NCBI GenBank assembly: GCA_020348445.1
Contig: CP070751.1
Coordinates: 3,089,702 to 3,153,701, forward strand
Reading direction: 5' to 3'
Origin: Thermoplasmata archaeon
GTDB lineage: Archaea > Thermoplasmatota > Thermoplasmata > GCA-020350865
Length of the DNA: 64,000 nucleotides
The position numbers were made by a program, and so were the translations under genes. The notes under the pieces were generated by a model. That model had not been told where the DNA came from and ran no database searches. It was given only the letters and a program-made list of their open reading frames with translations. Of the stretch, positions 1-64,000 are shown piece after piece. How positions within the stretch are numbered: position 1 is the stretch's first letter; the number at the start of each line of letters is the position of its first letter.

Positions 1-1250
1 CCTACAAAAGTATCCTCGGCTGGCGTTGGGCCAGTATAGTTATATCCAGCTGCATAGATCATGAGGGGATCGCCAACATTCCATATCTGATCTTGAATCT
101 CATTAGCTAAATCACCATCCGGGGTATCTAGTAATTTTATATAATCAACAACAGGTGTCCTGATTATCACTGTGAAATTATCCTTGACATTTAGCGTTTC
201 ATTTTCCCCTGTGATGTCCACCGAACCGCCCTCATAATATGCATAAAATGCAGTAAGGGTATCTTTGTCGGGAAGGCAGTAACCCAGTGTATCTAGGTCA
301 GGGGTCCAATTCACTTCTACAACGCCCACAAACTCTCCAAGGGGTTCTGTGCCATTGTAACCACAGGCATAGACGGTAATTGTGGTTTCACCTATATTTA
401 TTGTTATGCTGTCTACTTCCGCTCCTAAATCAGAAGGAGCATCCCTGATAACGATATAGTCTACTGTTTTATCGCTTATGTTGGAGATCATCATCATCGA
501 TCCTTCACCAAGATACATACATTCATAATTATCTATGTTTAATGGATTATTGAAGGTATAACCTACAAAACATACCTTCAGGGCATAATAATATGAACTA
601 TTTGGTGATACCGAGGTATCATTAAATTCTGTACCAATTACAGGGTTGTCCTTATTGCCGCTGACCAAACTCCAGGTACCACTTTCATTTGTCGGGCTTC
701 TGTATACGGTATAGCCCGCGATTAATACGTCAGGATCATAGAGGGGATCCCAAGAGAATTCTATGAAGTTTGAACCATTGTTAATGAATTTAAGAACAGG
801 TATTTTCCTAAGTGTCATATTGGGGAAATTCTGACTACCAAGTTCATCAAGGATGTTCTTCGAGTAGGCAACATATCCTGCTCTTTTTCCATCCAGATAT
901 GTTCCGTTTTCTTGGTTTACTATCGTTATCCCAGGATCGCCTTCTAACCATCCCGGGATTACGTCCGAGATCTCAAAGTTATAGAAATCCCCAAGTAGAG
1001 GGTTAGGATTATATTGCATAAAATCGCCGTCTGTACCATTGTTCGTTCTATTTTGGATGTAGAAATCTACATACCCATTCTTGGCTGGATCAGGGTCGTA
1101 TGCCCTAACACCTGTTGTAACATTCTCATTAACTGATCCATTTATTATCTTTAACATCCCGGGCGCCGTAACGAATGTAAAGGCCGGTATCATCGATCCA
1201 ATGACAAACAACAGCACCACAAAGAGTCCCAATTTCCTTTTCCCAAACAT
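1..1250 (-). CDS. Secreted/surface protein with FN3-like domain (3' end runs off window; not in ORF track)
   Basis: Manual translation from ATG at 1250 gives MFGKRKLGLFVVLLFVIGSMIPAF (signal peptide). The frame is open through FSWDPLYDPDVLIAGYTVYRS...YYYALKV (FN3-like) and VDYIVIRDAP; I translated it by hand to about nt 420. AGGTTGA RBS-like motif upstream. Confidence 0.75.
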   Translation of the reverse strand, partial: MFGKRKLGLFVVLLFVIGSMIPAFTFVTAPGMLKIINGSVNENVTTGVRAYDPDPAKNGYVDFYIQNRTNNGTDGDFMQYNPNPLLGDFYNFEISDVIPGWLEGDPGITIVNQENGTYLDGKRAGYVAYSKNILDELGSQNFPNMTLRKIPVLKFINNGSNFIEFSWDPLYDPDVLIAGYTVYRSPTNESGTWSLVSGNKDNPVIGTEFNDTSVSPNSSYYYALKVCFVGYTFNNPLNIDNYECMYLGEGSMMMISNISDKTVDYIVIRDAPSDLGAEVDSITINIGETTITVYACGYNGTEPLGEFVGVVEVNWTPDLDTLGYCLPDKDTLTAFYAYYEGGSVDITGENETLNVKDNFTVIIRTPVVDYIKLLDTPDGDLANEIQDQIWNVGDPLMIYAAGYNYTGPTPAEDTFV

Positions 1251-1347
1251 GTCTATCAACCTTCCTTTTTTTTGATATATCGTTACCTTATACCTCATTT
1301 TTCCAAACTCTACTCGTCCATTATTTTCGAATATCCACAGAGCAGAT

Positions 1348-3609
1348 TTAGAATCCCATAACTTGTGGTTGCCAGTCATATGTTGGTGTTGCAGTTACAT
1401 CGAACATTACTGCATCCAATGGGGAAGGATATATGTCGTAATCACCGTTCCAACCTATAATCCCTCCATAATCCCGATTCTCCCATCGGTTAATTGTATA
1501 ATTCCACCGGCTCACAGTTCCAATCTTAGAATCGTCAGGGAATTCACTGGTGATATCTGAGAATCTCTGGTATGTCCTGTGATATGGTAGAGAAAGCAAC
1601 TTGAAATCGGTGGTAGTTGGATTTGTAAGAAGTTTGAACTCAAAATCGGGGTCGTGGGCACCTACAATATTCCATGTATATGAGGATGCGGTTACATAGA
1701 TAAATATTGCATCACCCTCCTCTATATCGAAGTCATCTATCCATGTTATTGAAACCCAGTTTCGGGTAACATATCTCTGTTCCGTATAATTCCATTTAGC
1801 AACCACAAGGATTTCATTGGCATCTGTGAAACCGTCGTTTGTGATATCAGAGGCTTTTTTATAGTCCGAAATATATGGGATCGACACCCAAAGCCGAGTC
1901 GCAACTGTTTTGTCCAGAACAATCCCATACTTATAACCGACATTTGTGCCTGTCATGTTCTCAAATACACCTTTTTTGTCGTTGGTGGTGTTCACTCTGA
2001 ATACGTAGTTGCTGCCATCTGTTAGCCAACCTGGAAGTATACATCCATCCTCACCGCCAGCAGTTGAGCTGTTTGGCACCATGTATAGATATGGCGAGTA
2101 CTGGAATCCGTTTGAAAGATCAGAGTCATAGTAGATGATATTATACTTAATATAACTCCAGTATAATGTTGGAGAGGTCCAGTTCAGCACTATATCGTCA
2201 GTAGTGCCACCCCAAGCACCTCCACCCTTATGTACCCTCAGGTCCATTGGAGCACCAGGTGTCAAATTGGCGGGAGTTACAGTATACATAACAGTATCGA
2301 TCATCCCAAGATAGCTGACATTTAGCCATACCACGACCAATGGCATGGAACCTACATCAATACCATGGGTTGTATCAGGGGAGCTTCCAAGATCGCCGGC
2401 ATTCCCCCCTCCAACATCCCAAGTACCGATTACGAGCCCTATGAAACCATTGCCTGGGGCAGAAGCATTAAAAGCTGCGCAGAAACCCCATTCCTGGGTG
2501 CCGGGAACCACAGATTTATCTGATAAATTGACAGCTCCACTAGAATCTGTGGTAATTGCTATCCAGTCCACGGTATAAATTATTGTTACTCCAGGTCGCC
2601 CAGTTGCTGCTTGAAGTCCAAAATCAACCTTACAGTTGTCGGTATCTGTGCCGTTTGGAGTCCTTCTGTAGCTCTCATCTGTCAATAAAGCTTCATCGCA
2701 ATCCTCCATTGTTGTGTTGTCGTAATCCCTGTCCTCGGGTGGATCTGTTGGTGAAATGTAATTCTGATAGTAACCCCATTCCACTCTGTCCACTATGACA
2801 TCGGTGTGGTTTGCGATTCCATCTGATGAAGTTCCAGGATTCCTCCAGACCAGCTTCACCTCATCGGCAGTGTTCAGTGTGAAAGCCGGGTCCGTGAGAT
2901 TGATATAGTAGATGTTGATTCCTGGTGTAACTGATCCTATCTGTATCACATCGTCCCTGTTGACTTCAAAATTGAATATATTACCGTAGGGAGTATGGGT
3001 TGTATCATTATCTTTCTGCAGGAAATAATTATCCTCTAATTCTATCTCGCTTATATCTCCGCCAGGATCATGTATAAAGAGATATTGAGGACCAGAAGCA
3101 GGGTCCAGCACGATCTCATTTATTTTCAAGCCTCTAAGATGCGTATCACCGCCGATACCGGGATCCTGATCTGTTTCTGTGTCGAAACGCAGGTCCACTG
3201 CCTCATAATCTGATTTGTTGAAGTAGGATGTCCAGTTCGCGATGGTGAAGGTATAATCACTTGGGTCGTAATCCAAGAAAAACTGGATTTCGTCGCCATC
3301 GTAACCTCCTTCCTTGACAGAGTCGTTCTCTGGGATGCCCCACCAGTCCCCTTCCACATACAAATCGAACTCTCCCGTGTCTGATGTGAAGTTTTTACCG
3401 TAGCACACACCGTCGATCCAGGCCGATATCTCGGTGTTGAGTGATGGGGATTGCATACCCTCATCCGGGCCGGCATATGCTTTTCCATATGTGTTGTGTT
3501 GCCGCCCCATTGCCGCTACATCTCCAATGAGACCAATTGGCGCAAAAGACGCTACAACAAATATTCCCAATACCAAGACACTTACGAAGTTTATGGTTCT
3601 CCTATCCAT
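1348..3609 (-). CDS. Secreted surface protein (lamin-tail-like segment, FN3-like domain, duplicated C-terminal domain)
   Basis: 753-aa ORF with N-terminal signal peptide. LKINEI motif, FN3-like IVLNWTS..YNIIY..YVFRV segment, two C-terminal units starting LWVSIPY / LLSLPY. Many NxS/T sequons. Confidence 0.78.
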   Translation of the reverse strand: MDRRTINFVSVLVLGIFVVASFAPIGLIGDVAAMGRQHNTYGKAYAGPDEGMQSPSLNTEISAWIDGVCYGKNFTSDTGEFDLYVEGDWWGIPENDSVKEGGYDGDEIQFFLDYDPSDYTFTIANWTSYFNKSDYEAVDLRFDTETDQDPGIGGDTHLRGLKINEIVLDPASGPQYLFIHDPGGDISEIELEDNYFLQKDNDTTHTPYGNIFNFEVNRDDVIQIGSVTPGINIYYINLTDPAFTLNTADEVKLVWRNPGTSSDGIANHTDVIVDRVEWGYYQNYISPTDPPEDRDYDNTTMEDCDEALLTDESYRRTPNGTDTDNCKVDFGLQAATGRPGVTIIYTVDWIAITTDSSGAVNLSDKSVVPGTQEWGFCAAFNASAPGNGFIGLVIGTWDVGGGNAGDLGSSPDTTHGIDVGSMPLVVVWLNVSYLGMIDTVMYTVTPANLTPGAPMDLRVHKGGGAWGGTTDDIVLNWTSPTLYWSYIKYNIIYYDSDLSNGFQYSPYLYMVPNSSTAGGEDGCILPGWLTDGSNYVFRVNTTNDKKGVFENMTGTNVGYKYGIVLDKTVATRLWVSIPYISDYKKASDITNDGFTDANEILVVAKWNYTEQRYVTRNWVSITWIDDFDIEEGDAIFIYVTASSYTWNIVGAHDPDFEFKLLTNPTTTDFKLLSLPYHRTYQRFSDITSEFPDDSKIGTVSRWNYTINRWENRDYGGIIGWNGDYDIYPSPLDAVMFDVTATPTYDWQPQVMGF

Positions 3610-3994
3610 CTCCTTCCCTCCGGATTTACACTCATTCTGTGCTGGAATTTATTACGGTGCCAGCACGTCCACCTTTGAAAACTTTGAGCATTTCTATCAT
3701 GCACATATCTCCATTAGCTTATTTAAATATTCTGTTACAATCTTGTAAGACTATGTACATCCGCCCTGCCTATTTCATCTCCATAGTACTGCTGAGTAAT
3801 TGCCAATAGGGTACTTAACTGTTTTGTTTACCCTTATTAATTATAGAGGAGTTAATATGCTGGCTAAAAGGATATTTCGATTTTTTTAATTTAAATACTA
3901 GAAAAAACAACCATGAATTTACGATTTTGTTATTTCCTCTTTTTAATTTATTATTTAATAGAAAAAATATCTGTGAATTCGACTGAGGAAAAGT

Positions 3995-5065
3995 TCAATT
4001 GCCATTGTAGTATCTGTAACTGTCCAGTTTTACAGGAGATTTGACTGAGCGTCTCTTCCCTGCAAAATGCAGCCTGACACCTGTTATCGCCACAGCCAAA
4101 ACCAGACCCAGCATATAGAAAATTTGTCCAAAGGAATCTGCTGGTTGGGTCACGATAACAACCATGTGCATGCTGGTTGACTCGCCAGAAGTATCCTTGG
4201 CTGTCACTATTAATATTTCCTCGCCTGTCCAATCATCAGGAACAGTGAGTTTCAACTTCCCATTTTCTTGGTTTATCTCGGTTTTTATTCGGTTGTTGCC
4301 CGAGATTTGATATGTAAGAATATCATTATCGACATCGGTAAAGTAGCCCTTCAAATCCAATGTTTTCTCCTGGTTATTCCCGTTAATACTAATTGAGGTG
4401 AAGCCCGATGCGCAATTAGGGGCGTCGTTCACAGGTACCACGGTGACAAGAATAGTATCTATAATGTCAGCTTCGCCGTCGGAAGCTGTGAACGTTATCT
4501 CCTCGGAGCCGTGCCAGTCTTTGGGAGCCGAGAGATCCACAAGACCACTTTCGTCTATTTGAACGATAATATAATTGCTCGAGCTTGAAAATGAAACTGT
4601 CCCATCTATGTCCATATAATGATTATGGAGGTTTATGGCTTCTTCCAAAACCGTATCCTCATTAAATTCCTGATCAGATAACGACACAAGACGCTCTGGT
4701 GCGTCATTTTTGGGCTCCACTGTCACTAAAATGGTATCGCTGATTTCATGTTCCCCGTCCGATGCTATGAACGTGACTTCATCAGAACCATACCAATTTT
4801 CGGGAGCCGACAAATCCACGCTACCATCCTCGTGGATCGTAACCTCGACCTTATTATCACAGCTTACCCATGAAAAGTGTATTGGGCTCAAATCACTTGA
4901 AAAATGATCGTTAAGGTTTATTTCGCTTGGAGCGATTTGATCCTCCTCCAGGGGTACATCCTCAATTGGCGTGTTAATTATAAGATTGGCTGAGGATGTG
5001 GGAGAGGATGCGAATATCAATATGAGGACCGCAATCGTCACAAGTAACAATCTCGTTATCTTCAA
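3995..5065 (-). CDS. Membrane-anchored protein with three cadherin-like (tandem-95/Big_9-type) repeats
   Basis: Signal peptide, three ~90-aa repeats joined by V.P.NDAP, C-terminal TM helix (IFYMLGLVLAVAITGV) and basic tail. Confidence 0.8.
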   Translation of the reverse strand: MKITRLLLVTIAVLILIFASSPTSSANLIINTPIEDVPLEEDQIAPSEINLNDHFSSDLSPIHFSWVSCDNKVEVTIHEDGSVDLSAPENWYGSDEVTFIASDGEHEISDTILVTVEPKNDAPERLVSLSDQEFNEDTVLEEAINLHNHYMDIDGTVSFSSSSNYIIVQIDESGLVDLSAPKDWHGSEEITFTASDGEADIIDTILVTVVPVNDAPNCASGFTSISINGNNQEKTLDLKGYFTDVDNDILTYQISGNNRIKTEINQENGKLKLTVPDDWTGEEILIVTAKDTSGESTSMHMVVIVTQPADSFGQIFYMLGLVLAVAITGVRLHFAGKRRSVKSPVKLDSYRYYNGN

Positions 5066-5138
5066 AGCTTTTCCTCCAACAAGAAGAAAGGCACCTCTGT
5101 CTCTTCAGTTTCAGAATACTCCTTTTTACTACTTAAGT

Positions 5139-5158
5139 GTTTTAGAACAATTTTTGAA
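5139..5158 (-). promoter_or_regulatory. Conserved 20-bp upstream element (copy 1) abutting a TATA-like box
   Basis: GTTTTAGAACAATTTTTGAA is identical to 7776-7795, and both copies begin 74 nt from the ATG of the downstream minus-strand gene. It overlaps the inverted repeat TAGAACA-N9-TGTTCTA. Confidence 0.65.
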
Positions 5159-5218
5159 TGTTCTATCCTGAAAGACATGAGGTGTTCTCCTTTAGGTTGT
5201 TTTTTATCATTTGTTGGA

Positions 5219-7702
5219 TTAATTGGTAACTACCCATGTGCAGGTCTCTGTAGCATGTATCCAGAATCCATCTCCCGGATCCATGTAATCGCTGCCTGTG
5301 AGTCTAACTTCCTTGTCCTTTGTGGTATCGAAGCGCTCCACCATGTTGTATTGGCCCGATATCGATGATAGGGCGTCGTCCCTCAATTGGGCCGTAAGAC
5401 ATGGATTGCCAACCAGATTCCAGCCTGATTTCAGGCTTATCTGAACTTCGGAGGCCACTTTGCCCACTGTTACAAGGTGATCAGCCACGATCATATCAAT
5501 GTAATACCCTCTTGTATGATCGATCTCGATTACATCGTTGAAATAGTTGGGTTTCCACCTGTGCCAATGCAACCAGGGCCTGGACTTACCTGCATGATAG
5601 CCTTGAACAGTTGCATAGTTATTTCCTAAGGTTTGCAGCACAGTTTCCCTCGAAGTATCGCTCTGGACCAGAGGAACTGAGATCATGTTCCAACCACTAT
5701 CAAGAGAGCTTACGAACTTGCCTACTTTATTGTTATTATCGTCTTCCAGACCATCAGAATCCTTAGCTTTGACTATATAGAAGTAGTTGTTCCATTCACC
5801 GTCGCCCAAACCAGAATCGATCCATGAATATGTGGGGGAATCATCCGCGGGCACCGAGCCAGCCTCAGAATATGGGCCATTTACCGATTCTGCCCTGTAG
5901 ATGATGTACTCCACAACATCGTCGGCTCCTGCGCCGTCGTCCCCAGATGCTCCCCAGGAAAGCTCTATTTCCTCGAGGTTGCTTCCCACAAGGGCTATTT
6001 CCAAGTCAACAGGTGGAAGAGGCTTCTTGGGTGGTGGAATACCAGGACCAAGATCGATGACAACAAATTTACTCATGTCCATGAAGGGCTCCGCATAACC
6101 TACCTCGGAATCTTGGCTTGCCGTTATGTTGTGGGGCGTATAAAACACCCAATCAGTTCGATTCCTTATGTACTCAGTTACCACGATCCATTTTACCCTA
6201 CCGGTGGAATCGGTCTTGTAATCCTGCGTCCATGTGCCGTTTTCGTTGTCCGAGACAGTGACATCTGCCCCGGGAACAGGTCCGCTGCCATTGATAACCA
6301 GGATATGTAGATACCAGTTCACCTCCAAAGTCGATGGGTCATCAGAAAAGTAGACGTCTTCATGGTTGAAGGTCGTGTTCAGGGTGGTGACATAGGAATC
6401 GTACGAAAGAAGGAAATCCAATGGGTCGCTTGACACTATCTCGCTGTCAATTACCTCGATCTCAGAGGCGTTTGCCCGAACCGCGAAATCATTGTCATTG
6501 AAATAGCATTTATATATCCTGGGTGTGGAAATATGGGAATAAACGCCGAATTGATTGCCTAAGATATCGTTGGTATCTATGTTTGGATTTGAATTCTCGC
6601 AATATATGCCATTGTAATCATTTGAAATGATATCGTTTCCATATATGCGGGGTGTCAAGTCACCGCCCGGATCCGCTATGAAGCCATAGCATTCGATTCC
6701 ATTTTCAAAGTTGTGGGCAATCCAATTGTTGTATATGCCTCCCCCGGATGTGCTTCCACCCACTCGGCCTTCCACATGAATACCCACTCTGTTTCCTGTT
6801 ATGTTGTTGGTGTCAATGAACGAGTCGAAGCCCAGATCAGCGTATATTCCGTAATTTGGATTACTGTGTATTTCATTATAATTTATTTGCATATAGGTCT
6901 GGTTCCAATAATCTCCTCCTTCCACGTAGATACCGTATACTGAATTATTAAAAAAGTAGTTATTTAGTAAATATAGATAGAGCGCTTTTCCCACTCTGAC
7001 ACCGCCAATATTGGAGATAAAATCATTATGTGATACAGAGCCCCAAGAGCCTTCGCTCATATAGATTCCGCCACCTACCGAATATAAGGGATCAGGGTGT
7101 GGGAGTATTCCATTATCAGTGAATGTACTACCTGAAATGACGCAATATCCATTAATAATCTGGACGCCCCAGACATTTGATGTAAAATCGCTGTATGTTA
7201 TCCCAGAGAGCATTGTGTCATTACACATAACTCCGTTCTCTGCCCAGGATATTGAGGTATATAGAATGCTTCCGCCAGAGCCGTTTAGGAAGTATAAACC
7301 ATCCCAATCACCATAGCTCGGATCAGGTTCATTTGATGTTAAGGTGATTGAGCTTACGTTGGTACCAGTTACCCAAAGGTTGCCATGAACATAAAAACCG
7401 GTTCCCGAGTCGAAGTAGATGGTCTGCCCTGGGCTCACGTTTAGCGTGGAATTGCTTGATATGTCTATATCATCGTGCACATAATACAAATCAGGCGTGC
7501 CACTGGTTACGGCACCACTTGAATTTGAAACCAGATCATCCATGTCCCAGTCCACATCACCCGGCATTATGTAACCCACCGCAACATCAGAAGACATTGG
7601 GAGCAGTATGACCAGTCCACAAAAGACCAGCATTGCAGTCAAAATCCCAGACACAAATATTTTCTTTCTTGCTGATAGATTTCTTCCTCTATTATTGTTC
7701 AT
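5219..7702 (-). CDS. Secreted right-handed beta-helix (NosD/CASH-like) protein with FN3-like and duplicated C-terminal domain
   Basis: Signal peptide, many N..GI.. beta-helix repeats (NNSVYGIYV, SNPNYGIY, NFENGIEC), FN3-like segment, two GWN(M/L)(I/V)..P C-terminal units. Confidence 0.85.
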   Translation of the reverse strand: MNNNRGRNLSARKKIFVSGILTAMLVFCGLVILLPMSSDVAVGYIMPGDVDWDMDDLVSNSSGAVTSGTPDLYYVHDDIDISSNSTLNVSPGQTIYFDSGTGFYVHGNLWVTGTNVSSITLTSNEPDPSYGDWDGLYFLNGSGGSILYTSISWAENGVMCNDTMLSGITYSDFTSNVWGVQIINGYCVISGSTFTDNGILPHPDPLYSVGGGIYMSEGSWGSVSHNDFISNIGGVRVGKALYLYLLNNYFFNNSVYGIYVEGGDYWNQTYMQINYNEIHSNPNYGIYADLGFDSFIDTNNITGNRVGIHVEGRVGGSTSGGGIYNNWIAHNFENGIECYGFIADPGGDLTPRIYGNDIISNDYNGIYCENSNPNIDTNDILGNQFGVYSHISTPRIYKCYFNDNDFAVRANASEIEVIDSEIVSSDPLDFLLSYDSYVTTLNTTFNHEDVYFSDDPSTLEVNWYLHILVINGSGPVPGADVTVSDNENGTWTQDYKTDSTGRVKWIVVTEYIRNRTDWVFYTPHNITASQDSEVGYAEPFMDMSKFVVIDLGPGIPPPKKPLPPVDLEIALVGSNLEEIELSWGASGDDGAGADDVVEYIIYRAESVNGPYSEAGSVPADDSPTYSWIDSGLGDGEWNNYFYIVKAKDSDGLEDDNNNKVGKFVSSLDSGWNMISVPLVQSDTSRETVLQTLGNNYATVQGYHAGKSRPWLHWHRWKPNYFNDVIEIDHTRGYYIDMIVADHLVTVGKVASEVQISLKSGWNLVGNPCLTAQLRDDALSSISGQYNMVERFDTTKDKEVRLTGSDYMDPGDGFWIHATETCTWVVTN

Positions 7703-7775
7703 TGTACCTCCGCTCCTAGCGTTTTTTACCTCACCAAGAGGTTATCAATTACCATGTTTCTTGGAGTATATAATA

Positions 7776-7795
7776 GTTTTAGAACAATTTTTGAA
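7776..7795 (-). promoter_or_regulatory. Conserved 20-bp upstream element (copy 2) abutting TTATATA box
   Basis: Identical to 5139-5158. On the minus strand it is followed directly by TATTATATA. Confidence 0.65.
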
Positions 7796-7810
7796 CTGTT
7801 TTAAATAGTG

Positions 7811-8896
7811 TTATATCAAACATCCCCAGGCATGCTCACAGTTTCCCACTCCAGTCCCCACATCCTTTTCAGTGAGCTTAACGTCCTGGCCCTTGAAAGA
7901 GAACTTGGACAATGTGACAGGGTATTCATTATAATACAGTACAGTTTTTATAAAACGGAGCATGGGCTGTTCAAAATACCAGGTGGCCCGGGAATATGAA
8001 TTTAGTGTAAAGGAGATGCTGTTTTCCTTGTTCATACCCTCCAATTTGAATATAGGAAGCCCCGATTCGTCAAAATGCTTTGAGATTTTCGGATTCTTGA
8101 ATTCAAAGGACTTTTCAAGTTCTTTAGAATAGAAACTGATGCTCTTGGAAATGTACTTTTCCCCCCAGTCAAGGTTACTTTTATGGGATTTTTTCCTGCG
8201 GAACATGGGAGGGCCTAAGTGAAGCATGTAGTACTGAAGGTACGAACCGTTTTGCATATGGATCGTTCCCCAGTACCAGGGAGGGATAATGGGTGCAGAG
8301 ATTCTTACCTTCTGGAAATAGGCAGTGCCTGCAACCTCCCCTTCTGTTGTAACATCCTTTATCACTCCCTTCAGGTTCATCCTGCAGATTTTGAGTATAT
8401 CGAATCCGTAACCAAAATAGAAACTGTTTTCCGAGAACTTTTCATCTGAAAGAGTATCATTGGTGGATGTTAGATCAACATGGAATTTGAAATTCTTATT
8501 TTCAAGGTGAACCTTGTATTCACCAGGTCTTCCTGAAAGATAATAATCGGGCTTTGGAGTCGAGGTTAGGATGCCATGGTTCTCTTTTTGTCTGATAGCG
8601 AAAAATCGTTTATCTAAAATCACAGGCTCTTTCATTTTCTTTCCGTCATAATACCAGGCACCAACAGCACCATCAATTATGATCTGGTTCCCCATCTTCT
8701 GCGTTTTTTTCCTTCTGTGCCACCAAGTTTCGTTTATCCTGAACTTATCGCAGTCCTTTGTTGACCACATCACTGCCAATTGTTTTGGCCTGTTTGGGTT
8801 TTCCGGATTTTCCATAAAGAACAGCCAGAACCACCACCACCAACTGCGCTTATGCTGACCGGGCGTTAGGTCCATGTTCCATACGTTGCTATTCAT
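7811..8896 (-). CDS. Conserved hypothetical protein, possibly lipocalin-like/AttH-tocopherol-cyclase-like beta fold
   Basis: 361-aa ORF with good coding character, Trp/aromatic-rich (SWWWWFWLFF, WYWGTIH, EHAWG). The fold assignment is tentative. Confidence 0.55.
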   Translation of the reverse strand: MNSNVWNMDLTPGQHKRSWWWWFWLFFMENPENPNRPKQLAVMWSTKDCDKFRINETWWHRRKKTQKMGNQIIIDGAVGAWYYDGKKMKEPVILDKRFFAIRQKENHGILTSTPKPDYYLSGRPGEYKVHLENKNFKFHVDLTSTNDTLSDEKFSENSFYFGYGFDILKICRMNLKGVIKDVTTEGEVAGTAYFQKVRISAPIIPPWYWGTIHMQNGSYLQYYMLHLGPPMFRRKKSHKSNLDWGEKYISKSISFYSKELEKSFEFKNPKISKHFDESGLPIFKLEGMNKENSISFTLNSYSRATWYFEQPMLRFIKTVLYYNEYPVTLSKFSFKGQDVKLTEKDVGTGVGNCEHAWGCLI

Positions 8897-9009
8897 TGAT
8901 ATTTATCCCCTTACCTGATAATTTCATTTTGTTGGCATAAATTTATGTGAATTTCAAATTGCTTTAATTCCAAATTGTATAAGATTATTTAAAAGTTAAC
9001 CCCTTTTGG

Positions 9010-10572
9010 TTATACTCCAAAACCACCGTATATCTTCCTTAGTTCCCTGTGTAATATCTTGCCTGTTGTGGTTCTGGGCATTTCTTCGGGTTTGATAAAA
9101 TCCACGCTCTTGGGTTTCTTGTAGCCAGCCATTTTATCCTTGCAGAATTCTATGATCTCGGGTTCAGAAGGTTCTTCTCCGTTTTTGGGAATCACGACTG
9201 CCTTTACCGCTTCACCCCACTTATCATGGGGAACGCCGATTACTGCAACGTCAAATACCTTGGGATGCTGGGATATCACCTCCTCAACCTCGGAAGGATA
9301 TACATGTTCCCCACCTGTAATGATCATATTCGCCTTTCTGTCCACCAGGGTATAGTAGCCCTCCTTGTCCCTCTTTGCCATATCCCCTGCACTAAAAAAG
9401 TCGCCCCTAAAGGAATCCTTTGTTTTATCAGGGAGCTTATAATATTCATCAAACATCTGTGGACCACGGGAAAAAAGCTCTCCCACCTCGCCGGGGCCCA
9501 CTTCCTTTCCTTCATCATCTAACAGTTTGATTGAATCAGTTCCAACACATTCCCTCCCGATGGACCCAAGCCTGTCCAATTGCTCTTCAGGTCTGAGGAG
9601 GGTAACAAGTCCCGCTTCTGTTGAACCGTAGGCTTCAAAAAGCGCTGCATTGGGAAAGAACTTCATGATATCCAATTTGGTTTGCCTTCTAACTGGAGCC
9701 GATGAACAAAGAAGTTGCTTAATTGAACTTCCGTCAAAATTCTTCTTGACCTCCTCTGGTGCATTGAGGATGAGGTTGTAGTGGGTGGGAATCATGGAGC
9801 TGAATGTGATCTTCTCTTTGTCTATTATCTCAAGGACCTTTTTGGGATCAAAACCTTTCTCTAAGAGAACGTAAACAGAGGCTCCAATATATGTAAAGAC
9901 GAATGAATAGAATGTTGAGTTCACATGGCAAAGGGGCATGAGAATGAGGGCGTAATCATTAAGGGTATATCCAAACTCCACCTCATTTACCAGAAAGAAT
10001 GCAATATATGATTCATGAGATCTCAGCACACCTTTTGGAGTACCAGTTGTTCCCGATGTATAAAGAAGAATCCAGGTGTCTTTACCCTCTACCTTGACTT
10101 CAGGTTCGGAATCAGAGCCTGTGGAAACCAAGTCCTCGAAATTCCTGTAACCCTCGGGAGTCTCTTCTCCAATAAATACGAAATTCGAAGATGGAGCGTT
10201 GGGTAAGTTCCCTCTGATTGCATCAACATTTTTTACAAATTCATCCCTAACTATCACGGCTTTTGCATCCGAGTTGTTGATTATATATTCCGTGTCCTTT
10301 GGGGCGAGTCGCCAATTAATAGGTACAACCACGATACCTGCTTTGGCAACTGCAGTATAAATCTCCATGAACTCAAGGCAATTTGTGGATATCACAGCCA
10401 GTCTGTCTCCTTTTTTCAGTCCAATGTTAATAAGACCGTTTGCAAGTCGGCAGGATCTGCTGTTGTATTCTGCAAAACTTAACTGTCTTTTAGCATCCTT
10501 AACTGCGAGTTTATTTCCAAATTTTTGTGCATTTACTTTGAGTATTTCTCCCATATTGAGCCATGCTGTCAT
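9010..10572 (-). CDS. Long-chain acyl-CoA synthetase / AMP-dependent CoA ligase
   Basis: ANL motifs YTSGTTGTPKG, YGSTE, SAGD, GGEHVYPSEVE, TGKILH. Confidence 0.93.
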   Translation of the reverse strand: MTAWLNMGEILKVNAQKFGNKLAVKDAKRQLSFAEYNSRSCRLANGLINIGLKKGDRLAVISTNCLEFMEIYTAVAKAGIVVVPINWRLAPKDTEYIINNSDAKAVIVRDEFVKNVDAIRGNLPNAPSSNFVFIGEETPEGYRNFEDLVSTGSDSEPEVKVEGKDTWILLYTSGTTGTPKGVLRSHESYIAFFLVNEVEFGYTLNDYALILMPLCHVNSTFYSFVFTYIGASVYVLLEKGFDPKKVLEIIDKEKITFSSMIPTHYNLILNAPEEVKKNFDGSSIKQLLCSSAPVRRQTKLDIMKFFPNAALFEAYGSTEAGLVTLLRPEEQLDRLGSIGRECVGTDSIKLLDDEGKEVGPGEVGELFSRGPQMFDEYYKLPDKTKDSFRGDFFSAGDMAKRDKEGYYTLVDRKANMIITGGEHVYPSEVEEVISQHPKVFDVAVIGVPHDKWGEAVKAVVIPKNGEEPSEPEIIEFCKDKMAGYKKPKSVDFIKPEEMPRTTTGKILHRELRKIYGGFGV

Positions 10573-10596
10573 GCTTACTCCCCCTCTAAATTTGCT

Positions 10597-11400
10597 TTAC
10601 TCCCTACTATGCTCAGCAAACCTTTCTTTGGCATACAGTGCCGCACCAAAGGCCCCTGCAAATTGGGCATTTTCAGGTATATGGACTTTTACGTTTAACT
10701 GTTTTTCCAAAATCTCCCCAATAAGAGGATTGTGGGAAATAACACCCCCAGTTAATATTACGGCACCATCAAGAGTTTCCATCTCAGCAATTCTTTTTAC
10801 AACCGAAATAAAGGCGCCCTTTACCATGTTTTCCTTGGATTCTCCTTCTTTGATTTTCTCCAGGATTTCGGTTGATGTGAAAACCGTACAAAAGCTCCCG
10901 AGCACGATATCCTTTGTTGCCCCCCTCGCCAGTTCATCAAGATAATTGGGGGATATGTCCAGTTTAAATGCGATCTCCTCCAAAAATGCTCCTGTTCCTG
11001 CAGCGCATTTTCTATTCATCTTGAAGTTTATTATCTTACCGTCTTTATCCAGTTTAATAACCTTGTTGTCTTGACCACCTATATCTATTACTGCCATTGG
11101 TTGGTTTTTATCTTTATATGCATACCGCCCACCCTTACTGTGACATGATATTTCGGTTCTCATTTCATTGGCAAATTCCACATTTTCTCTCCCGTAACCT
11201 GTGGCCACGATGTACTTTATCAAATCCCTTGAAATGTTTGCAGAGTCCAAAGCTTCCTGCAATGCATCCTCAGCCAGTTTCCCCAAATTCGTTGTGGTCC
11301 TTTTTACAGAATGACCCAGAATTTGGCATTCGGAATCAATTACCACGGCTTTTGTGGCTGATGCTCCCACATCCACTCCAGCAAAGTAATTTTCACTCAC
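10597..11400 (-). CDS. 2-hydroxyacyl-CoA dehydratase activator (HgdC/BcrA-D, ASKHA ATPase)
   Basis: GVDVGASATK, ATGYGR, EISCH, IDIGGQDNK, KCAAGTG; both cluster-ligating Cys are present. Confidence 0.92.
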   Translation of the reverse strand: MSENYFAGVDVGASATKAVVIDSECQILGHSVKRTTTNLGKLAEDALQEALDSANISRDLIKYIVATGYGRENVEFANEMRTEISCHSKGGRYAYKDKNQPMAVIDIGGQDNKVIKLDKDGKIINFKMNRKCAAGTGAFLEEIAFKLDISPNYLDELARGATKDIVLGSFCTVFTSTEILEKIKEGESKENMVKGAFISVVKRIAEMETLDGAVILTGGVISHNPLIGEILEKQLNVKVHIPENAQFAGAFGAALYAKERFAEHSRE

Positions 11401-12643
11401 CTTTACTTTCCTCCAGCTGCTCTATAAATGCTTCAATATTCGTCTTAGCCTGCTCCTCTGAATAGCACCTAAGATCATTTAGATCGCCGCTTATTATGAG
11501 GGTGGGTATTCCCATATTCTCCCTGAGCCTAGCGGGCATACCATATCGGGCATTGGAATTGTTTGGACAGGTCTTAGAATCGTGGAATATGATCCCATCG
11601 ATTTTGAATTTCTTAACCATATCAGCTATATACTGTTCTTTGATTCTCTCGGACCTGTTGATAAATATCTCAGTGTACGCCTTTGCCATACTGTAAAAAG
11701 GTTCATTTGGATCAAAGGAATCAAATATCCAACTGTTACAGTATGTTGATGCCACGATACATGTCTTCAAACTCGCAAACTGTTCTGATAATGGCCTAAG
11801 TTTTCCCCAAATCGGCATACCGTCCCAGTAAAGCCTGAATCTTTCTCCTTCCACAGCTGCGATTCCGTTTTTTATCCTGTCCTCCATCTCGGTCTTCAGT
11901 TCTTTGTAGTAATCCACTGCCTTTTGTAAACCTCTCATAACCACGATTGGTCCCATGTGTATTGTTCCGTCAAAGAAGGTTAAGGGGGAGGGGACATGGG
12001 CTGCAGTTTCCAATACCTCTCTCCAGAGCGTGGTGCCCTCCTTAGAGAGCCTGACAGCCTCGTTTAGGGCCTCGGGCTCGAACTTGTTTCCTGATATCCT
12101 TTCCAAAGGCTTTACCATGGATTTCAGCTGTTCCTCTACATCCCTTATATGATGCTCTTCTAATACATCAACGGCTTTTGGGGCGTTCACACCGAGGATT
12201 GGTACATTGAATTCTCTTGAAAAATAGGATAACCATTCCTGTACATCCCTGCATTGATTTGTATTATAGGCCAAAACATCGGGTTTAGGAATGGATTCGA
12301 TTTCATAGGCTTTGGTAAGGGGGGTTTGATTTTTCAAGTATGCCCCCACATCGCTTGTGAGGTAAGAGCATATGTCAGGTGAATACCCTGCTGCATTGGC
12401 AATTGGTATATAGTCATTGCTCTTTCTTGTTGAGCCCAGCATTGCTGCATGGTTTTCAGGAAAGTATAGTTTGAATCCGAAGGCAGTAAGTAGCTCCGCA
12501 GGCCCTACACTCGTGCACCATGCCACCTTTTGACTATCGTCTTTTACAGCAGAATCTGCCTCTAAGAAATGCTCTGCCATGATCCTTTTAAAATGTGATG
12601 TCGCCTTGATCTTCTTTCTTTTGGTATTCTCTGCAGATGGCAT
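11393..12643 (-). CDS. 2-hydroxyacyl-CoA dehydratase subunit (HgdA/B, FldB/C, benzoyl-CoA reductase B/C family)
   Basis: PENHAA, GYSPDICSY, NQCRD, RLYWDGMP, KTCPN, GDLND. Overlaps the activator gene by 8 nt. Confidence 0.88.
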   Translation of the reverse strand: MPSAENTKRKKIKATSHFKRIMAEHFLEADSAVKDDSQKVAWCTSVGPAELLTAFGFKLYFPENHAAMLGSTRKSNDYIPIANAAGYSPDICSYLTSDVGAYLKNQTPLTKAYEIESIPKPDVLAYNTNQCRDVQEWLSYFSREFNVPILGVNAPKAVDVLEEHHIRDVEEQLKSMVKPLERISGNKFEPEALNEAVRLSKEGTTLWREVLETAAHVPSPLTFFDGTIHMGPIVVMRGLQKAVDYYKELKTEMEDRIKNGIAAVEGERFRLYWDGMPIWGKLRPLSEQFASLKTCIVASTYCNSWIFDSFDPNEPFYSMAKAYTEIFINRSERIKEQYIADMVKKFKIDGIIFHDSKTCPNNSNARYGMPARLRENMGIPTLIISGDLNDLRCYSEEQAKTNIEAFIEQLEESKGE

Positions 12644-12840
12644 GGAAATACACCTTTTGGAATTCCTTTAGTCTGGGACCAAGTTACCTCATAGAAAAGC
12701 TAGTAAATAATTGTTTTTCCTGGAGGATGATAGAGAAAGGGAGATTTATTCTTATAAACCACCTATAGGAAAATAATTTCGCATTACCAAAAAAATCTTA
12801 GTATATAAAATTCATTATCCTTTGAAAGGAGGAGGATATC

Positions 12841-13275
12841 ATGAAGCTGAAAAGCAATGATTTTGAAGAAGGTGCGATGATACCATCCTTATTCACGTGT
12901 GATGATAGGGATGTTTCACCGCATCTGGTTTGGGAGGATGTCCCAGAAGGAACCAAGAGCTTTGCCCTGATTGTGGACGACCCCGACGCTCCTATGGGCA
13001 CATGGGTTCACTGGCTAATGTGCAACATACCACCTGAGATCAAAGAAATCCCAAGGGCAACTGTTCCAACAGGTGCCCTTCAGGTGAAAAACGACTTCGG
13101 GAGGGTAAATTACGGTGGTCCGTGCCCGCCAAGCGGGGTGCATAGGTACTTCTTCAAGCTCTATGCCCTCAACATAGGTGCCTTGGAAGGAGTAAACGAA
13201 AAAAATATCTATCAAAAGGTCCAGGAGCACAAAATAGCCGAAGCAGTCCTAATGGGGAAGTATTCGAGGAGATAA
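12841..13275 (+). CDS. YbhB/YbcL family PEBP (Raf-kinase-inhibitor-like) protein
   Basis: DDPDAP, WVHW, YGGPCPPSGVHRYFF motifs; GGAGGAGG RBS. Confidence 0.93.
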   Translation: MKLKSNDFEEGAMIPSLFTCDDRDVSPHLVWEDVPEGTKSFALIVDDPDAPMGTWVHWLMCNIPPEIKEIPRATVPTGALQVKNDFGRVNYGGPCPPSGVHRYFFKLYALNIGALEGVNEKNIYQKVQEHKIAEAVLMGKYSRR

Positions 13276-13290
13276 AACCTTCCTAAAAAA

Positions 13291-14232
13291 TCAAACCACC
13301 AACTTCCCATCATCCATAATCAGCTTGTCATCGGCCCAAAGGGTGGGTTCCTTAATTATACCATCTATATGGATTCCAGCCCTGACCTTCCCCCCAAAGG
13401 TGGAATTGTCGCCCAATGCGACATGAACTGTACCTTTCACCTTCTCATCCTCCAGGACATTGCCAATGATCCTGGCCTTTGGATTCATACCTATTCCAAC
13501 CTCGGCTATATTCCTTCCTTCCTTCCCCCTTTGCGATATCTGTTTTGCTATCTCCTTCGTACCTCCGATTCTCTTTGCGTAACCATCTTTGACATCAATG
13601 GTCACAGGGTTTTCAAGAATTTCCCAGAAGGCTCCGTCAATTATCAACTTGCCATTGGCTGTGCCTTCTTTTGGGGCGATGAAAACCTCCCCCGCAGGGA
13701 GGTTCATGAACTCGCCCTTTTTGTGACAGATACCTGTATCCTTCAACCACTTTCGCCCGTCCACCCTCACTTCAAAATCGGTCCCCATATCCGTTGTGAT
13801 TTTTATTACCTTGCTTCCCTCCAAGGTCTTTGCCAGCTTTTTTACCCCTTTCTCCACCTCTTTAAAATCTGCAGTCATTCCGCCAGAACTCATCATTTTA
13901 GTAATTATCCCAGGCATGGTTGCGATCCTTGCACCGGCCCTGTTGGCACGTTTTCTCGCCTGGGTATGGGTGACGGAGTACTGCGTCGGTGCAATCACTA
14001 CATCCACGTGCCTCATCATTTCGGCAATTGGTCTTGGGGGTTCTGCTCCGTGTCTTGCCCCCGGAAGCATCTTTACAATAAGGGCATCAGCCTTGGTTTC
14101 TTCCTTAGCCACCTGAAAAAGTGCCTCTCCTATGTTTTCCTTTTCGGTATCCGTTAGAATTAGTACAACTTCACCTCTCTTAACACCCATACAGATGTTA
14201 ACAGCTGTCCTTGCCCCGTCAATCAGTGCCAT
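13291..14232 (-). CDS. Aminopeptidase, peptidase M29 (AmpS/AmpT-like leucyl aminopeptidase)
   Basis: NLPAGEVF, AEVGIGMN, EDEK..GTVHVALGDN, HID metal-ligand motifs. Confidence 0.87.
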   Translation of the reverse strand: MALIDGARTAVNICMGVKRGEVVLILTDTEKENIGEALFQVAKEETKADALIVKMLPGARHGAEPPRPIAEMMRHVDVVIAPTQYSVTHTQARKRANRAGARIATMPGIITKMMSSGGMTADFKEVEKGVKKLAKTLEGSKVIKITTDMGTDFEVRVDGRKWLKDTGICHKKGEFMNLPAGEVFIAPKEGTANGKLIIDGAFWEILENPVTIDVKDGYAKRIGGTKEIAKQISQRGKEGRNIAEVGIGMNPKARIIGNVLEDEKVKGTVHVALGDNSTFGGKVRAGIHIDGIIKEPTLWADDKLIMDDGKLVV

Positions 14233-14605
14233 CGGGTTCTCCCCCAGTGTTATCCGAATCGCCGTTATTCATTTTATAGGATATCAATTTATTGGCTTCC
14301 ATTATATTAAAAAGCTCACCCACCCTTTCATATACTGGATCTACTTCCTCTCCGTACTCATTCAAAAGAGCCTTTCCAATCTCCCTTACAGTTCTTTTTC
14401 CGTCGCATAATTTCCATACAAATGATCCATATTTGTCCAGGTTCACGGAATAGGTTGGCTCCTTTTTTATGAGGCTGCAGAACCTTTGACCCAATCTGCT
14501 TCTGAACCTAGGAACCTTCACTGATACGGTCTCTTTCTCCTCCCATTCGTATACTCTAATAGGTATCATGTCAAGGATGTTCTTTGTCTCTTTTTTCCCC
14601 GCCAT
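14219..14605 (-). CDS. PqqD-family (RRE-like) small protein
   Basis: LD..GSFVWKLCDGKRTV.EI...L..EY winged-helix signature. Confidence 0.82.
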   Translation of the reverse strand: MAGKKETKNILDMIPIRVYEWEEKETVSVKVPRFRSRLGQRFCSLIKKEPTYSVNLDKYGSFVWKLCDGKRTVREIGKALLNEYGEEVDPVYERVGELFNIMEANKLISYKMNNGDSDNTGGEPDGTD

Positions 14606-14661
14606 TCTTCATTTAACCTCCAAAATATACATTTTACAAATTACGGTAATATTAGATAATA

Positions 14662-16626
14662 TCACTCCAATTGATCCTCTTCAAGGCTCTTTTGTCCGAA
14701 CCACCAAAGCATGAACGCCAAAAACAGAAATATCATTACTCCAAGAATGATGATGGGTTCACCAATAATGGCCAAAGATACTCCATTTACAACGAGAACA
14801 GCAAGAATGATGCCCATCAGGGCCTCCCCCGCTATTAGACCAGAAGCAAACAGCACACCTTTATTATGAACCTTCTCCTTTATTTTTTCAAGTTTTGATT
14901 CTCTTGCCTTTTCATCGCCCATTGCAGAGACTTCTTGTGAGTATTTCTCATCAACTTTTCTATCCACGAGAAGATGTACTATGCCTCCTAACATTATGGG
15001 AATCGTTAAAGAGAACGGCAGATAAAGGCCTATTGCTATGGGTAACACAGGTTTTTTCAGTATTATCAAAAGGACTGCCAGCTCCATGCCAAAGAAAACC
15101 ATTAACCAGTTCATCCTGCCTCCGAAAATTCCCTCCACTATTCCCTTCATTGCCAGGGCCTGAGGTGCAGGTAGGTTTTCGCTGCCTATGCCGTACGCCG
15201 CATGCAGAACAGTGAGGGTAGGGGCGATCACAACAGCTGCAACGGCCACGCCTATGAACATGGATATCTGCAGGTATTTTGGCGTGGAGCCCATGAGCTG
15301 TCCGGTTTTCAGGCTCTGTGTGACATCCCCGGCAATGGCGGCACAGCAGCATATCAATGCTGCAACGCCTATTGCTGTTGCCATTCCTATTTCACCTCTA
15401 GCCCCCAAAATAAACAGGACAATGGACATGATAAGCAGTGTGGCTATGGTCACACCCGAGATGGGATTGTTGGAGCTGCCGATTATGCCAGCAAGATAAC
15501 CTGCTACAGTTGTGAATAGAAAGGCAGCGACAAAACCTATTATTGCCGCAAAAAACGCCTGGATGAAACTTCCAGAAAGAAAGTAGTATATTGCAAAAAT
15601 CGGGATGACCAGCAGTCCCGCCACTATTAGAGATTTTCGTACGGACAGGTCCTCCTCAGTTCTTATGACAGTCTCCACCTCCACCATGGCATCTTTGGAG
15701 GGAAAGGCCTTTTTTACACCTGCAATTATCGCCTTTCGCATTGTCCACAATGTCCAGAAGCTGCCCACTATCATGGTGCCTACGCCCACAAAAATCAGAT
15801 GGTCGAACCTGATCTGATTGAAGGCAGCCACCATATCAGTTATAACTACACCATCTTCATCCACCGGCAGTCCGTTTACAGCGATTATTATAGGGGCTAT
15901 GATCACCCAACCAATAATACCACCCATTAGGATCAGGGAGGCTATCCTAGCTCCAATAATGTACCCAACCCCCAATAACGCAACAGATAAATCTGATCCT
16001 CCGTATAGATTTGCGCGGCCTGCTGAGGCAACTCCCTCCACCTTGTCCTTCCATAATCCTATAGCATGCTCCCTGCCATCAACGATTAAGGATGCACCCA
16101 TCTTGAAAAACGCGCCAATTCCCAAGGCTCCAAAGACATAGCTTGCGGCCTTGCCTCCTTTTTCTGCCGCTATAATGACTTCTGCAGATGCCACTCCCTC
16201 GGGAAATGGGAGGTCCAGGTCAATGATGAGTATCTTCCTTAAAAGAACTGTGAACAATACACCGAGGATACCCCCTACAAGGGCAACAGCTGTGGTGATA
16301 CCATAATCGATTGTGTCCCATACACCTATTATGACCAAAGCAGGTATAGTGAAAATAACCCCTGCGGCCAGGGATTCCCCTGTGGAGGCCATGGTCTTGG
16401 ATACAGTTATTTCCAAAACAGTTCCCTTCAGGCCTTTGAATACGGCAGCAGATATGACTGCTGCTGGAATAGCAGCTGAGACCGTCATCCCAACCTTGAG
16501 GCCGAGGTAGGCGTTGGCGGCGGCCATCACCACAGACAAAATCAGACCGAGAACAAGGGCCCGAACCGTGATTTCGAGCATCTTGACTTCGGGTCGTACG
16601 TATGGTACAAACTCCTCATCCGCCAA
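14662..16626 (-). CDS. OPT-family oligopeptide transporter
   Basis: NAYLGLKVG, LPFPEG, LKTG, PAPQA, SGLIAGE motifs; many TM helices; TTG start. Confidence 0.93.
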   Translation of the reverse strand: MADEEFVPYVRPEVKMLEITVRALVLGLILSVVMAAANAYLGLKVGMTVSAAIPAAVISAAVFKGLKGTVLEITVSKTMASTGESLAAGVIFTIPALVIIGVWDTIDYGITTAVALVGGILGVLFTVLLRKILIIDLDLPFPEGVASAEVIIAAEKGGKAASYVFGALGIGAFFKMGASLIVDGREHAIGLWKDKVEGVASAGRANLYGGSDLSVALLGVGYIIGARIASLILMGGIIGWVIIAPIIIAVNGLPVDEDGVVITDMVAAFNQIRFDHLIFVGVGTMIVGSFWTLWTMRKAIIAGVKKAFPSKDAMVEVETVIRTEEDLSVRKSLIVAGLLVIPIFAIYYFLSGSFIQAFFAAIIGFVAAFLFTTVAGYLAGIIGSSNNPISGVTIATLLIMSIVLFILGARGEIGMATAIGVAALICCCAAIAGDVTQSLKTGQLMGSTPKYLQISMFIGVAVAAVVIAPTLTVLHAAYGIGSENLPAPQALAMKGIVEGIFGGRMNWLMVFFGMELAVLLIILKKPVLPIAIGLYLPFSLTIPIMLGGIVHLLVDRKVDEKYSQEVSAMGDEKARESKLEKIKEKVHNKGVLFASGLIAGEALMGIILAVLVVNGVSLAIIGEPIIILGVMIFLFLAFMLWWFGQKSLEEDQLE

Positions 16627-16797
16627 ATCAACTACCCTGCATGGGAAAGAAGTAGGGGTTTAAAAAAATAATCCACGTTTTCCACTACCCAAGGCGTAAA
16701 TTATGTCAAAAGCCATACTTCAGGCCAAATAAAAAGAAAAAATCCAATCATCGTATCGTGGAAATATTGGTGAACATTAACTTGTTGTTTATTAAAT

Positions 16798-19700
16798 CTA
16801 TTTTTTAAACCGCCTTTTTAATCTGCCGAGAAATCTTCCTCTCTTTTTTGATAAAGGTTTCTCCTCATTGTAACCACTGGGAGGGGGAGGAGGTTGCTTC
16901 CATGACCTTGAATCCCCCTTCGAAACATCAGGTTGTTTCGGCTTTGGGGGTTTTGGTATATTTTGGGGTGGTTTTGGCTCCCCAGGGATATCCTCTTCTT
17001 CGGGCTCTGGCGGTGGTGGCAGTTCATCCTCGGAATCGACTTTCTTTATAAATTCCTTATTGATATATACGGTACCGCCTTCAAGATCCTTGATTTTGAT
17101 ATTATCTGGGGTGACAGTTTTGAATCTCAACATTTCAGGTACAATTGTGACAGGATAGCCCTCCACCCCCAGGGTGTACTCCCCTTTTTCTTTCAGGATG
17201 TTTTTTATTTTCTGTGGTGATTGTAAGTTTAAAAGCATATGGATTTTGGTGGCTTGTGTCGTAAAAGCAGTGGCAATCATATCCCTTTCTATCTCCATCT
17301 CCAGTTTTATTCCTTCCCACTCCTGTCCTGGCTCAACCACCTCTAATTCCTCTGCATTCACCTTTGTGAGAAATTGCGTTTTAAGTTTGTTCAAAATCTC
17401 ACCCATTTTCTCATTGTTGGGCTTAATAACCACGGATTTCAAGGTATCATCCGATTTCATTCCCATCTCTTCTCTTGTCTCCAAAACAGATCTTATGAAT
17501 CCTTCCAATTCCTTCATATATTCTGATACGTTGTCGCCCAGCTCCATAGCTATTTGATTGTACATATCTCCTAAAACGGCATATGTCAGCTTATCTGCAC
17601 CTTCAATCTTAAACTGAGATTTAGTACCGATAGTATTGCTCTTCTTTACCTCTCTTGTTTCCTTGACATATTGTAGCAATCTGCTCCTAAGCTCGTCTTT
17701 GGTTCCGCTTTTTTTCAATCCTGCCTCCTCACACAAAGCCACAAGTTCTGCCTTGGTTCCTATGCTCTCGATATATTCTTTTGTAAATCTTTGCTCTTTT
17801 AATTTCTTTGCCTTGGCCTCTGATTCCCTGTCCTCAACGTACTTAAGCAGTCTGTTTCTAATCTCCTCCTTTTTTCCGCTCTTCTTTAATCCTGCCTCCT
17901 CACACAAGGCCACTAGTTCTGCCTTAGTTCTGATGTTTTCTATATTCTCCCTCGTGAATCTCTGATCTTCTGTCCTGCTTTGCACTTTGACACCCTCTTC
18001 ACCCCCATTCACATAATCAAGCAGCCTCTTCTTAAGTTCCTTTTCAGAACCGCTGCGACTCAATCCTACTTCACTACAGAGGGACTCAAGTTCCTCTTTA
18101 TCCTCAAGATCTTGTATGTATTCAACCATGATTCTCTTAACTTCCACCTCACCTTCTATTTCCTCCATCATTTCCCAGGTTCCTTGAACCTTGTCCTCCA
18201 ATTCGGCCATCTTGGTTTCCATATCCCTCATCATGCCCTGTGTCTTTGACTGGATTTCTTCGGCTTCCGCCTTCTTACCGTCCAGTTCAGATATTTTCTC
18301 AGTAAGTACATCCATCATGCGCTTTAACTCGGTTCTCTCAGCATCGGTGCCTACCTGGGAGATCTCAAGCTCCGTCATCTTGTCCTCGATTCCTTTGATC
18401 ATACCCTCCAATTCGGCTTTCGCCACCTCTGATTCAATATTTTCACTTTCCATTTCAAGGATTTTATCCTCTATTCCATCCATCATACGCTTCAATTCTG
18501 TTCTCTCTGCATCAGTACCTATCTGGGAGATCTCAAGATCTGTCATCTTGTCCTCGATTGCCTTGATTGCCCCTTCCATTTCCGCTTTTTCCATTTCTTC
18601 GTCTAATTTCTCCATTTTCAGCTCATTCATCTTATCTTCAACAAACCTAACAATGCCCATCAATTGGGCTTTATCTTCCTCTGTTGCATTTGTCCCGCCG
18701 CCAAAATAGAGGGCTTTTTCTTCGATTTCTTTTATCATTTCTCTCAATCTGGCCCTCTCTTCCTCGGATCCCCGCATCTCGCTGTCAAGTTCGTCCATCA
18801 TCCCGACAATACCATTTATTACGTATTCCAATTCAGGTGTTTCAGTCTCACACTCCAAATCGAATGCTCCTAACTCACCTGTTAGTTGGGATTCCGCCAC
18901 CCTAATGCCCGAACCTATCTCCCCTCCTTTGTAGCCCCATATTCCCTTCTCATTCAAATTCTCTGTAAGTTCATGCTCTGTTCTTTTCAGATGGTTCCAT
19001 GCGTTTCCAAAACCTTCTCTTTCCATGGCTTTTGTAATATCCTGCAAGAATATTTCAGAGCTGCTTGCCGAAATTCCCGCCTTTTCCGCTTTTTCTATGA
19101 GTTTGAGCGTTGACGTCACGATTCCGGATTCAAATCCTTTGATATCATCGGTCATCTCATCTGTTACACTTAGCAACTTCTCTATGATTTCATTGATCCC
19201 ATCCAGTTTTACGAGGTTACCGTCCCATCCATCTAATGTTGAACCGTATTTTTCCTCTACATCCTTTAGCACTTCCATCATACATAAGGGCAGATGTAAT
19301 GGTTCACCCCCATGAAGTACCGCGGTGAGAAATACATTTTGTCCGTGTTCGATCATTACCTTGTTCTTATCAAAATCCATTCTTTTCAATCCACCACCAT
19401 TACCCCTTCCAAAGGAATCTTTGATAAATGCCTTAACAGCCGTCAACATCGCGCTGAAAATATCATCATCGATATCGACATTCGATTCCCTTCTCGCATG
19501 GGAGATAAGGGTCCCATTGTTGTATATCAATAATACATCTTCTACTACATAGTTATAATCAGAATCTATGAGATGGGTTCCAACCAATTCTGGTTCATCC
19601 TTCCTGCCGCCCTCCTGTTCTTCCTTAAACGACCTTAAAATAGCCTCGAAGTCAGTATCTTCCTCAAGTAAAATATCTGCACTGTGACCGTTTTCCATCA

Positions 19701-20289
19701 ATTGTTTTTCAAGTTCCAATGAAAATTCTTCTATTAACTTGTCCATTGAGGAATAAGATGAATCAACAACATTGGAAACCATTGCGGTTTCACAAACCTC
19801 TGTATCCTCTTTAATGAATTTAGGGCCCTCTTCTTTGATCTTACTACTGTATACCATTTTAGGGGATGATACATTCACCTCTCTCACGAACCAAGAAGTC
19901 CCCTCTGCACCAATATTAACTACCTTCGAAGGCACTGAGCCCGTCAGGTCAATACATACTGATTCACCCTTCTCTTGTGTAGAACTGCCATTCAGCAGAG
20001 TGGTGGGTAGATCTATGAATCCTGTCAGGTATTTTTTTATAAGGTTAGGATCGGTCTCCTCGAGAATATTTATTGCAGCCATGGATACGCCTGGCTTATA
20101 AAATTCTCTTTGTTGCATTTCGCCTTCTAGATATAATAATGGCATCGTTGTTACGTCACCAAGAAAATAGGATTCTGATACAACCCCACTTTTATTACCG
20201 ACGATTGCAGCCTGATTTTCATGCACTCCTTCTAATTCTGTCTCTTTGTTCTTAGATAGCGTTGTAACTTTCTTTACTCTGATTGACAT
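16798..20289 (-). CDS. Large soluble multidomain protein: longin-like domain, 28-aa-repeat coiled coil, three SAP-like motifs, IleRS-C-terminal(DUF5915)-like domain, Pro-rich tail
   Basis: Start re-assigned to MSIRVKK (GGAGGT RBS). VLLIYNNGTLISH..FSAMLTAVKAFI..KVMIE..FLTAVL resembles the cytoplasmic domain of the 5,150-aa protein. The repeats are visible at both protein and DNA level. Confidence 0.75.
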   Translation of the reverse strand: MSIRVKKVTTLSKNKETELEGVHENQAAIVGNKSGVVSESYFLGDVTTMPLLYLEGEMQQREFYKPGVSMAAINILEETDPNLIKKYLTGFIDLPTTLLNGSSTQEKGESVCIDLTGSVPSKVVNIGAEGTSWFVREVNVSSPKMVYSSKIKEEGPKFIKEDTEVCETAMVSNVVDSSYSSMDKLIEEFSLELEKQLMENGHSADILLEEDTDFEAILRSFKEEQEGGRKDEPELVGTHLIDSDYNYVVEDVLLIYNNGTLISHARRESNVDIDDDIFSAMLTAVKAFIKDSFGRGNGGGLKRMDFDKNKVMIEHGQNVFLTAVLHGGEPLHLPLCMMEVLKDVEEKYGSTLDGWDGNLVKLDGINEIIEKLLSVTDEMTDDIKGFESGIVTSTLKLIEKAEKAGISASSSEIFLQDITKAMEREGFGNAWNHLKRTEHELTENLNEKGIWGYKGGEIGSGIRVAESQLTGELGAFDLECETETPELEYVINGIVGMMDELDSEMRGSEEERARLREMIKEIEEKALYFGGGTNATEEDKAQLMGIVRFVEDKMNELKMEKLDEEMEKAEMEGAIKAIEDKMTDLEISQIGTDAERTELKRMMDGIEDKILEMESENIESEVAKAELEGMIKGIEDKMTELEISQVGTDAERTELKRMMDVLTEKISELDGKKAEAEEIQSKTQGMMRDMETKMAELEDKVQGTWEMMEEIEGEVEVKRIMVEYIQDLEDKEELESLCSEVGLSRSGSEKELKKRLLDYVNGGEEGVKVQSRTEDQRFTRENIENIRTKAELVALCEEAGLKKSGKKEEIRNRLLKYVEDRESEAKAKKLKEQRFTKEYIESIGTKAELVALCEEAGLKKSGTKDELRSRLLQYVKETREVKKSNTIGTKSQFKIEGADKLTYAVLGDMYNQIAMELGDNVSEYMKELEGFIRSVLETREEMGMKSDDTLKSVVIKPNNEKMGEILNKLKTQFLTKVNAEELEVVEPGQEWEGIKLEMEIERDMIATAFTTQATKIHMLLNLQSPQKIKNILKEKGEYTLGVEGYPVTIVPEMLRFKTVTPDNIKIKDLEGGTVYINKEFIKKVDSEDELPPPPEPEEEDIPGEPKPPQNIPKPPKPKQPDVSKGDSRSWKQPPPPPSGYNEEKPLSKKRGRFLGRLKRRFKK
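17664..18105 (-). repeat. Three SAP-like helix-loop-helix repeats (two are near-identical with a 171-bp period)
   Basis: KEELESLCSEVGLSRSGSEKELKKRL; TKAELVALCEEAGLKKSG(K/T)K(E/D)E.R.RL twice, 57 aa apart. Confidence 0.75.
18180..18760 (-). repeat. About seven 28-aa coiled-coil repeats with a 168-bp DNA duplication
   Basis: KAEMEGAIKAIEDKMTDLEISQIGTDAE / RTELKRMMDGIEDKILEMESENIESEVA / KAELEGMIKGIEDKMTELEISQVGTDAE; DNA at ~18313 matches ~18481. Confidence 0.8.
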
Positions 20290-20523
20290 TGTCTTACCTC
20301 CCCCCTTGAGATGCAGGTGAATTCTATTTTTCACCTATGGTCAGTTTTTGGAGTATGTACAAAGATTAACATATAAATGGTTTCACATGGATATAAACTT
20401 TGCGGAAAGAAACAGGATTTCCTATATAAATAATATAAAATTTAAATTAAAGGTCATTTGAGAATATTTTTTGGTAACGAAAATGTCCCTTAAAAGCGCC
20501 TAGGAGTTTAAATACCCAAAACC

Positions 20524-21915
20524 TCAAGAGGATGATTTGAATATGAATAGGTTCCCTGTAATTGGCAGGCCCTTTTGATCGAACAGTTGGAAACACTGCC
20601 TGAGCATCAGCTCGCTATGAGTGGTCACTAATATCCTTACGCCCTCTTTTGACAAGTTGAAGAAAAATTCAGCCAATTCCAACTGGGTTTTGGATTGAAG
20701 GTGAGATTCGGGTTCTTCGATGATTAAAACATCATTTGGTCTCAATTTTTCTGCAACCAACATGAGGATGGGGGCCAATTCTTTTATCATGGATGATGCC
20801 TTTGTGATATCTATGGACGTCTCATTGCCGTCCGGGCTTTTTAAGCGGTATTTCATAACTGAAAAAGGGTATTCTTTGCTTTCTATCTCCACAAGTCCCC
20901 CTATGGTCTTCGACGATATGTCCTTGACAATTTTGTTATAGTGCCCCTTCTTTCCGTCAAAACTCATAAGTAGTGTGTAATAATCGGCCACAACACCTGA
21001 GATTGATGGGGATTTATCATCCCCCAAAGATACAGTGGGTGCCGTCTTGTAAAATGCTTGTGAGACAACCTTGTATCCCTCAAGTAATCCGGCTCTTCCG
21101 GCGGGAATATAATATGTGTTCCAGGGTTTTGAGCTCTCGGAAGGTAAATTATATGTCTTCTCATTTGGTGGACGGAATGGAAACTTCACGTTTAATTTGC
21201 CATTTTTCTCCCATTTATACCTGATATTTTTGCCCTTTAAATTCCTAATCGGTGACCTGTACATATCTTTGATATATTTATTTAGAAAATCATTATCAAC
21301 TTTCACGCTGGCTTCCATTCTAATGGACTGGGATTTTCTATATATTCCCATGGAGAAGATGCATTGGTAAATGGAGTCCCCGTAGTCAAAGTGAATCTTG
21401 GCGTTCTCTTCACCCAGCCTGATGTAATCGTAAATCGACGATGAGAAGACGTATGTTATTTCCAACTCTATCCTTTCCTTTAATGCATTTTGGAAGAATG
21501 AAGATAATTCTGTATTGATGTGTTTCTTTATCTTGTTCCTTCTTTTATGGGCCAGTTCCTCGATTTGCTCAAGATCCTTTTGGCTTACCTTCCACACTCC
21601 GCTTATCTTCCGCGTCGGCTTTCTTGGTGATTTCTTCTTTGATTTACCTGACGATTTCTTAGAGGATTTTCGGGGTGGGGACTTGGTCTTTTTGGATTTA
21701 GATACCACTTCCTCCATCAGCTTTGTGAACTCATTTTCAACAAGCTCGGGAAGATAACATGACATCTCTTCGAGGGTAGGGCTGAATACCTTCATTAGAC
21801 TGTACAGCAATTGAGCCATTACAGATTTTCCTACGTTATTCTTTCCTGCGAAAAACGAACAATTTGTCAGCTGGATGTCGGCATTTTCGATGGGGCCAAA
21901 GTTGATAATCTGCAT
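20524..21915 (-). CDS. ABC/SMC-like AAA ATPase (AAA_15/AAA_21, OLD/AbiEii-type ATPase domain)
   Basis: NFGPI start motif, Walker A GKNNVGKS, ASSMIKE signature-like motif, Walker B/D-loop IIEEPESHL, TTHS H-loop. Confidence 0.8.
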   Translation of the reverse strand: MQIINFGPIENADIQLTNCSFFAGKNNVGKSVMAQLLYSLMKVFSPTLEEMSCYLPELVENEFTKLMEEVVSKSKKTKSPPRKSSKKSSGKSKKKSPRKPTRKISGVWKVSQKDLEQIEELAHKRRNKIKKHINTELSSFFQNALKERIELEITYVFSSSIYDYIRLGEENAKIHFDYGDSIYQCIFSMGIYRKSQSIRMEASVKVDNDFLNKYIKDMYRSPIRNLKGKNIRYKWEKNGKLNVKFPFRPPNEKTYNLPSESSKPWNTYYIPAGRAGLLEGYKVVSQAFYKTAPTVSLGDDKSPSISGVVADYYTLLMSFDGKKGHYNKIVKDISSKTIGGLVEIESKEYPFSVMKYRLKSPDGNETSIDITKASSMIKELAPILMLVAEKLRPNDVLIIEEPESHLQSKTQLELAEFFFNLSKEGVRILVTTHSELMLRQCFQLFDQKGLPITGNLFIFKSSS

Positions 21916-22161
21916 CTTTATTTGTGGTATTTCCAGTTCATTCGTCTTTATTTCAATCCCCCGTTAGATCCTGAGATTTGAACTTCATTATCCTCTTTTA
22001 TCTCACAACCTGATTTTATTCCTGATTAATTAAATTTGTTATTAAATTATCTTAATCTAAAAAAATTCAAATCTTTGTATTCCAGATGCTGGGCATGGAT
22101 TTTTTCATAATATATCGACCCCTGGTAACACATATGCTAAGGCCCTGACCAGGTTTCATTC

Positions 22162-23199
22162 TTATAATCCAAAATACAGCCAATTCCTGGGCATGCTCGC
22201 ACCCTCGCCCTTTGCAACCTCCCCTACTATCTTGGCCTCGATTTTGCCCTTCAACTGCTTCAATATCCCCTCTGCCTCCCCACTGTCTGCTATGATCGCA
22301 AATCCCATGCCCATATTGAACGTCTGGTACATTTCCTTTTCTTTCACATTTCCAAGTTTTTGCAGCTGGTTGAATACTTCCTGCGGTTTTAACGGTGACG
22401 TGATCCTGAACTCCACATCCCTTTTCAGTCTGGGGAGGTTTCTTAGACCTCCTCCAGTGATATGGGCCATTCCTTTTACCTCGAACTTTTTAAGTATGTC
22501 CATGACCTCTTTCACATATATTCTCGTGGGTTTTAGGAGCTCTTCCCCGATATTCATCTTCGTCCCCGGGAAATTTCTTTGATATGAAAGTTTCTTGCTT
22601 TTTATGATCCTCCTAGCCAGGGTTAGGCCATTTGAATGGATTCCCGAGCTCCTTAAACCGATAATAGCATCCTTTGGAGCGATTTTTTCCCCTGTGATGA
22701 TATTCGACTTCTCAACATAACCAAGGCAGGTGCCCGCCAGATCAAAACCCTTTACTATTTCTGGGAGAGTGGTGGTTTCACCTCCTATAATCGACACACC
22801 AGCCATCTCAGCTCCCCTTGCAAGGCCTTTACCAATCTCTTTCGCCATCTTTGGATCATACTTCTCGATGGCAAAATAGTCCACGAAGGCCATTGGTTTT
22901 GCACCGATACATATCATGTCGTTTACATTCATCGCTATGCAGTCAATGCCCACAGTATCCCATTTCTTCATGACACTGGCGATCATCACTTTGGAACCCA
23001 CACCGTCGGTACATAGGGATAGCGCGAAATCCCCAAAATCCACAAGACCTGTAAAATGACCGGGAAGGTCAAGGATCTTCCCAAAACCTTTGCCTTTTGT
23101 TTTAATCTTGGAGGTCAGACTATCTATGATTTCTGCCTCTTTTTTTATGTCCACCCCGGCCCTGGCATAGGTCATGCTCTTTGTTTTGGGTTTGTTCAT
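22162..23199 (-). CDS. purM: Phosphoribosylformylglycinamidine cyclo-ligase (AIR synthetase)
   Basis: TYARAGVD, DGVGSK, MNVND, GGET, SSGIHSNG, HITGGG, TFNMGMG. Start moved to MNKPK. Confidence 0.96.
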   Translation of the reverse strand: MNKPKTKSMTYARAGVDIKKEAEIIDSLTSKIKTKGKGFGKILDLPGHFTGLVDFGDFALSLCTDGVGSKVMIASVMKKWDTVGIDCIAMNVNDMICIGAKPMAFVDYFAIEKYDPKMAKEIGKGLARGAEMAGVSIIGGETTTLPEIVKGFDLAGTCLGYVEKSNIITGEKIAPKDAIIGLRSSGIHSNGLTLARRIIKSKKLSYQRNFPGTKMNIGEELLKPTRIYVKEVMDILKKFEVKGMAHITGGGLRNLPRLKRDVEFRITSPLKPQEVFNQLQKLGNVKEKEMYQTFNMGMGFAIIADSGEAEGILKQLKGKIEAKIVGEVAKGEGASMPRNWLYFGL

Positions 23200-23279
23200 G
23201 AGATCACGGAGGGTAATGGCGATATAAGGTAGTAAGGTTTTTGATGGAAAAGGTGTCAGATAAGATAATGATCCCATAA

Positions 23280-23489
23280 ATGATTAATATCTATGAATAC
23301 TTCTTTGAAAACATGGCAGGTTCAAGTGCAAGATCTTACCTTCGTGGACTCAGCGTCATATTTCTGCTCCTCGGCGTTATTCTCATCTTATTGTACACAA
23401 TGGGGATATTTCTGGCTCTATTAGGTATAGCATTGATCTTTATTGGTGTGGAATTGTTATTAACTTCGGGCAGAATTCGAACATATTGA
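23280..23489 (+). CDS. Small two-TM membrane protein (tentative)
   Basis: Two hydrophobic stretches, fills the gap between purM and the radical SAM gene. Start may be the ATG of MAGSS. Confidence 0.4.
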   Translation: MINIYEYFFENMAGSSARSYLRGLSVIFLLLGVILILLYTMGIFLALLGIALIFIGVELLLTSGRIRTY

Positions 23490-23506
23490 TTTTGTATCTG
23501 ATTTAT

Positions 23507-24823
23507 CTAAGGATACTGCTCCAATGTTCTTACGATTTTCTTTTTCACTAGACGGGCCAACTTACCATGCACATATGAAAGAAAAACCGAATAAGCAAGG
23601 GATTCTATTCCTCTTGCTCGGGAAAATATTTTTTTCGCCTCCGAGCTGAATTGGGACACCTCGTCCAAAAGCCACAGATATCCCTCCAAAAGGTCCCTTC
23701 TGCTCATAAGCTTGGGTTGATATACGACGTCCATACCTGAGTATCGGCTCCAATCCTCGGTCAGTATCCTTCCCTGGCGTTTGTATCTCAAAAAAATATT
23801 TGTGGTGGGATAGGGGACAAGAAGGAACCCTACTGGAAAATCAATTCCCATTTTTTCGATTTGTTCCAGACTCTCTTTAAAGATATTTCTATCGTCTGTA
23901 TCCCATCCATAGATGAAACTCCCCATTGTCTCTATTTTGCGATCTTGAAGTTCTTGAACTACCTTTTGATAATCTTCTCCCAGGTTTCTATATTTTCCCA
24001 TGGATTTCAATGTTGTGTCAGAAAAGCTTTCAAATCCGATTTCCAGGGCAAAACAACCTGTTTCTGCCATTGCGTCCATGATCTTGGGATATTTGACTAT
24101 ATCTATGGAGGCCAAAGCCATCCATCGAAAGTTATAATCCTTCAATTTTTGAATGAGTTTTAGGGATTTTTCGGGATTGGCTAGTAAATTCGGGGCGCTA
24201 ACAAGAAGGAATTTTTTATCAATTGATTCAAGCTCCTGTTCCAGTATTTTTGGATTTTTATAGACAAATTTTCCTTTACAGCTGAATCCAACAGAGCAGA
24301 ATTCGCATTGGTTCGGGCATCCTCGTGCAAATTCCACACATTCCAAAGAATATCGATAGCGGGAGAAAATGCTTCTGTCTGGAAGGGGTATGTCTCCTGA
24401 TGTCATCCATCCCCCATGATAAATCGGTTGGAGTTTATTATTTATAAAATCCCCCAAAACCTTTCCCCAAACTGGTTCTGCATCCCCTACCACAACACTA
24501 TCGCAGTGCGCCAAAGACTCCTTTGGATAAAAAGAAGAATGTATACCTCCCATTACACATGGAATTCCCTTTTTCCTGCAAAGATCGCCGATTTTATATG
24601 CATCGTATATGCTTGGTGTAAAGGTGGACAGTGCCACAAGGTCGGTGTCTTTTAGGGTTTCCTCTGTTATTTTTTCCCGGGAACCTTGGATAAACGTAAT
24701 TTCCCAGGAATCTTGAGGAGTGAGGCCCGCCAGAACTCCGGCCCACAAGGGAACACGGGCGGTTTTAACAGTGGAAAGAAGTATGGGAGCGGAAGGGCTT
24801 AGTAGAAGTAATTTCTTTTCCAA
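23507..24823 (-). CDS. Cobalamin-binding (class B-like) radical SAM protein
   Basis: N-terminal B12-binding domain (PLWAGVLAGLTP, GGIHSS), CxxxCxxC (CPNQCEFC), IGFES, PYPTT; AGGAGG RBS with TTG start. Confidence 0.9.
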   Translation of the reverse strand: MEKKLLLLSPSAPILLSTVKTARVPLWAGVLAGLTPQDSWEITFIQGSREKITEETLKDTDLVALSTFTPSIYDAYKIGDLCRKKGIPCVMGGIHSSFYPKESLAHCDSVVVGDAEPVWGKVLGDFINNKLQPIYHGGWMTSGDIPLPDRSIFSRYRYSLECVEFARGCPNQCEFCSVGFSCKGKFVYKNPKILEQELESIDKKFLLVSAPNLLANPEKSLKLIQKLKDYNFRWMALASIDIVKYPKIMDAMAETGCFALEIGFESFSDTTLKSMGKYRNLGEDYQKVVQELQDRKIETMGSFIYGWDTDDRNIFKESLEQIEKMGIDFPVGFLLVPYPTTNIFLRYKRQGRILTEDWSRYSGMDVVYQPKLMSRRDLLEGYLWLLDEVSQFSSEAKKIFSRARGIESLAYSVFLSYVHGKLARLVKKKIVRTLEQYP

Positions 24824-24844
24824 AGTGAACCTCCTTATATTACC

Positions 24845-25849
24845 TTATATTGTTGGGATTATTTTACCGTATACCATTATGTTGGAAACAACCGCCCATA
24901 ATAAGGGAAATATCGTTATAAATAATACTGTCTCAACAGAAATAACCAGCAAAAAAGCGGTCGGAACAAGAAGATATGATAGAATAACATAATTTCTAAT
25001 AAATCCAAGAACTTCCCTTCTTTTAGAAGGGGCAGCACGCGTAAATTTGCATATTGTACGAATTAGACCAAGACCGATTAAAATCACAATAAAATAATAG
25101 ATTATTAATTGAGATATCGCAGGAAATCGAAGCATGTACCACGGCGCCAAAACAACGATAAAGAGCAAAATGAATAACTGGCCTGTGAGATATGTAATAT
25201 ACGAAAATGGCAGACTGAGTCGGTCTTTTTTTACCCTGACACCCATGGACCAGGCAGTGGTTCTTCCACCTCCTTTTGGGTCGTGAACAATATCCTTTAA
25301 TCCACCTATTACCGCCACATTGAAGAACATCACAATCCCCATCATTAGTATTAGAATCTTAGTTAGGTTGGTGGGCCAAAATCCTGTACTTAATGCCCCA
25401 GCCAAAGTAAATACTACGGCCCATAAACCGTATATGATTTCCATCCCAGGGATTCTCTTGCTGAAAAGTGCATAACTGATACCCAAACAAAAGGATAAAT
25501 AAAGAAAAAGAACAACATATAGCCTTTGAAAAAAAAATGGTGTAATAACAACGCCTATAATTCCAAATAACCACACATATGCCTTGGCTTCTCTGAGGGA
25601 TATAGTCCCTTTAATGAGTGGTTTATTTCTAAGGCTTTTTGATTTAGAATCCATGGGGATATCAACTATCTCATTGAGAATATACCCTGCACCATGACCC
25701 ATAAGACCGATGATGAACAATTTTATTAGGAGGATTCTATCCCATAAACCTGTAGAAAGAACACCAAGGCAAGGTAAAAAGGCCATAAAGCCCGCGGCAT
25801 AAAGACGGTATAATTTTAGACGCTCTCTGATTTTACCCAAGATGTTCAT
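24845..25849 (-). CDS. UbiA-superfamily prenyltransferase
   Basis: NEIVDIPMD (NxxxDxxxD), KP...G.IS, KDIVHD; multi-TM. Confidence 0.82.
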   Translation of the reverse strand: MNILGKIRERLKLYRLYAAGFMAFLPCLGVLSTGLWDRILLIKLFIIGLMGHGAGYILNEIVDIPMDSKSKSLRNKPLIKGTISLREAKAYVWLFGIIGVVITPFFFQRLYVVLFLYLSFCLGISYALFSKRIPGMEIIYGLWAVVFTLAGALSTGFWPTNLTKILILMMGIVMFFNVAVIGGLKDIVHDPKGGGRTTAWSMGVRVKKDRLSLPFSYITYLTGQLFILLFIVVLAPWYMLRFPAISQLIIYYFIVILIGLGLIRTICKFTRAAPSKRREVLGFIRNYVILSYLLVPTAFLLVISVETVLFITIFPLLWAVVSNIMVYGKIIPTI

Positions 25850-26776
25850 TTACACATCAACACCGATTGCTAAGATGAAACCTAGAAGATTCATTAAAAG
25901 GAAGCCAAATCCAGCCAAAAATATCTTTTTTGGATTGGGAATGACGGTCTCTTTTCCCTCGATTATAAGATTCTTTAAAGAAGAAATATTTCGAAAATGC
26001 AGAGGTATGGAAAGGACAATTAATAGTACAACCAACAGAGGTAATCCAAAAAAGATGAATATCACACAGAGTGCATAACAAAAGACCAGTAAAACCAGGT
26101 ACAACCTGGCGGCCCGCATCTTACCCAATTTAACCATGAGATTCCTCTTTCCAGTTAATTTGTCTGAATGCCAATCAGGGAATTCGAGGCCTAGAAGACT
26201 GATGAAGTATATAAAAAATAATGGTATAGACGTCAAAATTGTAAGAGCAGTTATCGTGCCTGTTTGCAGATAGACCACAGTTGGAACGATCAACAATCCT
26301 GCCGCAGATCCCAAGGCGATCTCACCCAAACCGCGATATGCAAGTTTGAAAGGTGGACCGACATAAGCGTAAGCCAGAAATGCACCCATGAGATAAAGGG
26401 GAACGGTAAGAGGGCCCGTCTCAAAAATAAACGCCAGTATCAGAAATATGATGGCACCAATAATGAAACAAACAATACTGAAAAAAAGTGCCCATTTTCT
26501 ATCAATTAATCCTTCTACTAAGGCACCGCTTCCACCGCTGAAGTCTCCACGTTCCTTGTTCATCATATCAGTTTCATAATCAAAGTAATCGTTGCTGTAT
26601 CTAGAAGCCTGCTGGGTAATAATAATACCAAAAAAGCTCACTATCGCTATATCTAAATAGATAGTGTTATTTTCATAAACAATTACTACAAGACCTAAAC
26701 AGTACGGTAAAATCCCTGCAAGTAAAAATTGAGGACGGGAAAGGCGGATGAAACCTTTAAAAAACGTGCTTCCCAA
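25850..26776 (-). CDS. UbiA/MenA-like prenyltransferase (DHNA octaprenyltransferase-like)
   Basis: RP..L, SNDYFDYETD, GSG.L, LAYRGLGE, PD..SD..TGKRNL; abuts the next gene. Confidence 0.82.
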   Translation of the reverse strand: MGSTFFKGFIRLSRPQFLLAGILPYCLGLVVIVYENNTIYLDIAIVSFFGIIITQQASRYSNDYFDYETDMMNKERGDFSGGSGALVEGLIDRKWALFFSIVCFIIGAIIFLILAFIFETGPLTVPLYLMGAFLAYAYVGPPFKLAYRGLGEIALGSAAGLLIVPTVVYLQTGTITALTILTSIPLFFIYFISLLGLEFPDWHSDKLTGKRNLMVKLGKMRAARLYLVLLVFCYALCVIFIFFGLPLLVVLLIVLSIPLHFRNISSLKNLIIEGKETVIPNPKKIFLAGFGFLLMNLLGFILAIGVDV

Positions 26777-26981
26777 TACTTCACCAACTCCTAGGTTTGT
26801 TTTAACTCGACATGAGGAACGTAGATTAATTGAAGGTTATCTTATCCTATCATTTGTTCTATTCGTCCTCGCCAACGAAAGTTGTCAATATAAAAGATAT
26901 CAACGGCATATTCATCTATTTTTCGGTTTACATGTAAGCCAAGGTGTTAATTAATATATCTGTAATATCCAGATGGCTATT

Positions 26982-27767
26982 TTAAATATTTTTATCTAAC
27001 ACCACCACACCCTCCCCCTTTCTAATCTCAATGGGATATACCTTTTCCTCATGCTCGGAGCCCCGGATCTTCTCCACAGAAATCCATCTTTTTATTTGTC
27101 CTTTTTCCCAGGTTTTGTTTAGCCTTATTTCACCTCTTGCTAGAAATATCTCAGGGGTTAAACCATAATTTTCTGGAGTTTCCACTGTGAGCAGAGAAGT
27201 TACCTTGGATTCGGAAAGAAACCTGAGAAAGGACTGCAGATATATGTCCTCCTCTCCCACCATACAGAAGTATTTCAATGCCGTGAGGGAATCTATTACA
27301 ATTCTTTTATATCCAGCCCTCTTGAACTCCTGTTTCAATGTATTCTGCAGTGAGTGTACACTAACCACGGTTGATTTAAATCTCGAGGTTTTTCTGATGG
27401 TGTCCGGCAAATCCCACATTTTTTGGACCTTGCTTTTGGATGAAATTTCCATGACAGGAGTGGGCTCATATCTTCTTATGTCAGAGTTCGCATCAAGAAT
27501 ATCCAAACCCTTTAGATTCAAGTCCAAAGATGTCATGTTGTATTTAACCTCGTTAACAGGTTCCTCCAAAGCCACAAATAAAACCCTCTCACCCTGCTTA
27601 ATTCCCTCTAATAGAAACTGCATACCTAAGGTGGTTTTTCCTGAGCCTGGAGGACCCGAGAGTATGTACGGACGTTCAGAAATAAGGCCCCCAGAGAGCA
27701 TTTTATCAAGGCCTTTTATACCGGTTTGCACCCTGTTTATTCCCTTCATCAAACTCATCTCAAGCAA
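26982..27767 (-). CDS. Single-domain KaiC/RecA-superfamily ATPase
   Basis: Walker A GPPGSGKTT, ALEEP, Walker B IVIDS, KIRGS arginine finger. Confidence 0.88.
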   Translation of the reverse strand: MLEMSLMKGINRVQTGIKGLDKMLSGGLISERPYILSGPPGSGKTTLGMQFLLEGIKQGERVLFVALEEPVNEVKYNMTSLDLNLKGLDILDANSDIRRYEPTPVMEISSKSKVQKMWDLPDTIRKTSRFKSTVVSVHSLQNTLKQEFKRAGYKRIVIDSLTALKYFCMVGEEDIYLQSFLRFLSESKVTSLLTVETPENYGLTPEIFLARGEIRLNKTWEKGQIKRWISVEKIRGSEHEEKVYPIEIRKGEGVVVLDKNI

Positions 27768-27778
27768 CTTAATTAATC

Positions 27779-28558
27779 TCAGAATAATTTCTTGGTGTCC
27801 ACCTCGATTCCCCTGGAGGAAAGGTTCAAAGGTCTGATATGCTCGTCAAATTCAGAGCCTTTCATTTTCTCTATTCCTATCCCGCGCTTTGATTCTACCT
27901 TGTCATTGATCTTATGCAATCTGATTTCCCCTCTTGAAAGAAACACCTCAGAAGGTAAATCATCAGGTTCCGGAATCTGGGTAATAATCAATGAAGTTGC
28001 CTCCATTTCTGCGAGAAACCTCATAAATGATTGGATTAGGATCCTTTGATCCTCTCCTTTCATACCAAACATTTTAAGGGCAGTAATTGAATCTATGACC
28101 ACGCGTGAGTAAACCTCTCCCTCTTCATCATAGAGGTCATCTGCTTCCTGTCTCAACATCTTTTGTACTGAATGGATAGACACCTCCATTGCCCTAAGAA
28201 TCTTGCTTCGTTTTATATCCTTTACATCCCTCATGGTGTGTAAATCCAAAACTGTGCCCACATCCTTGATGTAACCGCCCCTTTGAAAACCCTTTACCTC
28301 AGGTACAGCATCTAAAATTCGAATAGGGGCAACATCAAAACCAAGTGCCCATGCATTTAGCTTTATCTCGTTTGGCGGTTCATCCAGTGCTACCAGAATA
28401 ACATTCTCTTCATCCTTTACGCCTTCAATAAGGAAGTGGATACCTAAGGTTGTCTTTCCACTTCCAGGCGGGCCCGAGACTGCATATGGTCTACCAGGTA
28501 TGAGACCGCCATGTAACATCTTGTCCAAGCCTTTTATGCCTGTGCTTAACCTTTCCAT
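27779..28558 (-). CDS. Single-domain KaiC/RecA-superfamily ATPase (paralog)
   Basis: Walker A GPPGSGKTT, ALDEP, VVIDS, KMKGS. Confidence 0.88.
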   Translation of the reverse strand: MERLSTGIKGLDKMLHGGLIPGRPYAVSGPPGSGKTTLGIHFLIEGVKDEENVILVALDEPPNEIKLNAWALGFDVAPIRILDAVPEVKGFQRGGYIKDVGTVLDLHTMRDVKDIKRSKILRAMEVSIHSVQKMLRQEADDLYDEEGEVYSRVVIDSITALKMFGMKGEDQRILIQSFMRFLAEMEATSLIITQIPEPDDLPSEVFLSRGEIRLHKINDKVESKRGIGIEKMKGSEFDEHIRPLNLSSRGIEVDTKKLF

Positions 28559-28651
28559 TGATTCCCATCCTTAGATGGATGGGGGTATTGCATTCCCTAA
28601 ATTAAATCATTCCCATAGAATCCTGTAATTGGAACTTGATTTTGGGCATAT

Positions 28652-29203
28652 TCACAATGCTTCCACAGTGGTGATAATTACTCCCTTGGGTTCCTTCACC
28701 TCATCGACGGCTTTTTCTTCCTTAGGGATTGATTCTTTCTGGCTTTTATCCTCCTGATATGCCTGGTATTCCAAAATATAATAGAGAACATTTAAACTGG
28801 TGACTATCAAGATCAAGGCAAGGTAATTCCAGATGTGCAGGCTGAATTTGTACTCCTCCCATGTCTGGTGTATCACAGGCTCCCCGCCAAGCAACGCGAA
28901 AATCCAAAGAACCACCAAAATCACGTAAACCTCGTTTAATATGAACCTACCCAGATCACCTTTCTCGTATCTTACCTGAAACTGCGAGACTATTATTAAC
29001 ATAACACCTATTGGCAAGATTCTTTGCAATATGCCCAAGAGTCGATCTTTTGAAAGCTGCGGATATGTGATGATCATCATCGTAATTGAAATGACGGGTA
29101 AGATGACGTAGAACACCAGGGCAAAGAGCGCCTTGCTCGATATTCTCCTCTTCTTACGTGAAGTCGAATCTGAAGTCTTCCATAGTGATTTCGTATTCTT
29201 CAC
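28652..29203 (-). CDS. Hypothetical membrane protein (about four TM helices)
   Basis: Hydrophobic segments and charged C-terminal tail. Start uncertain (50-nt overlap with the upstream ORF). Confidence 0.6.
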   Translation of the reverse strand: MKNTKSLWKTSDSTSRKKRRISSKALFALVFYVILPVISITMMIITYPQLSKDRLLGILQRILPIGVMLIIVSQFQVRYEKGDLGRFILNEVYVILVVLWIFALLGGEPVIHQTWEEYKFSLHIWNYLALILIVTSLNVLYYILEYQAYQEDKSQKESIPKEEKAVDEVKEPKGVIITTVEAL

Positions 29204-29963
29204 CTACCATTTTTACCATCATTTCTATCTCGAACAGCACTGTGCGCCTTCCGTTGAGGACCTCCAACGTTACCCTTGCGATGAGTTTACTGGTGTTATC
29301 TCCCTGCGGCCAAGATTCTATTCTCAAAAAGGCATCTGCCCAATCAAACCTGCCCAAAAGACCATCGTCCTCTTCCTCATCTAACATCATGTCCAATAAG
29401 CCGAACATATCAGCATTTTCCATGACAAGATGCCTGATGATTTCTTCGACTCGCTCGTCGGTTTTATTTCCTATCTTGTTAATTGGGGCATCCCAAGGAT
29501 ACTCCAAGGTGTCGTCGACAACAAAAGTACCAAGGCCCCAAAGGTACTTGGCGGAGATATCCACATCCAAGTAAAATACGGAGTCGTTTATCATGAGACT
29601 TCTCCACTCATCAGGATCTATTCTCTCGAATGGCAACACAGCAACTATATCGAACTTTTTCACGTTTCCTCTCGGAATTATAAGATCTTCCTGACTGTAA
29701 TCTATCAACATCGTGTCCTTCTCGGTTCGAACTTTGGCGTGTATATCCAAGTCCTCTATATCATATACACCTTTATTTGTCACCGTGAAGTTCGTAAGAA
29801 ATGTGGCTTCATTTGATCTTGTATCAATGGTCCATGCAAAGTCATCCTCTTCTGGGATTTCCACCTTTACTGCACCGGATGCAATTGTATAGAGATTGAT
29901 CAATGATAGCGTTGCCAATAGACAATTTAAAGCGATGACCACCAACCTAAACCTTACTACCAT
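29154..29963 (-). CDS. Hypothetical N-terminally anchored protein (LEA2/Ig-like beta domain possible)
   Basis: N-terminal TM helix followed by a beta-rich domain (FTVTNKGVYDIEDL). Start moved to MVVRF. Confidence 0.6.
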   Translation of the reverse strand: MVVRFRLVVIALNCLLATLSLINLYTIASGAVKVEIPEEDDFAWTIDTRSNEATFLTNFTVTNKGVYDIEDLDIHAKVRTEKDTMLIDYSQEDLIIPRGNVKKFDIVAVLPFERIDPDEWRSLMINDSVFYLDVDISAKYLWGLGTFVVDDTLEYPWDAPINKIGNKTDERVEEIIRHLVMENADMFGLLDMMLDEEEDDGLLGRFDWADAFLRIESWPQGDNTSKLIARVTLEVLNGRRTVLFEIEMMVKMVGEEYEITMEDFRFDFT

Positions 29964-30400
29964 TTCCTTTTTAATCAAGCGAATCCCCCCGACAAAGGCG
30001 AGTTGCTTCTCCCCCTTATAGGGTATGTTTTTAGGCCTTGGTAAAAAAGAGAACAGGAGTTCGGCAAAGCCCGGCTTAAGCCCATAAGACCTTTAGAATA
30101 TGCATTAGAGGGTCTTGTTCGAATTCGGCTTGCCAGTGCTTGTGCCTAGAATTGCGTTGCTTTTCGCATCCCTAAATCAAAACCTTCTTCCCTTACATGA
30201 GAGAAAACCTCTCCATATTTTATGGAAGATGTTTAAAGGGTGAGTTTCAAATGATAGGAGTATTGCATCCCGTGACTCTTTTTTTGTTTAGCCCAAACGT
30301 ATAATATTGGTTGTTTTTCTATATGAAGTTTTCTGTACAGTTGACAATTTTGACAACCATGAGAAAGTATGTCAAGGTATCAAAAATATGCAAAAAAATT

Positions 30401-30982
30401 TTACTTGACCAATTTCAGAACCTCTTTGAATTCCTTGGAATCGGCCCTCTCCATGATCTCGTACATCGCCATTTCCGTCGAAGAAATCACTGCACCGAAC
30501 TGTCTCATCTTTTCCATGCCAATATTCTTGTTTTCAATTGTTCTGGATGATATGGCATCTGCTATTACATGGACATCAAAACCTGCGTGCATCACATCCA
30601 GTGCAGTTTGCTCGACGCAGATATGAGATTCGATTCCTGCCAGCATGATTCTCTTTACATTGAGTTCATTGAGCCTTGATATGAATCCTTTGGCACCGCA
30701 GCAGCTGAAGATGACCTTCTCCAAGGGTGCGTAATTTTTTAGGACCTCTTTCACTTCTGGCACGGTTGTGCCCAGGCCCTTTGGATAATGCTCTGTGAGG
30801 ATAATGGGTATGTCATAGATATCTGCGAATTTAATGAGCATGTTCACATTCTCTGTTACCTTATCTTTGTCGACAACATAGGGCAATAGCTTCTCTTGAA
30901 CATCCACTATTACCAATGCAGTGTTCTCCATGCTCAGTATTGCAGGATGGTGATTTAGTTTCTCGTTACTTCCTTGTTCCAT
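30401..30982 (-). CDS. Isochorismatase-family (YcaC-like) cysteine hydrolase
   Basis: LVIVDVQEKL, LTEHYPKGLG, FSC, GIESHICVEQT. Confidence 0.9.
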   Translation of the reverse strand: MEQGSNEKLNHHPAILSMENTALVIVDVQEKLLPYVVDKDKVTENVNMLIKFADIYDIPIILTEHYPKGLGTTVPEVKEVLKNYAPLEKVIFSCCGAKGFISRLNELNVKRIMLAGIESHICVEQTALDVMHAGFDVHVIADAISSRTIENKNIGMEKMRQFGAVISSTEMAMYEIMERADSKEFKEVLKLVK

Positions 30983-31249
30983 GTGAATCACGGAGCTGAT
31001 AAAGTTATATTGGGATTATATGTTTTTGGTATCTTCTCCTTAATAGATACTTATCATCTTCAAAAAGAAAATTATTGGGTGGGTGGAGGGGGATTAAGGA
31101 GGAGGGAAGAACATTAATTACGATATTAGACAGGTCTATTCAGTTCTTAATAGTAAAAAAATAAAAATCCAAGGGAAAGAATTATTTAACCCTACCTATA
31201 TCCTTCGTTTATTCAAACACTGAAAACAAATTACAGGGAGAGGAGCAAC

Positions 31250-32770
31250 TTGCTTAAAAATAAAAAGGATAACGGTCAGACCCTGATCGAAAGCGAAGTA
31301 AAACCAGAATTGCCAAAGGATTTTCTCAGACATCAACTTCAGTCAAGAATCGAGATGTTGAGGGAAAAAGGATTGGAAGATCCAGAGATACTCCAAAACC
31401 TTTACCCAAATACGATCCTGGACACAGGAACATTGGAGGCATTAACCGCGGCACTGATTGCAGGAAATAACGTCCTTCTTTTCGGGCCCCCGGGCTCTGG
31501 AAAAACCAACCTAGCCAAGGATATTTGGGAGATGTTTCCAAAACGAAATTATATCGTAGATGGTTGCCCGGTACAGGACAATCCCTACAGTATCTTCGAC
31601 TCTGATTTTTTCAAAAAGGTCCCTGCATGCCCCTTCTGCAAGACGAGGTTTGGGGAATTATCATTCTCAGAACTTGGATATTATGATCCGTCAAAAGTCG
31701 ATCCCAATTCTGTTCCTGTGAATCTAGTCACCCTAAGGGAAGGTCACGGCCTGGCAAGGATTCAGGGCTCCCCAGAGGTATTTCCAGATAATCTAACAGG
31801 AACCCTGAACTTACAGAGACTGGAGAAAATAGGGGATCCAACAAGTCCCCTTGTACTTGAGCCTGGAAAACTGCTTCAGGCCAATCGCGGTCTTTTGATG
31901 GTGGATGAAATCGGTAAACTCCCGAGGGGGACTCAGAACGTTCTCCTTCAGGCCCTACAGGAGCATATAGTCTCCCCTGCAAAATCCAGGGAGACTTTTC
32001 CTGCATCATTTATCGCTATATGCACATCAAATTTGGACGATTTGGACAACATCAATGAACCTTTAAATGACAGGCTCTCCAACATCCATGTCAACTTCAA
32101 CAAGATGCACTGGAAGAACAGAAAAATAATTGATTTGGCACTGGCAAAGGGGACAAATGATGTCTTCCTGCCAGAGATATTCCTGGAAGGGAGCGTGTTC
32201 ATTACCGAGGCCTGGAGAAACGCCTCTGGTGACGTTTACGAGCTCTCGGAGGTGGGCAGCAATAGAACCATGATAGATATCATTACAAGATCCGAGGCCT
32301 ACACGAACCTGCAAGAGAGGAGAATGGTTTCACTTCAGGACTTTGAAAAAGGCGCCCAACACGCCATGCTGGGCCGTATACGGGCCAGGGGAGGGGACTC
32401 GCTGGCACAAAATGAAGACCGGATAAACGGCTTCATTTCAAAAAACCTCCAAAAAGAGCTGAGAAAAGCGGGCAGATTATACTGGTGCGGGTTTTATAAA
32501 GACATTCTGAATGAGGACAAGCCCGAAGGAAAACGTGTTCTACAGGAATGCCAAAAGGTGCTTAAAAATCCCGAGCTCGCAAAGGGTGCGTTAAGACAGG
32601 ACTCGTCACAAAAGAAGTACAGGAAATTCGGAAAGTTCGTTGTTGGCAGGGAGCATTACCCTGGTAATTTGAACAGCGACGAAGTAGTGCTCTCTGTTTT
32701 TGGCCTTCTTTCCTCCTTGGATGTTTTTGAGTGCGACGAGAGCGAACTTAAAATAAAGGTTGCCAAGTAA
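31250..32770 (+). CDS. AAA+ ATPase, MoxR/Mg-chelatase-subunit-I-like
   Basis: GPPGSGKT, CPVQD...CPFC, GKLLQANRG, VDEIGKL, QNVLLQALQE, LNDRL. Confidence 0.85.
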   Translation: MLKNKKDNGQTLIESEVKPELPKDFLRHQLQSRIEMLREKGLEDPEILQNLYPNTILDTGTLEALTAALIAGNNVLLFGPPGSGKTNLAKDIWEMFPKRNYIVDGCPVQDNPYSIFDSDFFKKVPACPFCKTRFGELSFSELGYYDPSKVDPNSVPVNLVTLREGHGLARIQGSPEVFPDNLTGTLNLQRLEKIGDPTSPLVLEPGKLLQANRGLLMVDEIGKLPRGTQNVLLQALQEHIVSPAKSRETFPASFIAICTSNLDDLDNINEPLNDRLSNIHVNFNKMHWKNRKIIDLALAKGTNDVFLPEIFLEGSVFITEAWRNASGDVYELSEVGSNRTMIDIITRSEAYTNLQERRMVSLQDFEKGAQHAMLGRIRARGGDSLAQNEDRINGFISKNLQKELRKAGRLYWCGFYKDILNEDKPEGKRVLQECQKVLKNPELAKGALRQDSSQKKYRKFGKFVVGREHYPGNLNSDEVVLSVFGLLSSLDVFECDESELKIKVAK

Positions 32771-34628
32771 GGCGGTTTGGATGGAATTACCAGAATGTGA
32801 TGTTTTTGAAGATGAGCTTGTTCTCAGCTACAAGGAGAACATCGAGCTTATTACTCGGCTTGTTGAGGAAGGTCCTGATGCACTTGACAGGTTCGTGGAT
32901 GAGAAGACAAAATCCGATTCCACAATTGCGAGATATATTAAAAACCTGAGAAGAAGACTGGAAAAACAGGCCGTAAAAATAAGGGAAGATAGAAAATCAG
33001 GATACTTGCAAAAGCTCAAGGCCCTGCATAAGAAAAGGGAGACACAACTCAAAGTGACTTCCGCAGAAGCCATAAAACTAACAGAAGAACAACAGGCCTT
33101 ACAAGATAGATTAAATGAATTACTTCAAAGTGCATTGTTAGGCGACGATTTTGTTCAACTGGTAATCGATACCCCCATTGAAATCGAGGAAGAAGAAAGG
33201 GGATTGGGGAGAAGGATATTAACCAAGATCATCAACTTCTTCAAGATGATAGGGCGCGCAATAAAGAGATTTTTTGCATGGCTAAAAAGAAAGCTAGGTT
33301 TTGGAAAGGAACAAGAAGAGGAGGAGTGGGTATATAAGAAACCGAAGCTTCTTCTCTCATTTCCATCGATATCTGGCAATATAAAAGATATCGATTCTAG
33401 ATTCGGAAACGCCCTTTTTACCTCACCAAATCTCAGGGAGGAAATGGAGAAAAATATGCTAAAAGGAAAAAGATTCAGACGATCCAGACTCTCTTTGAGA
33501 AGGAAGCTGAGAAAGACCAAATATGTGGAGGATGCAAGACGTGTCTTTTACGATAGGCTCGAGAAAAAGGTTCAAAAGAAAGTTGACAAAATCAAGGCAA
33601 AAAGGGAGGGGCTATCACGAAAAGCAAAGGACCTGAAGGTAAGGGAAAAGGAGGTCAAAGACGAATCAAAGAAAGAGGAGAAGCGATTAAAGTCCCAAAG
33701 AAAAAAAGAAGAGGAGCAAATTGAAAAGCAGCTGGAGTCGACACCCAAAGAAAGGGCAAAGAGCAAGGTTGAAGAGAAGCTTGAATACTCGGGATTTATA
33801 AAACGTGAAGGCGAAAAACTGCAAATCACGGCACAACTTGTGGACAGGTTCGCGGACATCGTTTTTACTTCTGAGATACAAAATCTTCCAATGGCTTACC
33901 ACGCTATTTATGGTGCCAGCGAGGTGGAAGGTGTTTACGAGAGAGGGAAGTTGAGAATGGTGGATGAGATATCCAGAATGGATATAGTGGAAAGTATGCT
34001 CAACGCGCGGATTCACCACCCCCATGACAGGCATCTTTACGAGGATGATATAATAACTTACAGGGATCTAAGAGGCGCCAACAACCATGTGGTATTGATG
34101 TTCGATAAAAGCGGAAGCATGGACGAAAATCAGCGTATCGTGGCTGCAAAGAAGGCGGTCTTGGCCCTTTACAAGGCTATAAAGGAAAGGAATCCAAGGA
34201 ATGTTGTGGATCTTGTGGCATTTGACACAGAGGTTAAAGTCATGGACCTACTTGAGGTTTGGAAAAGCGAGGCAAAGGGTTTTACAAATACAGGTGAAGC
34301 TATTAAAACAGCCAGGTCTCTGCTTCAGGAGTCATCAGCGGACAGGAAATTGGTGTACTTGATTACTGACGGCCTACCAGAAGCGTATTCTGATAATGGC
34401 AAGGTTTTTGCAGGAGACACAGATAAAAGCCTGAAATATGCCGTAAACCAGGCAAAAGAACTCAGCTATATTTCCAATGTTTACCTTACAATGATTCTTC
34501 TGGAACCAGAGAAAAAGCTTTACGTCAACGCCGCAAATAGAATCGTTTCTGCATCCAATGGAAAAACCGTGGTCGTAGAGCCTCAAGAACTGGCAGCAGA
34601 GATGATAATGGATTTTGTTTCCCTGTAA
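32760..34628 (+). CDS. VWA-domain partner protein with coiled-coil region
   Basis: MIDAS motifs DKSGS, GFTNT, ITDG in the C-terminal domain. Overlaps the ATPase stop. Confidence 0.87.
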   Translation: MPSKAVWMELPECDVFEDELVLSYKENIELITRLVEEGPDALDRFVDEKTKSDSTIARYIKNLRRRLEKQAVKIREDRKSGYLQKLKALHKKRETQLKVTSAEAIKLTEEQQALQDRLNELLQSALLGDDFVQLVIDTPIEIEEEERGLGRRILTKIINFFKMIGRAIKRFFAWLKRKLGFGKEQEEEEWVYKKPKLLLSFPSISGNIKDIDSRFGNALFTSPNLREEMEKNMLKGKRFRRSRLSLRRKLRKTKYVEDARRVFYDRLEKKVQKKVDKIKAKREGLSRKAKDLKVREKEVKDESKKEEKRLKSQRKKEEEQIEKQLESTPKERAKSKVEEKLEYSGFIKREGEKLQITAQLVDRFADIVFTSEIQNLPMAYHAIYGASEVEGVYERGKLRMVDEISRMDIVESMLNARIHHPHDRHLYEDDIITYRDLRGANNHVVLMFDKSGSMDENQRIVAAKKAVLALYKAIKERNPRNVVDLVAFDTEVKVMDLLEVWKSEAKGFTNTGEAIKTARSLLQESSADRKLVYLITDGLPEAYSDNGKVFAGDTDKSLKYAVNQAKELSYISNVYLTMILLEPEKKLYVNAANRIVSASNGKTVVVEPQELAAEMIMDFVSL

Positions 34629-34689
34629 CTACCATTTTGTTGGTAACTACAAAAATATTATTATACAAACGCTGTATACAAGCAATTCC

Positions 34690-35378
34690 ATGACAAATAC
34701 GATGATGGAAAAAGCACTGGATGAATTGAAAAATGGAAATTTTGTTTTGGTATACGATGCCGATGGTAGAGAGGAGGAGACTGATTTTATTATTGGGGCC
34801 CAATTTGTGACGCCCAACTCCATAAGCACCATGCGAAAGGATGGCGGCGGGCTTATATTTCTGATCGTTGACCATGCCACAAAGGAGAAACTGGGTCTTC
34901 CATACCTTGCTGACCTGTTCTATAAAGAGGGCGGTAGGTGGCCTGTTCTAAAAGAGCTGATTCCCTTTGACATCCCTTACGACACCAAGTCCTCGTTTTC
35001 CATTACAATAAATCACCGCAAGACATTTACTGGAATAACAGATAAAGATAGGGCTCTTACAATATCCGAATTTGCCAAACTCACCAAGGAAATACCGGAG
35101 CTTACACCAGTTAAGGCCCAGCGCCTATTTGGGGAACGGTTTCGGGCTCCTGGTCATGTCCCTCTTTGCAACTCATCTGACAAACCACTTAGTAACCGCT
35201 TTGGCCATACCGAACTTGGTGTTGCCCTGATGATCATGGCAGGATTAACTCCAATTGCCGCAGGATGCGAGATGATGGACAGCGTCAATGCACTTCCCAA
35301 GAAGGAGGCAATTAAGTACTCAGAAGAGCATAACCTGGTATTTCTTGAGGGAAAAGAAATAAGGGAGGCATGGAGAAA

Positions 35379-35391
<13 letters not shown>
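34690..35391 (+). CDS. ribB: 3,4-dihydroxy-2-butanone-4-phosphate synthase
   Basis: DGREEETD, TGITDKDR, PGHV, RFGHTE. Start moved to MTNTM. Confidence 0.93.
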
Positions 35392-36310
<919 letters not shown>

Positions 36311-36333
36311 GAAATAAAAAGGAGGAGTGAAGA

Positions 36334-36735
36334 ATGAAAATTGGAATAGTTGTGAGCGAATTCCACTACGACATCACGATGATGATGTTGGAGAGGGCAA
36401 AGGAGCATGCTAAATTCTTGGATGCGGAAGTAACGGATGTTGTGCAGGTTCCAGGTGTATTTGACATGCCCCTTGCAGTGCGCAAGCTCCTTGAGAAGGA
36501 CGCAATAGACGGTGTAGTGACCCTTGGTGCCGTAATCGAGGGTGAGACAGAGCACGACGATGTCGTGATGGGTCAGGCCAGCAGGAAGATCACCGATTTA
36601 GCAGTGGAATTCGGAAAACCTGTGGGCCTTGGGATCACCGGACCCGGAATGAGCAGGCTTCAGGCCGAAAAACGAATAGAACGTGCGAAGGCTGCCGTGG
36701 AGAGCGTAGTGAAGATGCACGATAGGTTGAAGTAA
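36334..36735 (+). CDS. ribH: 6,7-dimethyl-8-ribityllumazine synthase
   Basis: [28 protein letters not shown]. Confidence 0.94.
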
Positions 36736-36745
36736 TTGATACTGC

Positions 36746-36763
36746 AGGGGGGGATTACCCCCT
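36746..36763. terminator. Short hairpin between convergent ribH and surface-protein genes
   Basis: AGGGGG-N6-CCCCCT inverted repeat 10 nt after the ribH stop. Confidence 0.3.
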
Positions 36764-36821
36764 CTATTACCAACGAACTTCAATTTCTTGGGGTCCAGAT
36801 AATTTAAAGTTCCTATTTTTC

Positions 36822-39287
36822 CTATTCTTCTGTGGTCTCTTCCAGATCTCCAAGGGCATCATTAATTACCTCTTCAATTTCCTCATCCTGTTCTATTGGC
36901 TCCTCTGGAGGAAGTGCTTCTCTTTTTGGTTCTGATTTTGGGGTCTCTTTTAGCATTTTGTTGGCCTTGTTTATGAAAATCAACGCAATTATAATAAATA
37001 CAATGGCGATAATCAAAAGTAGGATGGAGACAAGCAGATATGTATCATGTTTTTCATTGGCCTTCTTTGCATCTTCCTTGGCTGAATCTAGATTGTCATC
37101 ATGCGTATTGAGGTTGTCATCATGTGTACCGAGGTTCCCATCCTGGGTTGTGAGGTGAGAATCTATATTTGCTGCTGCTTCTGTGATGTTACTTTTGATA
37201 TCAGCAGCCTCCAAAGCCACGTCTTCCTCTAAGTCCCCGATTTCTCCCAAAACCACGGCAAGCTCATCTAAAAGCTCGGTCCTTGTGAGATTGTTCTCAT
37301 CCTCCACCAGATCCTCCAATCCATCCAATATCGCTTTGACCTCAGTGTCATGGGTCGTGATATTATCTATAAATCCATCAAACATTGCAATTGTATCGTT
37401 TATTTTACCCAGTATTTCACTTCTTGTATAATTGTGTTCGTTTTCCACTACATCAGACAGTGAGTTGATGGTATCGTTAAGAGCCTCGTGCTGGTCCTCT
37501 AATTCATCCAATTTCGCCATTAGATCAGCCAATTGATCATTAAGACTCTTGCCCGAAACTGTAAAGGTAGTGGTATTCGTGGCCTCCCATATCAGGAAAT
37601 CACCGTCATGTGCATATGCAGTAGCCGTTACGTCATATGGTCCCAACTCTGCATCACTGGGTAAATGCAAAATAACCATGTACTGGTTGGCAGTGGGCAG
37701 CATTTCCTCAACTGCAAACATCTCGTTTCCACTTGGATCTGTATACTCAACAACAAGATCTATGGAATCATATGGCGGTGGAGCCTTTGTGTTCACTATC
37801 ACTGTTACATCTTGATCAGGGGTGTATTCAGCCATTAAAGTATTAATTGATATGTAATCACCTGATGAGACTGCGTTGTTTATGACAACATCCACGGTAT
37901 CGGTAAGGGAGGGGGCATTGTCCCTCAATCCCTCTGCTCTTATTGTGTACGTCCCACCCTCAGTCAATACAGTTGTGTCCAAAACAAATTGATAGGGATC
38001 GTTGGTATCCAAGAATATGGCTTCTGTTCCAAGAAAGAATGTCACTGCTTCAACGTAATTTGATGTCACGAACACCTCGAATCTAGCGTTCCCGCTCACG
38101 TAATCTCCGTCTCTATGGGATATGAATACTAGTTCGCCCCGATCCAAAGCATATACTCGCACCTCGTTTGTGGTGCTGGCCATACCAATCACAGCTTCCA
38201 TATTGCTTTCGCCGTATGCATCGCCTATTGCGACAGATAAAACATCTTGTGGTGTGTCCGCAATTATCTCTTCCAGCCAGATACCACCTCCGGAATCATA
38301 CTCAAATGCCCTGACCTCGTTATCTGTACTTGACATGCCAATTAAGATCTCGTTGCTCGCGTCATTGTCCACATCTCCAACTGCCACTGAGTTAACATCA
38401 GTATCAACATCGGGAAGCAAAACGGGGTGTATACCCCATGATCCTCCCAATTTTCTGAATACCCGCACCTCGCCTGCAGTGCTGTCAAGACCAACCACAA
38501 CGTCATTGTTCCCGTCATTGTCAGCATCGCCTATTGCAACGGAGTTTACATTTACTAATGCGGTTGATATGTTATCCACTTCCCAGGCACTAGAGACATT
38601 TTCATAAGCCCTAATATTGAAGTTGGTTGCGGCGCTGTCCAAGCCCAATACGATCTCATTGTTTCCGTCGTTGTCAGCATCGCCTATTGCCACTGAGTAA
38701 ACATTGTAACCTATAGGGATAGCATGATCTGAACTCCAACTACCATCTTTCTCGTAGGACATAACCTCGTCTCCGACAACGTCCATCCCTGCGATAATCT
38801 CATTTTTACCGTCATTGTCTGCATCTCCAATGGCAACTGAATTAACGTTCACACCTTGATTATCAATGCCCTCCTTTTGCCATGTACCGCCGTCTTTTTT
38901 ATAGGCCCATAGCTCTTCTGCACCACCGGGTACTAAACCCACTACAACCTCATTAAAACCATCGTTGTCAGCATCACCAATTGCAACTGTCAATACATCT
39001 GTATTCCCCACATCATCAATTATATCTTCAACCCATTGGTTTCCAATCTTCTCATATGCTCTAAGCTCATTGGTTGTCTGATCCATACCGACTACGACCT
39101 CGTTATTACCATCATTATCGGCATCTCCAACTGCAACAGCGTTTACGGTCTCAGGAGAATCTGTTATTATCCTTTCTATCCAGTCATCGGGTGCACCTTG
39201 AACATTGCCTATGATTCCGAACATCCCGATGCACATTGCTCCCAAAAGCAGGCTCACTAATACCATTGATACAACCTTCATTCTCAT
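36822..39287 (-). CDS. Single-pass surface protein: 7-bladed FG-GAP/VCBS-like propeller, Ig-like domains, coiled-coil stalk, TM, acidic tail
   Basis: Signal peptide, seven V..VA(I/V)GD.DND..NE...G-type repeats (the seventh degenerate), heptad-rich stalk, C-terminal TM LLVSILLLIIAIVFIIIALIFI. Confidence 0.85.
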   Translation of the reverse strand: MRMKVVSMVLVSLLLGAMCIGMFGIIGNVQGAPDDWIERIITDSPETVNAVAVGDADNDGNNEVVVGMDQTTNELRAYEKIGNQWVEDIIDDVGNTDVLTVAIGDADNDGFNEVVVGLVPGGAEELWAYKKDGGTWQKEGIDNQGVNVNSVAIGDADNDGKNEIIAGMDVVGDEVMSYEKDGSWSSDHAIPIGYNVYSVAIGDADNDGNNEIVLGLDSAATNFNIRAYENVSSAWEVDNISTALVNVNSVAIGDADNDGNNDVVVGLDSTAGEVRVFRKLGGSWGIHPVLLPDVDTDVNSVAVGDVDNDASNEILIGMSSTDNEVRAFEYDSGGGIWLEEIIADTPQDVLSVAIGDAYGESNMEAVIGMASTTNEVRVYALDRGELVFISHRDGDYVSGNARFEVFVTSNYVEAVTFFLGTEAIFLDTNDPYQFVLDTTVLTEGGTYTIRAEGLRDNAPSLTDTVDVVINNAVSSGDYISINTLMAEYTPDQDVTVIVNTKAPPPYDSIDLVVEYTDPSGNEMFAVEEMLPTANQYMVILHLPSDAELGPYDVTATAYAHDGDFLIWEATNTTTFTVSGKSLNDQLADLMAKLDELEDQHEALNDTINSLSDVVENEHNYTRSEILGKINDTIAMFDGFIDNITTHDTEVKAILDGLEDLVEDENNLTRTELLDELAVVLGEIGDLEEDVALEAADIKSNITEAAANIDSHLTTQDGNLGTHDDNLNTHDDNLDSAKEDAKKANEKHDTYLLVSILLLIIAIVFIIIALIFINKANKMLKETPKSEPKREALPPEEPIEQDEEIEEVINDALGDLEETTEE

Positions 39288-39532
39288 GTCTTTTGCCTCC
39301 TCTTCAAGTCTATTTTCAGACTTTGTTTTTAATCGGTCCCATCCGATTTATTCCTAATAAATTATTACAAATATATAAGAATATCTAATTTTTGAGGGGT
39401 TATTATTAAAAAAGATAATGAGGAGTATTGAGAGGATGATCTTAACCAAATCCCTTCCTGATTACTTTATTATTGACCCTCCTCTTTCGCCTACCTTTTA
39501 AATATCCCTAATCGATACCCTATTGGATTGAC

Positions 39533-40849
39533 ATGGAGCCCATCGAAGACTGGCGCAGAAGTCAGTACGCATCCGAAATCACCACCGAGGATTTCGAATC
39601 AGAGGTTACGGTTGGGGGCTGGATACAGGATATTCGAAATCTTGGCGGAATCGCGTTCATCCAGTTAAGAGATCGAACAGGTGTAGTGCAGGTAACGGTA
39701 ATCAAAAAAGAGCACGGCAAGGAATTTTTCAAGAAGATAACCTCACTTCCGAGAGAAACCGTGATCATGGTAAAAGGAAAGGTCCAGCCCAATGAGCAGG
39801 TGGCAAGCGGATTTGAAGTCCTGCCTAAAGAGATGAAGGTCCTGGGAATGGCAAATACCCCTTTACCTTTGGGTGTGGTTGACAAGGTGGACGCGGACAT
39901 GGATACAAGACTTGATGCCAGGTTCATTGACCTTAGAAAGGAAGAGGTCGCAGCGGTATTCAAAATCCGATCCACTATCTTAAGTGCTGTCCGCGAAGTA
40001 TTCGAATCCGAGGGTTTCATAGAAGTCCACACTCCAAAAATCGTGGCCACTGCAACAGAAGGCGGCACCGCACTTTTTGAAGCATCATACTTCGAGAAAA
40101 AGGCCTACCTCAACCAATCGCCCCAGCTCTATAAACAGATGCTCATGGCCACAGGATTTGACAGGGTCTACGAGATTGGTCCTGCATTTAGGGCAGAGGA
40201 GCATGATACCACAAGGCATCTGAACGAGTTCACATCCATTGACATTGAAATAGCCTTCTCAGATGAAGAGGACGCCATGGGAGTTCTGGAAAGATGTGTC
40301 TACAATGCGATCCTTAGAACAAGGGAGAAAAATGAAAAGGAGATGAGGATCTTGGGGGCAGATATGGACATCCCAGCACTCCCCCTTCAAAGAATAACCT
40401 ATTCAGAATGCCTTGATATGATCAAAGAAGGCGGATTTGAAATGGAATGGGGTGAGGACTTTCCCATGGAAGCAATGAAGATCCTTGGTGAGAAGGTACC
40501 TGATTTCTTTTTCATCACAAAATGGCCCACAAAGAGCAAGCCCTTTTATACCCAGCCCTATGAGGACAAACCTGAGGTATGCCGGGGTTTCGACCTCCAA
40601 TACAAAGAAAAGGAAATCACCTCAGGGGCTCAGAGGGTTCATGATGTGGAACTGTTAAAGAAAAGATTGGAGGAGCAGGGCCTAAACCCTTCAGAATTCA
40701 CATTTTACCTGGATGCGTTCGAATATGGTATGCCACCACATGCTGGCTGGGGCTTGGGTGCAGAAAGATTGACTATGATACTTACAGGCATGCAGAATAT
40801 AAGGGAGTGCGTGCTGTTTCCAAGGGATAGGAAAAGATTGGTCCCTTAG
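39533..40849 (+). CDS. aspS: Aspartate--tRNA ligase, archaeal type
   Basis: OB-fold N-terminus (F..LRDR.G..Q), [32 protein letters not shown]. Confidence 0.96.
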
Positions 40850-40880
40850 ATATTCACACCATTGCAAGTTAAAGGCCAAT

Positions 40881-41720
40881 CTATTCCGTCTTCTTTTCTA
40901 CGATGTGCAAATCCCTTTGTGGATATGGTATTGAGATTCCTTGCCTGTCATATCCCTCTTTTAAGGCCTTCTGAAGATCAAAGAAAACATCCCAGTAGTC
41001 AGCGGTTTTACACCATGGTCTCACAACAAAGACAACTGCGGAGTCCCCCATCTCAGAAACCGCAATTTGGGGAGCGGGATCCTTGATAACCTTGGGATGG
41101 GAGTTTATAATATCCATGGTGGTCTTTACCACTTTGTCCAAATTGTCATCATAGCCCACCCCCACCTCCATATCCACCCTGCGAATTGGATTTCTTGTGA
41201 AGTTGGTAATGTTGGCTCCAAAGACGACCTTGTTCGGGATAATGATGTGCTTATTATCCGGGGTGTCCATTTCAGTTATGCTGACCCCGACACTCTTTAC
41301 CACTCCGCTCTCGCCAGCAATGGTTACGAAGTCTCCTGCGGAAAACGGTTTTGTTATGGCCAACATAAATCCAGCCGCGATATTTCCCAGTGTATCTGAC
41401 ATGGCGAAGCCAAGGACAAAGCCTATGACGATTGCCACACTGGCCATTACAGTTGCCATGATCGCGCCCAGGCCTAAAAATCCAAGGGCTGTGAAAACCA
41501 CGAAGATGTAAAGAAATATTCTCACGAGCCTTGATGTAAATTCAGCTAAAATCTCGGAAGCCTTGGCTCTTAAAAGTGATTTTCTAACGGCTCGACCCAC
41601 GATCTTTACAATTATCACGCCTATTAAAAGCACGATAATAAATACTATCATATTCCAAACGCTGATCCCAATCAAGGGTAGAGATTCCTCTATATTATAT
41701 CCAAATAATTCTATCGCCAC
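40881..41720 (-). CDS. Small-conductance mechanosensitive channel (MscS family)
   Basis: Three TM helices, N.AAG....KPF..GD.V, IIIPN, RRVD..VGVGY, IPYPQRD. Confidence 0.93.
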   Translation of the reverse strand: MAIELFGYNIEESLPLIGISVWNMIVFIIVLLIGVIIVKIVGRAVRKSLLRAKASEILAEFTSRLVRIFLYIFVVFTALGFLGLGAIMATVMASVAIVIGFVLGFAMSDTLGNIAAGFMLAITKPFSAGDFVTIAGESGVVKSVGVSITEMDTPDNKHIIIPNKVVFGANITNFTRNPIRRVDMEVGVGYDDNLDKVVKTTMDIINSHPKVIKDPAPQIAVSEMGDSAVVFVVRPWCKTADYWDVFFDLQKALKEGYDRQGISIPYPQRDLHIVEKKTE

Positions 41721-41826
41721 GTTTTCATCCCCTTATTTTGTAAAAAGAGATGAAGAGGTATAAAATTTTCTATTGCATATTTATAATCCAGCCAGGTATA
41801 AAAATAAATATGATTTCCGAAAATAG

Positions 41827-42675
41827 TTATGGCTTCCTCCAAGCCTGTTCCATTTCCTTGATCCATCTGAGCCTTTTATTGAGATTTGCCTCCACTTCCT
41901 CCCTTTTCTTGAAACCCTTCTCGATCAGGGCCAGTCTTTTTATAGCCACAATTATGGCATCCACTGATGGGTCGTTCAGATCTAATCCTGAGGCCTCAAA
42001 TTGTTTTCTCAATATGGGCATTGCATCATCAGGTCTGCCAAATTCCTTGCTAAAATCGGAAATTATTCTGTCAATTAGTTGGGAAAATGCGTTTATTTCT
42101 CCTTCCACTTCCCTGATTTTAACCTGTTTTATGGGAACAGAATCCCTAAATCCGATCATTCTTTTTCCTATTGCATAGAATCCTCTTTTCACATTTTCAC
42201 CACTTTTGGCACTTGTAAAGAAGAACGGCGCCTTGTATTTATCCTTAAATCTCTTCAGTTCTTTTTCACCAAATTGTGCATCCTCCTTAAGATCCCACTT
42301 ATTTGCAAGGACAACAAAAGGGACTTGGCCTACAATGTTTATCACATTTGGGATCCAATAGCTCTCCAAACTCTCTAATGTATCCTTTCTCGTGATATCT
42401 ACAACCAAAAGAACACCCGATGTCCCTGGAAGACTGGATTTATGCAGTTCTAAATATCCTTTTTGTCCTAGAATGTCCCAGATATTGAGTTTGAGATAAT
42501 GTGTATTTGCATCTCTGGTGATCTGTATGTTCCTTGATGTGATTTTAAATCCTACGGTAACCAAATATTTGTCATCGAACTTATCGACTACAAATCTTCT
42601 GATGAGGCTGGTTTTTCCCACTGCACCATCACCGAGGAGGATTACTTTCTTCTTGATTTCTGCTTCACTGTCCAT
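41827..42675 (-). CDS. Rab-like small GTPase with C-terminal helical domain (subtype A)
   Basis: G1 GDGAVGKTS, G2 T, G3 WDILGQ, G4 NKWD, G5 SAK; about 100-aa helical extension. Confidence 0.9.
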   Translation of the reverse strand: MDSEAEIKKKVILLGDGAVGKTSLIRRFVVDKFDDKYLVTVGFKITSRNIQITRDANTHYLKLNIWDILGQKGYLELHKSSLPGTSGVLLVVDITRKDTLESLESYWIPNVINIVGQVPFVVLANKWDLKEDAQFGEKELKRFKDKYKAPFFFTSAKSGENVKRGFYAIGKRMIGFRDSVPIKQVKIREVEGEINAFSQLIDRIISDFSKEFGRPDDAMPILRKQFEASGLDLNDPSVDAIIVAIKRLALIEKGFKKREEVEANLNKRLRWIKEMEQAWRKP

Positions 42676-42724
42676 ATGAACACCATTTTCGTTTGAATAT
42701 TGTTATCAATTCACTATTTCTTCT

Positions 42725-43579
42725 TCATTGGTTTTCAGTTTCCTTGATCCAGTTGAGTCTCCTTACAAGATTTGCCTCTGCAATCTCACTTTTCTTATAA
42801 CTCCCCTCAATCCTTGCCAATCTGTGAACCGCCCTTCTCAAAGCTATTCTTGATGGGGCATTGAGGTCCAGACCTGCGATTTCAAATTGTTTGCGCACCA
42901 GAGGCATAGCCTCTTCTAGATTACCATGATGCTTACAAAAATCATCAATTATTTTATCAATTAACTGGGTAATTTCGCTTTTTTCGCCTTCAAAAAGCAG
43001 ACGTGGATGAATTATCCTGTGTTTGGCGGGCCTAATTGGTTTTCCACCATTGAACTCGATCATTCTTTCTCCTAAAGCATAAAATGCCTGGTTCACATTC
43101 TCTCCATTTTTTGCACTCGTAAAATAGAAAGAAGCATTGTATTTTGACGCAAATTTTTCCAGATGTGTCTCGTCAAATTCGGCATCCTCCATTAGATCGA
43201 ATTTATTGGCCAATATTATCAAAGGTACGTTACCCACCATGTTCTGCACTTTTGGTATCCAATAGGTAGCTAAACTGAACAATGTATTCTTTCGTGTAAT
43301 ATCGGCTACCATCATTACTCCATCTGTACCCCGAAACGTGGAATGATGCAGCTTTGTGTATCCCTTCTGCCCCAAGATATCCCAAATCTGTAGCATTAGG
43401 AATATCGCTTCTTTTTCAACTGTTACCTGTATTGCCTTTCCTGTGACTTTTGTACCTATCGTAATCACATATTTATCATCGTACATGTCCAGTACGAATC
43501 TTCGAATGAGACTGGTTTTTCCAACTGCTCCATCGCCGAGCAAGATTATTTTTTTCTGAATCTCATTCATATTGCTCAT
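42725..43579 (-). CDS. Rab-like small GTPase with C-terminal helical domain (subtype A)
   Basis: GDGAVGKTS, TIG, WDILGQ, NKFD, SAK. Start moved to MSNMN (GGTGG RBS). Confidence 0.9.
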   Translation of the reverse strand: MSNMNEIQKKIILLGDGAVGKTSLIRRFVLDMYDDKYVITIGTKVTGKAIQVTVEKEAIFLMLQIWDILGQKGYTKLHHSTFRGTDGVMMVADITRKNTLFSLATYWIPKVQNMVGNVPLIILANKFDLMEDAEFDETHLEKFASKYNASFYFTSAKNGENVNQAFYALGERMIEFNGGKPIRPAKHRIIHPRLLFEGEKSEITQLIDKIIDDFCKHHGNLEEAMPLVRKQFEIAGLDLNAPSRIALRRAVHRLARIEGSYKKSEIAEANLVRRLNWIKETENQ

Positions 43580-43597
43580 TAACAAACCACCAATAAT

Positions 43598-44449
43598 CTA
43601 CTTTTTTATCTCCTCGATCCATTTGAGCCTCTTTTCGTGGTCCATCTTGGCGTCTTGCCTTTTCTTGAAGCTCATCTCAACAATCGCCAATCTATCAACG
43701 ACTCTTATTAGCGCTTCTAATGATGGATTGTTAAGATCCAACTCTGCAAGTTCGATTTGCCTTCTTATAATCGGCATTGCATCCTCTAAATCGGCATATT
43801 CCTCGCAAAAATCATCTATAATCCTATCGATAAGTCTCGTTATCTCACCTTTTTCACTTCCAAAAAGCAACCGAGGATGGATTATAGTCGGTTTTGCAAT
43901 CATTGTAGGCTCAACACGTTTGGGGCTGATAATATATGCCCCCAGTGTGTGAAATGCTTGTTTAACATTCTCACCACTTTTTGCACTTGATTGGTAGAAG
44001 GGTACCTTGTATCTTGTGGCTAGCTCCTTCAACTCATCCCTTGAAAATTCCGCTTTTTTAAGAAGATCGCACTTATTGGCCAGTATGATAAAAGGAATTT
44101 TCCCAACGATGTTTTGCATCTTAGGGATCCAATATTTTTCCAGGCTATGCAATGTTTCCTTTCTTGTGATGTCCGCCACCATGAAAACACCTGATGTCCC
44201 CCGAAAGCTGGATTTGTGAAGCTTCGAGTAACCTCTCTGTCCCAGAATATCCCATATCTGGAGTTTTAGTTTGATTAACTCATTATCCATTGGAATTTCT
44301 ATTACTTTTGCCGTGGTTTTGGTTCCAATTGTGGCGATATATTTATCGTCGAATCTATCCAAGACGAATCTCCTAATAAGGCTTGTTTTTCCTACTGCGG
44401 CCTCGCCAAGAACAAGCATCTTTTTCATCATATTCTTAACTTTCGTCAT
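43598..44449 (-). CDS. Rab-like small GTPase with C-terminal helical domain (B-like N-terminus, A-like remainder)
   Basis: GEAAVGKTS, YIATIGTKTTAK, KLQIWDILGQ, NKCD, SAK. Start moved to MTKVK. Confidence 0.9.
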   Translation of the reverse strand: MTKVKNMMKKMLVLGEAAVGKTSLIRRFVLDRFDDKYIATIGTKTTAKVIEIPMDNELIKLKLQIWDILGQRGYSKLHKSSFRGTSGVFMVADITRKETLHSLEKYWIPKMQNIVGKIPFIILANKCDLLKKAEFSRDELKELATRYKVPFYQSSAKSGENVKQAFHTLGAYIISPKRVEPTMIAKPTIIHPRLLFGSEKGEITRLIDRIIDDFCEEYADLEDAMPIIRRQIELAELDLNNPSLEALIRVVDRLAIVEMSFKKRQDAKMDHEKRLKWIEEIKK

Positions 44450-44651
44450 TTTCAATACCTTTTTGGTGATTTCTTCCTTTAGTCTGCTATACACCTAAAT
44501 ATGAGTGGACTTTTTTTCCTGCTTTTATTTCCACAATAAGGTGATATATCGGTGCAACAGTCCAATATCGTCTCCTTTTTTCTTTTATCCACCTTATATA
44601 TTCGCGATTAATTTCTAATGTCTCGATATCGATCTATTTTTATTTATCAAC

Positions 44652-45506
44652 TTATGCAATCATTCTAATCAATGATGTATAGGCTTTCTTTTCCTTTGTT
44701 AATCTAGATGCTTCTATTTGATTTGAAGCGGCATCGATTAGTAAGTCTACAACTTTTGAAAGCCCTTCAACAGTGGGAAATGCAAAGTTAACATCTGCCT
44801 TCTTGAACTGTGCCCTTATCATGGACATTGCAATATCCGGATCCTCAAGAAGATCGCAATATCTTGCCATGATTATATCTTCAACTTCCAATGCTGACAG
44901 CCTTCGCCCTGGTGTAAGTTCCACCTCCATTCCCTTCACAAATCCACCGGTGATTTCCGGTAAATGCCCCATTTTTAGTCCACTCCAGGGTGTGACCATC
45001 ATCTTACTTAGGGTCTCAAAGGCTATACTCACATTATCCCCAGTTTTTGCACTTGTGAGAAAATATGGGAAACCATAAATCCTGAGAAGCGCCATAATCT
45101 CATCCTCACTAAGCTCGGCTTCTAAATCGTTTTTATTGGCCAAAACGACCACAGGAATCTCTCCAGCAACTTTATAAAGGGACAATAACCAGGCCTCAAA
45201 TGAAAAAATGGTCTCCTTTCTTGTGATATCTATTACAATGAACGCTCCGTTAGCACCTTTGTAAGTCTTCATCTGAAGCTTGGAAAAGCACCTTAATCCC
45301 TGAATGTCCCAAATCTGAAGCTTCATGCCTACAACTTTCTCATCAATGTTGATTTGCATGGGTTTGGCAGTGGTTTTCGTTCCTATTGTTGCAACATATC
45401 TATCCTCGTACTTGTTGTATACAAATCTTCTAATTAGACTTGTTTTTCCCACTGCTCCCTCGCCAATCACACACATCTTCTTAACCATTTCCTTGGCTTC
45501 GGTCAT
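44652..45506 (-). CDS. Rab-like small GTPase with C-terminal helical domain (subtype B, switch-II Gln replaced by Leu)
   Basis: GEGAVGKTS, KLQIWDIQGL, NKND, SAK. Confidence 0.9.
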   Translation of the reverse strand: MTEAKEMVKKMCVIGEGAVGKTSLIRRFVYNKYEDRYVATIGTKTTAKPMQINIDEKVVGMKLQIWDIQGLRCFSKLQMKTYKGANGAFIVIDITRKETIFSFEAWLLSLYKVAGEIPVVVLANKNDLEAELSEDEIMALLRIYGFPYFLTSAKTGDNVSIAFETLSKMMVTPWSGLKMGHLPEITGGFVKGMEVELTPGRRLSALEVEDIIMARYCDLLEDPDIAMSMIRAQFKKADVNFAFPTVEGLSKVVDLLIDAASNQIEASRLTKEKKAYTSLIRMIA

Positions 45507-45803
45507 TTATATAACCTTCTTTTGACTTCCGATGACTCGTTACAGGGGATTAGACCAAGGGCCATCTGATTTACTTATTGTTAATTTCCCGTGATAATTT
45601 CAATGTGGTCTTCCCACCCTTTTTTCCATTAATTGTCGATATTTCAAATATTGGCTACAATTAATTATAAATCCCATTGGCCATTAAATATTTTTGACGA
45701 TAAAATCAGGTTTGATAATTATGTTGGGTATAAACTGGTATTATTGGGATAAAAAATAAAAAAGGTCACGGGTCTTTATGACCAATATATGCCTATTCGA
45801 ATG

Positions 45804-46637
45804 TTAAAAATCGAAATCCTTTATCCATTTGAGCCTTTTTACGCGATTTGTCTCTGCAATCTCCCATTCCTTGTAACCCTTCTCAATCATAGCCAATCTT
45901 TCAACAGCCAATTTTAAGGTCCCTTTCGATGGTTTGGTAAGGTCTAATTCAGCTAACTCGAATTGTTTTCTTAACAAAGGCATAGCATCTGATATGCTCC
46001 CATATTCCTTACAAAAGTCATCTATTATTTTATCAATGAGATCGGCCATCTCTCCCTTTTCGCTCTCATCCACCTCTGATTTTAAACCTAATGGTGATGC
46101 GGTACGTTTGACTTCGAGCACCCTATTTCCCAGGGCATGGAATGCATCCTTCACGTTTTCTCCATTTTTTGCACTTGTAAAAAAGAAAGGTACCATGAAT
46201 TTGGATGCGAATTTTCTCAGATCTTCCTCTTTAAATTCGGCTCTTTGGATAAGATCTGATTTGTTGGCGAGAATAACAAAGGGAACTGTTCCAACGATGT
46301 TCTTCACCTCTGGTAGCCAATAGCTCCTTATACTTTCCAATGTATCCTTCCTGGTGAGATCTGCCACCATCATAACGCCATCTGTGCCTCTGAAGCTGGA
46401 TTCATGGAGCTTTGTGTACCCTTTTTGCCCCAGTATATCCCATATCTGAAGTTTAAGATAAAATATCTCTTTTTCAGTCTCAATCTGCAAGGCCTTGGCC
46501 GTTACCTTGGAGCCAATGGTGAGGATATATTTATCATCGAACTTGTCCACAACAAATCTCCGAATAAGGCTCGTTTTACCAACGGCCCCATCACCAAGAA
46601 GTATTATTTTTTTCTGGACCTCTTTTACATCTGCCAT
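45804..46637 (-). CDS. Rab-like small GTPase with C-terminal helical domain (subtype A)
   Basis: GDGAVGKTS, KLQIWDILGQ, NKSD, SAK. Confidence 0.9.
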   Translation of the reverse strand: MADVKEVQKKIILLGDGAVGKTSLIRRFVVDKFDDKYILTIGSKVTAKALQIETEKEIFYLKLQIWDILGQKGYTKLHESSFRGTDGVMMVADLTRKDTLESIRSYWLPEVKNIVGTVPFVILANKSDLIQRAEFKEEDLRKFASKFMVPFFFTSAKNGENVKDAFHALGNRVLEVKRTASPLGLKSEVDESEKGEMADLIDKIIDDFCKEYGSISDAMPLLRKQFELAELDLTKPSKGTLKLAVERLAMIEKGYKEWEIAETNRVKRLKWIKDFDF

Positions 46638-46702
46638 GGTTAAACCGCCGAAACTTACATTTTTCCCATTTTCTGATAGTTAACTCATTTTTAGCAATAT
46701 TA

Positions 46703-47590
46703 TTATGCTTTCTCATCGTGCTTAATGGTTTCTTGTTCCTCGATCTTTTTTATCAAACTCAGGTATGTCTTGTATTCTTTGTCTAAACGAGTAGGCTCAA
46801 TACGGGCTACAGCGGCCTTCATTAAAAAATCCACCACCTTGTTAAGCCTTTGGATTGAAGGGTCCATATGAGTCAAACCCGCCCTCCTGAATTGTTCATT
46901 TATTATTGACATGGCAAATTCTGGTTCATCAAACAGATCGCAATATCTTGCCATGATAATGTTCTCCACTTCAGATACGGAGAGGGATCTTCCTGGGTGA
47001 AGCTCTGGTTCTCCATTCATCGTTTTTATTTCTTCCTTCTCTAGCATGGGCATTATATTTTTTTTCTCCCAAGGTTTTACCATCAATTCTCCCAGAGAAT
47101 GGAATGCTTCATTCACATTTTCCCCTGTCTTCGCACTTGTGAAATAACATTGAAATCCATACCTTTTAACATAATTTTTTATTTCACTTTTTTCAAATTC
47201 ACTGATTAAATCGTTCTTATTTGCAAGGACAACAACAGGAATCTCTCCAGTCTCTTTGTATAAGGATAACAGCCAGCTCCCAAGCGAATGCCAGGTACCT
47301 TTCCTCGTTTTGTCCATTACAAAGAACGCACCGTTTGCCCCTTTATACGCTTTTTTCTGAACTTTTGCAAAGCTTCTAAGACCTATGATGTCCCATATCT
47401 GAAGTTTTAAAATGATCTCTTCTTCTTTTGTTGTGATTTTCATCTTTTTTGCAGAGGTTTTAGAACCTATTGTGGCAATGTACCTATCACTAAATGTGTC
47501 AAGAACGAATCTTCTAATGAGGCTCGTTTTCCCTACCGCTGCCTCTCCAATTACACACATCTTCTTCATTACTACCTTTACTTTCGCCAT
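46703..47590 (-). CDS. Rab-like small GTPase with C-terminal helical domain (subtype B, switch-II Gln replaced by Leu)
   Basis: GEAAVGKTS, KLQIWDIIGL, NKND, SAK. Confidence 0.9.
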   Translation of the reverse strand: MAKVKVVMKKMCVIGEAAVGKTSLIRRFVLDTFSDRYIATIGSKTSAKKMKITTKEEEIILKLQIWDIIGLRSFAKVQKKAYKGANGAFFVMDKTRKGTWHSLGSWLLSLYKETGEIPVVVLANKNDLISEFEKSEIKNYVKRYGFQCYFTSAKTGENVNEAFHSLGELMVKPWEKKNIMPMLEKEEIKTMNGEPELHPGRSLSVSEVENIIMARYCDLFDEPEFAMSIINEQFRRAGLTHMDPSIQRLNKVVDFLMKAAVARIEPTRLDKEYKTYLSLIKKIEEQETIKHDEKA

Positions 47591-47796
47591 GGTCAGATCG
47601 CCACAACCAAACTATTATTTATTTTTAGGTAAAGGAATTTGCTATCTTTTCCTATCTCAGATTAGTATTTCAATATCTTCCTTTTATATTTTACCCCACA
47701 ATTATTAAAAATTAATTCTATCTTAAATGTTCATATATTTATTAAAAAGCCATTGGTCCTATGCCCTAGGATTTGGGATGCTTGGTATCATGTGCC

Positions 47797-50700
47797 CTAC
47801 AGCTCAGCGAATTGCACACCACACCTGGGACAGCTTGCAGCCTCGGCATCTATATCCTTACCACATACTGGGCATTCGTAAACTTCAATCTCTATGATGT
47901 TTTCTGAATATACTTCTGAGCCATCCTCAAATGCCTCATCCTCTCCGTCTTTCCATTCGTAAAGAGATTCATCAGATTCCTCTGCGTGGGCATCAAGCCG
48001 AGGTTGATCTGGCATATCTTGGGAATCAGTATGTTTGTATCCTCTATCAGGAATTAGAGTCATGGTCAATGCCCTTATGCCCTCTAATTGGGAGATATCA
48101 CCATCCCAATCTTCTAATATGGTGCCATATTCTTTGTTGATATCTTGGAAGAACCTTCTAACACGTTTGCGAAGCTTTCGACCATAACCCTCGAATATAA
48201 CCGCTATATAGAGACATTCCGATCTTTCTATGAGGATCTTGTTTTCACCAAATCCCATCTCATCAAGTTCCCAATCAACATCTGAGGTCTGACCTGAAAA
48301 GGCATCATTAATAAAGTCCTGGACTGCGGTGAACATCCCGCTGACCACCACATCCTCTAAATCCGATCTTTCCCATCGAGAAACGTGGGCTATGGGCAAG
48401 CCATTTTCGTGGATTAAGAACGCATCGTATACAATATAACCGCTCTTTTTCCAGTAAATCGCAATTGCACCGCCAATTGCGGCGATGAGAATTGAAAATA
48501 TCCAAGGCCAGGGAAGTGTATCCCATATAGAGGGGGCTTGGGGTTTTGTACTCTTGATATCTACAATGAAGCTACTTGTAGCCACAAGTTCACCATCGGT
48601 TACTGTGATTGTTATGGTATCGATCTTTATTCCCTCAGGATACTGGAATACCAACATATTGCCGACCAAAGTTACGTAACCTTCACCTGCCGCGCTTTCA
48701 ACGGTGATTATAAGCTCGGACATATCATTATCAATATCATGGATATATTGTGAAAGATCCAATATCCATTGGTCTCCCACTTTCTTTTCCTGCGTTGGTA
48801 TGAGACCTATTGTAGGTGGATCATTTACAGGGACAACCACCACAAGTATACTATCCTCGGCCAAAGCCCCATGCGGGTCTGTCGCCCTGAATGTAATGAC
48901 CTCTGAGCCGTACCAATTTTCAGGTGCACTGAAATCCACGGTTAGATCCTTATTGATCGTTACATTGATGAATTTTGAGCCGTTTGTGTAGTACAGAACA
49001 TCGTTGTCCACATCAAAGAAATAGTCGCTTAATGTAAAGGTCCCATTCAGATTCGTATCCTCATCAAAGAATACATCAGGGATTTTATATCTGAGCTCAG
49101 GTGGAAAATCATCCGAAATTGTGATATTTATCTCCTGGGAAGCTGTCAACAAACCATCGGATACATAAATCGTTATAGGTATTGTGGTGCTGTTCATCCA
49201 TTCAGGATAGGTGATAACTATCCCTAAGTTGTTGTTTTGTTGTAACCTGATGTAATCCGTCAATTCAGAGGTACTTACCATTAATTCATCTGGAGTATTG
49301 TCAGGATCTGAAATATATGGCGATAGGTCAAAAGCATAGGAATAATCGAAATGTACAACCAGGTCAGGTATATCTGATATGGTTGGACCATCATTCACTG
49401 GTATGACTGTAACCCTTATGGTATCCTCTGAAATGGCTCCAATGGGATCCTGTGCTCTAAATGTCACATATTCTGTACCTGTCCATTGTCCCTGGGCTGT
49501 TATGTCCACCGTGTTATTCTGGTTTATATCCACAATGATATGGAAGTAGCCTGATGTGAAGAATAAACTATCATGATCCTTATCAACAAAATAATCGTCC
49601 AGGTCAAAGACATAATAAAGTGTAGTATTTTCTTCGAGAATAACATCTGGTAATTGACTTACAAGCTCAGGAACCCAATCGGAGGTGACATTGACCCTTA
49701 CCATGGTTTGAGTGGTGTCAGTGCCATCAGATAAAGTCAGAGTGACAAGAACGCTTTGGCCAACCATATTCTGTGGGTAGTGGAAGGTCACCTTGAGACC
49801 ATCCACTTCGACATAACCATCTCCTGAGTCTGACGTTGACTCTGATGTTGTGAGGATTAGGTTCTCTATCGGAGTCTCAACATCGTGAACATAGAAAGTG
49901 TAATCCCATGGACTTGGATTATCTTCATCTGTGTTTGGATCATCGTAATGAACAAAGATATCAGGAGGCATGGGATTGAAATAGGGTAGATCATTGAGGG
50001 GTGTAATATTGATCCATAATATCTGGGAATCCCTATCACCGCTGCTATCAACGAGCCATAATGTAACCTCATCATTACCATAGGCATCTGGATGCGGGAT
50101 AAACGTTAATATATTGTTTGTGCTGTTCATGCCTGTAACTGAGTAGAGATCGTTATCTACTCCTGTTAGATGCCAATTTAAATCAGTATCAGAATCCTCT
50201 ATGTCAGACCCATAGGATGTGAGAGCAATTGACCAAGGCAAGCTGTCTTCGGGCTTGATTTGATTGGGAACCTCCCACACTATCATCGGAGGTCTGTTTC
50301 CGGTATCTTGCACCGTCAGTAATCCTTCTATTTCATCGACATTATAATTCGCAGAGCCTTCATATTTTGCCCAAATACCGTAATTTTCAGGGGTTAGATT
50401 GACATAATAATTTATTTGTGCAACACCGCCCAAGGAGGTTGCGGCCATTACGATCTCCTCACTGGGCTCGTAGAATTCGTTTCTATTCCTATCAAGGTAA
50501 AAGACAACTTGCTGATCCCCAATTGGATTACCCATATCGTCTATCAGGGTTGCATTTATTGACGCTGTTTCTCCAACCTCCACAACAGTGATTACAGATT
50601 TAAGAGTGGCCTGTTTTGGATTTATTGTTATTTGTGCTTCGTCATCTTCGATATCGTAATCCCCTGATCCAACATATAACACAGTAAAATTGTAAATACC

Positions 50701-53700
50701 TATGTCCAGATATGAGGAATAAATCACCGATATACTTCCATCAGATTGTGTTACACCCTGATCCACAAACTCTCCTGCTTCAAGAATCCCATTTTTGTTG
50801 ATATCTATATAATAAGCAACATTTTGGCCTTGAATTGGCTGGAAGTCATCATCCAGTAACCTAGAATTGAGCTGTATCGCATCACTGAATTCTACCAAGC
50901 TGTCAATGGCATATAGAATCCCGTGTTTTGGCGAGACATTCGGGCTATTTATCGTTGATGTATCCGGCGCCCACAATCCCATTGAATCGTTGGATGCATA
51001 ATGGAAAGAATAATTGGCTGCAGATAATGTCATGTTATAATAGTATTCCTTACCATCAGTGTAATCAGAATCTGACGTATTTGCCTCCATCATATGAAAA
51101 ACTCCAAGTCCTGTTATGTTTAAGATGATTGCATCAGGTGGATGGTCTTCTAAATCTGTATAGGTGACAGTGAAGTTAAAGATTGTATCAATAGAGCCTG
51201 TTGTTGGATCAACCTGCGCCAAAGATAGTATTGGGGCTCTATTCACAACATCGAATTGCATAACACCGGTTTCAGTCCATTGGCCAACTGAATCGTTAGC
51301 AGTAAAGGAGAACGTATATTGCCCAACGTCAAATCCAGATAGATTGATGTAATATTCCTTGCCATCAGTGTACTCCACATCCAATAGATCCATCTCGATT
51401 AAATCATATATTCCCACCCCGGTAATGTTCACGGTTATAGTATCCTGAGAATGGTTATCAAAGTCAGAATATGTGACTGTAAAATTGAACCACGACTCGA
51501 TATAACCGGTGTTTTGATCCACCATAGCCGCAGATAAAATCGGAGCCCTATTGATAACATCGAACTGTAAGATAGTGCTTTCTGTCCAGTTCCCAAGGGA
51601 ATCATTTGCAGCGAAATTGAAGAAATGAGTTCCAAGTGAAAATCCTGACATATTGTAATAATATCCTTTGCCATCTGTGTAATCGGTATCCAAGAAATCG
51701 GTTTCTTCTAGAATATAAATTCCAATCCCTGAAATATTTACCGTGATTCTACCAGGTGTATGATCATCCAAATCCGTGTATATTACGGTGAAATTGAAAT
51801 CAGAATCCAGATAGCCTAAGGTTGGAGTTACCAAAGGAACTGAAAGGCTTGGCGGCCTGTTAAGCACATTAAATCCCAAAAGACCGGTCTCAACCCAGTC
51901 TCCTTTAGTATCATTTGCCGCGAAATTAAAAGTAAACGATCCTATTGTGAATCCTGAGGCATTGTAATAATATTCCTTACCATCTGTATAATCTGTATCC
52001 AAGGAATCTACTTCCCCGAGATCATAGACACCATAGCCTGTTATGTTCACTGTTATTTTATTTGGAGCTTGATCGTCAAGATCCTGATAAATAATCGAGA
52101 AATTGAAACCAGAGTTGATATTTCCCGAATTGGGTGCAACCTGCGGGGAAGTAAATGTGGGAGGTCTATTTAATATATTGAACTGATTGGTTTCACTGAC
52201 CACGCTGTTACCAATTGAATCATTTGTTTCGAAATAAAATTGATATGTACGAATGGTGAAACCAGAGGTATTGAAGTAATATTCTTTTCCATCTGTGTAA
52301 TCCGAGTCGAATGGATCAACTTCCATAAGATCAAAGGTTCCAAAGCTGGAAATAACCACTGTTATGTTTACTGGTGGTAAATTTGCAGGGCTTGCGTAAT
52401 TTACAGTGAAGTTGAAACCAGTATCTACATTACCGATTAAGGGATTGACAGATGGTAATGTAAGAGAAAGGGCACTGGAGAGTATATCAAAGGAGGAGGA
52501 GCCAGTTTCAACCCAGATTCCATTGGTATCATTTGCTGCAAAGTGGAAGAAATGGGTCCCTAAAGTGAATCCGGACTGATTTAGATAGAATCCATTTCCG
52601 TCGGTATAATCCATATCTAATGGGTCAATTGGAATAAGATCATAATTTCCCCATCCTGTGATATTAACTAAAATATTGTCAGGTTCTAGGTTATTGGGGC
52701 TAGTATATTTTACTGTAAAGTTGAATCCTGTATTGGGATAACCAGAGGACGGGTTGACTGAATCTGAGGAAAGTAATGGGGTCGAGTCAAGAACATCGAA
52801 AAATAACGTTCCTCCTTCAACCCAGTCCCCTATTGTGTCGTTTGCCGCAAAGTGGAATGAATAGGTACCTATGGAAAATCCTGATGTATTGTAGTAGTAT
52901 TCCTTACCATCAGTATAATCTAAATCAAGAGGATCGAGTTCTGATAAATCATAAACACCCTCACCTGAAATATTCACCATTACATTGTAAGGTGCATGGT
53001 CATCCAAATCTGTGTATATCACAGTGAAATTGAATCCTGTATCTGTGTATCCAATAACTGGATCTACCGAAGAAGAAGATAATGTTGGTAACCTGTTAAC
53101 AATCACGAACTGGTAAATAGCAGTATTGGTCCAGTTTCCTATGGTATCATTGGCCCAAATGAGATATTGATAAAGGCCGGGTATTACATACATTGAATTA
53201 TTGTACCATTGGTTGCCAGCTCCTTCTGTCATTGAGGCATTGGTGTAACCGCCATCAGGATATGTAATGTTTAGCCAAACTCCGTATATTCCACTTGGGG
53301 CCGTCACATTGCATGATATGTTAACATATTCATCGATGTACTGACTCTCTGGGGTGGTCAAAATATCTGTAATCTCAAAAGGAATTGATATTGTAAAGGT
53401 CAAAATGTATGTCTTTCCTGCATCGATTCCCCCATCATCGTTTGCTGGTGCACCTACGATTATATCATCTTGGTCATCTCCATTTACATCCCCTGCAAAG
53501 GAAACAGACCAGCCGAAATGATCATTTGCATATTCTCCATAATATTTCCAATCTGCAAGGTTGTCCATGGATGATCCACCACTGAAAACATAAATTGCTC
53601 CAACATCCAATTTGGCACCGTCATCGTAATATGGAGCCCCGACCATAACATCAGCTACTGCGTCCCCGTTTAAGTCTCCTGCGCTTTTCACCGAGAATCC

Positions 53701-56700
53701 GAATCTATCTCCATGATTTTCTCCTGTGAGTTTTAAATCGGATGTGGCATCCATGGAGGACCCACCATTAAAAATATAGGCCCTTCCCACAGTAGGTGGT
53801 TCAAGCTTTTGTATGTAGATATCGATATCAGAAGCACCGTTTCTATCATCTCCCCAACCGACATACATATGTCCATCTGAATCCACATCCAGTCTTGGCA
53901 TTATCTGGTTTGATGATGCTCCCCCTTCGTTCACTTTTATGTCAGAAGAGTCCCATTGTGCTGTGCCTGATGAGTTATATTTTTGGGAATAAATATCTCC
54001 CAACCCATTTCTGTAATCGCTCCAAACAAAAATCGGGTTCCCTTCGGGATCAACATCCACCCAGGGATCCAACTGATGGTAAGTGTCTGAGTTCTGTTTT
54101 GCATCCTTATCAGAGGGACCCCATAGGGCAGTTCCCATTGAATCGAGTCTCTGTGCAAAGGTATCATAATCACCTGCACCGTTTCGGGCGTCCTCCCATA
54201 TAACATATGCATTTCCATCTGAGTCCGTTGCCACTTCGGGACTGTATTGGACTGCACTATCAGAGTTCTGGTTAACAAGTATATCGGTGTTTCCCCATAT
54301 TGCATTACCATCTGGATCAAGCTGCTGTGCATAAATATCCGCAATGTCACCTGGACTGTTTCTTTCGTCAAACCATACATAGATAGAGCTTCCGTTTGGA
54401 TAAACAGCCGCAGAAACCGAAAATTGGTCATAGCTATCTGAATTCTGGTTGATTAATTTGTCATTTAAACCCCATTGTGGTGCTCCATCGGAATCAAGTT
54501 TTTGTGCATATAAATCTCCATCCGACCCGCGCCAATCACCAAAGGCAACAATGACATTGTCGTCTGAGTCAATAGTTGCATCGGGATTGTACTGATCTGC
54601 AATGTCTGAGTTCTGATTTACTTTTTTATCAGAAAGGCCCCATAAAGGAAGCCCATTGGGGTCGAGTTTCTGGGCATAGATATCTGATTCTCCATTTCGT
54701 TTATCTTCCCATACAATAATCGCATTTCCCAAAGAATCGACAACAACAACAGGATCCAACTGATCTACGCTATCCGAGTTTTTATTGACTCTTATATCAG
54801 TTGGGCCCCACAATGCATTACCATCGCTGTCAAACTTTTGGGCATAAATGTCGTAATCATCGCTTCCATTTCTTGTGTCGTGCCAGACAACAATTACATT
54901 TCCATGGTAATCCGCGGCAATAAAGGTTGCGTTCTGATATGCACTATCTGGATTCTGGTTTGCCTGAATGTCTAAAGGACCCCAGGCAGCGGAATAGTTA
55001 CCGTGATTATCATTGTATTCAGGAGCTCCCACAATGACATCATTATATCGGTCATTATTCAGATCCCCAGCATTTGAAACCGAGTAACCGAACTCATCAT
55101 TTGGACTTTCACCTATAAGCATCGTATCGGCATCTGAGGCATTGATAGATGAAGGTAGGTATTCAATGTTAAGGAATACGTAAGCCGCTCCGGTACTGCT
55201 GTTGTTCCCAGGTGCCCCAATGATAATATCGGTTGAGCCATCACCATTTAAATCACCAGCATCAGATACAGCCCATCCAAATCGATCATCTGAATGAGAG
55301 CCAATCATGATTACATCCGCATTTTGAGCTGATATTCCTCCAGTTAATCCAGATCTCCCAGAAAATATGTATGCCCTCCCCTGCTTTCCATTATAACCAT
55401 ATGCGCCAACAATAACATTATCGTAATTATTTACATTAAAAGATTCCTCGTTGCCTAATGTGTAAGAAGAACTAGGATCGTTCTGATTGTTGTATGAAGC
55501 ATCAATCCAGTCCCATGAACGTGCAACATTGGAGATTCTGACTTCATCTATTATACCATCGAATTCTCCCCAACTCCCATTTCCAATTGTCACAGAAGTC
55601 TGTCCAGTCAATTCAACTGCACCCAACAGTATGGTGCTATTTAAACATTCTCCATCCCAATAGATACAAACTCTCTTTGCATTATCATCGTATGTACCCG
55701 CAATATGATGCCACTCTCCAGAGGAAAATGTAATTGTTTCAATCTCACAAAGATAAGCACCCCCATCATCCTGGGAGTCATGAACAACATACATATTGTT
55801 GTTACTATGTTTTGCTATGAAGAATTTCCGCGAAACACCATTATACCATTCTATTACAGTATGGAGAACCCCATCATCCCAATTAAAGTCTGGTTTAATC
55901 CAAGCCATAAAAGTTCTTGAGCCATCCATCGCCATACTTGAGGTTTCAATATAATCATCATCTCCACCGAACTCATCCGCGCCATCTATTCTACCAGTAG
56001 CATCGGTGGTTCCATCACCGCCATCCTGGAAGTTTTTGGGAGTGCCATCGTTATCGTTGCTAGTAGAATCTATGTGGCCTTCCACATCATCATTGGGGCT
56101 CTCTTCCAAATGATGAACCATCTTGTAATTATCATCCCAGACGCTCTCTGGATTCTCCGTGGGAGAGCGCTGAGCGTTGTTACCATAATACATGTAGACG
56201 ACTGTATCGAAGGAGGAAGAAAGATAAGGAATCCTAACCCAAGCCACAAGCTTACCTGAAGAACTATTGTAGCTCTCGATTTCGTGATCTAGCTTTGTTC
56301 TTCCATCTAATTCTGTAAACAAAATATCATTTCCGTTAGGCAGAGCTTTGGATTTTAAATCGGAATCGGTAATCCTGATAAGGAATGGGAAATCTGTAAG
56401 ATTTCCTGCAACTTGTGAAGAGCTGATGGTAATGGGTTTACGATATAGCCAACATGCAGGGTTGAGCTCCTCGGAACCTATCGAATAAAATGTACCTGTA
56501 TCGTTCTGGTTGTTGTACTGAGTAGCGATCCAGTCAATTGAACGAACAACGTTAGAGATTCGGACTTCATCTATTGAACCGTTGAAATATGCACCACTCA
56601 TTCCTATTTTAATTTCATTGGTATTTGAATATATTGTGGTTGAGCCTACTTCCTCAATGTCTTCTAACTCACCATTCACATATACTCTCAAATATCTTCC

Positions 56701-59700
56701 GTCGAATGTGCCTAGAACATGCACCCATTCATCGGCAGTTATGTAAACATCTGATGCATGGGTACCTCCTGTCCAGTCCCCAGTATCGTTGTATATTCCA
56801 AAGCACCATGCATCATCCCAGCCATTCCATCCAAGAAGCCAGGCGCCAGGTTTTTGATTTCCTCCGAACCATTGATTGGGCTCCTCTGTATGATCCTCAT
56901 TACAATTAAACCATCCCTCAACAGTAATAACCTCAGTGATATCCAAGTTCGAGGAATAAGCCACGTCAACATGATCGTCACTACCATCAAACTCATCAGC
57001 ACCATCTATCTTTCCAGAAGCGTTCTGGGTTCCCGGTGAATCGATGTACTCTATTCCATTATTCAAATACTTAGTAGAGTCGTAATGGATTCCAGAGGTT
57101 TCATGAAGGTGTTGAACCATTACATAACTATCATCCCATACTCCCTCGATATTTTCTGTTGGAGAAGTTTGAGCGCTGTTTCCATAATGCATGTAAATTG
57201 TGGTTGTGGAAGATGAGGAAAGGAAGGGAATCCTCACCCATGCTGCCAATTCACCAGAACTGGCATTGTAGCTCTCGATTTCATGATCAAGTCTTGTCCT
57301 TCCATCCTGCTCTGTAAAGACAATATCATAACCGTCGGGTCGAGCTCTGTTTTTAAGGTCCAAATCCACGGTATTCACAAGAATCGGGAAATCAGTTAGG
57401 TCTCCGGTTATTTTGGAAGTATTGAGTGTAATTGCTTTTCTGTACATCCAATTCTGGGGGAAAGATTCTTCGGCACCAACTGTGTAAAATGTACCTGTGT
57501 CGTTTTGGTTGTTGTATTCGGTTGCGACCCAGTGGCTGGAACGGGCAACGCTTGAGATTCTGACTTCATCAATTGTGCCGTTAAAAAGCCATTTAGCTTG
57601 GCCTGATCCAGATTCGTTAAAAGCACCAATCCATCCATTTCCTGTATTTGAAAAATCAACTCCCGAGATGCTGTCATTAAAGGAAAAGTTACCTGCTAAA
57701 TCTCCATTATGATAAACCCTTAATGTTCCATTCGCACCTTCTGTTCTGTCTATAATCCAGCTAATCATATACCAGCTATCTTTTGTAAAATCGATTCCAT
57801 TATCAAGAGAACCTGATGCCCTATATATACTTCCCCCAATCACCGAATAAAATTGCATAGCATCTTCGTCTCTTAATCTAAAGTAAAAACGATTATTATC
57901 ATCTTGTACTTTAGAATAGAGTATATTATCCCAGAATTGGCTATCATCTAATTCCTTTGGATAAATCCATGCGTTTAATGAAAAACCCACGGCATTACCA
58001 ATATTCAAGCTTGTATCATCTCCACAATCAACGTAATCATCATCTCCACCAAACTCATCCGCGCCATCTATTCTACCGGTAGCATCGGTGGTTCCATCAC
58101 CACTATCCTGAAAGTTTTTAGGAGTGCCTTCATTATGATTAATGGTAGAATCATAATGGCCTTCAACATCGTCATCAGGACTTTCTTCTAAATGCTGGAC
58201 CATAACATAATTATCGTCCCAAACACCTGTTGGATTCTCGGTGGAGGAAGATTGGCCTCTGTTTCCGTAATGCAAATATATGATTGTATCCAAAGTGGAC
58301 GAAAGTTCGGGGATCCTTACCCAAGCTGTTAATTCCCCGGTTGTGCCATCATGTTTCTCAATCTCGTGATCAAGTCTAGTCTTACCATCACTTTCAGTGA
58401 AAATGATATCATACCCATCTGTTCTTGCTTTGTTTTTTAGATCTGAGTCGGTAATATCTATAAGAATAGGGAAATCGGTAAGATCTCCAGTTACTTGGGA
58501 AGAATTAATGATGATAGATTTGCGGTATTGCCAATTGGTAGGTATGATTTCCTCATCACCGATTGTGTAAAAAGAGCTTGAATCATTCTGGTTCTTGTAT
58601 GAGGTAGTTATCCAATCCAAAGACCGAGTAATATTTGAAATACGGACTTCATCTATTGAGCCCTTCCACTGATCAGATATTTCAAATCTAACTCCTAAAA
58701 ACAAGTCACTGCCAGCATTTAGTCCCCCGTCTGTCGTCCCAGAATCTTTCACAGCACCATCAACAAATAATACCCAGGAAGAATCATTTGAAGCAAATGT
58801 GATATAACTCCATGCATCCAGAGTAATGGATCCCAGAGCTTCTACTATTTCATCATTGTCAATGCCTGAATTAAATACATGGAGGTTTGTAATGGGATCT
58901 CCAGATTCAAATCTGAAATTACCATTCCCAAATGAAAATGGATTATCCCATGTAGTTCCATCTGAAGCTGTATTGACCCAGAGGGAAAATGTAAGGTTCT
59001 TTTTACTATTCAATGTAGTTCCGATACTATTAATTTTGACGTAATCATCACTCCCATCAAACTCATCAGCACCATCTATCTTTCCAACGGCATCCTGTGT
59101 TCCAGGAGAGTCTATGTACTCGATTCCATCGTAATTATATTGCGTAGAGTCATAATGAGTTCCGGATTTCTCTTGTAAGTGCTGGACCATTACATAATTA
59201 TCATCCCAAACACCCCTTGGATTTGATTGTTCTGGTGCATCCAAGTTGCTGTAATGCATGTAAAAAACCGTGTTTGAGGAGGAACTTAGCAAGGGAATCT
59301 TCACCCAGGCAACCAGTTCACCCATACTGCCATTATAACTTTCTATCTCATGATCGAGCTTGGTAACACCATCTGCACCTGTAAAAACGATATCATAACC
59401 GTCGGAACGCGCCTTGCTTATAAGATCAGAATCAGTAAGGTTTATTAGAACCGGAAAATCTTTCAGATCACCGGCCACTTGAGCGGCGTTGATTGTGATT
59501 CTCTTGCGATACTGCCAACCCGTGGGATTGATTTCTTCTAAACCAACCATATAAAATGAATTTATGCCGTTCTGGTTGTTGTATTCAGTATCGAGCCAGG
59601 CGTTGGATCTAGCAACAGAGGATATACGCACCTCATCTAGAATGCCATCAAGGGGCTTCCAAAGGCTTCCCGGATTGAGCCCAAGGTATATATCCCAATC

Positions 59701-62700
59701 GTTTTCTCGTATTTTACCTGTTTTTGTGGTGTTACCCATTTCAGTTTGGTCAAGGCGCAATCTCATGTAACTACCATCGTAGGTGGCAACTACGAATAAC
59801 CATTTATCTGTGGTCAAGGAACTGTTTGTTTCCATATATGTTGTTGTGCCTGAGTCATCGTTCGTTCCTGTCTTTAACCTGAATCTCAGCTTGTAACCGG
59901 TAATGTTCCATATTGTAGACAACATCCATGCATGATCTTGCTCAGCGTCATTTTTTGCCTTTGATATGATTCTAGCATCGTGTGCAATAAAACTTTCAAA
60001 CATAACCCACGCCTGGAGTGTAAGCCCTTGTCCTTGTACATTCCAATTACCCACATCTATATGGTCTGTTCCGTCATCGTACTCAAAGTCCTGACCATCG
60101 GCTATGATACTGTTGTTATCATCGGATCCTAGGTTCGTTCCATCGTGATTATTGCTTGTGGAATCATAAAAATCATCAGAAAGATGCCAGACAGCTGAAT
60201 AATTGGAATCCCAGACATCTGCAGGATTTTCCATGGATGTTGTTTGTCCATTGTTTCCGTAATACATGTATATGGATGTATCTGAGGATGAAGAAAGGCT
60301 GGGAATTTTAATCCATGCTACCAATTCACCCTGACTGCTGCTATATTTCTCGAGTTCGTGATCGAGTCGAGTACTGCCATCCATCTCGGTGAAGAAGATG
60401 TCATATCCATCGGCTCGTGCCTTGCTTTGTAGATCAGAATCAACAGTATTTATTAGAACTGGGAAATTGACTAGGTCACCAGCAACCTGCGAGGCATTGA
60501 TCGTGATTTTCTTTCGATATAGCCAATCTTCGATATTTATATCGGGGGCATTTACACCCTTTATGCTCGAAACAGAAAATCCGAACCTGTCTCCATCGTT
60601 CTCCCCAGTGAGAATAACATCCGCATCTGCGTCAGCGTCATAAACACTGTTCCAGTCTTCTGTGGATCTACCATGAAAGATATACGCTCTTCCGCGATCT
60701 GCACCCCATCCAGGTGCTCCTATGATCACATCATCATAATCATCATTATTTATATCACCAGCATCGGAAACGGACCAGCCAAATAGATCGCCAGAATTGG
60801 AGCCATATATCGTGACATTTGCATCCGTAATATCGAGTGCACTTGCATTTATTTCTGGATAACCAAAGAAAATGTAGGCTGCGCCTGCCTTATTTATCGC
60901 CCCAGCCCCAGAATCAATCACTTCTTCACCACTATATGTTATGAAACTATCATTCATTGAAAGATATTGGGCGTAAATCCAGTCTTCAGAACGAGCTATA
61001 TTTGATATGCGGACTTCATCTATTGTACCGTTCCAATATACATCTCCACCAGAAGCACCTCCAGGCCTACCTATCCAAAGGTTTTTACTTGGATTAGGAT
61101 TTATTGATCCACCAAAATCACAATCAGCCCTCTTCACTCCATCTACATACATAGAACCATTAGGAGAATCCCAAGTAAAAACAACATGATGCCAAGTATT
61201 TGGATTAATTACATATGTATTACTACAAAGACTTTCATTATATGTCGAACTATTTCGAAGGTAAGCTGATGCAGTGCCTATATTATTTGTATGTCTATAA
61301 ACAATTAGGCCATAACCTCCTGTTAAACGATTGTATTTGTTTATCACATTATATCTCTTGATTTGCGTTGGGAAATTACCATATATCCAAGCTTCCATTG
61401 TTATCTCAGTCCCAGTAATATTCAAACTCGCATCATTCCCACAATCAATATAATCATCGATCCCATCCAACTCGTCAGCACCATCTATTTTTCCAGTAGC
61501 ATCCTGCGTCCCAGGAGAATCTATATACTCTGTTCCATCGTTATCATATTGTGTTGAATCATAATGAGTTCCCGAGGTCTCTTCTAAATGCTGAACCAAC
61601 ACATAACTAGCATCATAAGTCTCATTCTCATTTTGAACATCTAAAGCGGCTGAGTTATTGTAATACATCCAGATGTAATCGGTAGAGGTGTCCCCGGCAA
61701 TATTTGTTACATTTACCCAGACATAACTGTCCCCAGAGGTATTCCACTCTTCGATATGATAATTCAACTCAGTTACATTATCAGTATCTACAAACCGCAG
61801 GTCTGTTCCATCCAATTTAGCCTTTGAATAATTAAAATTCGCTGGATTTAACTTCACAGAAACCGGAAAATACTCTAGATCTTCTGATTGCCCGCCGTTG
61901 TCAAAGGTCAATTTCATTCGACATGACCAATTGATATCCCACCAATCGCTTTCTTCTTCGCTTCCGTATGTAATAAAGCTGTTATTCATGGAAAGGTACT
62001 GCGCCATAACCCAGTCCGCACTTCTTCCTGTATTCGAGATTCGCACTTCATCTATTATGCCCTCAAAGGCGTCGTAATAGGTACCGTCTCCGATCCATAC
62101 CTCAGTTGCTGATTGATATATTGGCCCGGAAAATGTGTCGTTGGTTCCTATCACAATTGCATTTTTATACAATACCATTGTGGTTCCATTCCACGTTCCT
62201 GCCATGTACTGCCACTGGTTTTTATCCACAACATTGGAGTCATGTATATTTCCTTGCGTCGCAGTTCCGTTGTCACTAAGCTTAAAATCCCAATCATCGA
62301 GATCCCCCGGATCATCGTCCATTGAAAGAATATAGGACCTGGCACTATCTGCAAACTTGTTAACGATATTCAGATCATCACCAGGATTATCGATATTAAC
62401 TGGCTTAACCCATGCTTCAATGGTTATAGCCTGGGTAATGTTCAGACTGTCACTTGTTTTGCAGTTCACATAATCGTCGACTCCATCGAAATTGTCGGCA
62501 CCACCGATTCTTCCCTGTGCATTCTGGGTTAATCCGTTTTGGGGGAAACCGTCATTGTTGTTTTTCGAGGCATCATAATGGGTTCCCGAGGTCTCGTTCA
62601 GATGCCATACCCCTGAAAAGTGCTCATCGTAAGTCCCTTCTACATCCTGGACATCAACGGCATCTAAATTGCCGTAATACATCCAGATATAATCCGAATC

Positions 62701-63249
62701 AGAACCTCCATGGATATTGGCAACATTTACCCAGATATAGCTGGATCCTGAGGATTCCCAATCCTCAATATGAAATTTAAGCTCGGAAAATCCGTCAGCA
62801 TCAATAAATCTCAGATCAGTTCCATCTGACTTTGATTTCGAATAATTAAAATTCATTGTGCTTAAATTGATCATAACCGGGAAATTCACCAAGTCCTCCG
62901 ATTGCCCGGTATTATCAAAAGTCAATTTTTTTCGATATGCCCAACTATTATTCCACCATCCCCCTACTCCTTGATACCCATCTGCATACGGAGCACCAAC
63001 GATCACATCATCGTACCCATCGCCGTTCACATCGCCTATCCAGGATACATTCCAGCCAAAGTTATCCCCTTCATCTGGATTGGTAATGGTAACCAGAGGA
63101 TCCAAAGTCCCCTCACCTGGGTCCTTTTTCAGCTTCTCACCTTCAGCAGATACCACTGCACCTTGTTGAAAAAAGGAAAATAAGGAGGATAGAACCAATA
63201 AGGTGATTAAACCGATTGAATGCAACTTTTTGGTGCGTTTCATGTACAT
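47797..63249 (-). CDS. Giant (~5,150 aa) single-pass surface protein: FG-GAP propeller, 7x DUF2341/LamG-like modules, inserted 7-repeat propeller, 7x ~100-aa repeats, Ig/cadherin-like stalk, TM, longin-like domain, zinc ribbon
   Basis: Uninterrupted ORF. The signal peptide follows MYMKR (start moved from 63336). The repeats are readable in the translation. TM WPWIFSILIAAIGGAIAIYW; C-terminal CPVCG..CPRCG. Confidence 0.88.
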   Translation of the reverse strand: MYMKRTKKLHSIGLITLLVLSSLFSFFQQGAVVSAEGEKLKKDPGEGTLDPLVTITNPDEGDNFGWNVSWIGDVNGDGYDDVIVGAPYADGYQGVGGWWNNSWAYRKKLTFDNTGQSEDLVNFPVMINLSTMNFNYSKSKSDGTDLRFIDADGFSELKFHIEDWESSGSSYIWVNVANIHGGSDSDYIWMYYGNLDAVDVQDVEGTYDEHFSGVWHLNETSGTHYDASKNNNDGFPQNGLTQNAQGRIGGADNFDGVDDYVNCKTSDSLNITQAITIEAWVKPVNIDNPGDDLNIVNKFADSARSYILSMDDDPGDLDDWDFKLSDNGTATQGNIHDSNVVDKNQWQYMAGTWNGTTMVLYKNAIVIGTNDTFSGPIYQSATEVWIGDGTYYDAFEGIIDEVRISNTGRSADWVMAQYLSMNNSFITYGSEEESDWWDINWSCRMKLTFDNGGQSEDLEYFPVSVKLNPANFNYSKAKLDGTDLRFVDTDNVTELNYHIEEWNTSGDSYVWVNVTNIAGDTSTDYIWMYYNNSAALDVQNENETYDASYVLVQHLEETSGTHYDSTQYDNDGTEYIDSPGTQDATGKIDGADELDGIDDYIDCGNDASLNITGTEITMEAWIYGNFPTQIKRYNVINKYNRLTGGYGLIVYRHTNNIGTASAYLRNSSTYNESLCSNTYVINPNTWHHVVFTWDSPNGSMYVDGVKRADCDFGGSINPNPSKNLWIGRPGGASGGDVYWNGTIDEVRISNIARSEDWIYAQYLSMNDSFITYSGEEVIDSGAGAINKAGAAYIFFGYPEINASALDITDANVTIYGSNSGDLFGWSVSDAGDINNDDYDDVIIGAPGWGADRGRAYIFHGRSTEDWNSVYDADADADVILTGENDGDRFGFSVSSIKGVNAPDINIEDWLYRKKITINASQVAGDLVNFPVLINTVDSDLQSKARADGYDIFFTEMDGSTRLDHELEKYSSSQGELVAWIKIPSLSSSSDTSIYMYYGNNGQTTSMENPADVWDSNYSAVWHLSDDFYDSTSNNHDGTNLGSDDNNSIIADGQDFEYDDGTDHIDVGNWNVQGQGLTLQAWVMFESFIAHDARIISKAKNDAEQDHAWMLSTIWNITGYKLRFRLKTGTNDDSGTTTYMETNSSLTTDKWLFVVATYDGSYMRLRLDQTEMGNTTKTGKIRENDWDIYLGLNPGSLWKPLDGILDEVRISSVARSNAWLDTEYNNQNGINSFYMVGLEEINPTGWQYRKRITINAAQVAGDLKDFPVLINLTDSDLISKARSDGYDIVFTGADGVTKLDHEIESYNGSMGELVAWVKIPLLSSSSNTVFYMHYSNLDAPEQSNPRGVWDDNYVMVQHLQEKSGTHYDSTQYNYDGIEYIDSPGTQDAVGKIDGADEFDGSDDYVKINSIGTTLNSKKNLTFSLWVNTASDGTTWDNPFSFGNGNFRFESGDPITNLHVFNSGIDNDEIVEALGSITLDAWSYITFASNDSSWVLFVDGAVKDSGTTDGGLNAGSDLFLGVRFEISDQWKGSIDEVRISNITRSLDWITTSYKNQNDSSSFYTIGDEEIIPTNWQYRKSIIINSSQVTGDLTDFPILIDITDSDLKNKARTDGYDIIFTESDGKTRLDHEIEKHDGTTGELTAWVRIPELSSTLDTIIYLHYGNRGQSSSTENPTGVWDDNYVMVQHLEESPDDDVEGHYDSTINHNEGTPKNFQDSGDGTTDATGRIDGADEFGGDDDYVDCGDDTSLNIGNAVGFSLNAWIYPKELDDSQFWDNILYSKVQDDNNRFYFRLRDEDAMQFYSVIGGSIYRASGSLDNGIDFTKDSWYMISWIIDRTEGANGTLRVYHNGDLAGNFSFNDSISGVDFSNTGNGWIGAFNESGSGQAKWLFNGTIDEVRISSVARSSHWVATEYNNQNDTGTFYTVGAEESFPQNWMYRKAITLNTSKITGDLTDFPILVNTVDLDLKNRARPDGYDIVFTEQDGRTRLDHEIESYNASSGELAAWVRIPFLSSSSTTTIYMHYGNSAQTSPTENIEGVWDDSYVMVQHLHETSGIHYDSTKYLNNGIEYIDSPGTQNASGKIDGADEFDGSDDHVDVAYSSNLDITEVITVEGWFNCNEDHTEEPNQWFGGNQKPGAWLLGWNGWDDAWCFGIYNDTGDWTGGTHASDVYITADEWVHVLGTFDGRYLRVYVNGELEDIEEVGSTTIYSNTNEIKIGMSGAYFNGSIDEVRISNVVRSIDWIATQYNNQNDTGTFYSIGSEELNPACWLYRKPITISSSQVAGNLTDFPFLIRITDSDLKSKALPNGNDILFTELDGRTKLDHEIESYNSSSGKLVAWVRIPYLSSSFDTVVYMYYGNNAQRSPTENPESVWDDNYKMVHHLEESPNDDVEGHIDSTSNDNDGTPKNFQDGGDGTTDATGRIDGADEFGGDDDYIETSSMAMDGSRTFMAWIKPDFNWDDGVLHTVIEWYNGVSRKFFIAKHSNNNMYVVHDSQDDGGAYLCEIETITFSSGEWHHIAGTYDDNAKRVCIYWDGECLNSTILLGAVELTGQTSVTIGNGSWGEFDGIIDEVRISNVARSWDWIDASYNNQNDPSSSYTLGNEESFNVNNYDNVIVGAYGYNGKQGRAYIFSGRSGLTGGISAQNADVIMIGSHSDDRFGWAVSDAGDLNGDGSTDIIIGAPGNNSSTGAAYVFLNIEYLPSSINASDADTMLIGESPNDEFGYSVSNAGDLNNDRYNDVIVGAPEYNDNHGNYSAAWGPLDIQANQNPDSAYQNATFIAADYHGNVIVVWHDTRNGSDDYDIYAQKFDSDGNALWGPTDIRVNKNSDSVDQLDPVVVVDSLGNAIIVWEDKRNGESDIYAQKLDPNGLPLWGLSDKKVNQNSDIADQYNPDATIDSDDNVIVAFGDWRGSDGDLYAQKLDSDGAPQWGLNDKLINQNSDSYDQFSVSAAVYPNGSSIYVWFDERNSPGDIADIYAQQLDPDGNAIWGNTDILVNQNSDSAVQYSPEVATDSDGNAYVIWEDARNGAGDYDTFAQRLDSMGTALWGPSDKDAKQNSDTYHQLDPWVDVDPEGNPIFVWSDYRNGLGDIYSQKYNSSGTAQWDSSDIKVNEGGASSNQIMPRLDVDSDGHMYVGWGDDRNGASDIDIYIQKLEPPTVGRAYIFNGGSSMDATSDLKLTGENHGDRFGFSVKSAGDLNGDAVADVMVGAPYYDDGAKLDVGAIYVFSGGSSMDNLADWKYYGEYANDHFGWSVSFAGDVNGDDQDDIIVGAPANDDGGIDAGKTYILTFTISIPFEITDILTTPESQYIDEYVNISCNVTAPSGIYGVWLNITYPDGGYTNASMTEGAGNQWYNNSMYVIPGLYQYLIWANDTIGNWTNTAIYQFVIVNRLPTLSSSSVDPVIGYTDTGFNFTVIYTDLDDHAPYNVMVNISGEGVYDLSELDPLDLDYTDGKEYYYNTSGFSIGTYSFHFAANDTIGDWVEGGTLFFDVLDSTPLLSSDSVNPSSGYPNTGFNFTVKYTSPNNLEPDNILVNITGWGNYDLIPIDPLDMDYTDGNGFYLNQSGFTLGTHFFHFAANDTNGIWVETGSSSFDILSSALSLTLPSVNPLIGNVDTGFNFTVNYASPANLPPVNITVVISSFGTFDLMEVDPFDSDYTDGKEYYFNTSGFTIRTYQFYFETNDSIGNSVVSETNQFNILNRPPTFTSPQVAPNSGNINSGFNFSIIYQDLDDQAPNKITVNITGYGVYDLGEVDSLDTDYTDGKEYYYNASGFTIGSFTFNFAANDTKGDWVETGLLGFNVLNRPPSLSVPLVTPTLGYLDSDFNFTVIYTDLDDHTPGRITVNISGIGIYILEETDFLDTDYTDGKGYYYNMSGFSLGTHFFNFAANDSLGNWTESTILQFDVINRAPILSAAMVDQNTGYIESWFNFTVTYSDFDNHSQDTITVNITGVGIYDLIEMDLLDVEYTDGKEYYINLSGFDVGQYTFSFTANDSVGQWTETGVMQFDVVNRAPILSLAQVDPTTGSIDTIFNFTVTYTDLEDHPPDAIILNITGLGVFHMMEANTSDSDYTDGKEYYYNMTLSAANYSFHYASNDSMGLWAPDTSTINSPNVSPKHGILYAIDSLVEFSDAIQLNSRLLDDDFQPIQGQNVAYYIDINKNGILEAGEFVDQGVTQSDGSISVIYSSYLDIGIYNFTVLYVGSGDYDIEDDEAQITINPKQATLKSVITVVEVGETASINATLIDDMGNPIGDQQVVFYLDRNRNEFYEPSEEIVMAATSLGGVAQINYYVNLTPENYGIWAKYEGSANYNVDEIEGLLTVQDTGNRPPMIVWEVPNQIKPEDSLPWSIALTSYGSDIEDSDTDLNWHLTGVDNDLYSVTGMNSTNNILTFIPHPDAYGNDEVTLWLVDSSGDRDSQILWINITPLNDLPYFNPMPPDIFVHYDDPNTDEDNPSPWDYTFYVHDVETPIENLILTTSESTSDSGDGYVEVDGLKVTFHYPQNMVGQSVLVTLTLSDGTDTTQTMVRVNVTSDWVPELVSQLPDVILEENTTLYYVFDLDDYFVDKDHDSLFFTSGYFHIIVDINQNNTVDITAQGQWTGTEYVTFRAQDPIGAISEDTIRVTVIPVNDGPTISDIPDLVVHFDYSYAFDLSPYISDPDNTPDELMVSTSELTDYIRLQQNNNLGIVITYPEWMNSTTIPITIYVSDGLLTASQEINITISDDFPPELRYKIPDVFFDEDTNLNGTFTLSDYFFDVDNDVLYYTNGSKFINVTINKDLTVDFSAPENWYGSEVITFRATDPHGALAEDSILVVVVPVNDPPTIGLIPTQEKKVGDQWILDLSQYIHDIDNDMSELIITVESAAGEGYVTLVGNMLVFQYPEGIKIDTITITVTDGELVATSSFIVDIKSTKPQAPSIWDTLPWPWIFSILIAAIGGAIAIYWKKSGYIVYDAFLIHENGLPIAHVSRWERSDLEDVVVSGMFTAVQDFINDAFSGQTSDVDWELDEMGFGENKILIERSECLYIAVIFEGYGRKLRKRVRRFFQDINKEYGTILEDWDGDISQLEGIRALTMTLIPDRGYKHTDSQDMPDQPRLDAHAEESDESLYEWKDGEDEAFEDGSEVYSENIIEIEVYECPVCGKDIDAEAASCPRCGVQFAEL
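50960..53100 (-). repeat. Seven tandem ~100-aa repeats in the giant protein
   Basis: Consensus NR.P.L....V.P..G.....FNFTV.Y.D.D...P....V.I.G.G.Y.L...D..D.DYTDGK.YY.N.SGF..G...F.F.AND..G.W. Confidence 0.85.
53803..54990 (-). repeat. Seven ~57-aa repeats (probable beta-propeller) inserted in FG-GAP blade 5
   Basis: Repeating WG..D..(V/I)NQNSD...Q..P....D..GN...VW.D.RNG..DIYAQK(L/F)D..G. Confidence 0.8.
55440..62960 (-). repeat. Seven ~330-aa DUF2341 + LamG/concanavalin-like modules
   Basis: Each begins W.YRK.I/L and contains FP.L..(A)..DG.D(L/I).F..D....L..(H/Y)IE, WV(K/R/N).., IYMYYGN, HL.E, G.IDE(V/I)RIS..ARS.DW....Y..(Q/M)N. Confidence 0.85.
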
Positions 63250-63479
63250 TTTACGGCCTCGACCATCTAAATGCCCTGATGGGAGTTTAGACACATTTAC
63301 AAGTATTTGATATCCTTGACCCGCATAAGGACACATTTACCCATGCCCTTGTATTCTTTATTTTATAACTATGTACATTATACGAATCTAACAGTAATTA
63401 AATGGTTTTGACAAGAAAATCAGATTTGATTACCTAATCTGAGAAAAACGGCATTTGATGGGAAAATCCCTCCTTTCCC

Positions 63480-64000
63480 TTAAGTATTGAGATTGGCATC
63501 AAATCTTACCCCACAACCGGGGCAGCATGTGCTTTGACCCTTCACATTTTCACCACATATGGGGCATTCAAAGGATTTTGGGCCTTTCAAATCAAGGAAC
63601 TCAACACCGCATTTTGGACAGGATATCGCATCTTCCCTGACTTCATCTCCACAGGAAGGGCATACCATGACTCTAATCCTCAACCTCCAAGGCACCTTTC
63701 CAGATTCACCAAATTCCACCTCACACCTTGAACACCTTGGATCTCCAGGATAGATTTCATTACCGCATACTGGGCACTCGTATACTTCCATCTCAGCCCC
63801 GACATCAACAGGAGTTATCTCCCCAAAGTTATCTAAAAACATTTTGGATTTATCCCCTTCCAAATTAACTGCACTTGGTTGATCCATCAAACCATGGTCA
63901 ATATCCCCTTTCAGAGTTCCCCATCGTGTATGTTTTTCTTCCTTCCCTGATATCAAACTCCCCATCAATATTGGAATACCCTTTAATTGAGCCATACCCC
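63480..64000 (-). CDS. Protein (probably a C-terminal fragment) with three CPxCG..CPxC zinc ribbons
   Basis: EVYECPVCG..CSRC, CPSCG..CPKC, CPICG..CPGC. The frame is open to the window edge, so the start may lie outside. Confidence 0.75.
   Translation of the reverse strand, partial: GMAQLKGIPILMGSLISGKEEKHTRWGTLKGDIDHGLMDQPSAVNLEGDKSKMFLDNFGEITPVDVGAEMEVYECPVCGNEIYPGDPRCSRCEVEFGESGKVPWRLRIRVMVCPSCGDEVREDAISCPKCGVEFLDLKGPKSFECPICGENVKGQSTCCPGCGVRFDANLNT

Follow-up and report, generated by a model that had tools for sequence, protein, structure and literature searches.

The window analysed here, a stretch of 64,000 nucleotides from a Thermoplasmata archaeon, contains an array of six consecutive genes for small GTPases. 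All are minus-strand open reading frames of 277-298 codons, as the sequence-only reading had claimed in reporting six co-oriented genes of about 280 amino acids. Each protein consists of a G domain and of a C-terminal domain (CTD) connected by a flexible linker, and two types, A and B, can be distinguished, which follow one another in the order B, A, B, A, A, A. In the direction of transcription, the array is made of GTPase 1 (type B, 295 aa, 46703..47590, CTD at 46706-46993), GTPase 2 (type A, 277 aa, 45804..46637, CTD at 45807-46064), GTPase 3 (type B, 284 aa, 44652..45506, CTD at 44655-44909), GTPase 4 (type A, 298 aa as listed, 43598..44494, CTD at 43601-43858), GTPase 5 (type A, 286 aa, 42725..43585, CTD at 42728-42988) and GTPase 6 (type A, 282 aa, 41827..42675, CTD at 41830-42102), the last being the most divergent type A copy. 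The true start of GTPase 4 is probably 15 codons downstream of the listed GTG and that of GTPase 5 probably 2 codons downstream of the listed TTG. The gaps, previously given as about 200-300 nt, measure 206, 65, 297, 157, 12 and 49 nt in the order of transcription, and TATA-like AT-rich strings are present in the three long ones. A terminator-like hairpin followed by a T run lies on the minus strand just 3' of GTPase 2 (45764..45783); it probably ends a first transcription unit made of one B and one A gene.

Directly upstream of the array, on the same strand, lies the gene of a giant surface protein of 5179 aa (47797..63336). Further upstream, the window edge cuts a second giant, of which only the C-terminal end, with a double zinc ribbon, is included (63480..64000, minus strand); in the genome this protein has 2376 aa. 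The array is flanked by housekeeping genes (AspRS, riboflavin and purine synthesis). A gene for a mechanosensitive channel (MscS-like) stands between the array and the AspRS gene and is missing in the congeners, which means that the locus is not rigidly conserved. The immediate neighbours that we examined are the giant, the MscS-like channel, AspRS and an FG-GAP protein of 821 aa.

G domains and C-terminal domains of the array

The six G domains are members of the Ras superfamily: PF00071 (Ras) is matched by every copy over residues ~10-173, with E values from 5.6e-30 to 1.4e-38 and 104-132 bits for a Pfam gathering cut-off of 21.6, and TIGR00231 (small_GTP) is above its cut-off in all six. 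Judged by sequence, they are most similar to Rab. The closest solved structures are Rab11, Rab1, Rab35, Ypt7 and a Thorarchaeota Rab (7ezb, E 7.9e-26); the best 47 PDB sequence matches comprise 46 Rab/Ypt/Sec4 proteins and this Thorarchaeota Rab, the first non-Rab, RhoA, coming at rank 48. The Rab-like character proposed earlier is thus upheld as a matter of similarity, the top PDB sequence matches being Rabs.

It had also been claimed that G1-G5 are intact in all copies. G1 (GxxxVGKT), the switch-I Thr, DxxG, NKxD and SAK are indeed intact in all six, but the claim has to be corrected for the catalytic Gln which follows DxxG (the position of Gln61 in Ras): it is present in four copies (DILGQ, as in GTPase 2) and replaced by Leu in both type B copies, GTPase 1 (DIIGL) and GTPase 3 (DIQGL). 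This replacement corresponds to the classical Q61L change of Ras. In the type B subclade, Leu, Val or Ala has been kept in place of Gln in 7/7 members from three genomes. Types A and B form two old, well-supported clades, which occur side by side in three genomes.

The Rab family motifs, as defined by Pereira-Leal and Seabra, are reportedly IGVDF (F1), KLQIW (F2), RFRSIT (F3), YYRGA (F4) and LVYDIT (F5). As the sequence-only reading stated, F2 is exact in four copies (those starting at 43598, 44652, 45804 and 46703), the two others having KLNIW (41827) and MLQIW (42725), and strings resembling F4 and F5 can be recognised (SFRGT or YKGA, and V(A/I/M)D(I/L/K)T), GTPase 6 being divergent (SLPGT). 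The full eukaryotic set is not there, since F4 (SFRGT/YKGA) and F5 (VADIT/VIDIT) are merely similar, F1 is reduced to TIG and F3 is absent (KGYTKLH). None of the six proteins has a Cys in its last 12 residues, in agreement with the reported lack of a prenylation motif; a helical domain of ~90 aa stands where Rabs carry their C-terminal Cys. In each protein, only ~175 aa make up the G domain, the last ~90 aa being a separate domain.

In the AF2 model of GTPase 2, the copy used for modelling (pLDDT 88), this CTD is a separate helical domain of four helices (residues 196-274), which follows a low-confidence linker (184-188). We found no match to the CTD in Pfam, in NCBIfam or among PDB sequences, and a search of 1.84 billion representatives returned only 301 clusters. 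We found it only in this family of GTPases or as stand-alone proteins of ~90-135 aa.

The cytoplasmic tail of the giant surface proteins

The 5179-aa giant has an N-terminal signal or transmembrane (TM) segment (aa 38-56) and an ectodomain with 7 Laminin_G_3, 7 DUF2341, FG-GAP and Ig-like domains. Its single C-terminal TM helix (aa 4941-4962; 48451..48516, minus strand; hydropathy 1.82 over 19 aa) is immediately followed by a cytoplasmic tail, which we call T (aa 4963-5100; 48037..48450, minus strand). After an acidic linker, a zinc ribbon (CPxC...CPxC; 47815..47880, minus strand) forms the extreme C-terminus (Zn_Ribbon_1, E 5e-4, below the Pfam cut-off). The second giant has this T domain as well, at aa 2090-2224.

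The AF2 model of T (pLDDT 83.5) has the topology beta-beta-alpha-beta-beta-beta-alpha, and its Foldseek matches at E <=1e-3 are all in the longin/Roadblock superfamily. The VIA-align Z score is 13.1 for a chain of the CPLANE complex (7q3d_C), 11.8 for the longin domain of VAMP7, 11.7 for Mon1-Ccz1, 11.0 for MglB and 10.9 for an Asgard Roadblock protein, with TRAPP and Sec22 in the range 10-13.1. By the topology and the structural similarity of its model, T belongs to the longin/Roadblock fold superfamily; such scores (Z 10-13, TM 0.45-0.65) indicate a common fold and are not evidence of a common function. The longin/Roadblock fold is also used outside GTPase work, in the regulation of SNAREs and in dynein light chains.

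T is not a sequence-level member of Robl_LC7, Longin or Fuz_longin_1, the matches being absent or sub-threshold. The T of the window has no Pfam match at E up to 10, and a T profile found nothing significant among PDB sequences. When 36 T domains are compared with Pfam, 5 touch Robl_LC7 (PF03259) and 4 touch Fuz_longin_1 (PF19036), all below threshold (best E 0.035), and no other Pfam family turns up repeatedly for T. Besides the tails of giants, T occurs as an insert of sensor proteins of the STAND AAA_16-TPR type, whose genes again adjoin genes encoding a G domain with a CTD (G+CTD genes). Hence T is common to two kinds of sensor proteins, both with genes next to those of the GTPases.

Host lineage and gene linkage

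The host had been described as apparently non-Asgard. This is borne out: its GTDB genus is shared with MAGs titled Methanomassiliicoccales archaeon bin396 (CP070739) and uncultured Thermoplasmata archaeon. We found no actin. The best 120 homologues are all from close Thermoplasmata relatives. At the array locus, one congener carries 3 copies and another at least 8, and in bin396 (locus L053) the same layout of a giant followed by an array is found, with a giant 61% identical over 1635 aa. Each copy of the window has its own orthologue in a congener, so that the array is older than the species. The idea of a lineage-specific expansion holds only in part: the family is expanded in the genus (21, 18, 15, 12 and 6 matches), but G+CTD genes occur in 77 of 151 sampled genomes of the class, with 1-8 copies. 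The host genome contains about 34 GTPase paralogues and 19 T genes.

For 7 of these 19 T genes, a GTPase or CTD gene is found at no more than 1 kb, when 0.84 such cases would be expected; the other 12 have no GTPase within this distance. A T gene is found at 6 kb or less from 14/18 G+CTD genes, as compared to 2/16 stand-alone GTPase genes; the remaining 4/18 G+CTD genes have none within that distance. Elsewhere, a T gene stands directly upstream of a G+CTD gene at about 20 loci of many MAGs, and this order also occurs in many GTDB families. Among the 151 sampled genomes of the class, which as related genomes are non-independent samples, GTPases are found in 108, T in 102 and CTDs in 77, and these sets are nested: every genome with a CTD has T, and every genome with T has a GTPase. 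All three are absent from the families f6 (0/16) and f18 (0/12). The distances between T domains follow those between the adjacent G domains (r 0.88) and between the adjacent CTDs (r 0.84), and none of 2000 permutations gave values as high. Co-inheritance of linked genes could suffice to produce both this correlation and the co-occurrence.

Known systems and interpretation of the locus

By sequence similarity and fold, the locus resembles the Asgard Rab- and Ras-like GTPases (Thorarchaeota Rab 7ezb; Tran et al. 2024, PMC10933270). Both have canonical G1-G5 and Rab-like strings in beta3 and switch II, both form expanded sets of paralogues in one genome (~34 here) alongside longin/Roadblock-fold proteins, and structures of Asgard Roadblock proteins rank among those closest in fold to T. 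What differs here is the Thermoplasmata host, the additional four-helix CTD, and the longin-like domain, which is the tail of a giant or an insert of a STAND ATPase and not a small soluble protein. As for the eukaryotic Rabs and their longin GEFs (Mon1-Ccz1, TRAPP, the Fuzzy-Inturned pair of CPLANE, DENN), the G domain best matches Rab11, Rab1, Rab35 and Ypt7 in sequence, and T superposes over its whole length on 7q3d_C (CPLANE), Mon1-Ccz1 and TRAPP longins with Z 11-13. The common logic would be that of a GTPase with a membrane-associated longin platform, which does not imply orthology. Here, the prenylation Cys, RabF1 and RabF3 are absent, and a single domain on a receptor tail takes the place of a heterodimer of soluble subunits.

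Several other families were considered. A Roco (Roc-COR) assignment is rejected, as all six copies score lower with the Roc model (85-94 bits) than with Ras, COR and LRR are unmatched and the proteins are shorter than 300 aa. In the ArvA family, the GTPase is Arf-like or annotated as PF01926, and ArvB (DUF2073) and ArvC (DUF2072) come after it (Mills et al. 2024, PMC10927574); here, the Arf and MMR_HSR1 scores are far under that of Ras, and no DUF2073 or DUF2072 match is found in the immediate neighbours. In MglA-MglB (Myxococcus, Thermus) and Rup, too, a prokaryotic small GTPase has a regulator of Roadblock fold to which it is genetically coupled, and MglB reaches Z 11.0 with T. The canonical Asp of G3 (DxxG) argues against Group 1 MglA, and the linked partner has a longin topology and is membrane-tethered. 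According to Wuichet and Sogaard-Andersen (2015, PMC4316618), Rup designates by default any prokaryotic Ras-like GTPase outside the MglA and Roco families. Like the Group 1 Rup proteins, the type B copies are without the G3 Gln. The conserved neighbours of Group 1 Rup given in that paper, which are a coiled-coil protein, a membrane protein with an OmpA domain, and either a diguanylate cyclase or a histidine kinase, are not seen here, and a CTD is not described for Rup. With Rag/Gtr and Ragulator, the locus shares a G domain followed by a non-GTPase domain and two old paralogue types kept together; Rag docks on a membrane-anchored Roadblock scaffold, the arrangement which we propose here, and T matches LAMTOR and MP1-p14 in fold. 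In the model, however, the CTD is a four-helix bundle devoid of beta sheet and not a Roadblock domain, and Gtr1_RagA scores only 22-31 bits when Ras exceeds 100, so that the proteins are not Rag/Gtr.

Longin and Roadblock domains regulate Rab, Rag and MglA. The explanation which we favour, and to which we give somewhat better than an even chance, is that a membrane-anchored longin platform is coupled to a set of GTPase switches, in a module conserved across Thermoplasmata. The six paralogous two-domain GTPases would be one arm of this module and T the other, the tail serving the GTPases as a docking and regulatory platform with a GEF- or GAP-like action and coupling the state of the adhesin-like ectodomain to their nucleotide state. 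The analysis establishes that the genes are real, which domains and folds they encode, to which lineage the host belongs, that the neighbourhood is conserved and that T, the CTD and the GTPases co-occur and co-diversify; the binding between the two arms, the action of T as a GEF or GAP, the way in which signals travel and what they lead to are inferred. The CTD, placed where Rab has its prenylated tail, may be a piece for docking, pairing or output. The four copies with the G3 Gln would hydrolyse GTP and the two Leu copies would be slow, or receive the missing residue in trans; we propose that switches with different lifetimes would result from this. The multi-switch signalling module suggested by the sequence-only reading is therefore plausible, but that reading left out the CTD, the Gln-to-Leu copies and the longin-tailed giants upstream, which supply its context. 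As the array lies directly behind two longin-tailed giants in a non-Asgard host, a eukaryote-style pairing of Rab and longin exists, at the level of genes, outside Asgard too. A more specific and less probable version is an outside-in device: the tail of a giant integrin- or lectin-like receptor (FG-GAP, laminin-G, Ig), with its one longin domain, might exchange nucleotides on a set of Rab-like GTPases under the control of a ligand; those with Leu instead of Gln would be naturally locked on, and the helical CTD would be for docking or output. If this were true, the partnership of longin GEF and Rab would not be an Asgard or eukaryotic invention but an older archaeal signalling principle, elaborated independently by Thermoplasmata (~34 GTPases and 19 longin-bearing sensors in this one genome).

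All the linkage evidence would fit equally well with control in the opposite direction, in which the GTPases bind the longin tails of the giants and govern how these are exported, positioned, clustered, shed or packaged into vesicles; an analogy would be the marking of cargo and membranes by Rab or Arf, or the placing of adhesion complexes by MglA. Secreted partners of such a large size need handling, and many Thermoplasmata have no rigid cell wall, which makes surface remodelling plausible. In Haloferax, vesicle formation is driven by ArvA, a small GTPase unrelated to those of the array (PMC10927574). We consider this rather unlikely, as T is also found in cytoplasmic STAND-TPR proteins beside G+CTD genes, which are sensors and not cargo, and as no coat, tether or SNARE-like genes are seen in the neighbourhood. 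It is unlikely, too, that the array is independent of the giants and adjacent to them as a by-product of gene order, the CTD then dimerising a Gln-less B with a Gln-bearing A in the manner of Rag/Gtr, with soluble effectors. The B-A units, the terminator-like site after the first B-A pair and the persistence of the two old clades side by side would suit such pairs, as would the loci of other lineages where a G+CTD gene is directly followed by a GTPase of ~180 aa with no T nearby (L005-L008, L017, L018, L024, L025, L028). However, the nested co-occurrence, the repeated order of T followed by G+CTD and the co-diversification of T and G would be left unexplained, and the CTD, being helical, differs from the Roadblock-like domain of Rag.

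The presence of T-bearing STAND proteins beside related G+CTD genes, together with an AbiEii/OLD-like ATPase ~20 kb away within the window, could also suggest anti-virus defence or the cargo of a mobile element, with STAND-type sensors, GTPases and giants acting as receptors or decoys. This is very improbable: PADLOC gives no match for the GTPases or the tail, the locus has no gene for a nuclease, a protease or another effector, the flanks are housekeeping genes in a locus syntenic in congeners, and neither an integrase nor repeat borders are seen. Lastly, we give almost no credence to an artefact, whether contamination from Asgard, chimerism of the contig or misassembly of a repeat. The G+C content of the array (0.38-0.39) is lower than that of its flanks (0.44), and the CheckM-type completeness of the genome is only 82%, with a contamination of 3.8%. 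But the genome is a single contig of 5.16 Mb, and the AspRS gene is syntenic with the array in two independently assembled congeners, whose AspRS is 85-89% identical. The six copies are only 60-76% identical as DNA and 34-63% as protein, each with its orthologue elsewhere, which shows that the array is not a collapsed or duplicated product of assembly, and the best 80 relatives are all in Thermoplasmata/Thermoplasmatota MAGs.

The array and its two-domain proteins

The six ORFs of the array (window 41827-47590, all on the minus strand, named here by their lower coordinates) encode proteins of 277-298 aa, each of which matches the Pfam Ras family over residues ~10-173 with E values from 5.6e-30 to 1.4e-38. 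The scores against the Roc, Arf and Gtr1/RagA models are far below those for Ras, and TIGR00231 (small_GTP) is matched above its cut-off. In the alignment of the six copies, G1 (GxxxVGKT), the switch-I Thr, the G3 DxxG, the G4 NKxD and the G5 SAK are invariant, and KLQIW is exact in four of the six. The tandem array of six Rab-like GTPases announced by the sequence-only reading is thus borne out. Among solved structures, the nearest by sequence are Rab11, Rab1, Rab35, a Thorarchaeota Rab (7ezb) and Ypt7, and it is only at rank 48 that a protein other than a Rab (RhoA) appears; some members are labelled 'Rab family GTPase' in the NCBI annotation. Since RabF1 and RabF3 are missing and there is no prenylation motif (no copy ends with a C-terminal Cys), we concluded that these proteins are not Rab sensu stricto.

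Identity among the copies ranges from 34 to 63% at the protein level and from 60 to 76% at the DNA level, so that they must be old paralogues rather than the product of a faulty assembly. The tree splits them into two clades: type A (41827, 42725, 43598 and 45804), where G3 reads DILGQ, and type B (44652 and 46703), where the catalytic Gln is replaced by Leu. Leu, Val or Ala stands at this position in each of the seven members of the type B subclade, which come from three genomes. Hence, we concluded that the change has been maintained and does not reflect decay. From what is established for Ras Q61L, proteins of type B are expected to hydrolyse GTP slowly unless a residue is supplied by a partner.

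The G domain occupies only the first ~175 residues. It is followed by a linker of low confidence and then by four helices (residues 196-274 of the copy modelled with AF2, mean pLDDT 88), which we call the C-terminal domain (CTD). Even at E 10, no Pfam or NCBIfam model matches the CTD, and nothing significant was found for it among PDB sequences. Its profile has 301 members at E up to 1e-3 among 1.84 billion representative proteins, and in nearly all of them it ends either a ~265-300-aa protein or a 60-220-aa ORF; these short ORFs are stand-alone CTD proteins or gene fragments. Its structural neighbours in the Atlas are two archaeal Ras-family clusters and otherwise nothing of note. Rare variants of the family were also seen (L038:8554-10194 and protein P0230): in one two-domain protein the N-terminus is a hydrophobic membrane anchor of two helices and the linker is rich in Ser/Thr/Pro, while another has a ~165-aa N-terminal extension without Pfam match. 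Protein P0245 also bears the CTD and has no Pfam match. Two apparent fusions, at the loci L005 (513 aa) and L004 (343 aa), look instead like upstream read-through of the ORF calling.

In transcription order the gaps are 206, 65, 297, 157, 12 and 49 nt, and a hairpin with a T-run follows the second gene of the array. Gap sizes and hairpin together suggest transcription units B-A, then B, then A-A-A (or B-A-A-A). The upstream regions did not yield a common motif: ATTGAAAT occurs in two long gaps and is unenriched in the window (13 occurrences vs 9.4 expected). A promoter scan stayed at chance (21 vs 18.2) with a model of bacterial type, which does not apply to archaea.

Host and age of the family

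The window sits in a single contig of 5.16 Mb which is the whole genome. Four genomes of its GTDB genus have an AspRS with 85-89% identity to the one encoded here, among them CP070739 ('Methanomassiliicoccales archaeon isolate bin396', hereafter bin396) and a MAG named 'uncultured Thermoplasmata archaeon'. In both of these congeners AspRS adjoins an array of such genes, with three copies in bin396 and at least eight in the other MAG, which excludes a local chimera. The array is flanked by housekeeping genes, the best 80 relatives of the six proteins are all in Thermoplasmata or Thermoplasmatota MAGs, and a search for actin found none. From all this it follows that the host is a Thermoplasmata archaeon, so that the first impression of a non-Asgard genome was right. 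The best 120 matches of the homologue search were likewise all close Thermoplasmata relatives.

Some local and global features of the genome may be recorded here. The array is separated from AspRS by an MscS-type mechanosensitive channel gene (window 40881-41720, minus strand), which is missing at that position in the congener locus L001, AspRS there coming immediately after the final GTPase gene. The G+C content of the array (0.38-0.39) is lower than that of its flanks (0.44). The genome measures 5.16 Mb against 2.3-3.7 Mb in congeners and 1-3 Mb in most other sampled members of the class, and its marker completeness is just 82% in spite of the contig's closed appearance.

About 34 Rab-like GTPases are encoded in this genome, namely 18 two-domain genes and 16 stand-alone genes of ~180-220 aa, together with three stand-alone CTD genes. 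On a tree of the G domain only, the CTD-bearing GTPases cluster strongly (7 label changes vs 51 in shuffles). The five genomes of the genus have 21, 18, 15, 12 and 6 CTD matches, the only other genome of the order has 9, and 1-8 are found elsewhere; moreover, every copy in the window has its own orthologue in a congener. Hence, the expansion took place at the level of the genus or order and is older than the species. The sequence-only reading had spoken of a lineage-specific expansion: this fits in part only, the family itself being class-wide.

Outside the window, six further two-domain paralogues have Arg at the position of the catalytic Gln, WD(I/L/V)(I/L/M)GR (contig coordinates C1:18225-26649, 5009757-5010629 and 5073501-5085919). 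Three of these six adjoin ~940-980-aa STAND-like proteins which carry near aa 100-275 the domain T described below, and whose relatives in other MAGs are AAA_16-TPR ATPases.

The longin-like domain T and its genetic linkage with the GTPases

Directly upstream of the array, on the same strand, lies an ORF of 5179 aa (window 47797-63336). This giant combines a signal or anchor segment with Laminin_G_3 and DUF2341 domains (seven of each), FG-GAP repeats and Ig-like domains; then come a single transmembrane helix (aa 4941-4962) and a cytoplasmic tail of ~215 aa. The first ~135 residues of the tail form a domain, T, which recurs in 19 ORFs of the genome. One of the 19 encodes a second giant (2376 aa), immediately upstream of the first, with its C-terminal end at window 63480-64000. 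In the AF2 model of T (pLDDT 83.5) the secondary structure runs beta-beta-alpha-beta-beta-beta-alpha, and all significant Foldseek matches of T fall within the longin/Roadblock superfamily (Asgard Roadblock, AP sigma, LAMTOR/MP1-p14, MglB, Mon1-Ccz1, TRAPP, Sec22). An exhaustive structural search gave Z 13.1 with a chain of the human CPLANE complex (7q3d_C), 11.8 with the VAMP7 longin, 11.7 with Mon1-Ccz1, 11.0 with MglB and 10.9 with Asgard Roadblock. By sequence T is a member of no curated family, only sub-threshold matches to Robl_LC7 and Fuz_longin_1 recurring among relatives, and its profile found nothing significant among PDB sequences. For a short T protein, Atlas feature matches point to Asgard (Promethearchaeota) clusters with scores <0.9, and are leads only.

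In 40 of 57 cases T follows a hydrophobic helix and forms the end of the protein; the majority of the remaining T domains are inserts of STAND AAA_16-TPR ATPases, whose genes likewise lie next to those of two-domain GTPases. T is thus what connects two sensor-like kinds of protein with the GTPases. A third architecture is found in a 1178-aa ORF (window 16798-20334, minus strand), with T at aa 260-392 without a preceding transmembrane helix and SAP DNA-binding motifs near aa 860-900. Beyond AspRS is another protein of surface type (821 aa; window 36822-39287, minus strand); it combines FG-GAP_3 repeats with a Big_7 Ig domain, and T was not detected in it.

Seven of the 19 T genes lie at most 1 kb from a GTPase or CTD gene, whereas 0.84 are expected and 2000 placements never gave more than 6. 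A T gene is found within 6 kb of 14 of the 18 two-domain genes, against 2 of the 16 stand-alone GTPases. In loci of other MAGs a T-bearing gene stands directly upstream of a two-domain gene about twenty times, and bin396 has the same layout of giant then array. Its giant is 61% identical to the 5179-aa giant over 1635 aa including ectodomain, vs 67% for T, so that T, contrary to expectation, is not clearly the better conserved part. Among 151 sampled genomes of the class, which being related are not independent samples for these linkage statistics, 108 have a Rab-like GTPase, 102 have T and 77 have the CTD, and the nesting is strict: all genomes with the CTD have T and all genomes with T have a GTPase. 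Two large families (0/16 and 0/12 genomes) are without all three. For 27 T domains, the distances from one to another are correlated with the distances of the neighbouring G domains (r 0.88) and of the neighbouring CTDs (r 0.84), as high a value never being reached in 2000 permutations. These correlations come close to that of G with CTD within one polypeptide (r 0.90); linked genes duplicating together would yield the same correlation of T with G without any binding.

A second flavour of the module was seen outside the window (C1:4117783-4124200, plus strand), with, in this order, a stand-alone CTD protein (113 aa), a T-tailed surface protein of 1635 aa, a stand-alone Rab-like GTPase of 182 aa and a V4R-domain protein. 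At C1:2657441-2670355 (minus strand) a V4R gene lies between a T-bearing giant of 3915 aa and a GTPase of 208 aa. The relationship of V4R with TRAPP Bet3 is taken as a lead only.

Possible functioning and known systems

With moderate confidence, we propose that the T tail is a membrane-anchored longin platform which docks and regulates the adjacent GTPases. The adhesin-like ectodomain of the giant would thereby be linked to a bank of switches with differing hydrolysis properties, and the CTD, standing at the site of the Rab lipid anchor, may be a docking, pairing or output piece. The analysis shows the genes with their domains and folds, the host, and the linkage, co-occurrence and co-diversification of the parts; from these we infer the binding of T to the GTPases, its GEF or GAP activity, the direction of the signalling and its output. 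The system would then work like MglA-MglB, Rag-Ragulator or Rab with its longin GEFs. The same pairing could operate inside-out, the GTPases handling the giants, which we find rather unlikely. It also seems improbable that the array is autonomous, with a Rag-like pairing of types A and B through the CTD. A defence module is very doubtful, PADLOC finding no match for either the GTPases or the tail, and we give almost no credit to an artefact, as the DNA of the copies is so divergent and the adjacency to AspRS recurs in both named congeners.

Large sets of Ras/Rab-like GTPases with longin/Roadblock partners are treated as an Asgard hallmark and as a step on the way to the membrane traffic of eukaryotes. 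Here a non-Asgard genome devotes 18 of its GTPases to a subfamily with an undescribed CTD, whose genes are coupled to those of giant surface proteins and STAND sensors with longin-fold domains. Were this coupling a physical one, it would be a simpler, receptor-linked GTPase-longin partnership, testable with soluble domains, and would bear on whether this partnership predates or parallels the Asgard-eukaryote lineage. The natural Gln-to-Leu variants kept by selection would be informative on the tuning of switches without classical GAPs. The array proteins are members neither of Roco nor of Rag, given the low Roc and Gtr1/RagA scores and a CTD of four helices, and ArvA-type vesiculating GTPases are a different family. 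In the scheme of Wuichet and Sogaard-Andersen (PMC4316618) they would default to 'Rup'; Group 1 Rup shares with type B the missing Gln of G3, but the gene neighbours described for that group are lacking at the array. Full-text searches on the topic gave no description of the two-domain subfamily, of the CTD or of longin-tailed giants.

Two other loci of the window deserve mention. About 20 kb from the array, a 463-aa AAA_15/AAA_21 ATPase (window 20524-21915, minus strand) matches the defence models PD-T4-4_A, NsnB, AriA, Old and GajA (E down to 8e-21) and is, by these matches, a candidate OLD/Gabija-like defence ATPase. At window 31250-34628 (plus strand) the gene of a MoxR/ChlI-like AAA ATPase is followed by that of a 622-aa VWA-domain protein, in the usual pairing of MoxR with VWA.

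Follow-up and report, generated by a model that had tools for sequence, protein, structure and literature searches.

Rap1 is a eukaryotic Ras-family GTPase that lacks the switch-II glutamine (Thr61 stands in its place) and is switched off in trans by the asparagine thumb of RapGAP (Scrima 2008, as cited in PMC4316618). Among Rab proteins, Rab25 (Rab11 subfamily; PDB 2oil, 3tso) naturally reads WDTAGLE, and it is reported to retain GTPase activity (PMC3039820, citing Casanova 1999). In the HAS-GTPases (MnmE, YqeH, FeoB, Era, EngA and RbgA), which belong to GTPase classes other than the Ras/Rab type, a hydrophobic residue replaces the catalytic glutamine and GTP is hydrolysed by other means, typically with K+, a P-loop asparagine (N226 in MnmE) and a K-loop in switch I (PMC2848588). 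The bacterial Rup group 1 GTPases combine Ras-like G1-G5 motifs with a G3 motif devoid of glutamine and are encoded in a conserved four-gene neighbourhood (coiled-coil, OmpA-domain, and GGDEF/EAL or histidine kinase genes); for these Gln-less Rup proteins, Wuichet and Sogaard-Andersen (2014; PMC4316618) describe a proposal that the product of a neighbouring signalling gene supplies a glutamine in trans.

The Thorarchaeota Rab (PDB 7ezb; PMC4915359), from an Asgard source, is an archaeal protein with a Rab-like G domain and no prenylation cysteine. The Rag/Ragulator system unites paired paralogous GTPases carrying a C-terminal extension with longin/roadblock partners at a membrane, and it is known that regulators of small GTPases are built on longin/roadblock domains as platforms (PMC3747258). 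Our literature search on GTPase/longin systems in Thermoplasmatota returned nothing specific.

Here we describe two Rab-like genes, B1 and B2, in a window of 64,000 nucleotides from a Thermoplasmata archaeon (contig CP070751.1, positions 3,089,702 to 3,153,701). Their products share with Rab25 a Rab-type G domain and a natural leucine at the switch-II glutamine position, with the HAS-GTPases a hydrophobic residue at this site, with Rup group 1 a prokaryotic origin and Ras-like motifs without the G3 glutamine, and with Rap1 the absence of this glutamine from a Ras-family protein. However, Rab25 is eukaryotic, has no C-terminal helical domain and represents a single lineage rather than a paralog array. 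Rup group 1 proteins have neither the four-helix C-terminal domain nor the longin-tailed giant receptor, both of which are predicted for the B arrays, and the neighbours of the archaeal B genes are instead paralogous GTPases, a giant LamG/FG-GAP protein, an MscS channel and AspRS. The Thorarchaeota Rab keeps the catalytic glutamine and lacks the four-helix domain. Finally, the Rag C-terminal domain, which mediates dimerisation, has a roadblock fold, whereas that of B is a predicted four-helix bundle, and both Rags retain the catalytic machinery. No RapGAP-like gene was identified here.

Results

B1 and B2 belong to an array of six neighbouring Rab-like genes, four of A type and two of B type (Table 1), in a genome with 36 Ras-like GTPase genes. 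All four A paralogs read WDILGQ. One of them, A4, lies between B1 and B2 inside the stretch 44652-47590, and its stop codon is followed by a T-run. Both B proteins scored far above the curated cut-off of the Pfam Ras family (PF00071; 21.6 bits), with 110.2 bits for B1 (E=9.9e-32) and 104.5 bits for B2 (E=5.6e-30). Thor-Rab, Sec4, Rab7, Rab1 and Rab8 were the top solved relatives by sequence and fold; the Thorarchaeota Rab was the closest in sequence (E=1.8e-25), and B1 also matched the solved structure of Rab25 (E ~3e-22).

Table 1. Features of the GTPase array and its surroundings, in window positions
Feature	Position	Strand	Evidence
MscS-type channel gene after A1, then AspRS; order as in related genomes	40881-41720		
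A1, Gln-bearing paralog, final array gene	41827-42675	-	ORF, WDILGQ
A2, Gln-bearing paralog	42725-43585	-	ORF, WDILGQ
A3, Gln-bearing paralog, downstream of B1	43598-44494	-	ORF, WDILGQ
B1, Rab-like GTPase, 284 aa: G domain + C-terminal four-helix domain	44652-45506	-	ORF, translation
B1 predicted C-terminal four-helix domain, residues ~205-281	44664-44894	-	AF2 model
B1 Gln78 codon, +7, first turn of helix alpha2	45273-45275	-	Alignment, AF2 model
B1 Leu71 codon TTA, catalytic-Gln position	45294-45296	-	HMMER alignment
B1 Gln69 codon CAG, "shifted Gln" of DIQG	45300-45302	-	Alignment
A4, Gln-bearing paralog, 65 bp downstream of B2	45804-46637	-	ORF, WDILGQ
B2, Rab-like GTPase, 295 aa, architecture as B1	46703-47590	-	ORF, translation
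B2 Leu71 codon CTT, catalytic-Gln position	47378-47380	-	HMMER alignment
Giant surface protein, 5179 aa, directly upstream of B2	47797-63336	-	ORF
Giant protein cytoplasmic tail domain (predicted), residues ~4963-5099	48040-48450	-	AF2, Foldseek

The glutamine that directly follows DxxG in the Ras superfamily is absent from both B proteins, which carry Leu71 instead. A preliminary description of this DNA had read the switch II motifs as WDIQGL in B1, WDIIGL in B2 and WDILGQ in subtype A; the ORF translations agree (B1 residues 66-71, codons TGG GAC ATT CAG GGA TTA) and place the Leu codons exactly where it had them. Its assignment of the substitution to the Ras Q61 / Rab Q67 position is borne out by HMMER alignments, in which Leu71 pairs with the catalytic glutamine of the Thorarchaeota Rab (7ezb, WDLAGQ) and of Sec4 (WDTAGQ). 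An assembly slip can be ruled out, since a Gln codon is two base changes away from either Leu codon, the two Leu codons are not identical, and in a second sample (run X2) contigs span both with zero differences, the one across the B2 codon stopping two bases past it. Variant letters and extra joints seen near 46400-46600 were traced to cross-matching of paralogous genes and are not variants of the array genes.

The substitution is natural, as first proposed, and it is also old. Among 120 B-family homologs, 49 form a clade in which all members carry Gln at position 71, and the other 71 lack it without exception (Leu in 49, Val in 6, Ala in 5, Ser in 5, Met in 3, Arg in 2 and Thr in 1; thus Leu, Val, Ala or Met in 63 and Ser, Thr or Arg in 8). 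A maximum-likelihood tree built with the position-71 column left out required two state changes, and one single Gln-less clade was not rejected by the AU test (p=0.32). The entropy of position 71 was 1.63 bits in the Gln-less set vs 0 bits in the Gln clade, which places it 47th by variability among the 172 sites of the G domain in the Gln-less set. This variability fits a release of the site from its catalytic role.

As judged from these alignments, the conserved trait is the absence of Gln, and Leu itself is not always kept. The idea that Leu is conserved among orthologs holds for the B2 clade, where it occurs in 48 of 49 sequences and in the same-place gene of syntenic arrays. It fails for B1, for which the preliminary description's own check on Leu conservation turns out negative: the closest relatives of B1, among them the gene in the corresponding position of two syntenic arrays, carry Val or Ala, and the group next beyond them Ser. 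Leu as the selected residue is thus out for B1 and tenable for the B2 clade only. Likewise, Gln69 of the B1 DIQG motif had been suggested to be compensatory. We found a Gln at this position in 1 of 124 aligned sequences, B1 itself, with Leu (46), Ile (18) or Val (2) in the Gln-less clade and Leu or Met in B1's nearest relatives. Since this Gln is unique to B1, a conserved compensatory role is unsupported.

Across the 71 Gln-less B proteins, whose mean pairwise identity is ~60%, motifs G1 (GxxxxGKT), G2 (Thr40), G3 (DxxG) and G4 (NKxD) do not vary. In G5, Ser152 is present in 71/71 and is followed by Ala (70/71) and then Lys or Arg; this Lys/Arg swap after SA aside, we did not observe the degenerate G1, G4 or G5 motifs of pseudoGTPases in any of the 71 sequences. 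Based on these intact motifs, the Gln-less B proteins very likely still bind GTP. The P-loop showed an entropy of 0.16 bits in the Gln-less set vs 0.56 bits in the Gln-bearing B sisters, and switch I 0.73 bits vs 0.27 bits in the Gln-bearing clade.

The AF2 model of B1 (mean pLDDT 77.6) predicts four C-terminal helices (residues 205-220, 223-236, 246-260 and 266-281). Neither B1 nor B2 has a C-terminal prenylatable cysteine (termini ...IRMIA and ...HDEKA), and the predicted folded domain would replace the hypervariable tail of eukaryote-type Rab proteins. Pfam returned no family above threshold for this domain, and Foldseek matches to the full-length B1 model were confined to the G domain. An Atlas structure search also found the domain as stand-alone archaeal proteins of 79 aa and within DUF8082 proteins, all look-alikes being unnamed or DUF8082 only.

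The giant protein encoded next to B2 has a single transmembrane segment and a cytoplasmic tail, and its orthologue in L001 contains DUF2341, Laminin_G_3 and FG-GAP domains. The tail model (AF2, pLDDT 78.7; order strand-strand-helix-strand-strand-strand-helix) matched AP sigma subunits, Sec22b, VAMP7, Mon1/Ccz1, LAMTOR chains and MglB in Foldseek with TM ~0.5-0.63, which predicts a longin/roadblock-type fold. Pfam gave nothing above threshold for the tail, and the 21 copies of this domain in the genome yielded weak matches only (Robl_LC7 in 3/21, best E 0.006; Fuz_longin_1 in 1/21). Six of the 21 tail loci lie within 15 kb of GTPase loci vs two expected by random placement (p ~0.006), a modest enrichment. 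G88, W115 and G117 are the only invariant residues across the 21 copies, and no invariant Arg, Gln or Asn finger was found among them. Its predicted fold makes the tail a candidate site at which the GTPases could dock or be regulated.

The order giant protein, B2 (Leu), A, B1 (Val or Leu), A, A, MscS, AspRS is repeated in other assemblies. Gln-less B genes were present in four of the five species representatives of the genus, without exception in arrays together with A genes. The arrays follow variable orders (B-A-B-A-A-A, B-A-A-B-A-A-A and BQ-A-B-B-A-A-B). Since both the A:B ratio and the order differ between arrays, a strict 1:1 A-B pair is disfavoured and a regular alternation of the two types is contradicted.

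Discussion

Our data place B1 and B2 in an old branch of a Rab-like family of Thermoplasmata archaea that combines a G domain with a predicted four-helix domain of ~80 residues. This clade appears to have lost the switch-II catalytic Gln and retains all nucleotide- and Mg-binding motifs. Position 71 has since wandered between Leu, Val, Ala, Ser and Met, all of them hydrophobic or small, and because of this drift Leu does not appear to be the selected feature. We infer that the B proteins bind GTP and hydrolyse it slowly on their own, which would give them a long-lived GTP state, and that they may be switched off by a partner rather than by a glutamine of their own. The likeliest partners would be those encoded alongside, namely the Gln-bearing A paralogs and the longin-like tail of the giant protein, and B, A and tail together may constitute a receptor-coupled GTPase module. 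A mechanism that depends on a partner is a reasonable proposal in view of the Gln-bearing A genes that accompany B in every array. Taken as a whole, we consider this model to have about an even chance of being correct.

The preliminary description offered two readings of the B proteins, either GTP-locked scaffolds or sensors, or proteins that need a catalytic residue from an A partner in trans. A GTP-locked state is not derivable from sequence, as Rab25 with its Leu is described as active and the HAS-GTPases hydrolyse GTP otherwise. Indeed, since a Rab with the same Leu is reported active, the intrinsic hydrolysis of B may not be low. The B proteins could then be ordinary hydrolysis-competent switches that, by analogy with Rab25 (PMC3039820) and the HAS-GTPases, use another residue of their own. 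The candidate is Gln78, seven positions after Leu71 and within helix 75-82 of the AF2 model. It is invariant in the 71 Gln-less B proteins, whereas the Gln-bearing B proteins carry Lys (35), Asn (8) or Gln (5) there. In MnmE, L274 occupies the Gln position and E282, on the first turn of alpha2, positions the water (PMC2848588), which provides a precedent.

However, the correlation of Gln78 with Gln loss rests on just one or two evolutionary transitions. Furthermore, His or Gln at +7 is frequent in other long-form paralogs, including ones that keep the catalytic Gln (His in A, Gln in several others), so Gln78 looks ancestral rather than compensatory and the case for a relocated catalytic residue is weak. 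The K+-dependent machinery of the HAS-GTPases is also missing: the P-loop reads GEAAVGKT or GEGAVGKT, without Asn at the fourth position, and there is neither a K-loop nor a GTTRD-like motif. An intrinsic Arg of the MglA type beside the G2 Thr is absent as well, the residue preceding Thr40 being mostly Ala or Ser (65/71). Hydrolysis by a residue of B's own seems to us rather unlikely.

We also noted that Arg36, four residues upstream of Thr40, is present in 60 of the 71 Gln-less proteins (Lys in the others). The cis arginine of G-alpha lies three residues upstream of its Thr, and Arg36 does not match it because of this difference in spacing.

A B protein that never hydrolyses GTP would instead be a permanently GTP-bound scaffold, by analogy with SEPT6-group septins or alpha-tubulin in hetero-oligomers. 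The absence of Gln in 71/71 with zero reversions within the clade, a P-loop better conserved than in the Gln-bearing sisters and the constant presence of Gln-bearing paralogs next door would all be consistent with such a role. Nevertheless, hydrolysis that is slow or needs a partner would fit the same sequences equally well, conservation of switch I is lower than among the Gln-bearing B proteins, and Rab25 is reported to be active despite its Leu (PMC3039820). We therefore regard a permanent scaffold as unlikely.

Neutral decay of redundant duplicates towards pseudogenes, which the high duplication of the array, the many Ras-like genes of the genome and the variability of position 71 might suggest, is highly improbable given the intact ORFs, the G motifs kept invariant over 71 sequences of ~60% mean pairwise identity and the synteny across species of the genus.

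Returning to the partner-dependent model, one specific form of it may be proposed, in which long-lived GTP-bound B and hydrolysing A would assemble into receptor-coupled hetero-oligomers docked on the longin-like tail. We consider this form doubtful; if true, it would represent a Rag/Ragulator-like or septin-like signalling logic in a non-Asgard archaeon.

We conclude that B1 and B2 are a new archaeal example of the already known Gln-less atypical GTPases and not proof of a permanently "on" protein; a "Q61L-like" sequence alone does not mean constitutively active. The family offers, within one genus, a clean comparison set of Gln-bearing A, Gln-bearing B and Gln-less B proteins, and its genes adjoin a candidate longin-type regulator on a surface receptor. 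The array is thus suited to asking whether prokaryotic Rab-like arrays use pairs of active and inactive subunits, as eukaryotic systems do. Natural loss of the catalytic Gln is a recurrent route to altering the timing of a small GTPase or to handing its control to a partner.

Results

The preliminary description had reported that two Rab-like GTPase genes, B1 and B2, carry Leu in place of the switch-II catalytic Gln, and the codons bear this out at the stated coordinates. In HMMER alignments to yeast Sec4 and Thorarchaeota Rab (7ezb), Leu71 falls on their catalytic Gln. Both Leu codons are also covered, without differences, by contigs from a second sample, of which the one at the B2 codon stops two bases past it. 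All six proteins of the array far exceed the Pfam Ras cut-off, and the WDILGQ motif ascribed to subtype A holds for all four A paralogs, one of which (A4) sits between B1 and B2. On trees, A3 branches as the sister of A1, A2 and A4; its P-loop and switch I are B-like (GEAAVGKT, YIATIGTKTTAK), and its switch II and C-terminus are A-like.

Positions of the GTPase genes, longin-like tails and associated features (window positions, or G000:C1 for the genome's own contig outside the window)
Feature	Coordinates	Strand	Details
Six-gene array	41827-47590		A1 to A4, B1, B2
A1	41827-42675	-	
A2	42725-43585	-	
A3	43598-44494	-	
B1	44652-45506	-	284 aa; WDIQGL; Leu71 = TTA at 45296-45294
B1 C-terminal domain	44655-44921		residues 196-284
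T-rich run	45745-45800	-	just after A4 stop codon
A4	45804-46637	-	
B2	46703-47590	-	295 aa; WDIIGL; Leu71 = CTT at 47380-47378
Giant surface protein	47797-63336	-	5179 aa
Its cytoplasmic tail	48040-48450		longin-like
Tail copy	19174-19554	-	in ORF 16798-20334 (1178 aa); 33% identity
Tail copy, next giant gene	63948 onward		2378-aa protein running off window end; 65% identity
Arg-bearing long-form paralogs	G000:C1 18228-19145, 22786-23700, 5009760-5010638, 5073489-5074406, 5074524-5075462, 5085029-5085916		WD..GR
Longin-like tails near Arg-bearing paralogs	G000:C1 25837-26211, 5079723-5080082, 5082538-5082912		
Second small array	G000:C1 3703370-3706219		B(with Gln) - A - B(with Gln)

The genome, a single contig of 5.16 Mb, holds 36 Ras-like GTPase genes, an unusually high number for a member of the Thermoplasmata. 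Long forms, with a four-helix domain C-terminal to the G domain, make up about 20 of them. Among the 34 with a readable G3 motif, the Gln position is L in two, R in six and S, D or K in one each, the rest having Q, so departure from Gln is common in this expansion. S, D and K belong to three short-form GTPases, and the Arg-bearing proteins are six further long-form Rab-like paralogs outside the window, several of them within a few kb of proteins of ~940-990 aa with the same longin-like tail as the giant protein. The second small array, which has a 3613-aa longin-tailed protein ~10 kb away, offers B-family controls in which Gln is naturally present.

When 5.8 billion proteins were searched for homologs, 1131 relatives emerged, and the 120 best were analysed. 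All 120 are B-family proteins with 52-73% identity; they come from assemblies and metagenomes of Thermoplasmata and Methanomassiliicoccales, and their residues at the Gln position are Q49, L49, V6, A5, S5, M3, R2 and T1. All 49 sequences with Gln group in a single clade on trees. The expectation that Leu would be conserved in orthologs stood for the B2 clade (48 of 49 members) and failed for B1, whose well-supported group of six has V, V, V, V and A beside its own L and nests in a clade of 9-12 members with Ser on the other branch. The ML tree, built after removal of the Gln-position column, requires two state changes, and a forced single clade of all Gln-less sequences was not significantly rejected (AU p=0.32); Gln therefore appears to have been lost once or twice, without reversal inside the Gln-less groups. 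Gln-less B genes occur in four of the five species representatives of the genus. Position 71 has an entropy of 1.63 bits in the Gln-less set (rank 47 in variability among 172 G-domain sites) and 0 bits in the Gln-bearing sister clade. The position is now fairly free to vary in Gln-less B proteins, and the conserved trait is the absence of Gln rather than Leu. Since the Gln of DIQG, two residues before Leu71, is found in B1 alone among 124 sequences, a conserved role for it in compensation is not supported.

In L001, a JGI metagenome contig, the gene for the giant DUF2341/LamG/FG-GAP protein is likewise followed in turn by B2(L), A, B1(V), A, A, MscS and AspRS, and related arrays are present in other assemblies. 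Order and ratio differ between arrays, and B genes, Gln-bearing or Gln-less, always share their arrays with A genes, which places the A/B association before the loss of Gln. B2 and A4 are 65 bp apart, the stop codon of A4 is followed by a T-rich run, and AT-rich gaps of 200-300 bp with TATA-like motifs precede B2, B1 and A3. B2-A4 may form one transcription unit, and this layout suggests separate units B2-A4 and B1(-A3-A2-A1).

The giant protein lies directly upstream of B2, and its cytoplasmic tail matched no Pfam family. The tail is predicted as strand-strand-helix-strand-strand-strand-helix (pLDDT 78.7), and Foldseek matches its model to longin and roadblock proteins (AP sigma subunits, Sec22b, VAMP7, Mon1/Ccz1, LAMTOR, MglB). 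Across the genome, the domain occurs in 21 copies, mostly at giant-protein ends; tail copies and GTPase loci lie within 15 kb of each other at 6/21 loci, versus ~2 expected by random placement (p ~0.006). The C-terminal domain of the GTPases is a four-helix bundle in the predicted model of B1, with look-alikes in stand-alone 79-aa archaeal proteins and bacterial DUF8082 proteins. Another look-alike is the N-terminal part of bacterial HATPase_c proteins, most commonly from Myxococcota.

Discussion

A GTP-locked state of the B proteins, as proposed in the preliminary description, cannot be shown by sequence alone. In Rap, the hydrolytic residue is provided in trans. A trans-acting Gln has also been proposed for the Gln-less bacterial Rup group 1 GTPases (PMC4316618). 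We give roughly an even chance to a reading in which the B proteins would bind GTP, would hydrolyse it slowly when unaided, and would be controlled by partners encoded alongside them: the A paralogs, the longin-like tail of the receptor, or both. It is well established that longin and roadblock domains serve small-GTPase GEFs and GAPs as platforms (PMC3747258).

An alternative catalytic residue in cis is rather doubtful. HAS-GTPases hydrolyse GTP despite a hydrophobic residue at the Gln site, and in MnmE, which has Leu274 at that site, a catalytic role falls to Glu282 in the first turn of alpha2 (PMC2848588). Two residues go along with Gln loss: Arg36 (60/71 Gln-less B proteins, versus Lys elsewhere) and Gln78 (71/71, versus K/N/Q in Gln-bearing B and His in A). 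In the AF2 model of B1, the latter sits in the opening turn of alpha2, so that Gln78 and Leu71 resemble Glu282 and Leu274. However, His or Gln seven residues after position 71 is common in this genome's other long-form paralogs that retain the catalytic Gln, and Gln78 therefore looks ancestral and is retained as a weak candidate only. Both the P-loop Asn of the K+-type HAS machinery and an MglA-type Arg adjoining the G2 Thr are absent from Gln-less B proteins. That the B proteins are permanent GTP-bound scaffolds is unlikely: Rab25, whose WDTAGLE shares a natural Leu at the catalytic-Gln position with B1 and B2, reportedly keeps GTPase activity (PMC3039820).

Neutral decay of duplicated genes is very improbable, since the P-loop Gly/Lys/Thr, switch-I Thr40, DxxG Asp67 and Gly70, and NKxD are invariant in 71/71 Gln-less proteins; on the same motif evidence, we rule out that they are pseudoGTPases no longer able to bind nucleotide. 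Within G5, all have Ser152 and 70/71 have Ala153, and the residue after it is Lys or Arg.

Both eukaryotes and bacteria have well-known Ras-superfamily GTPases that naturally lack Gln, and the B clade is a new, uncharacterised addition to them. Its value lies in the comparison that nature provides between A, Gln-bearing B and Gln-less B proteins, together with a linked longin-tailed receptor.
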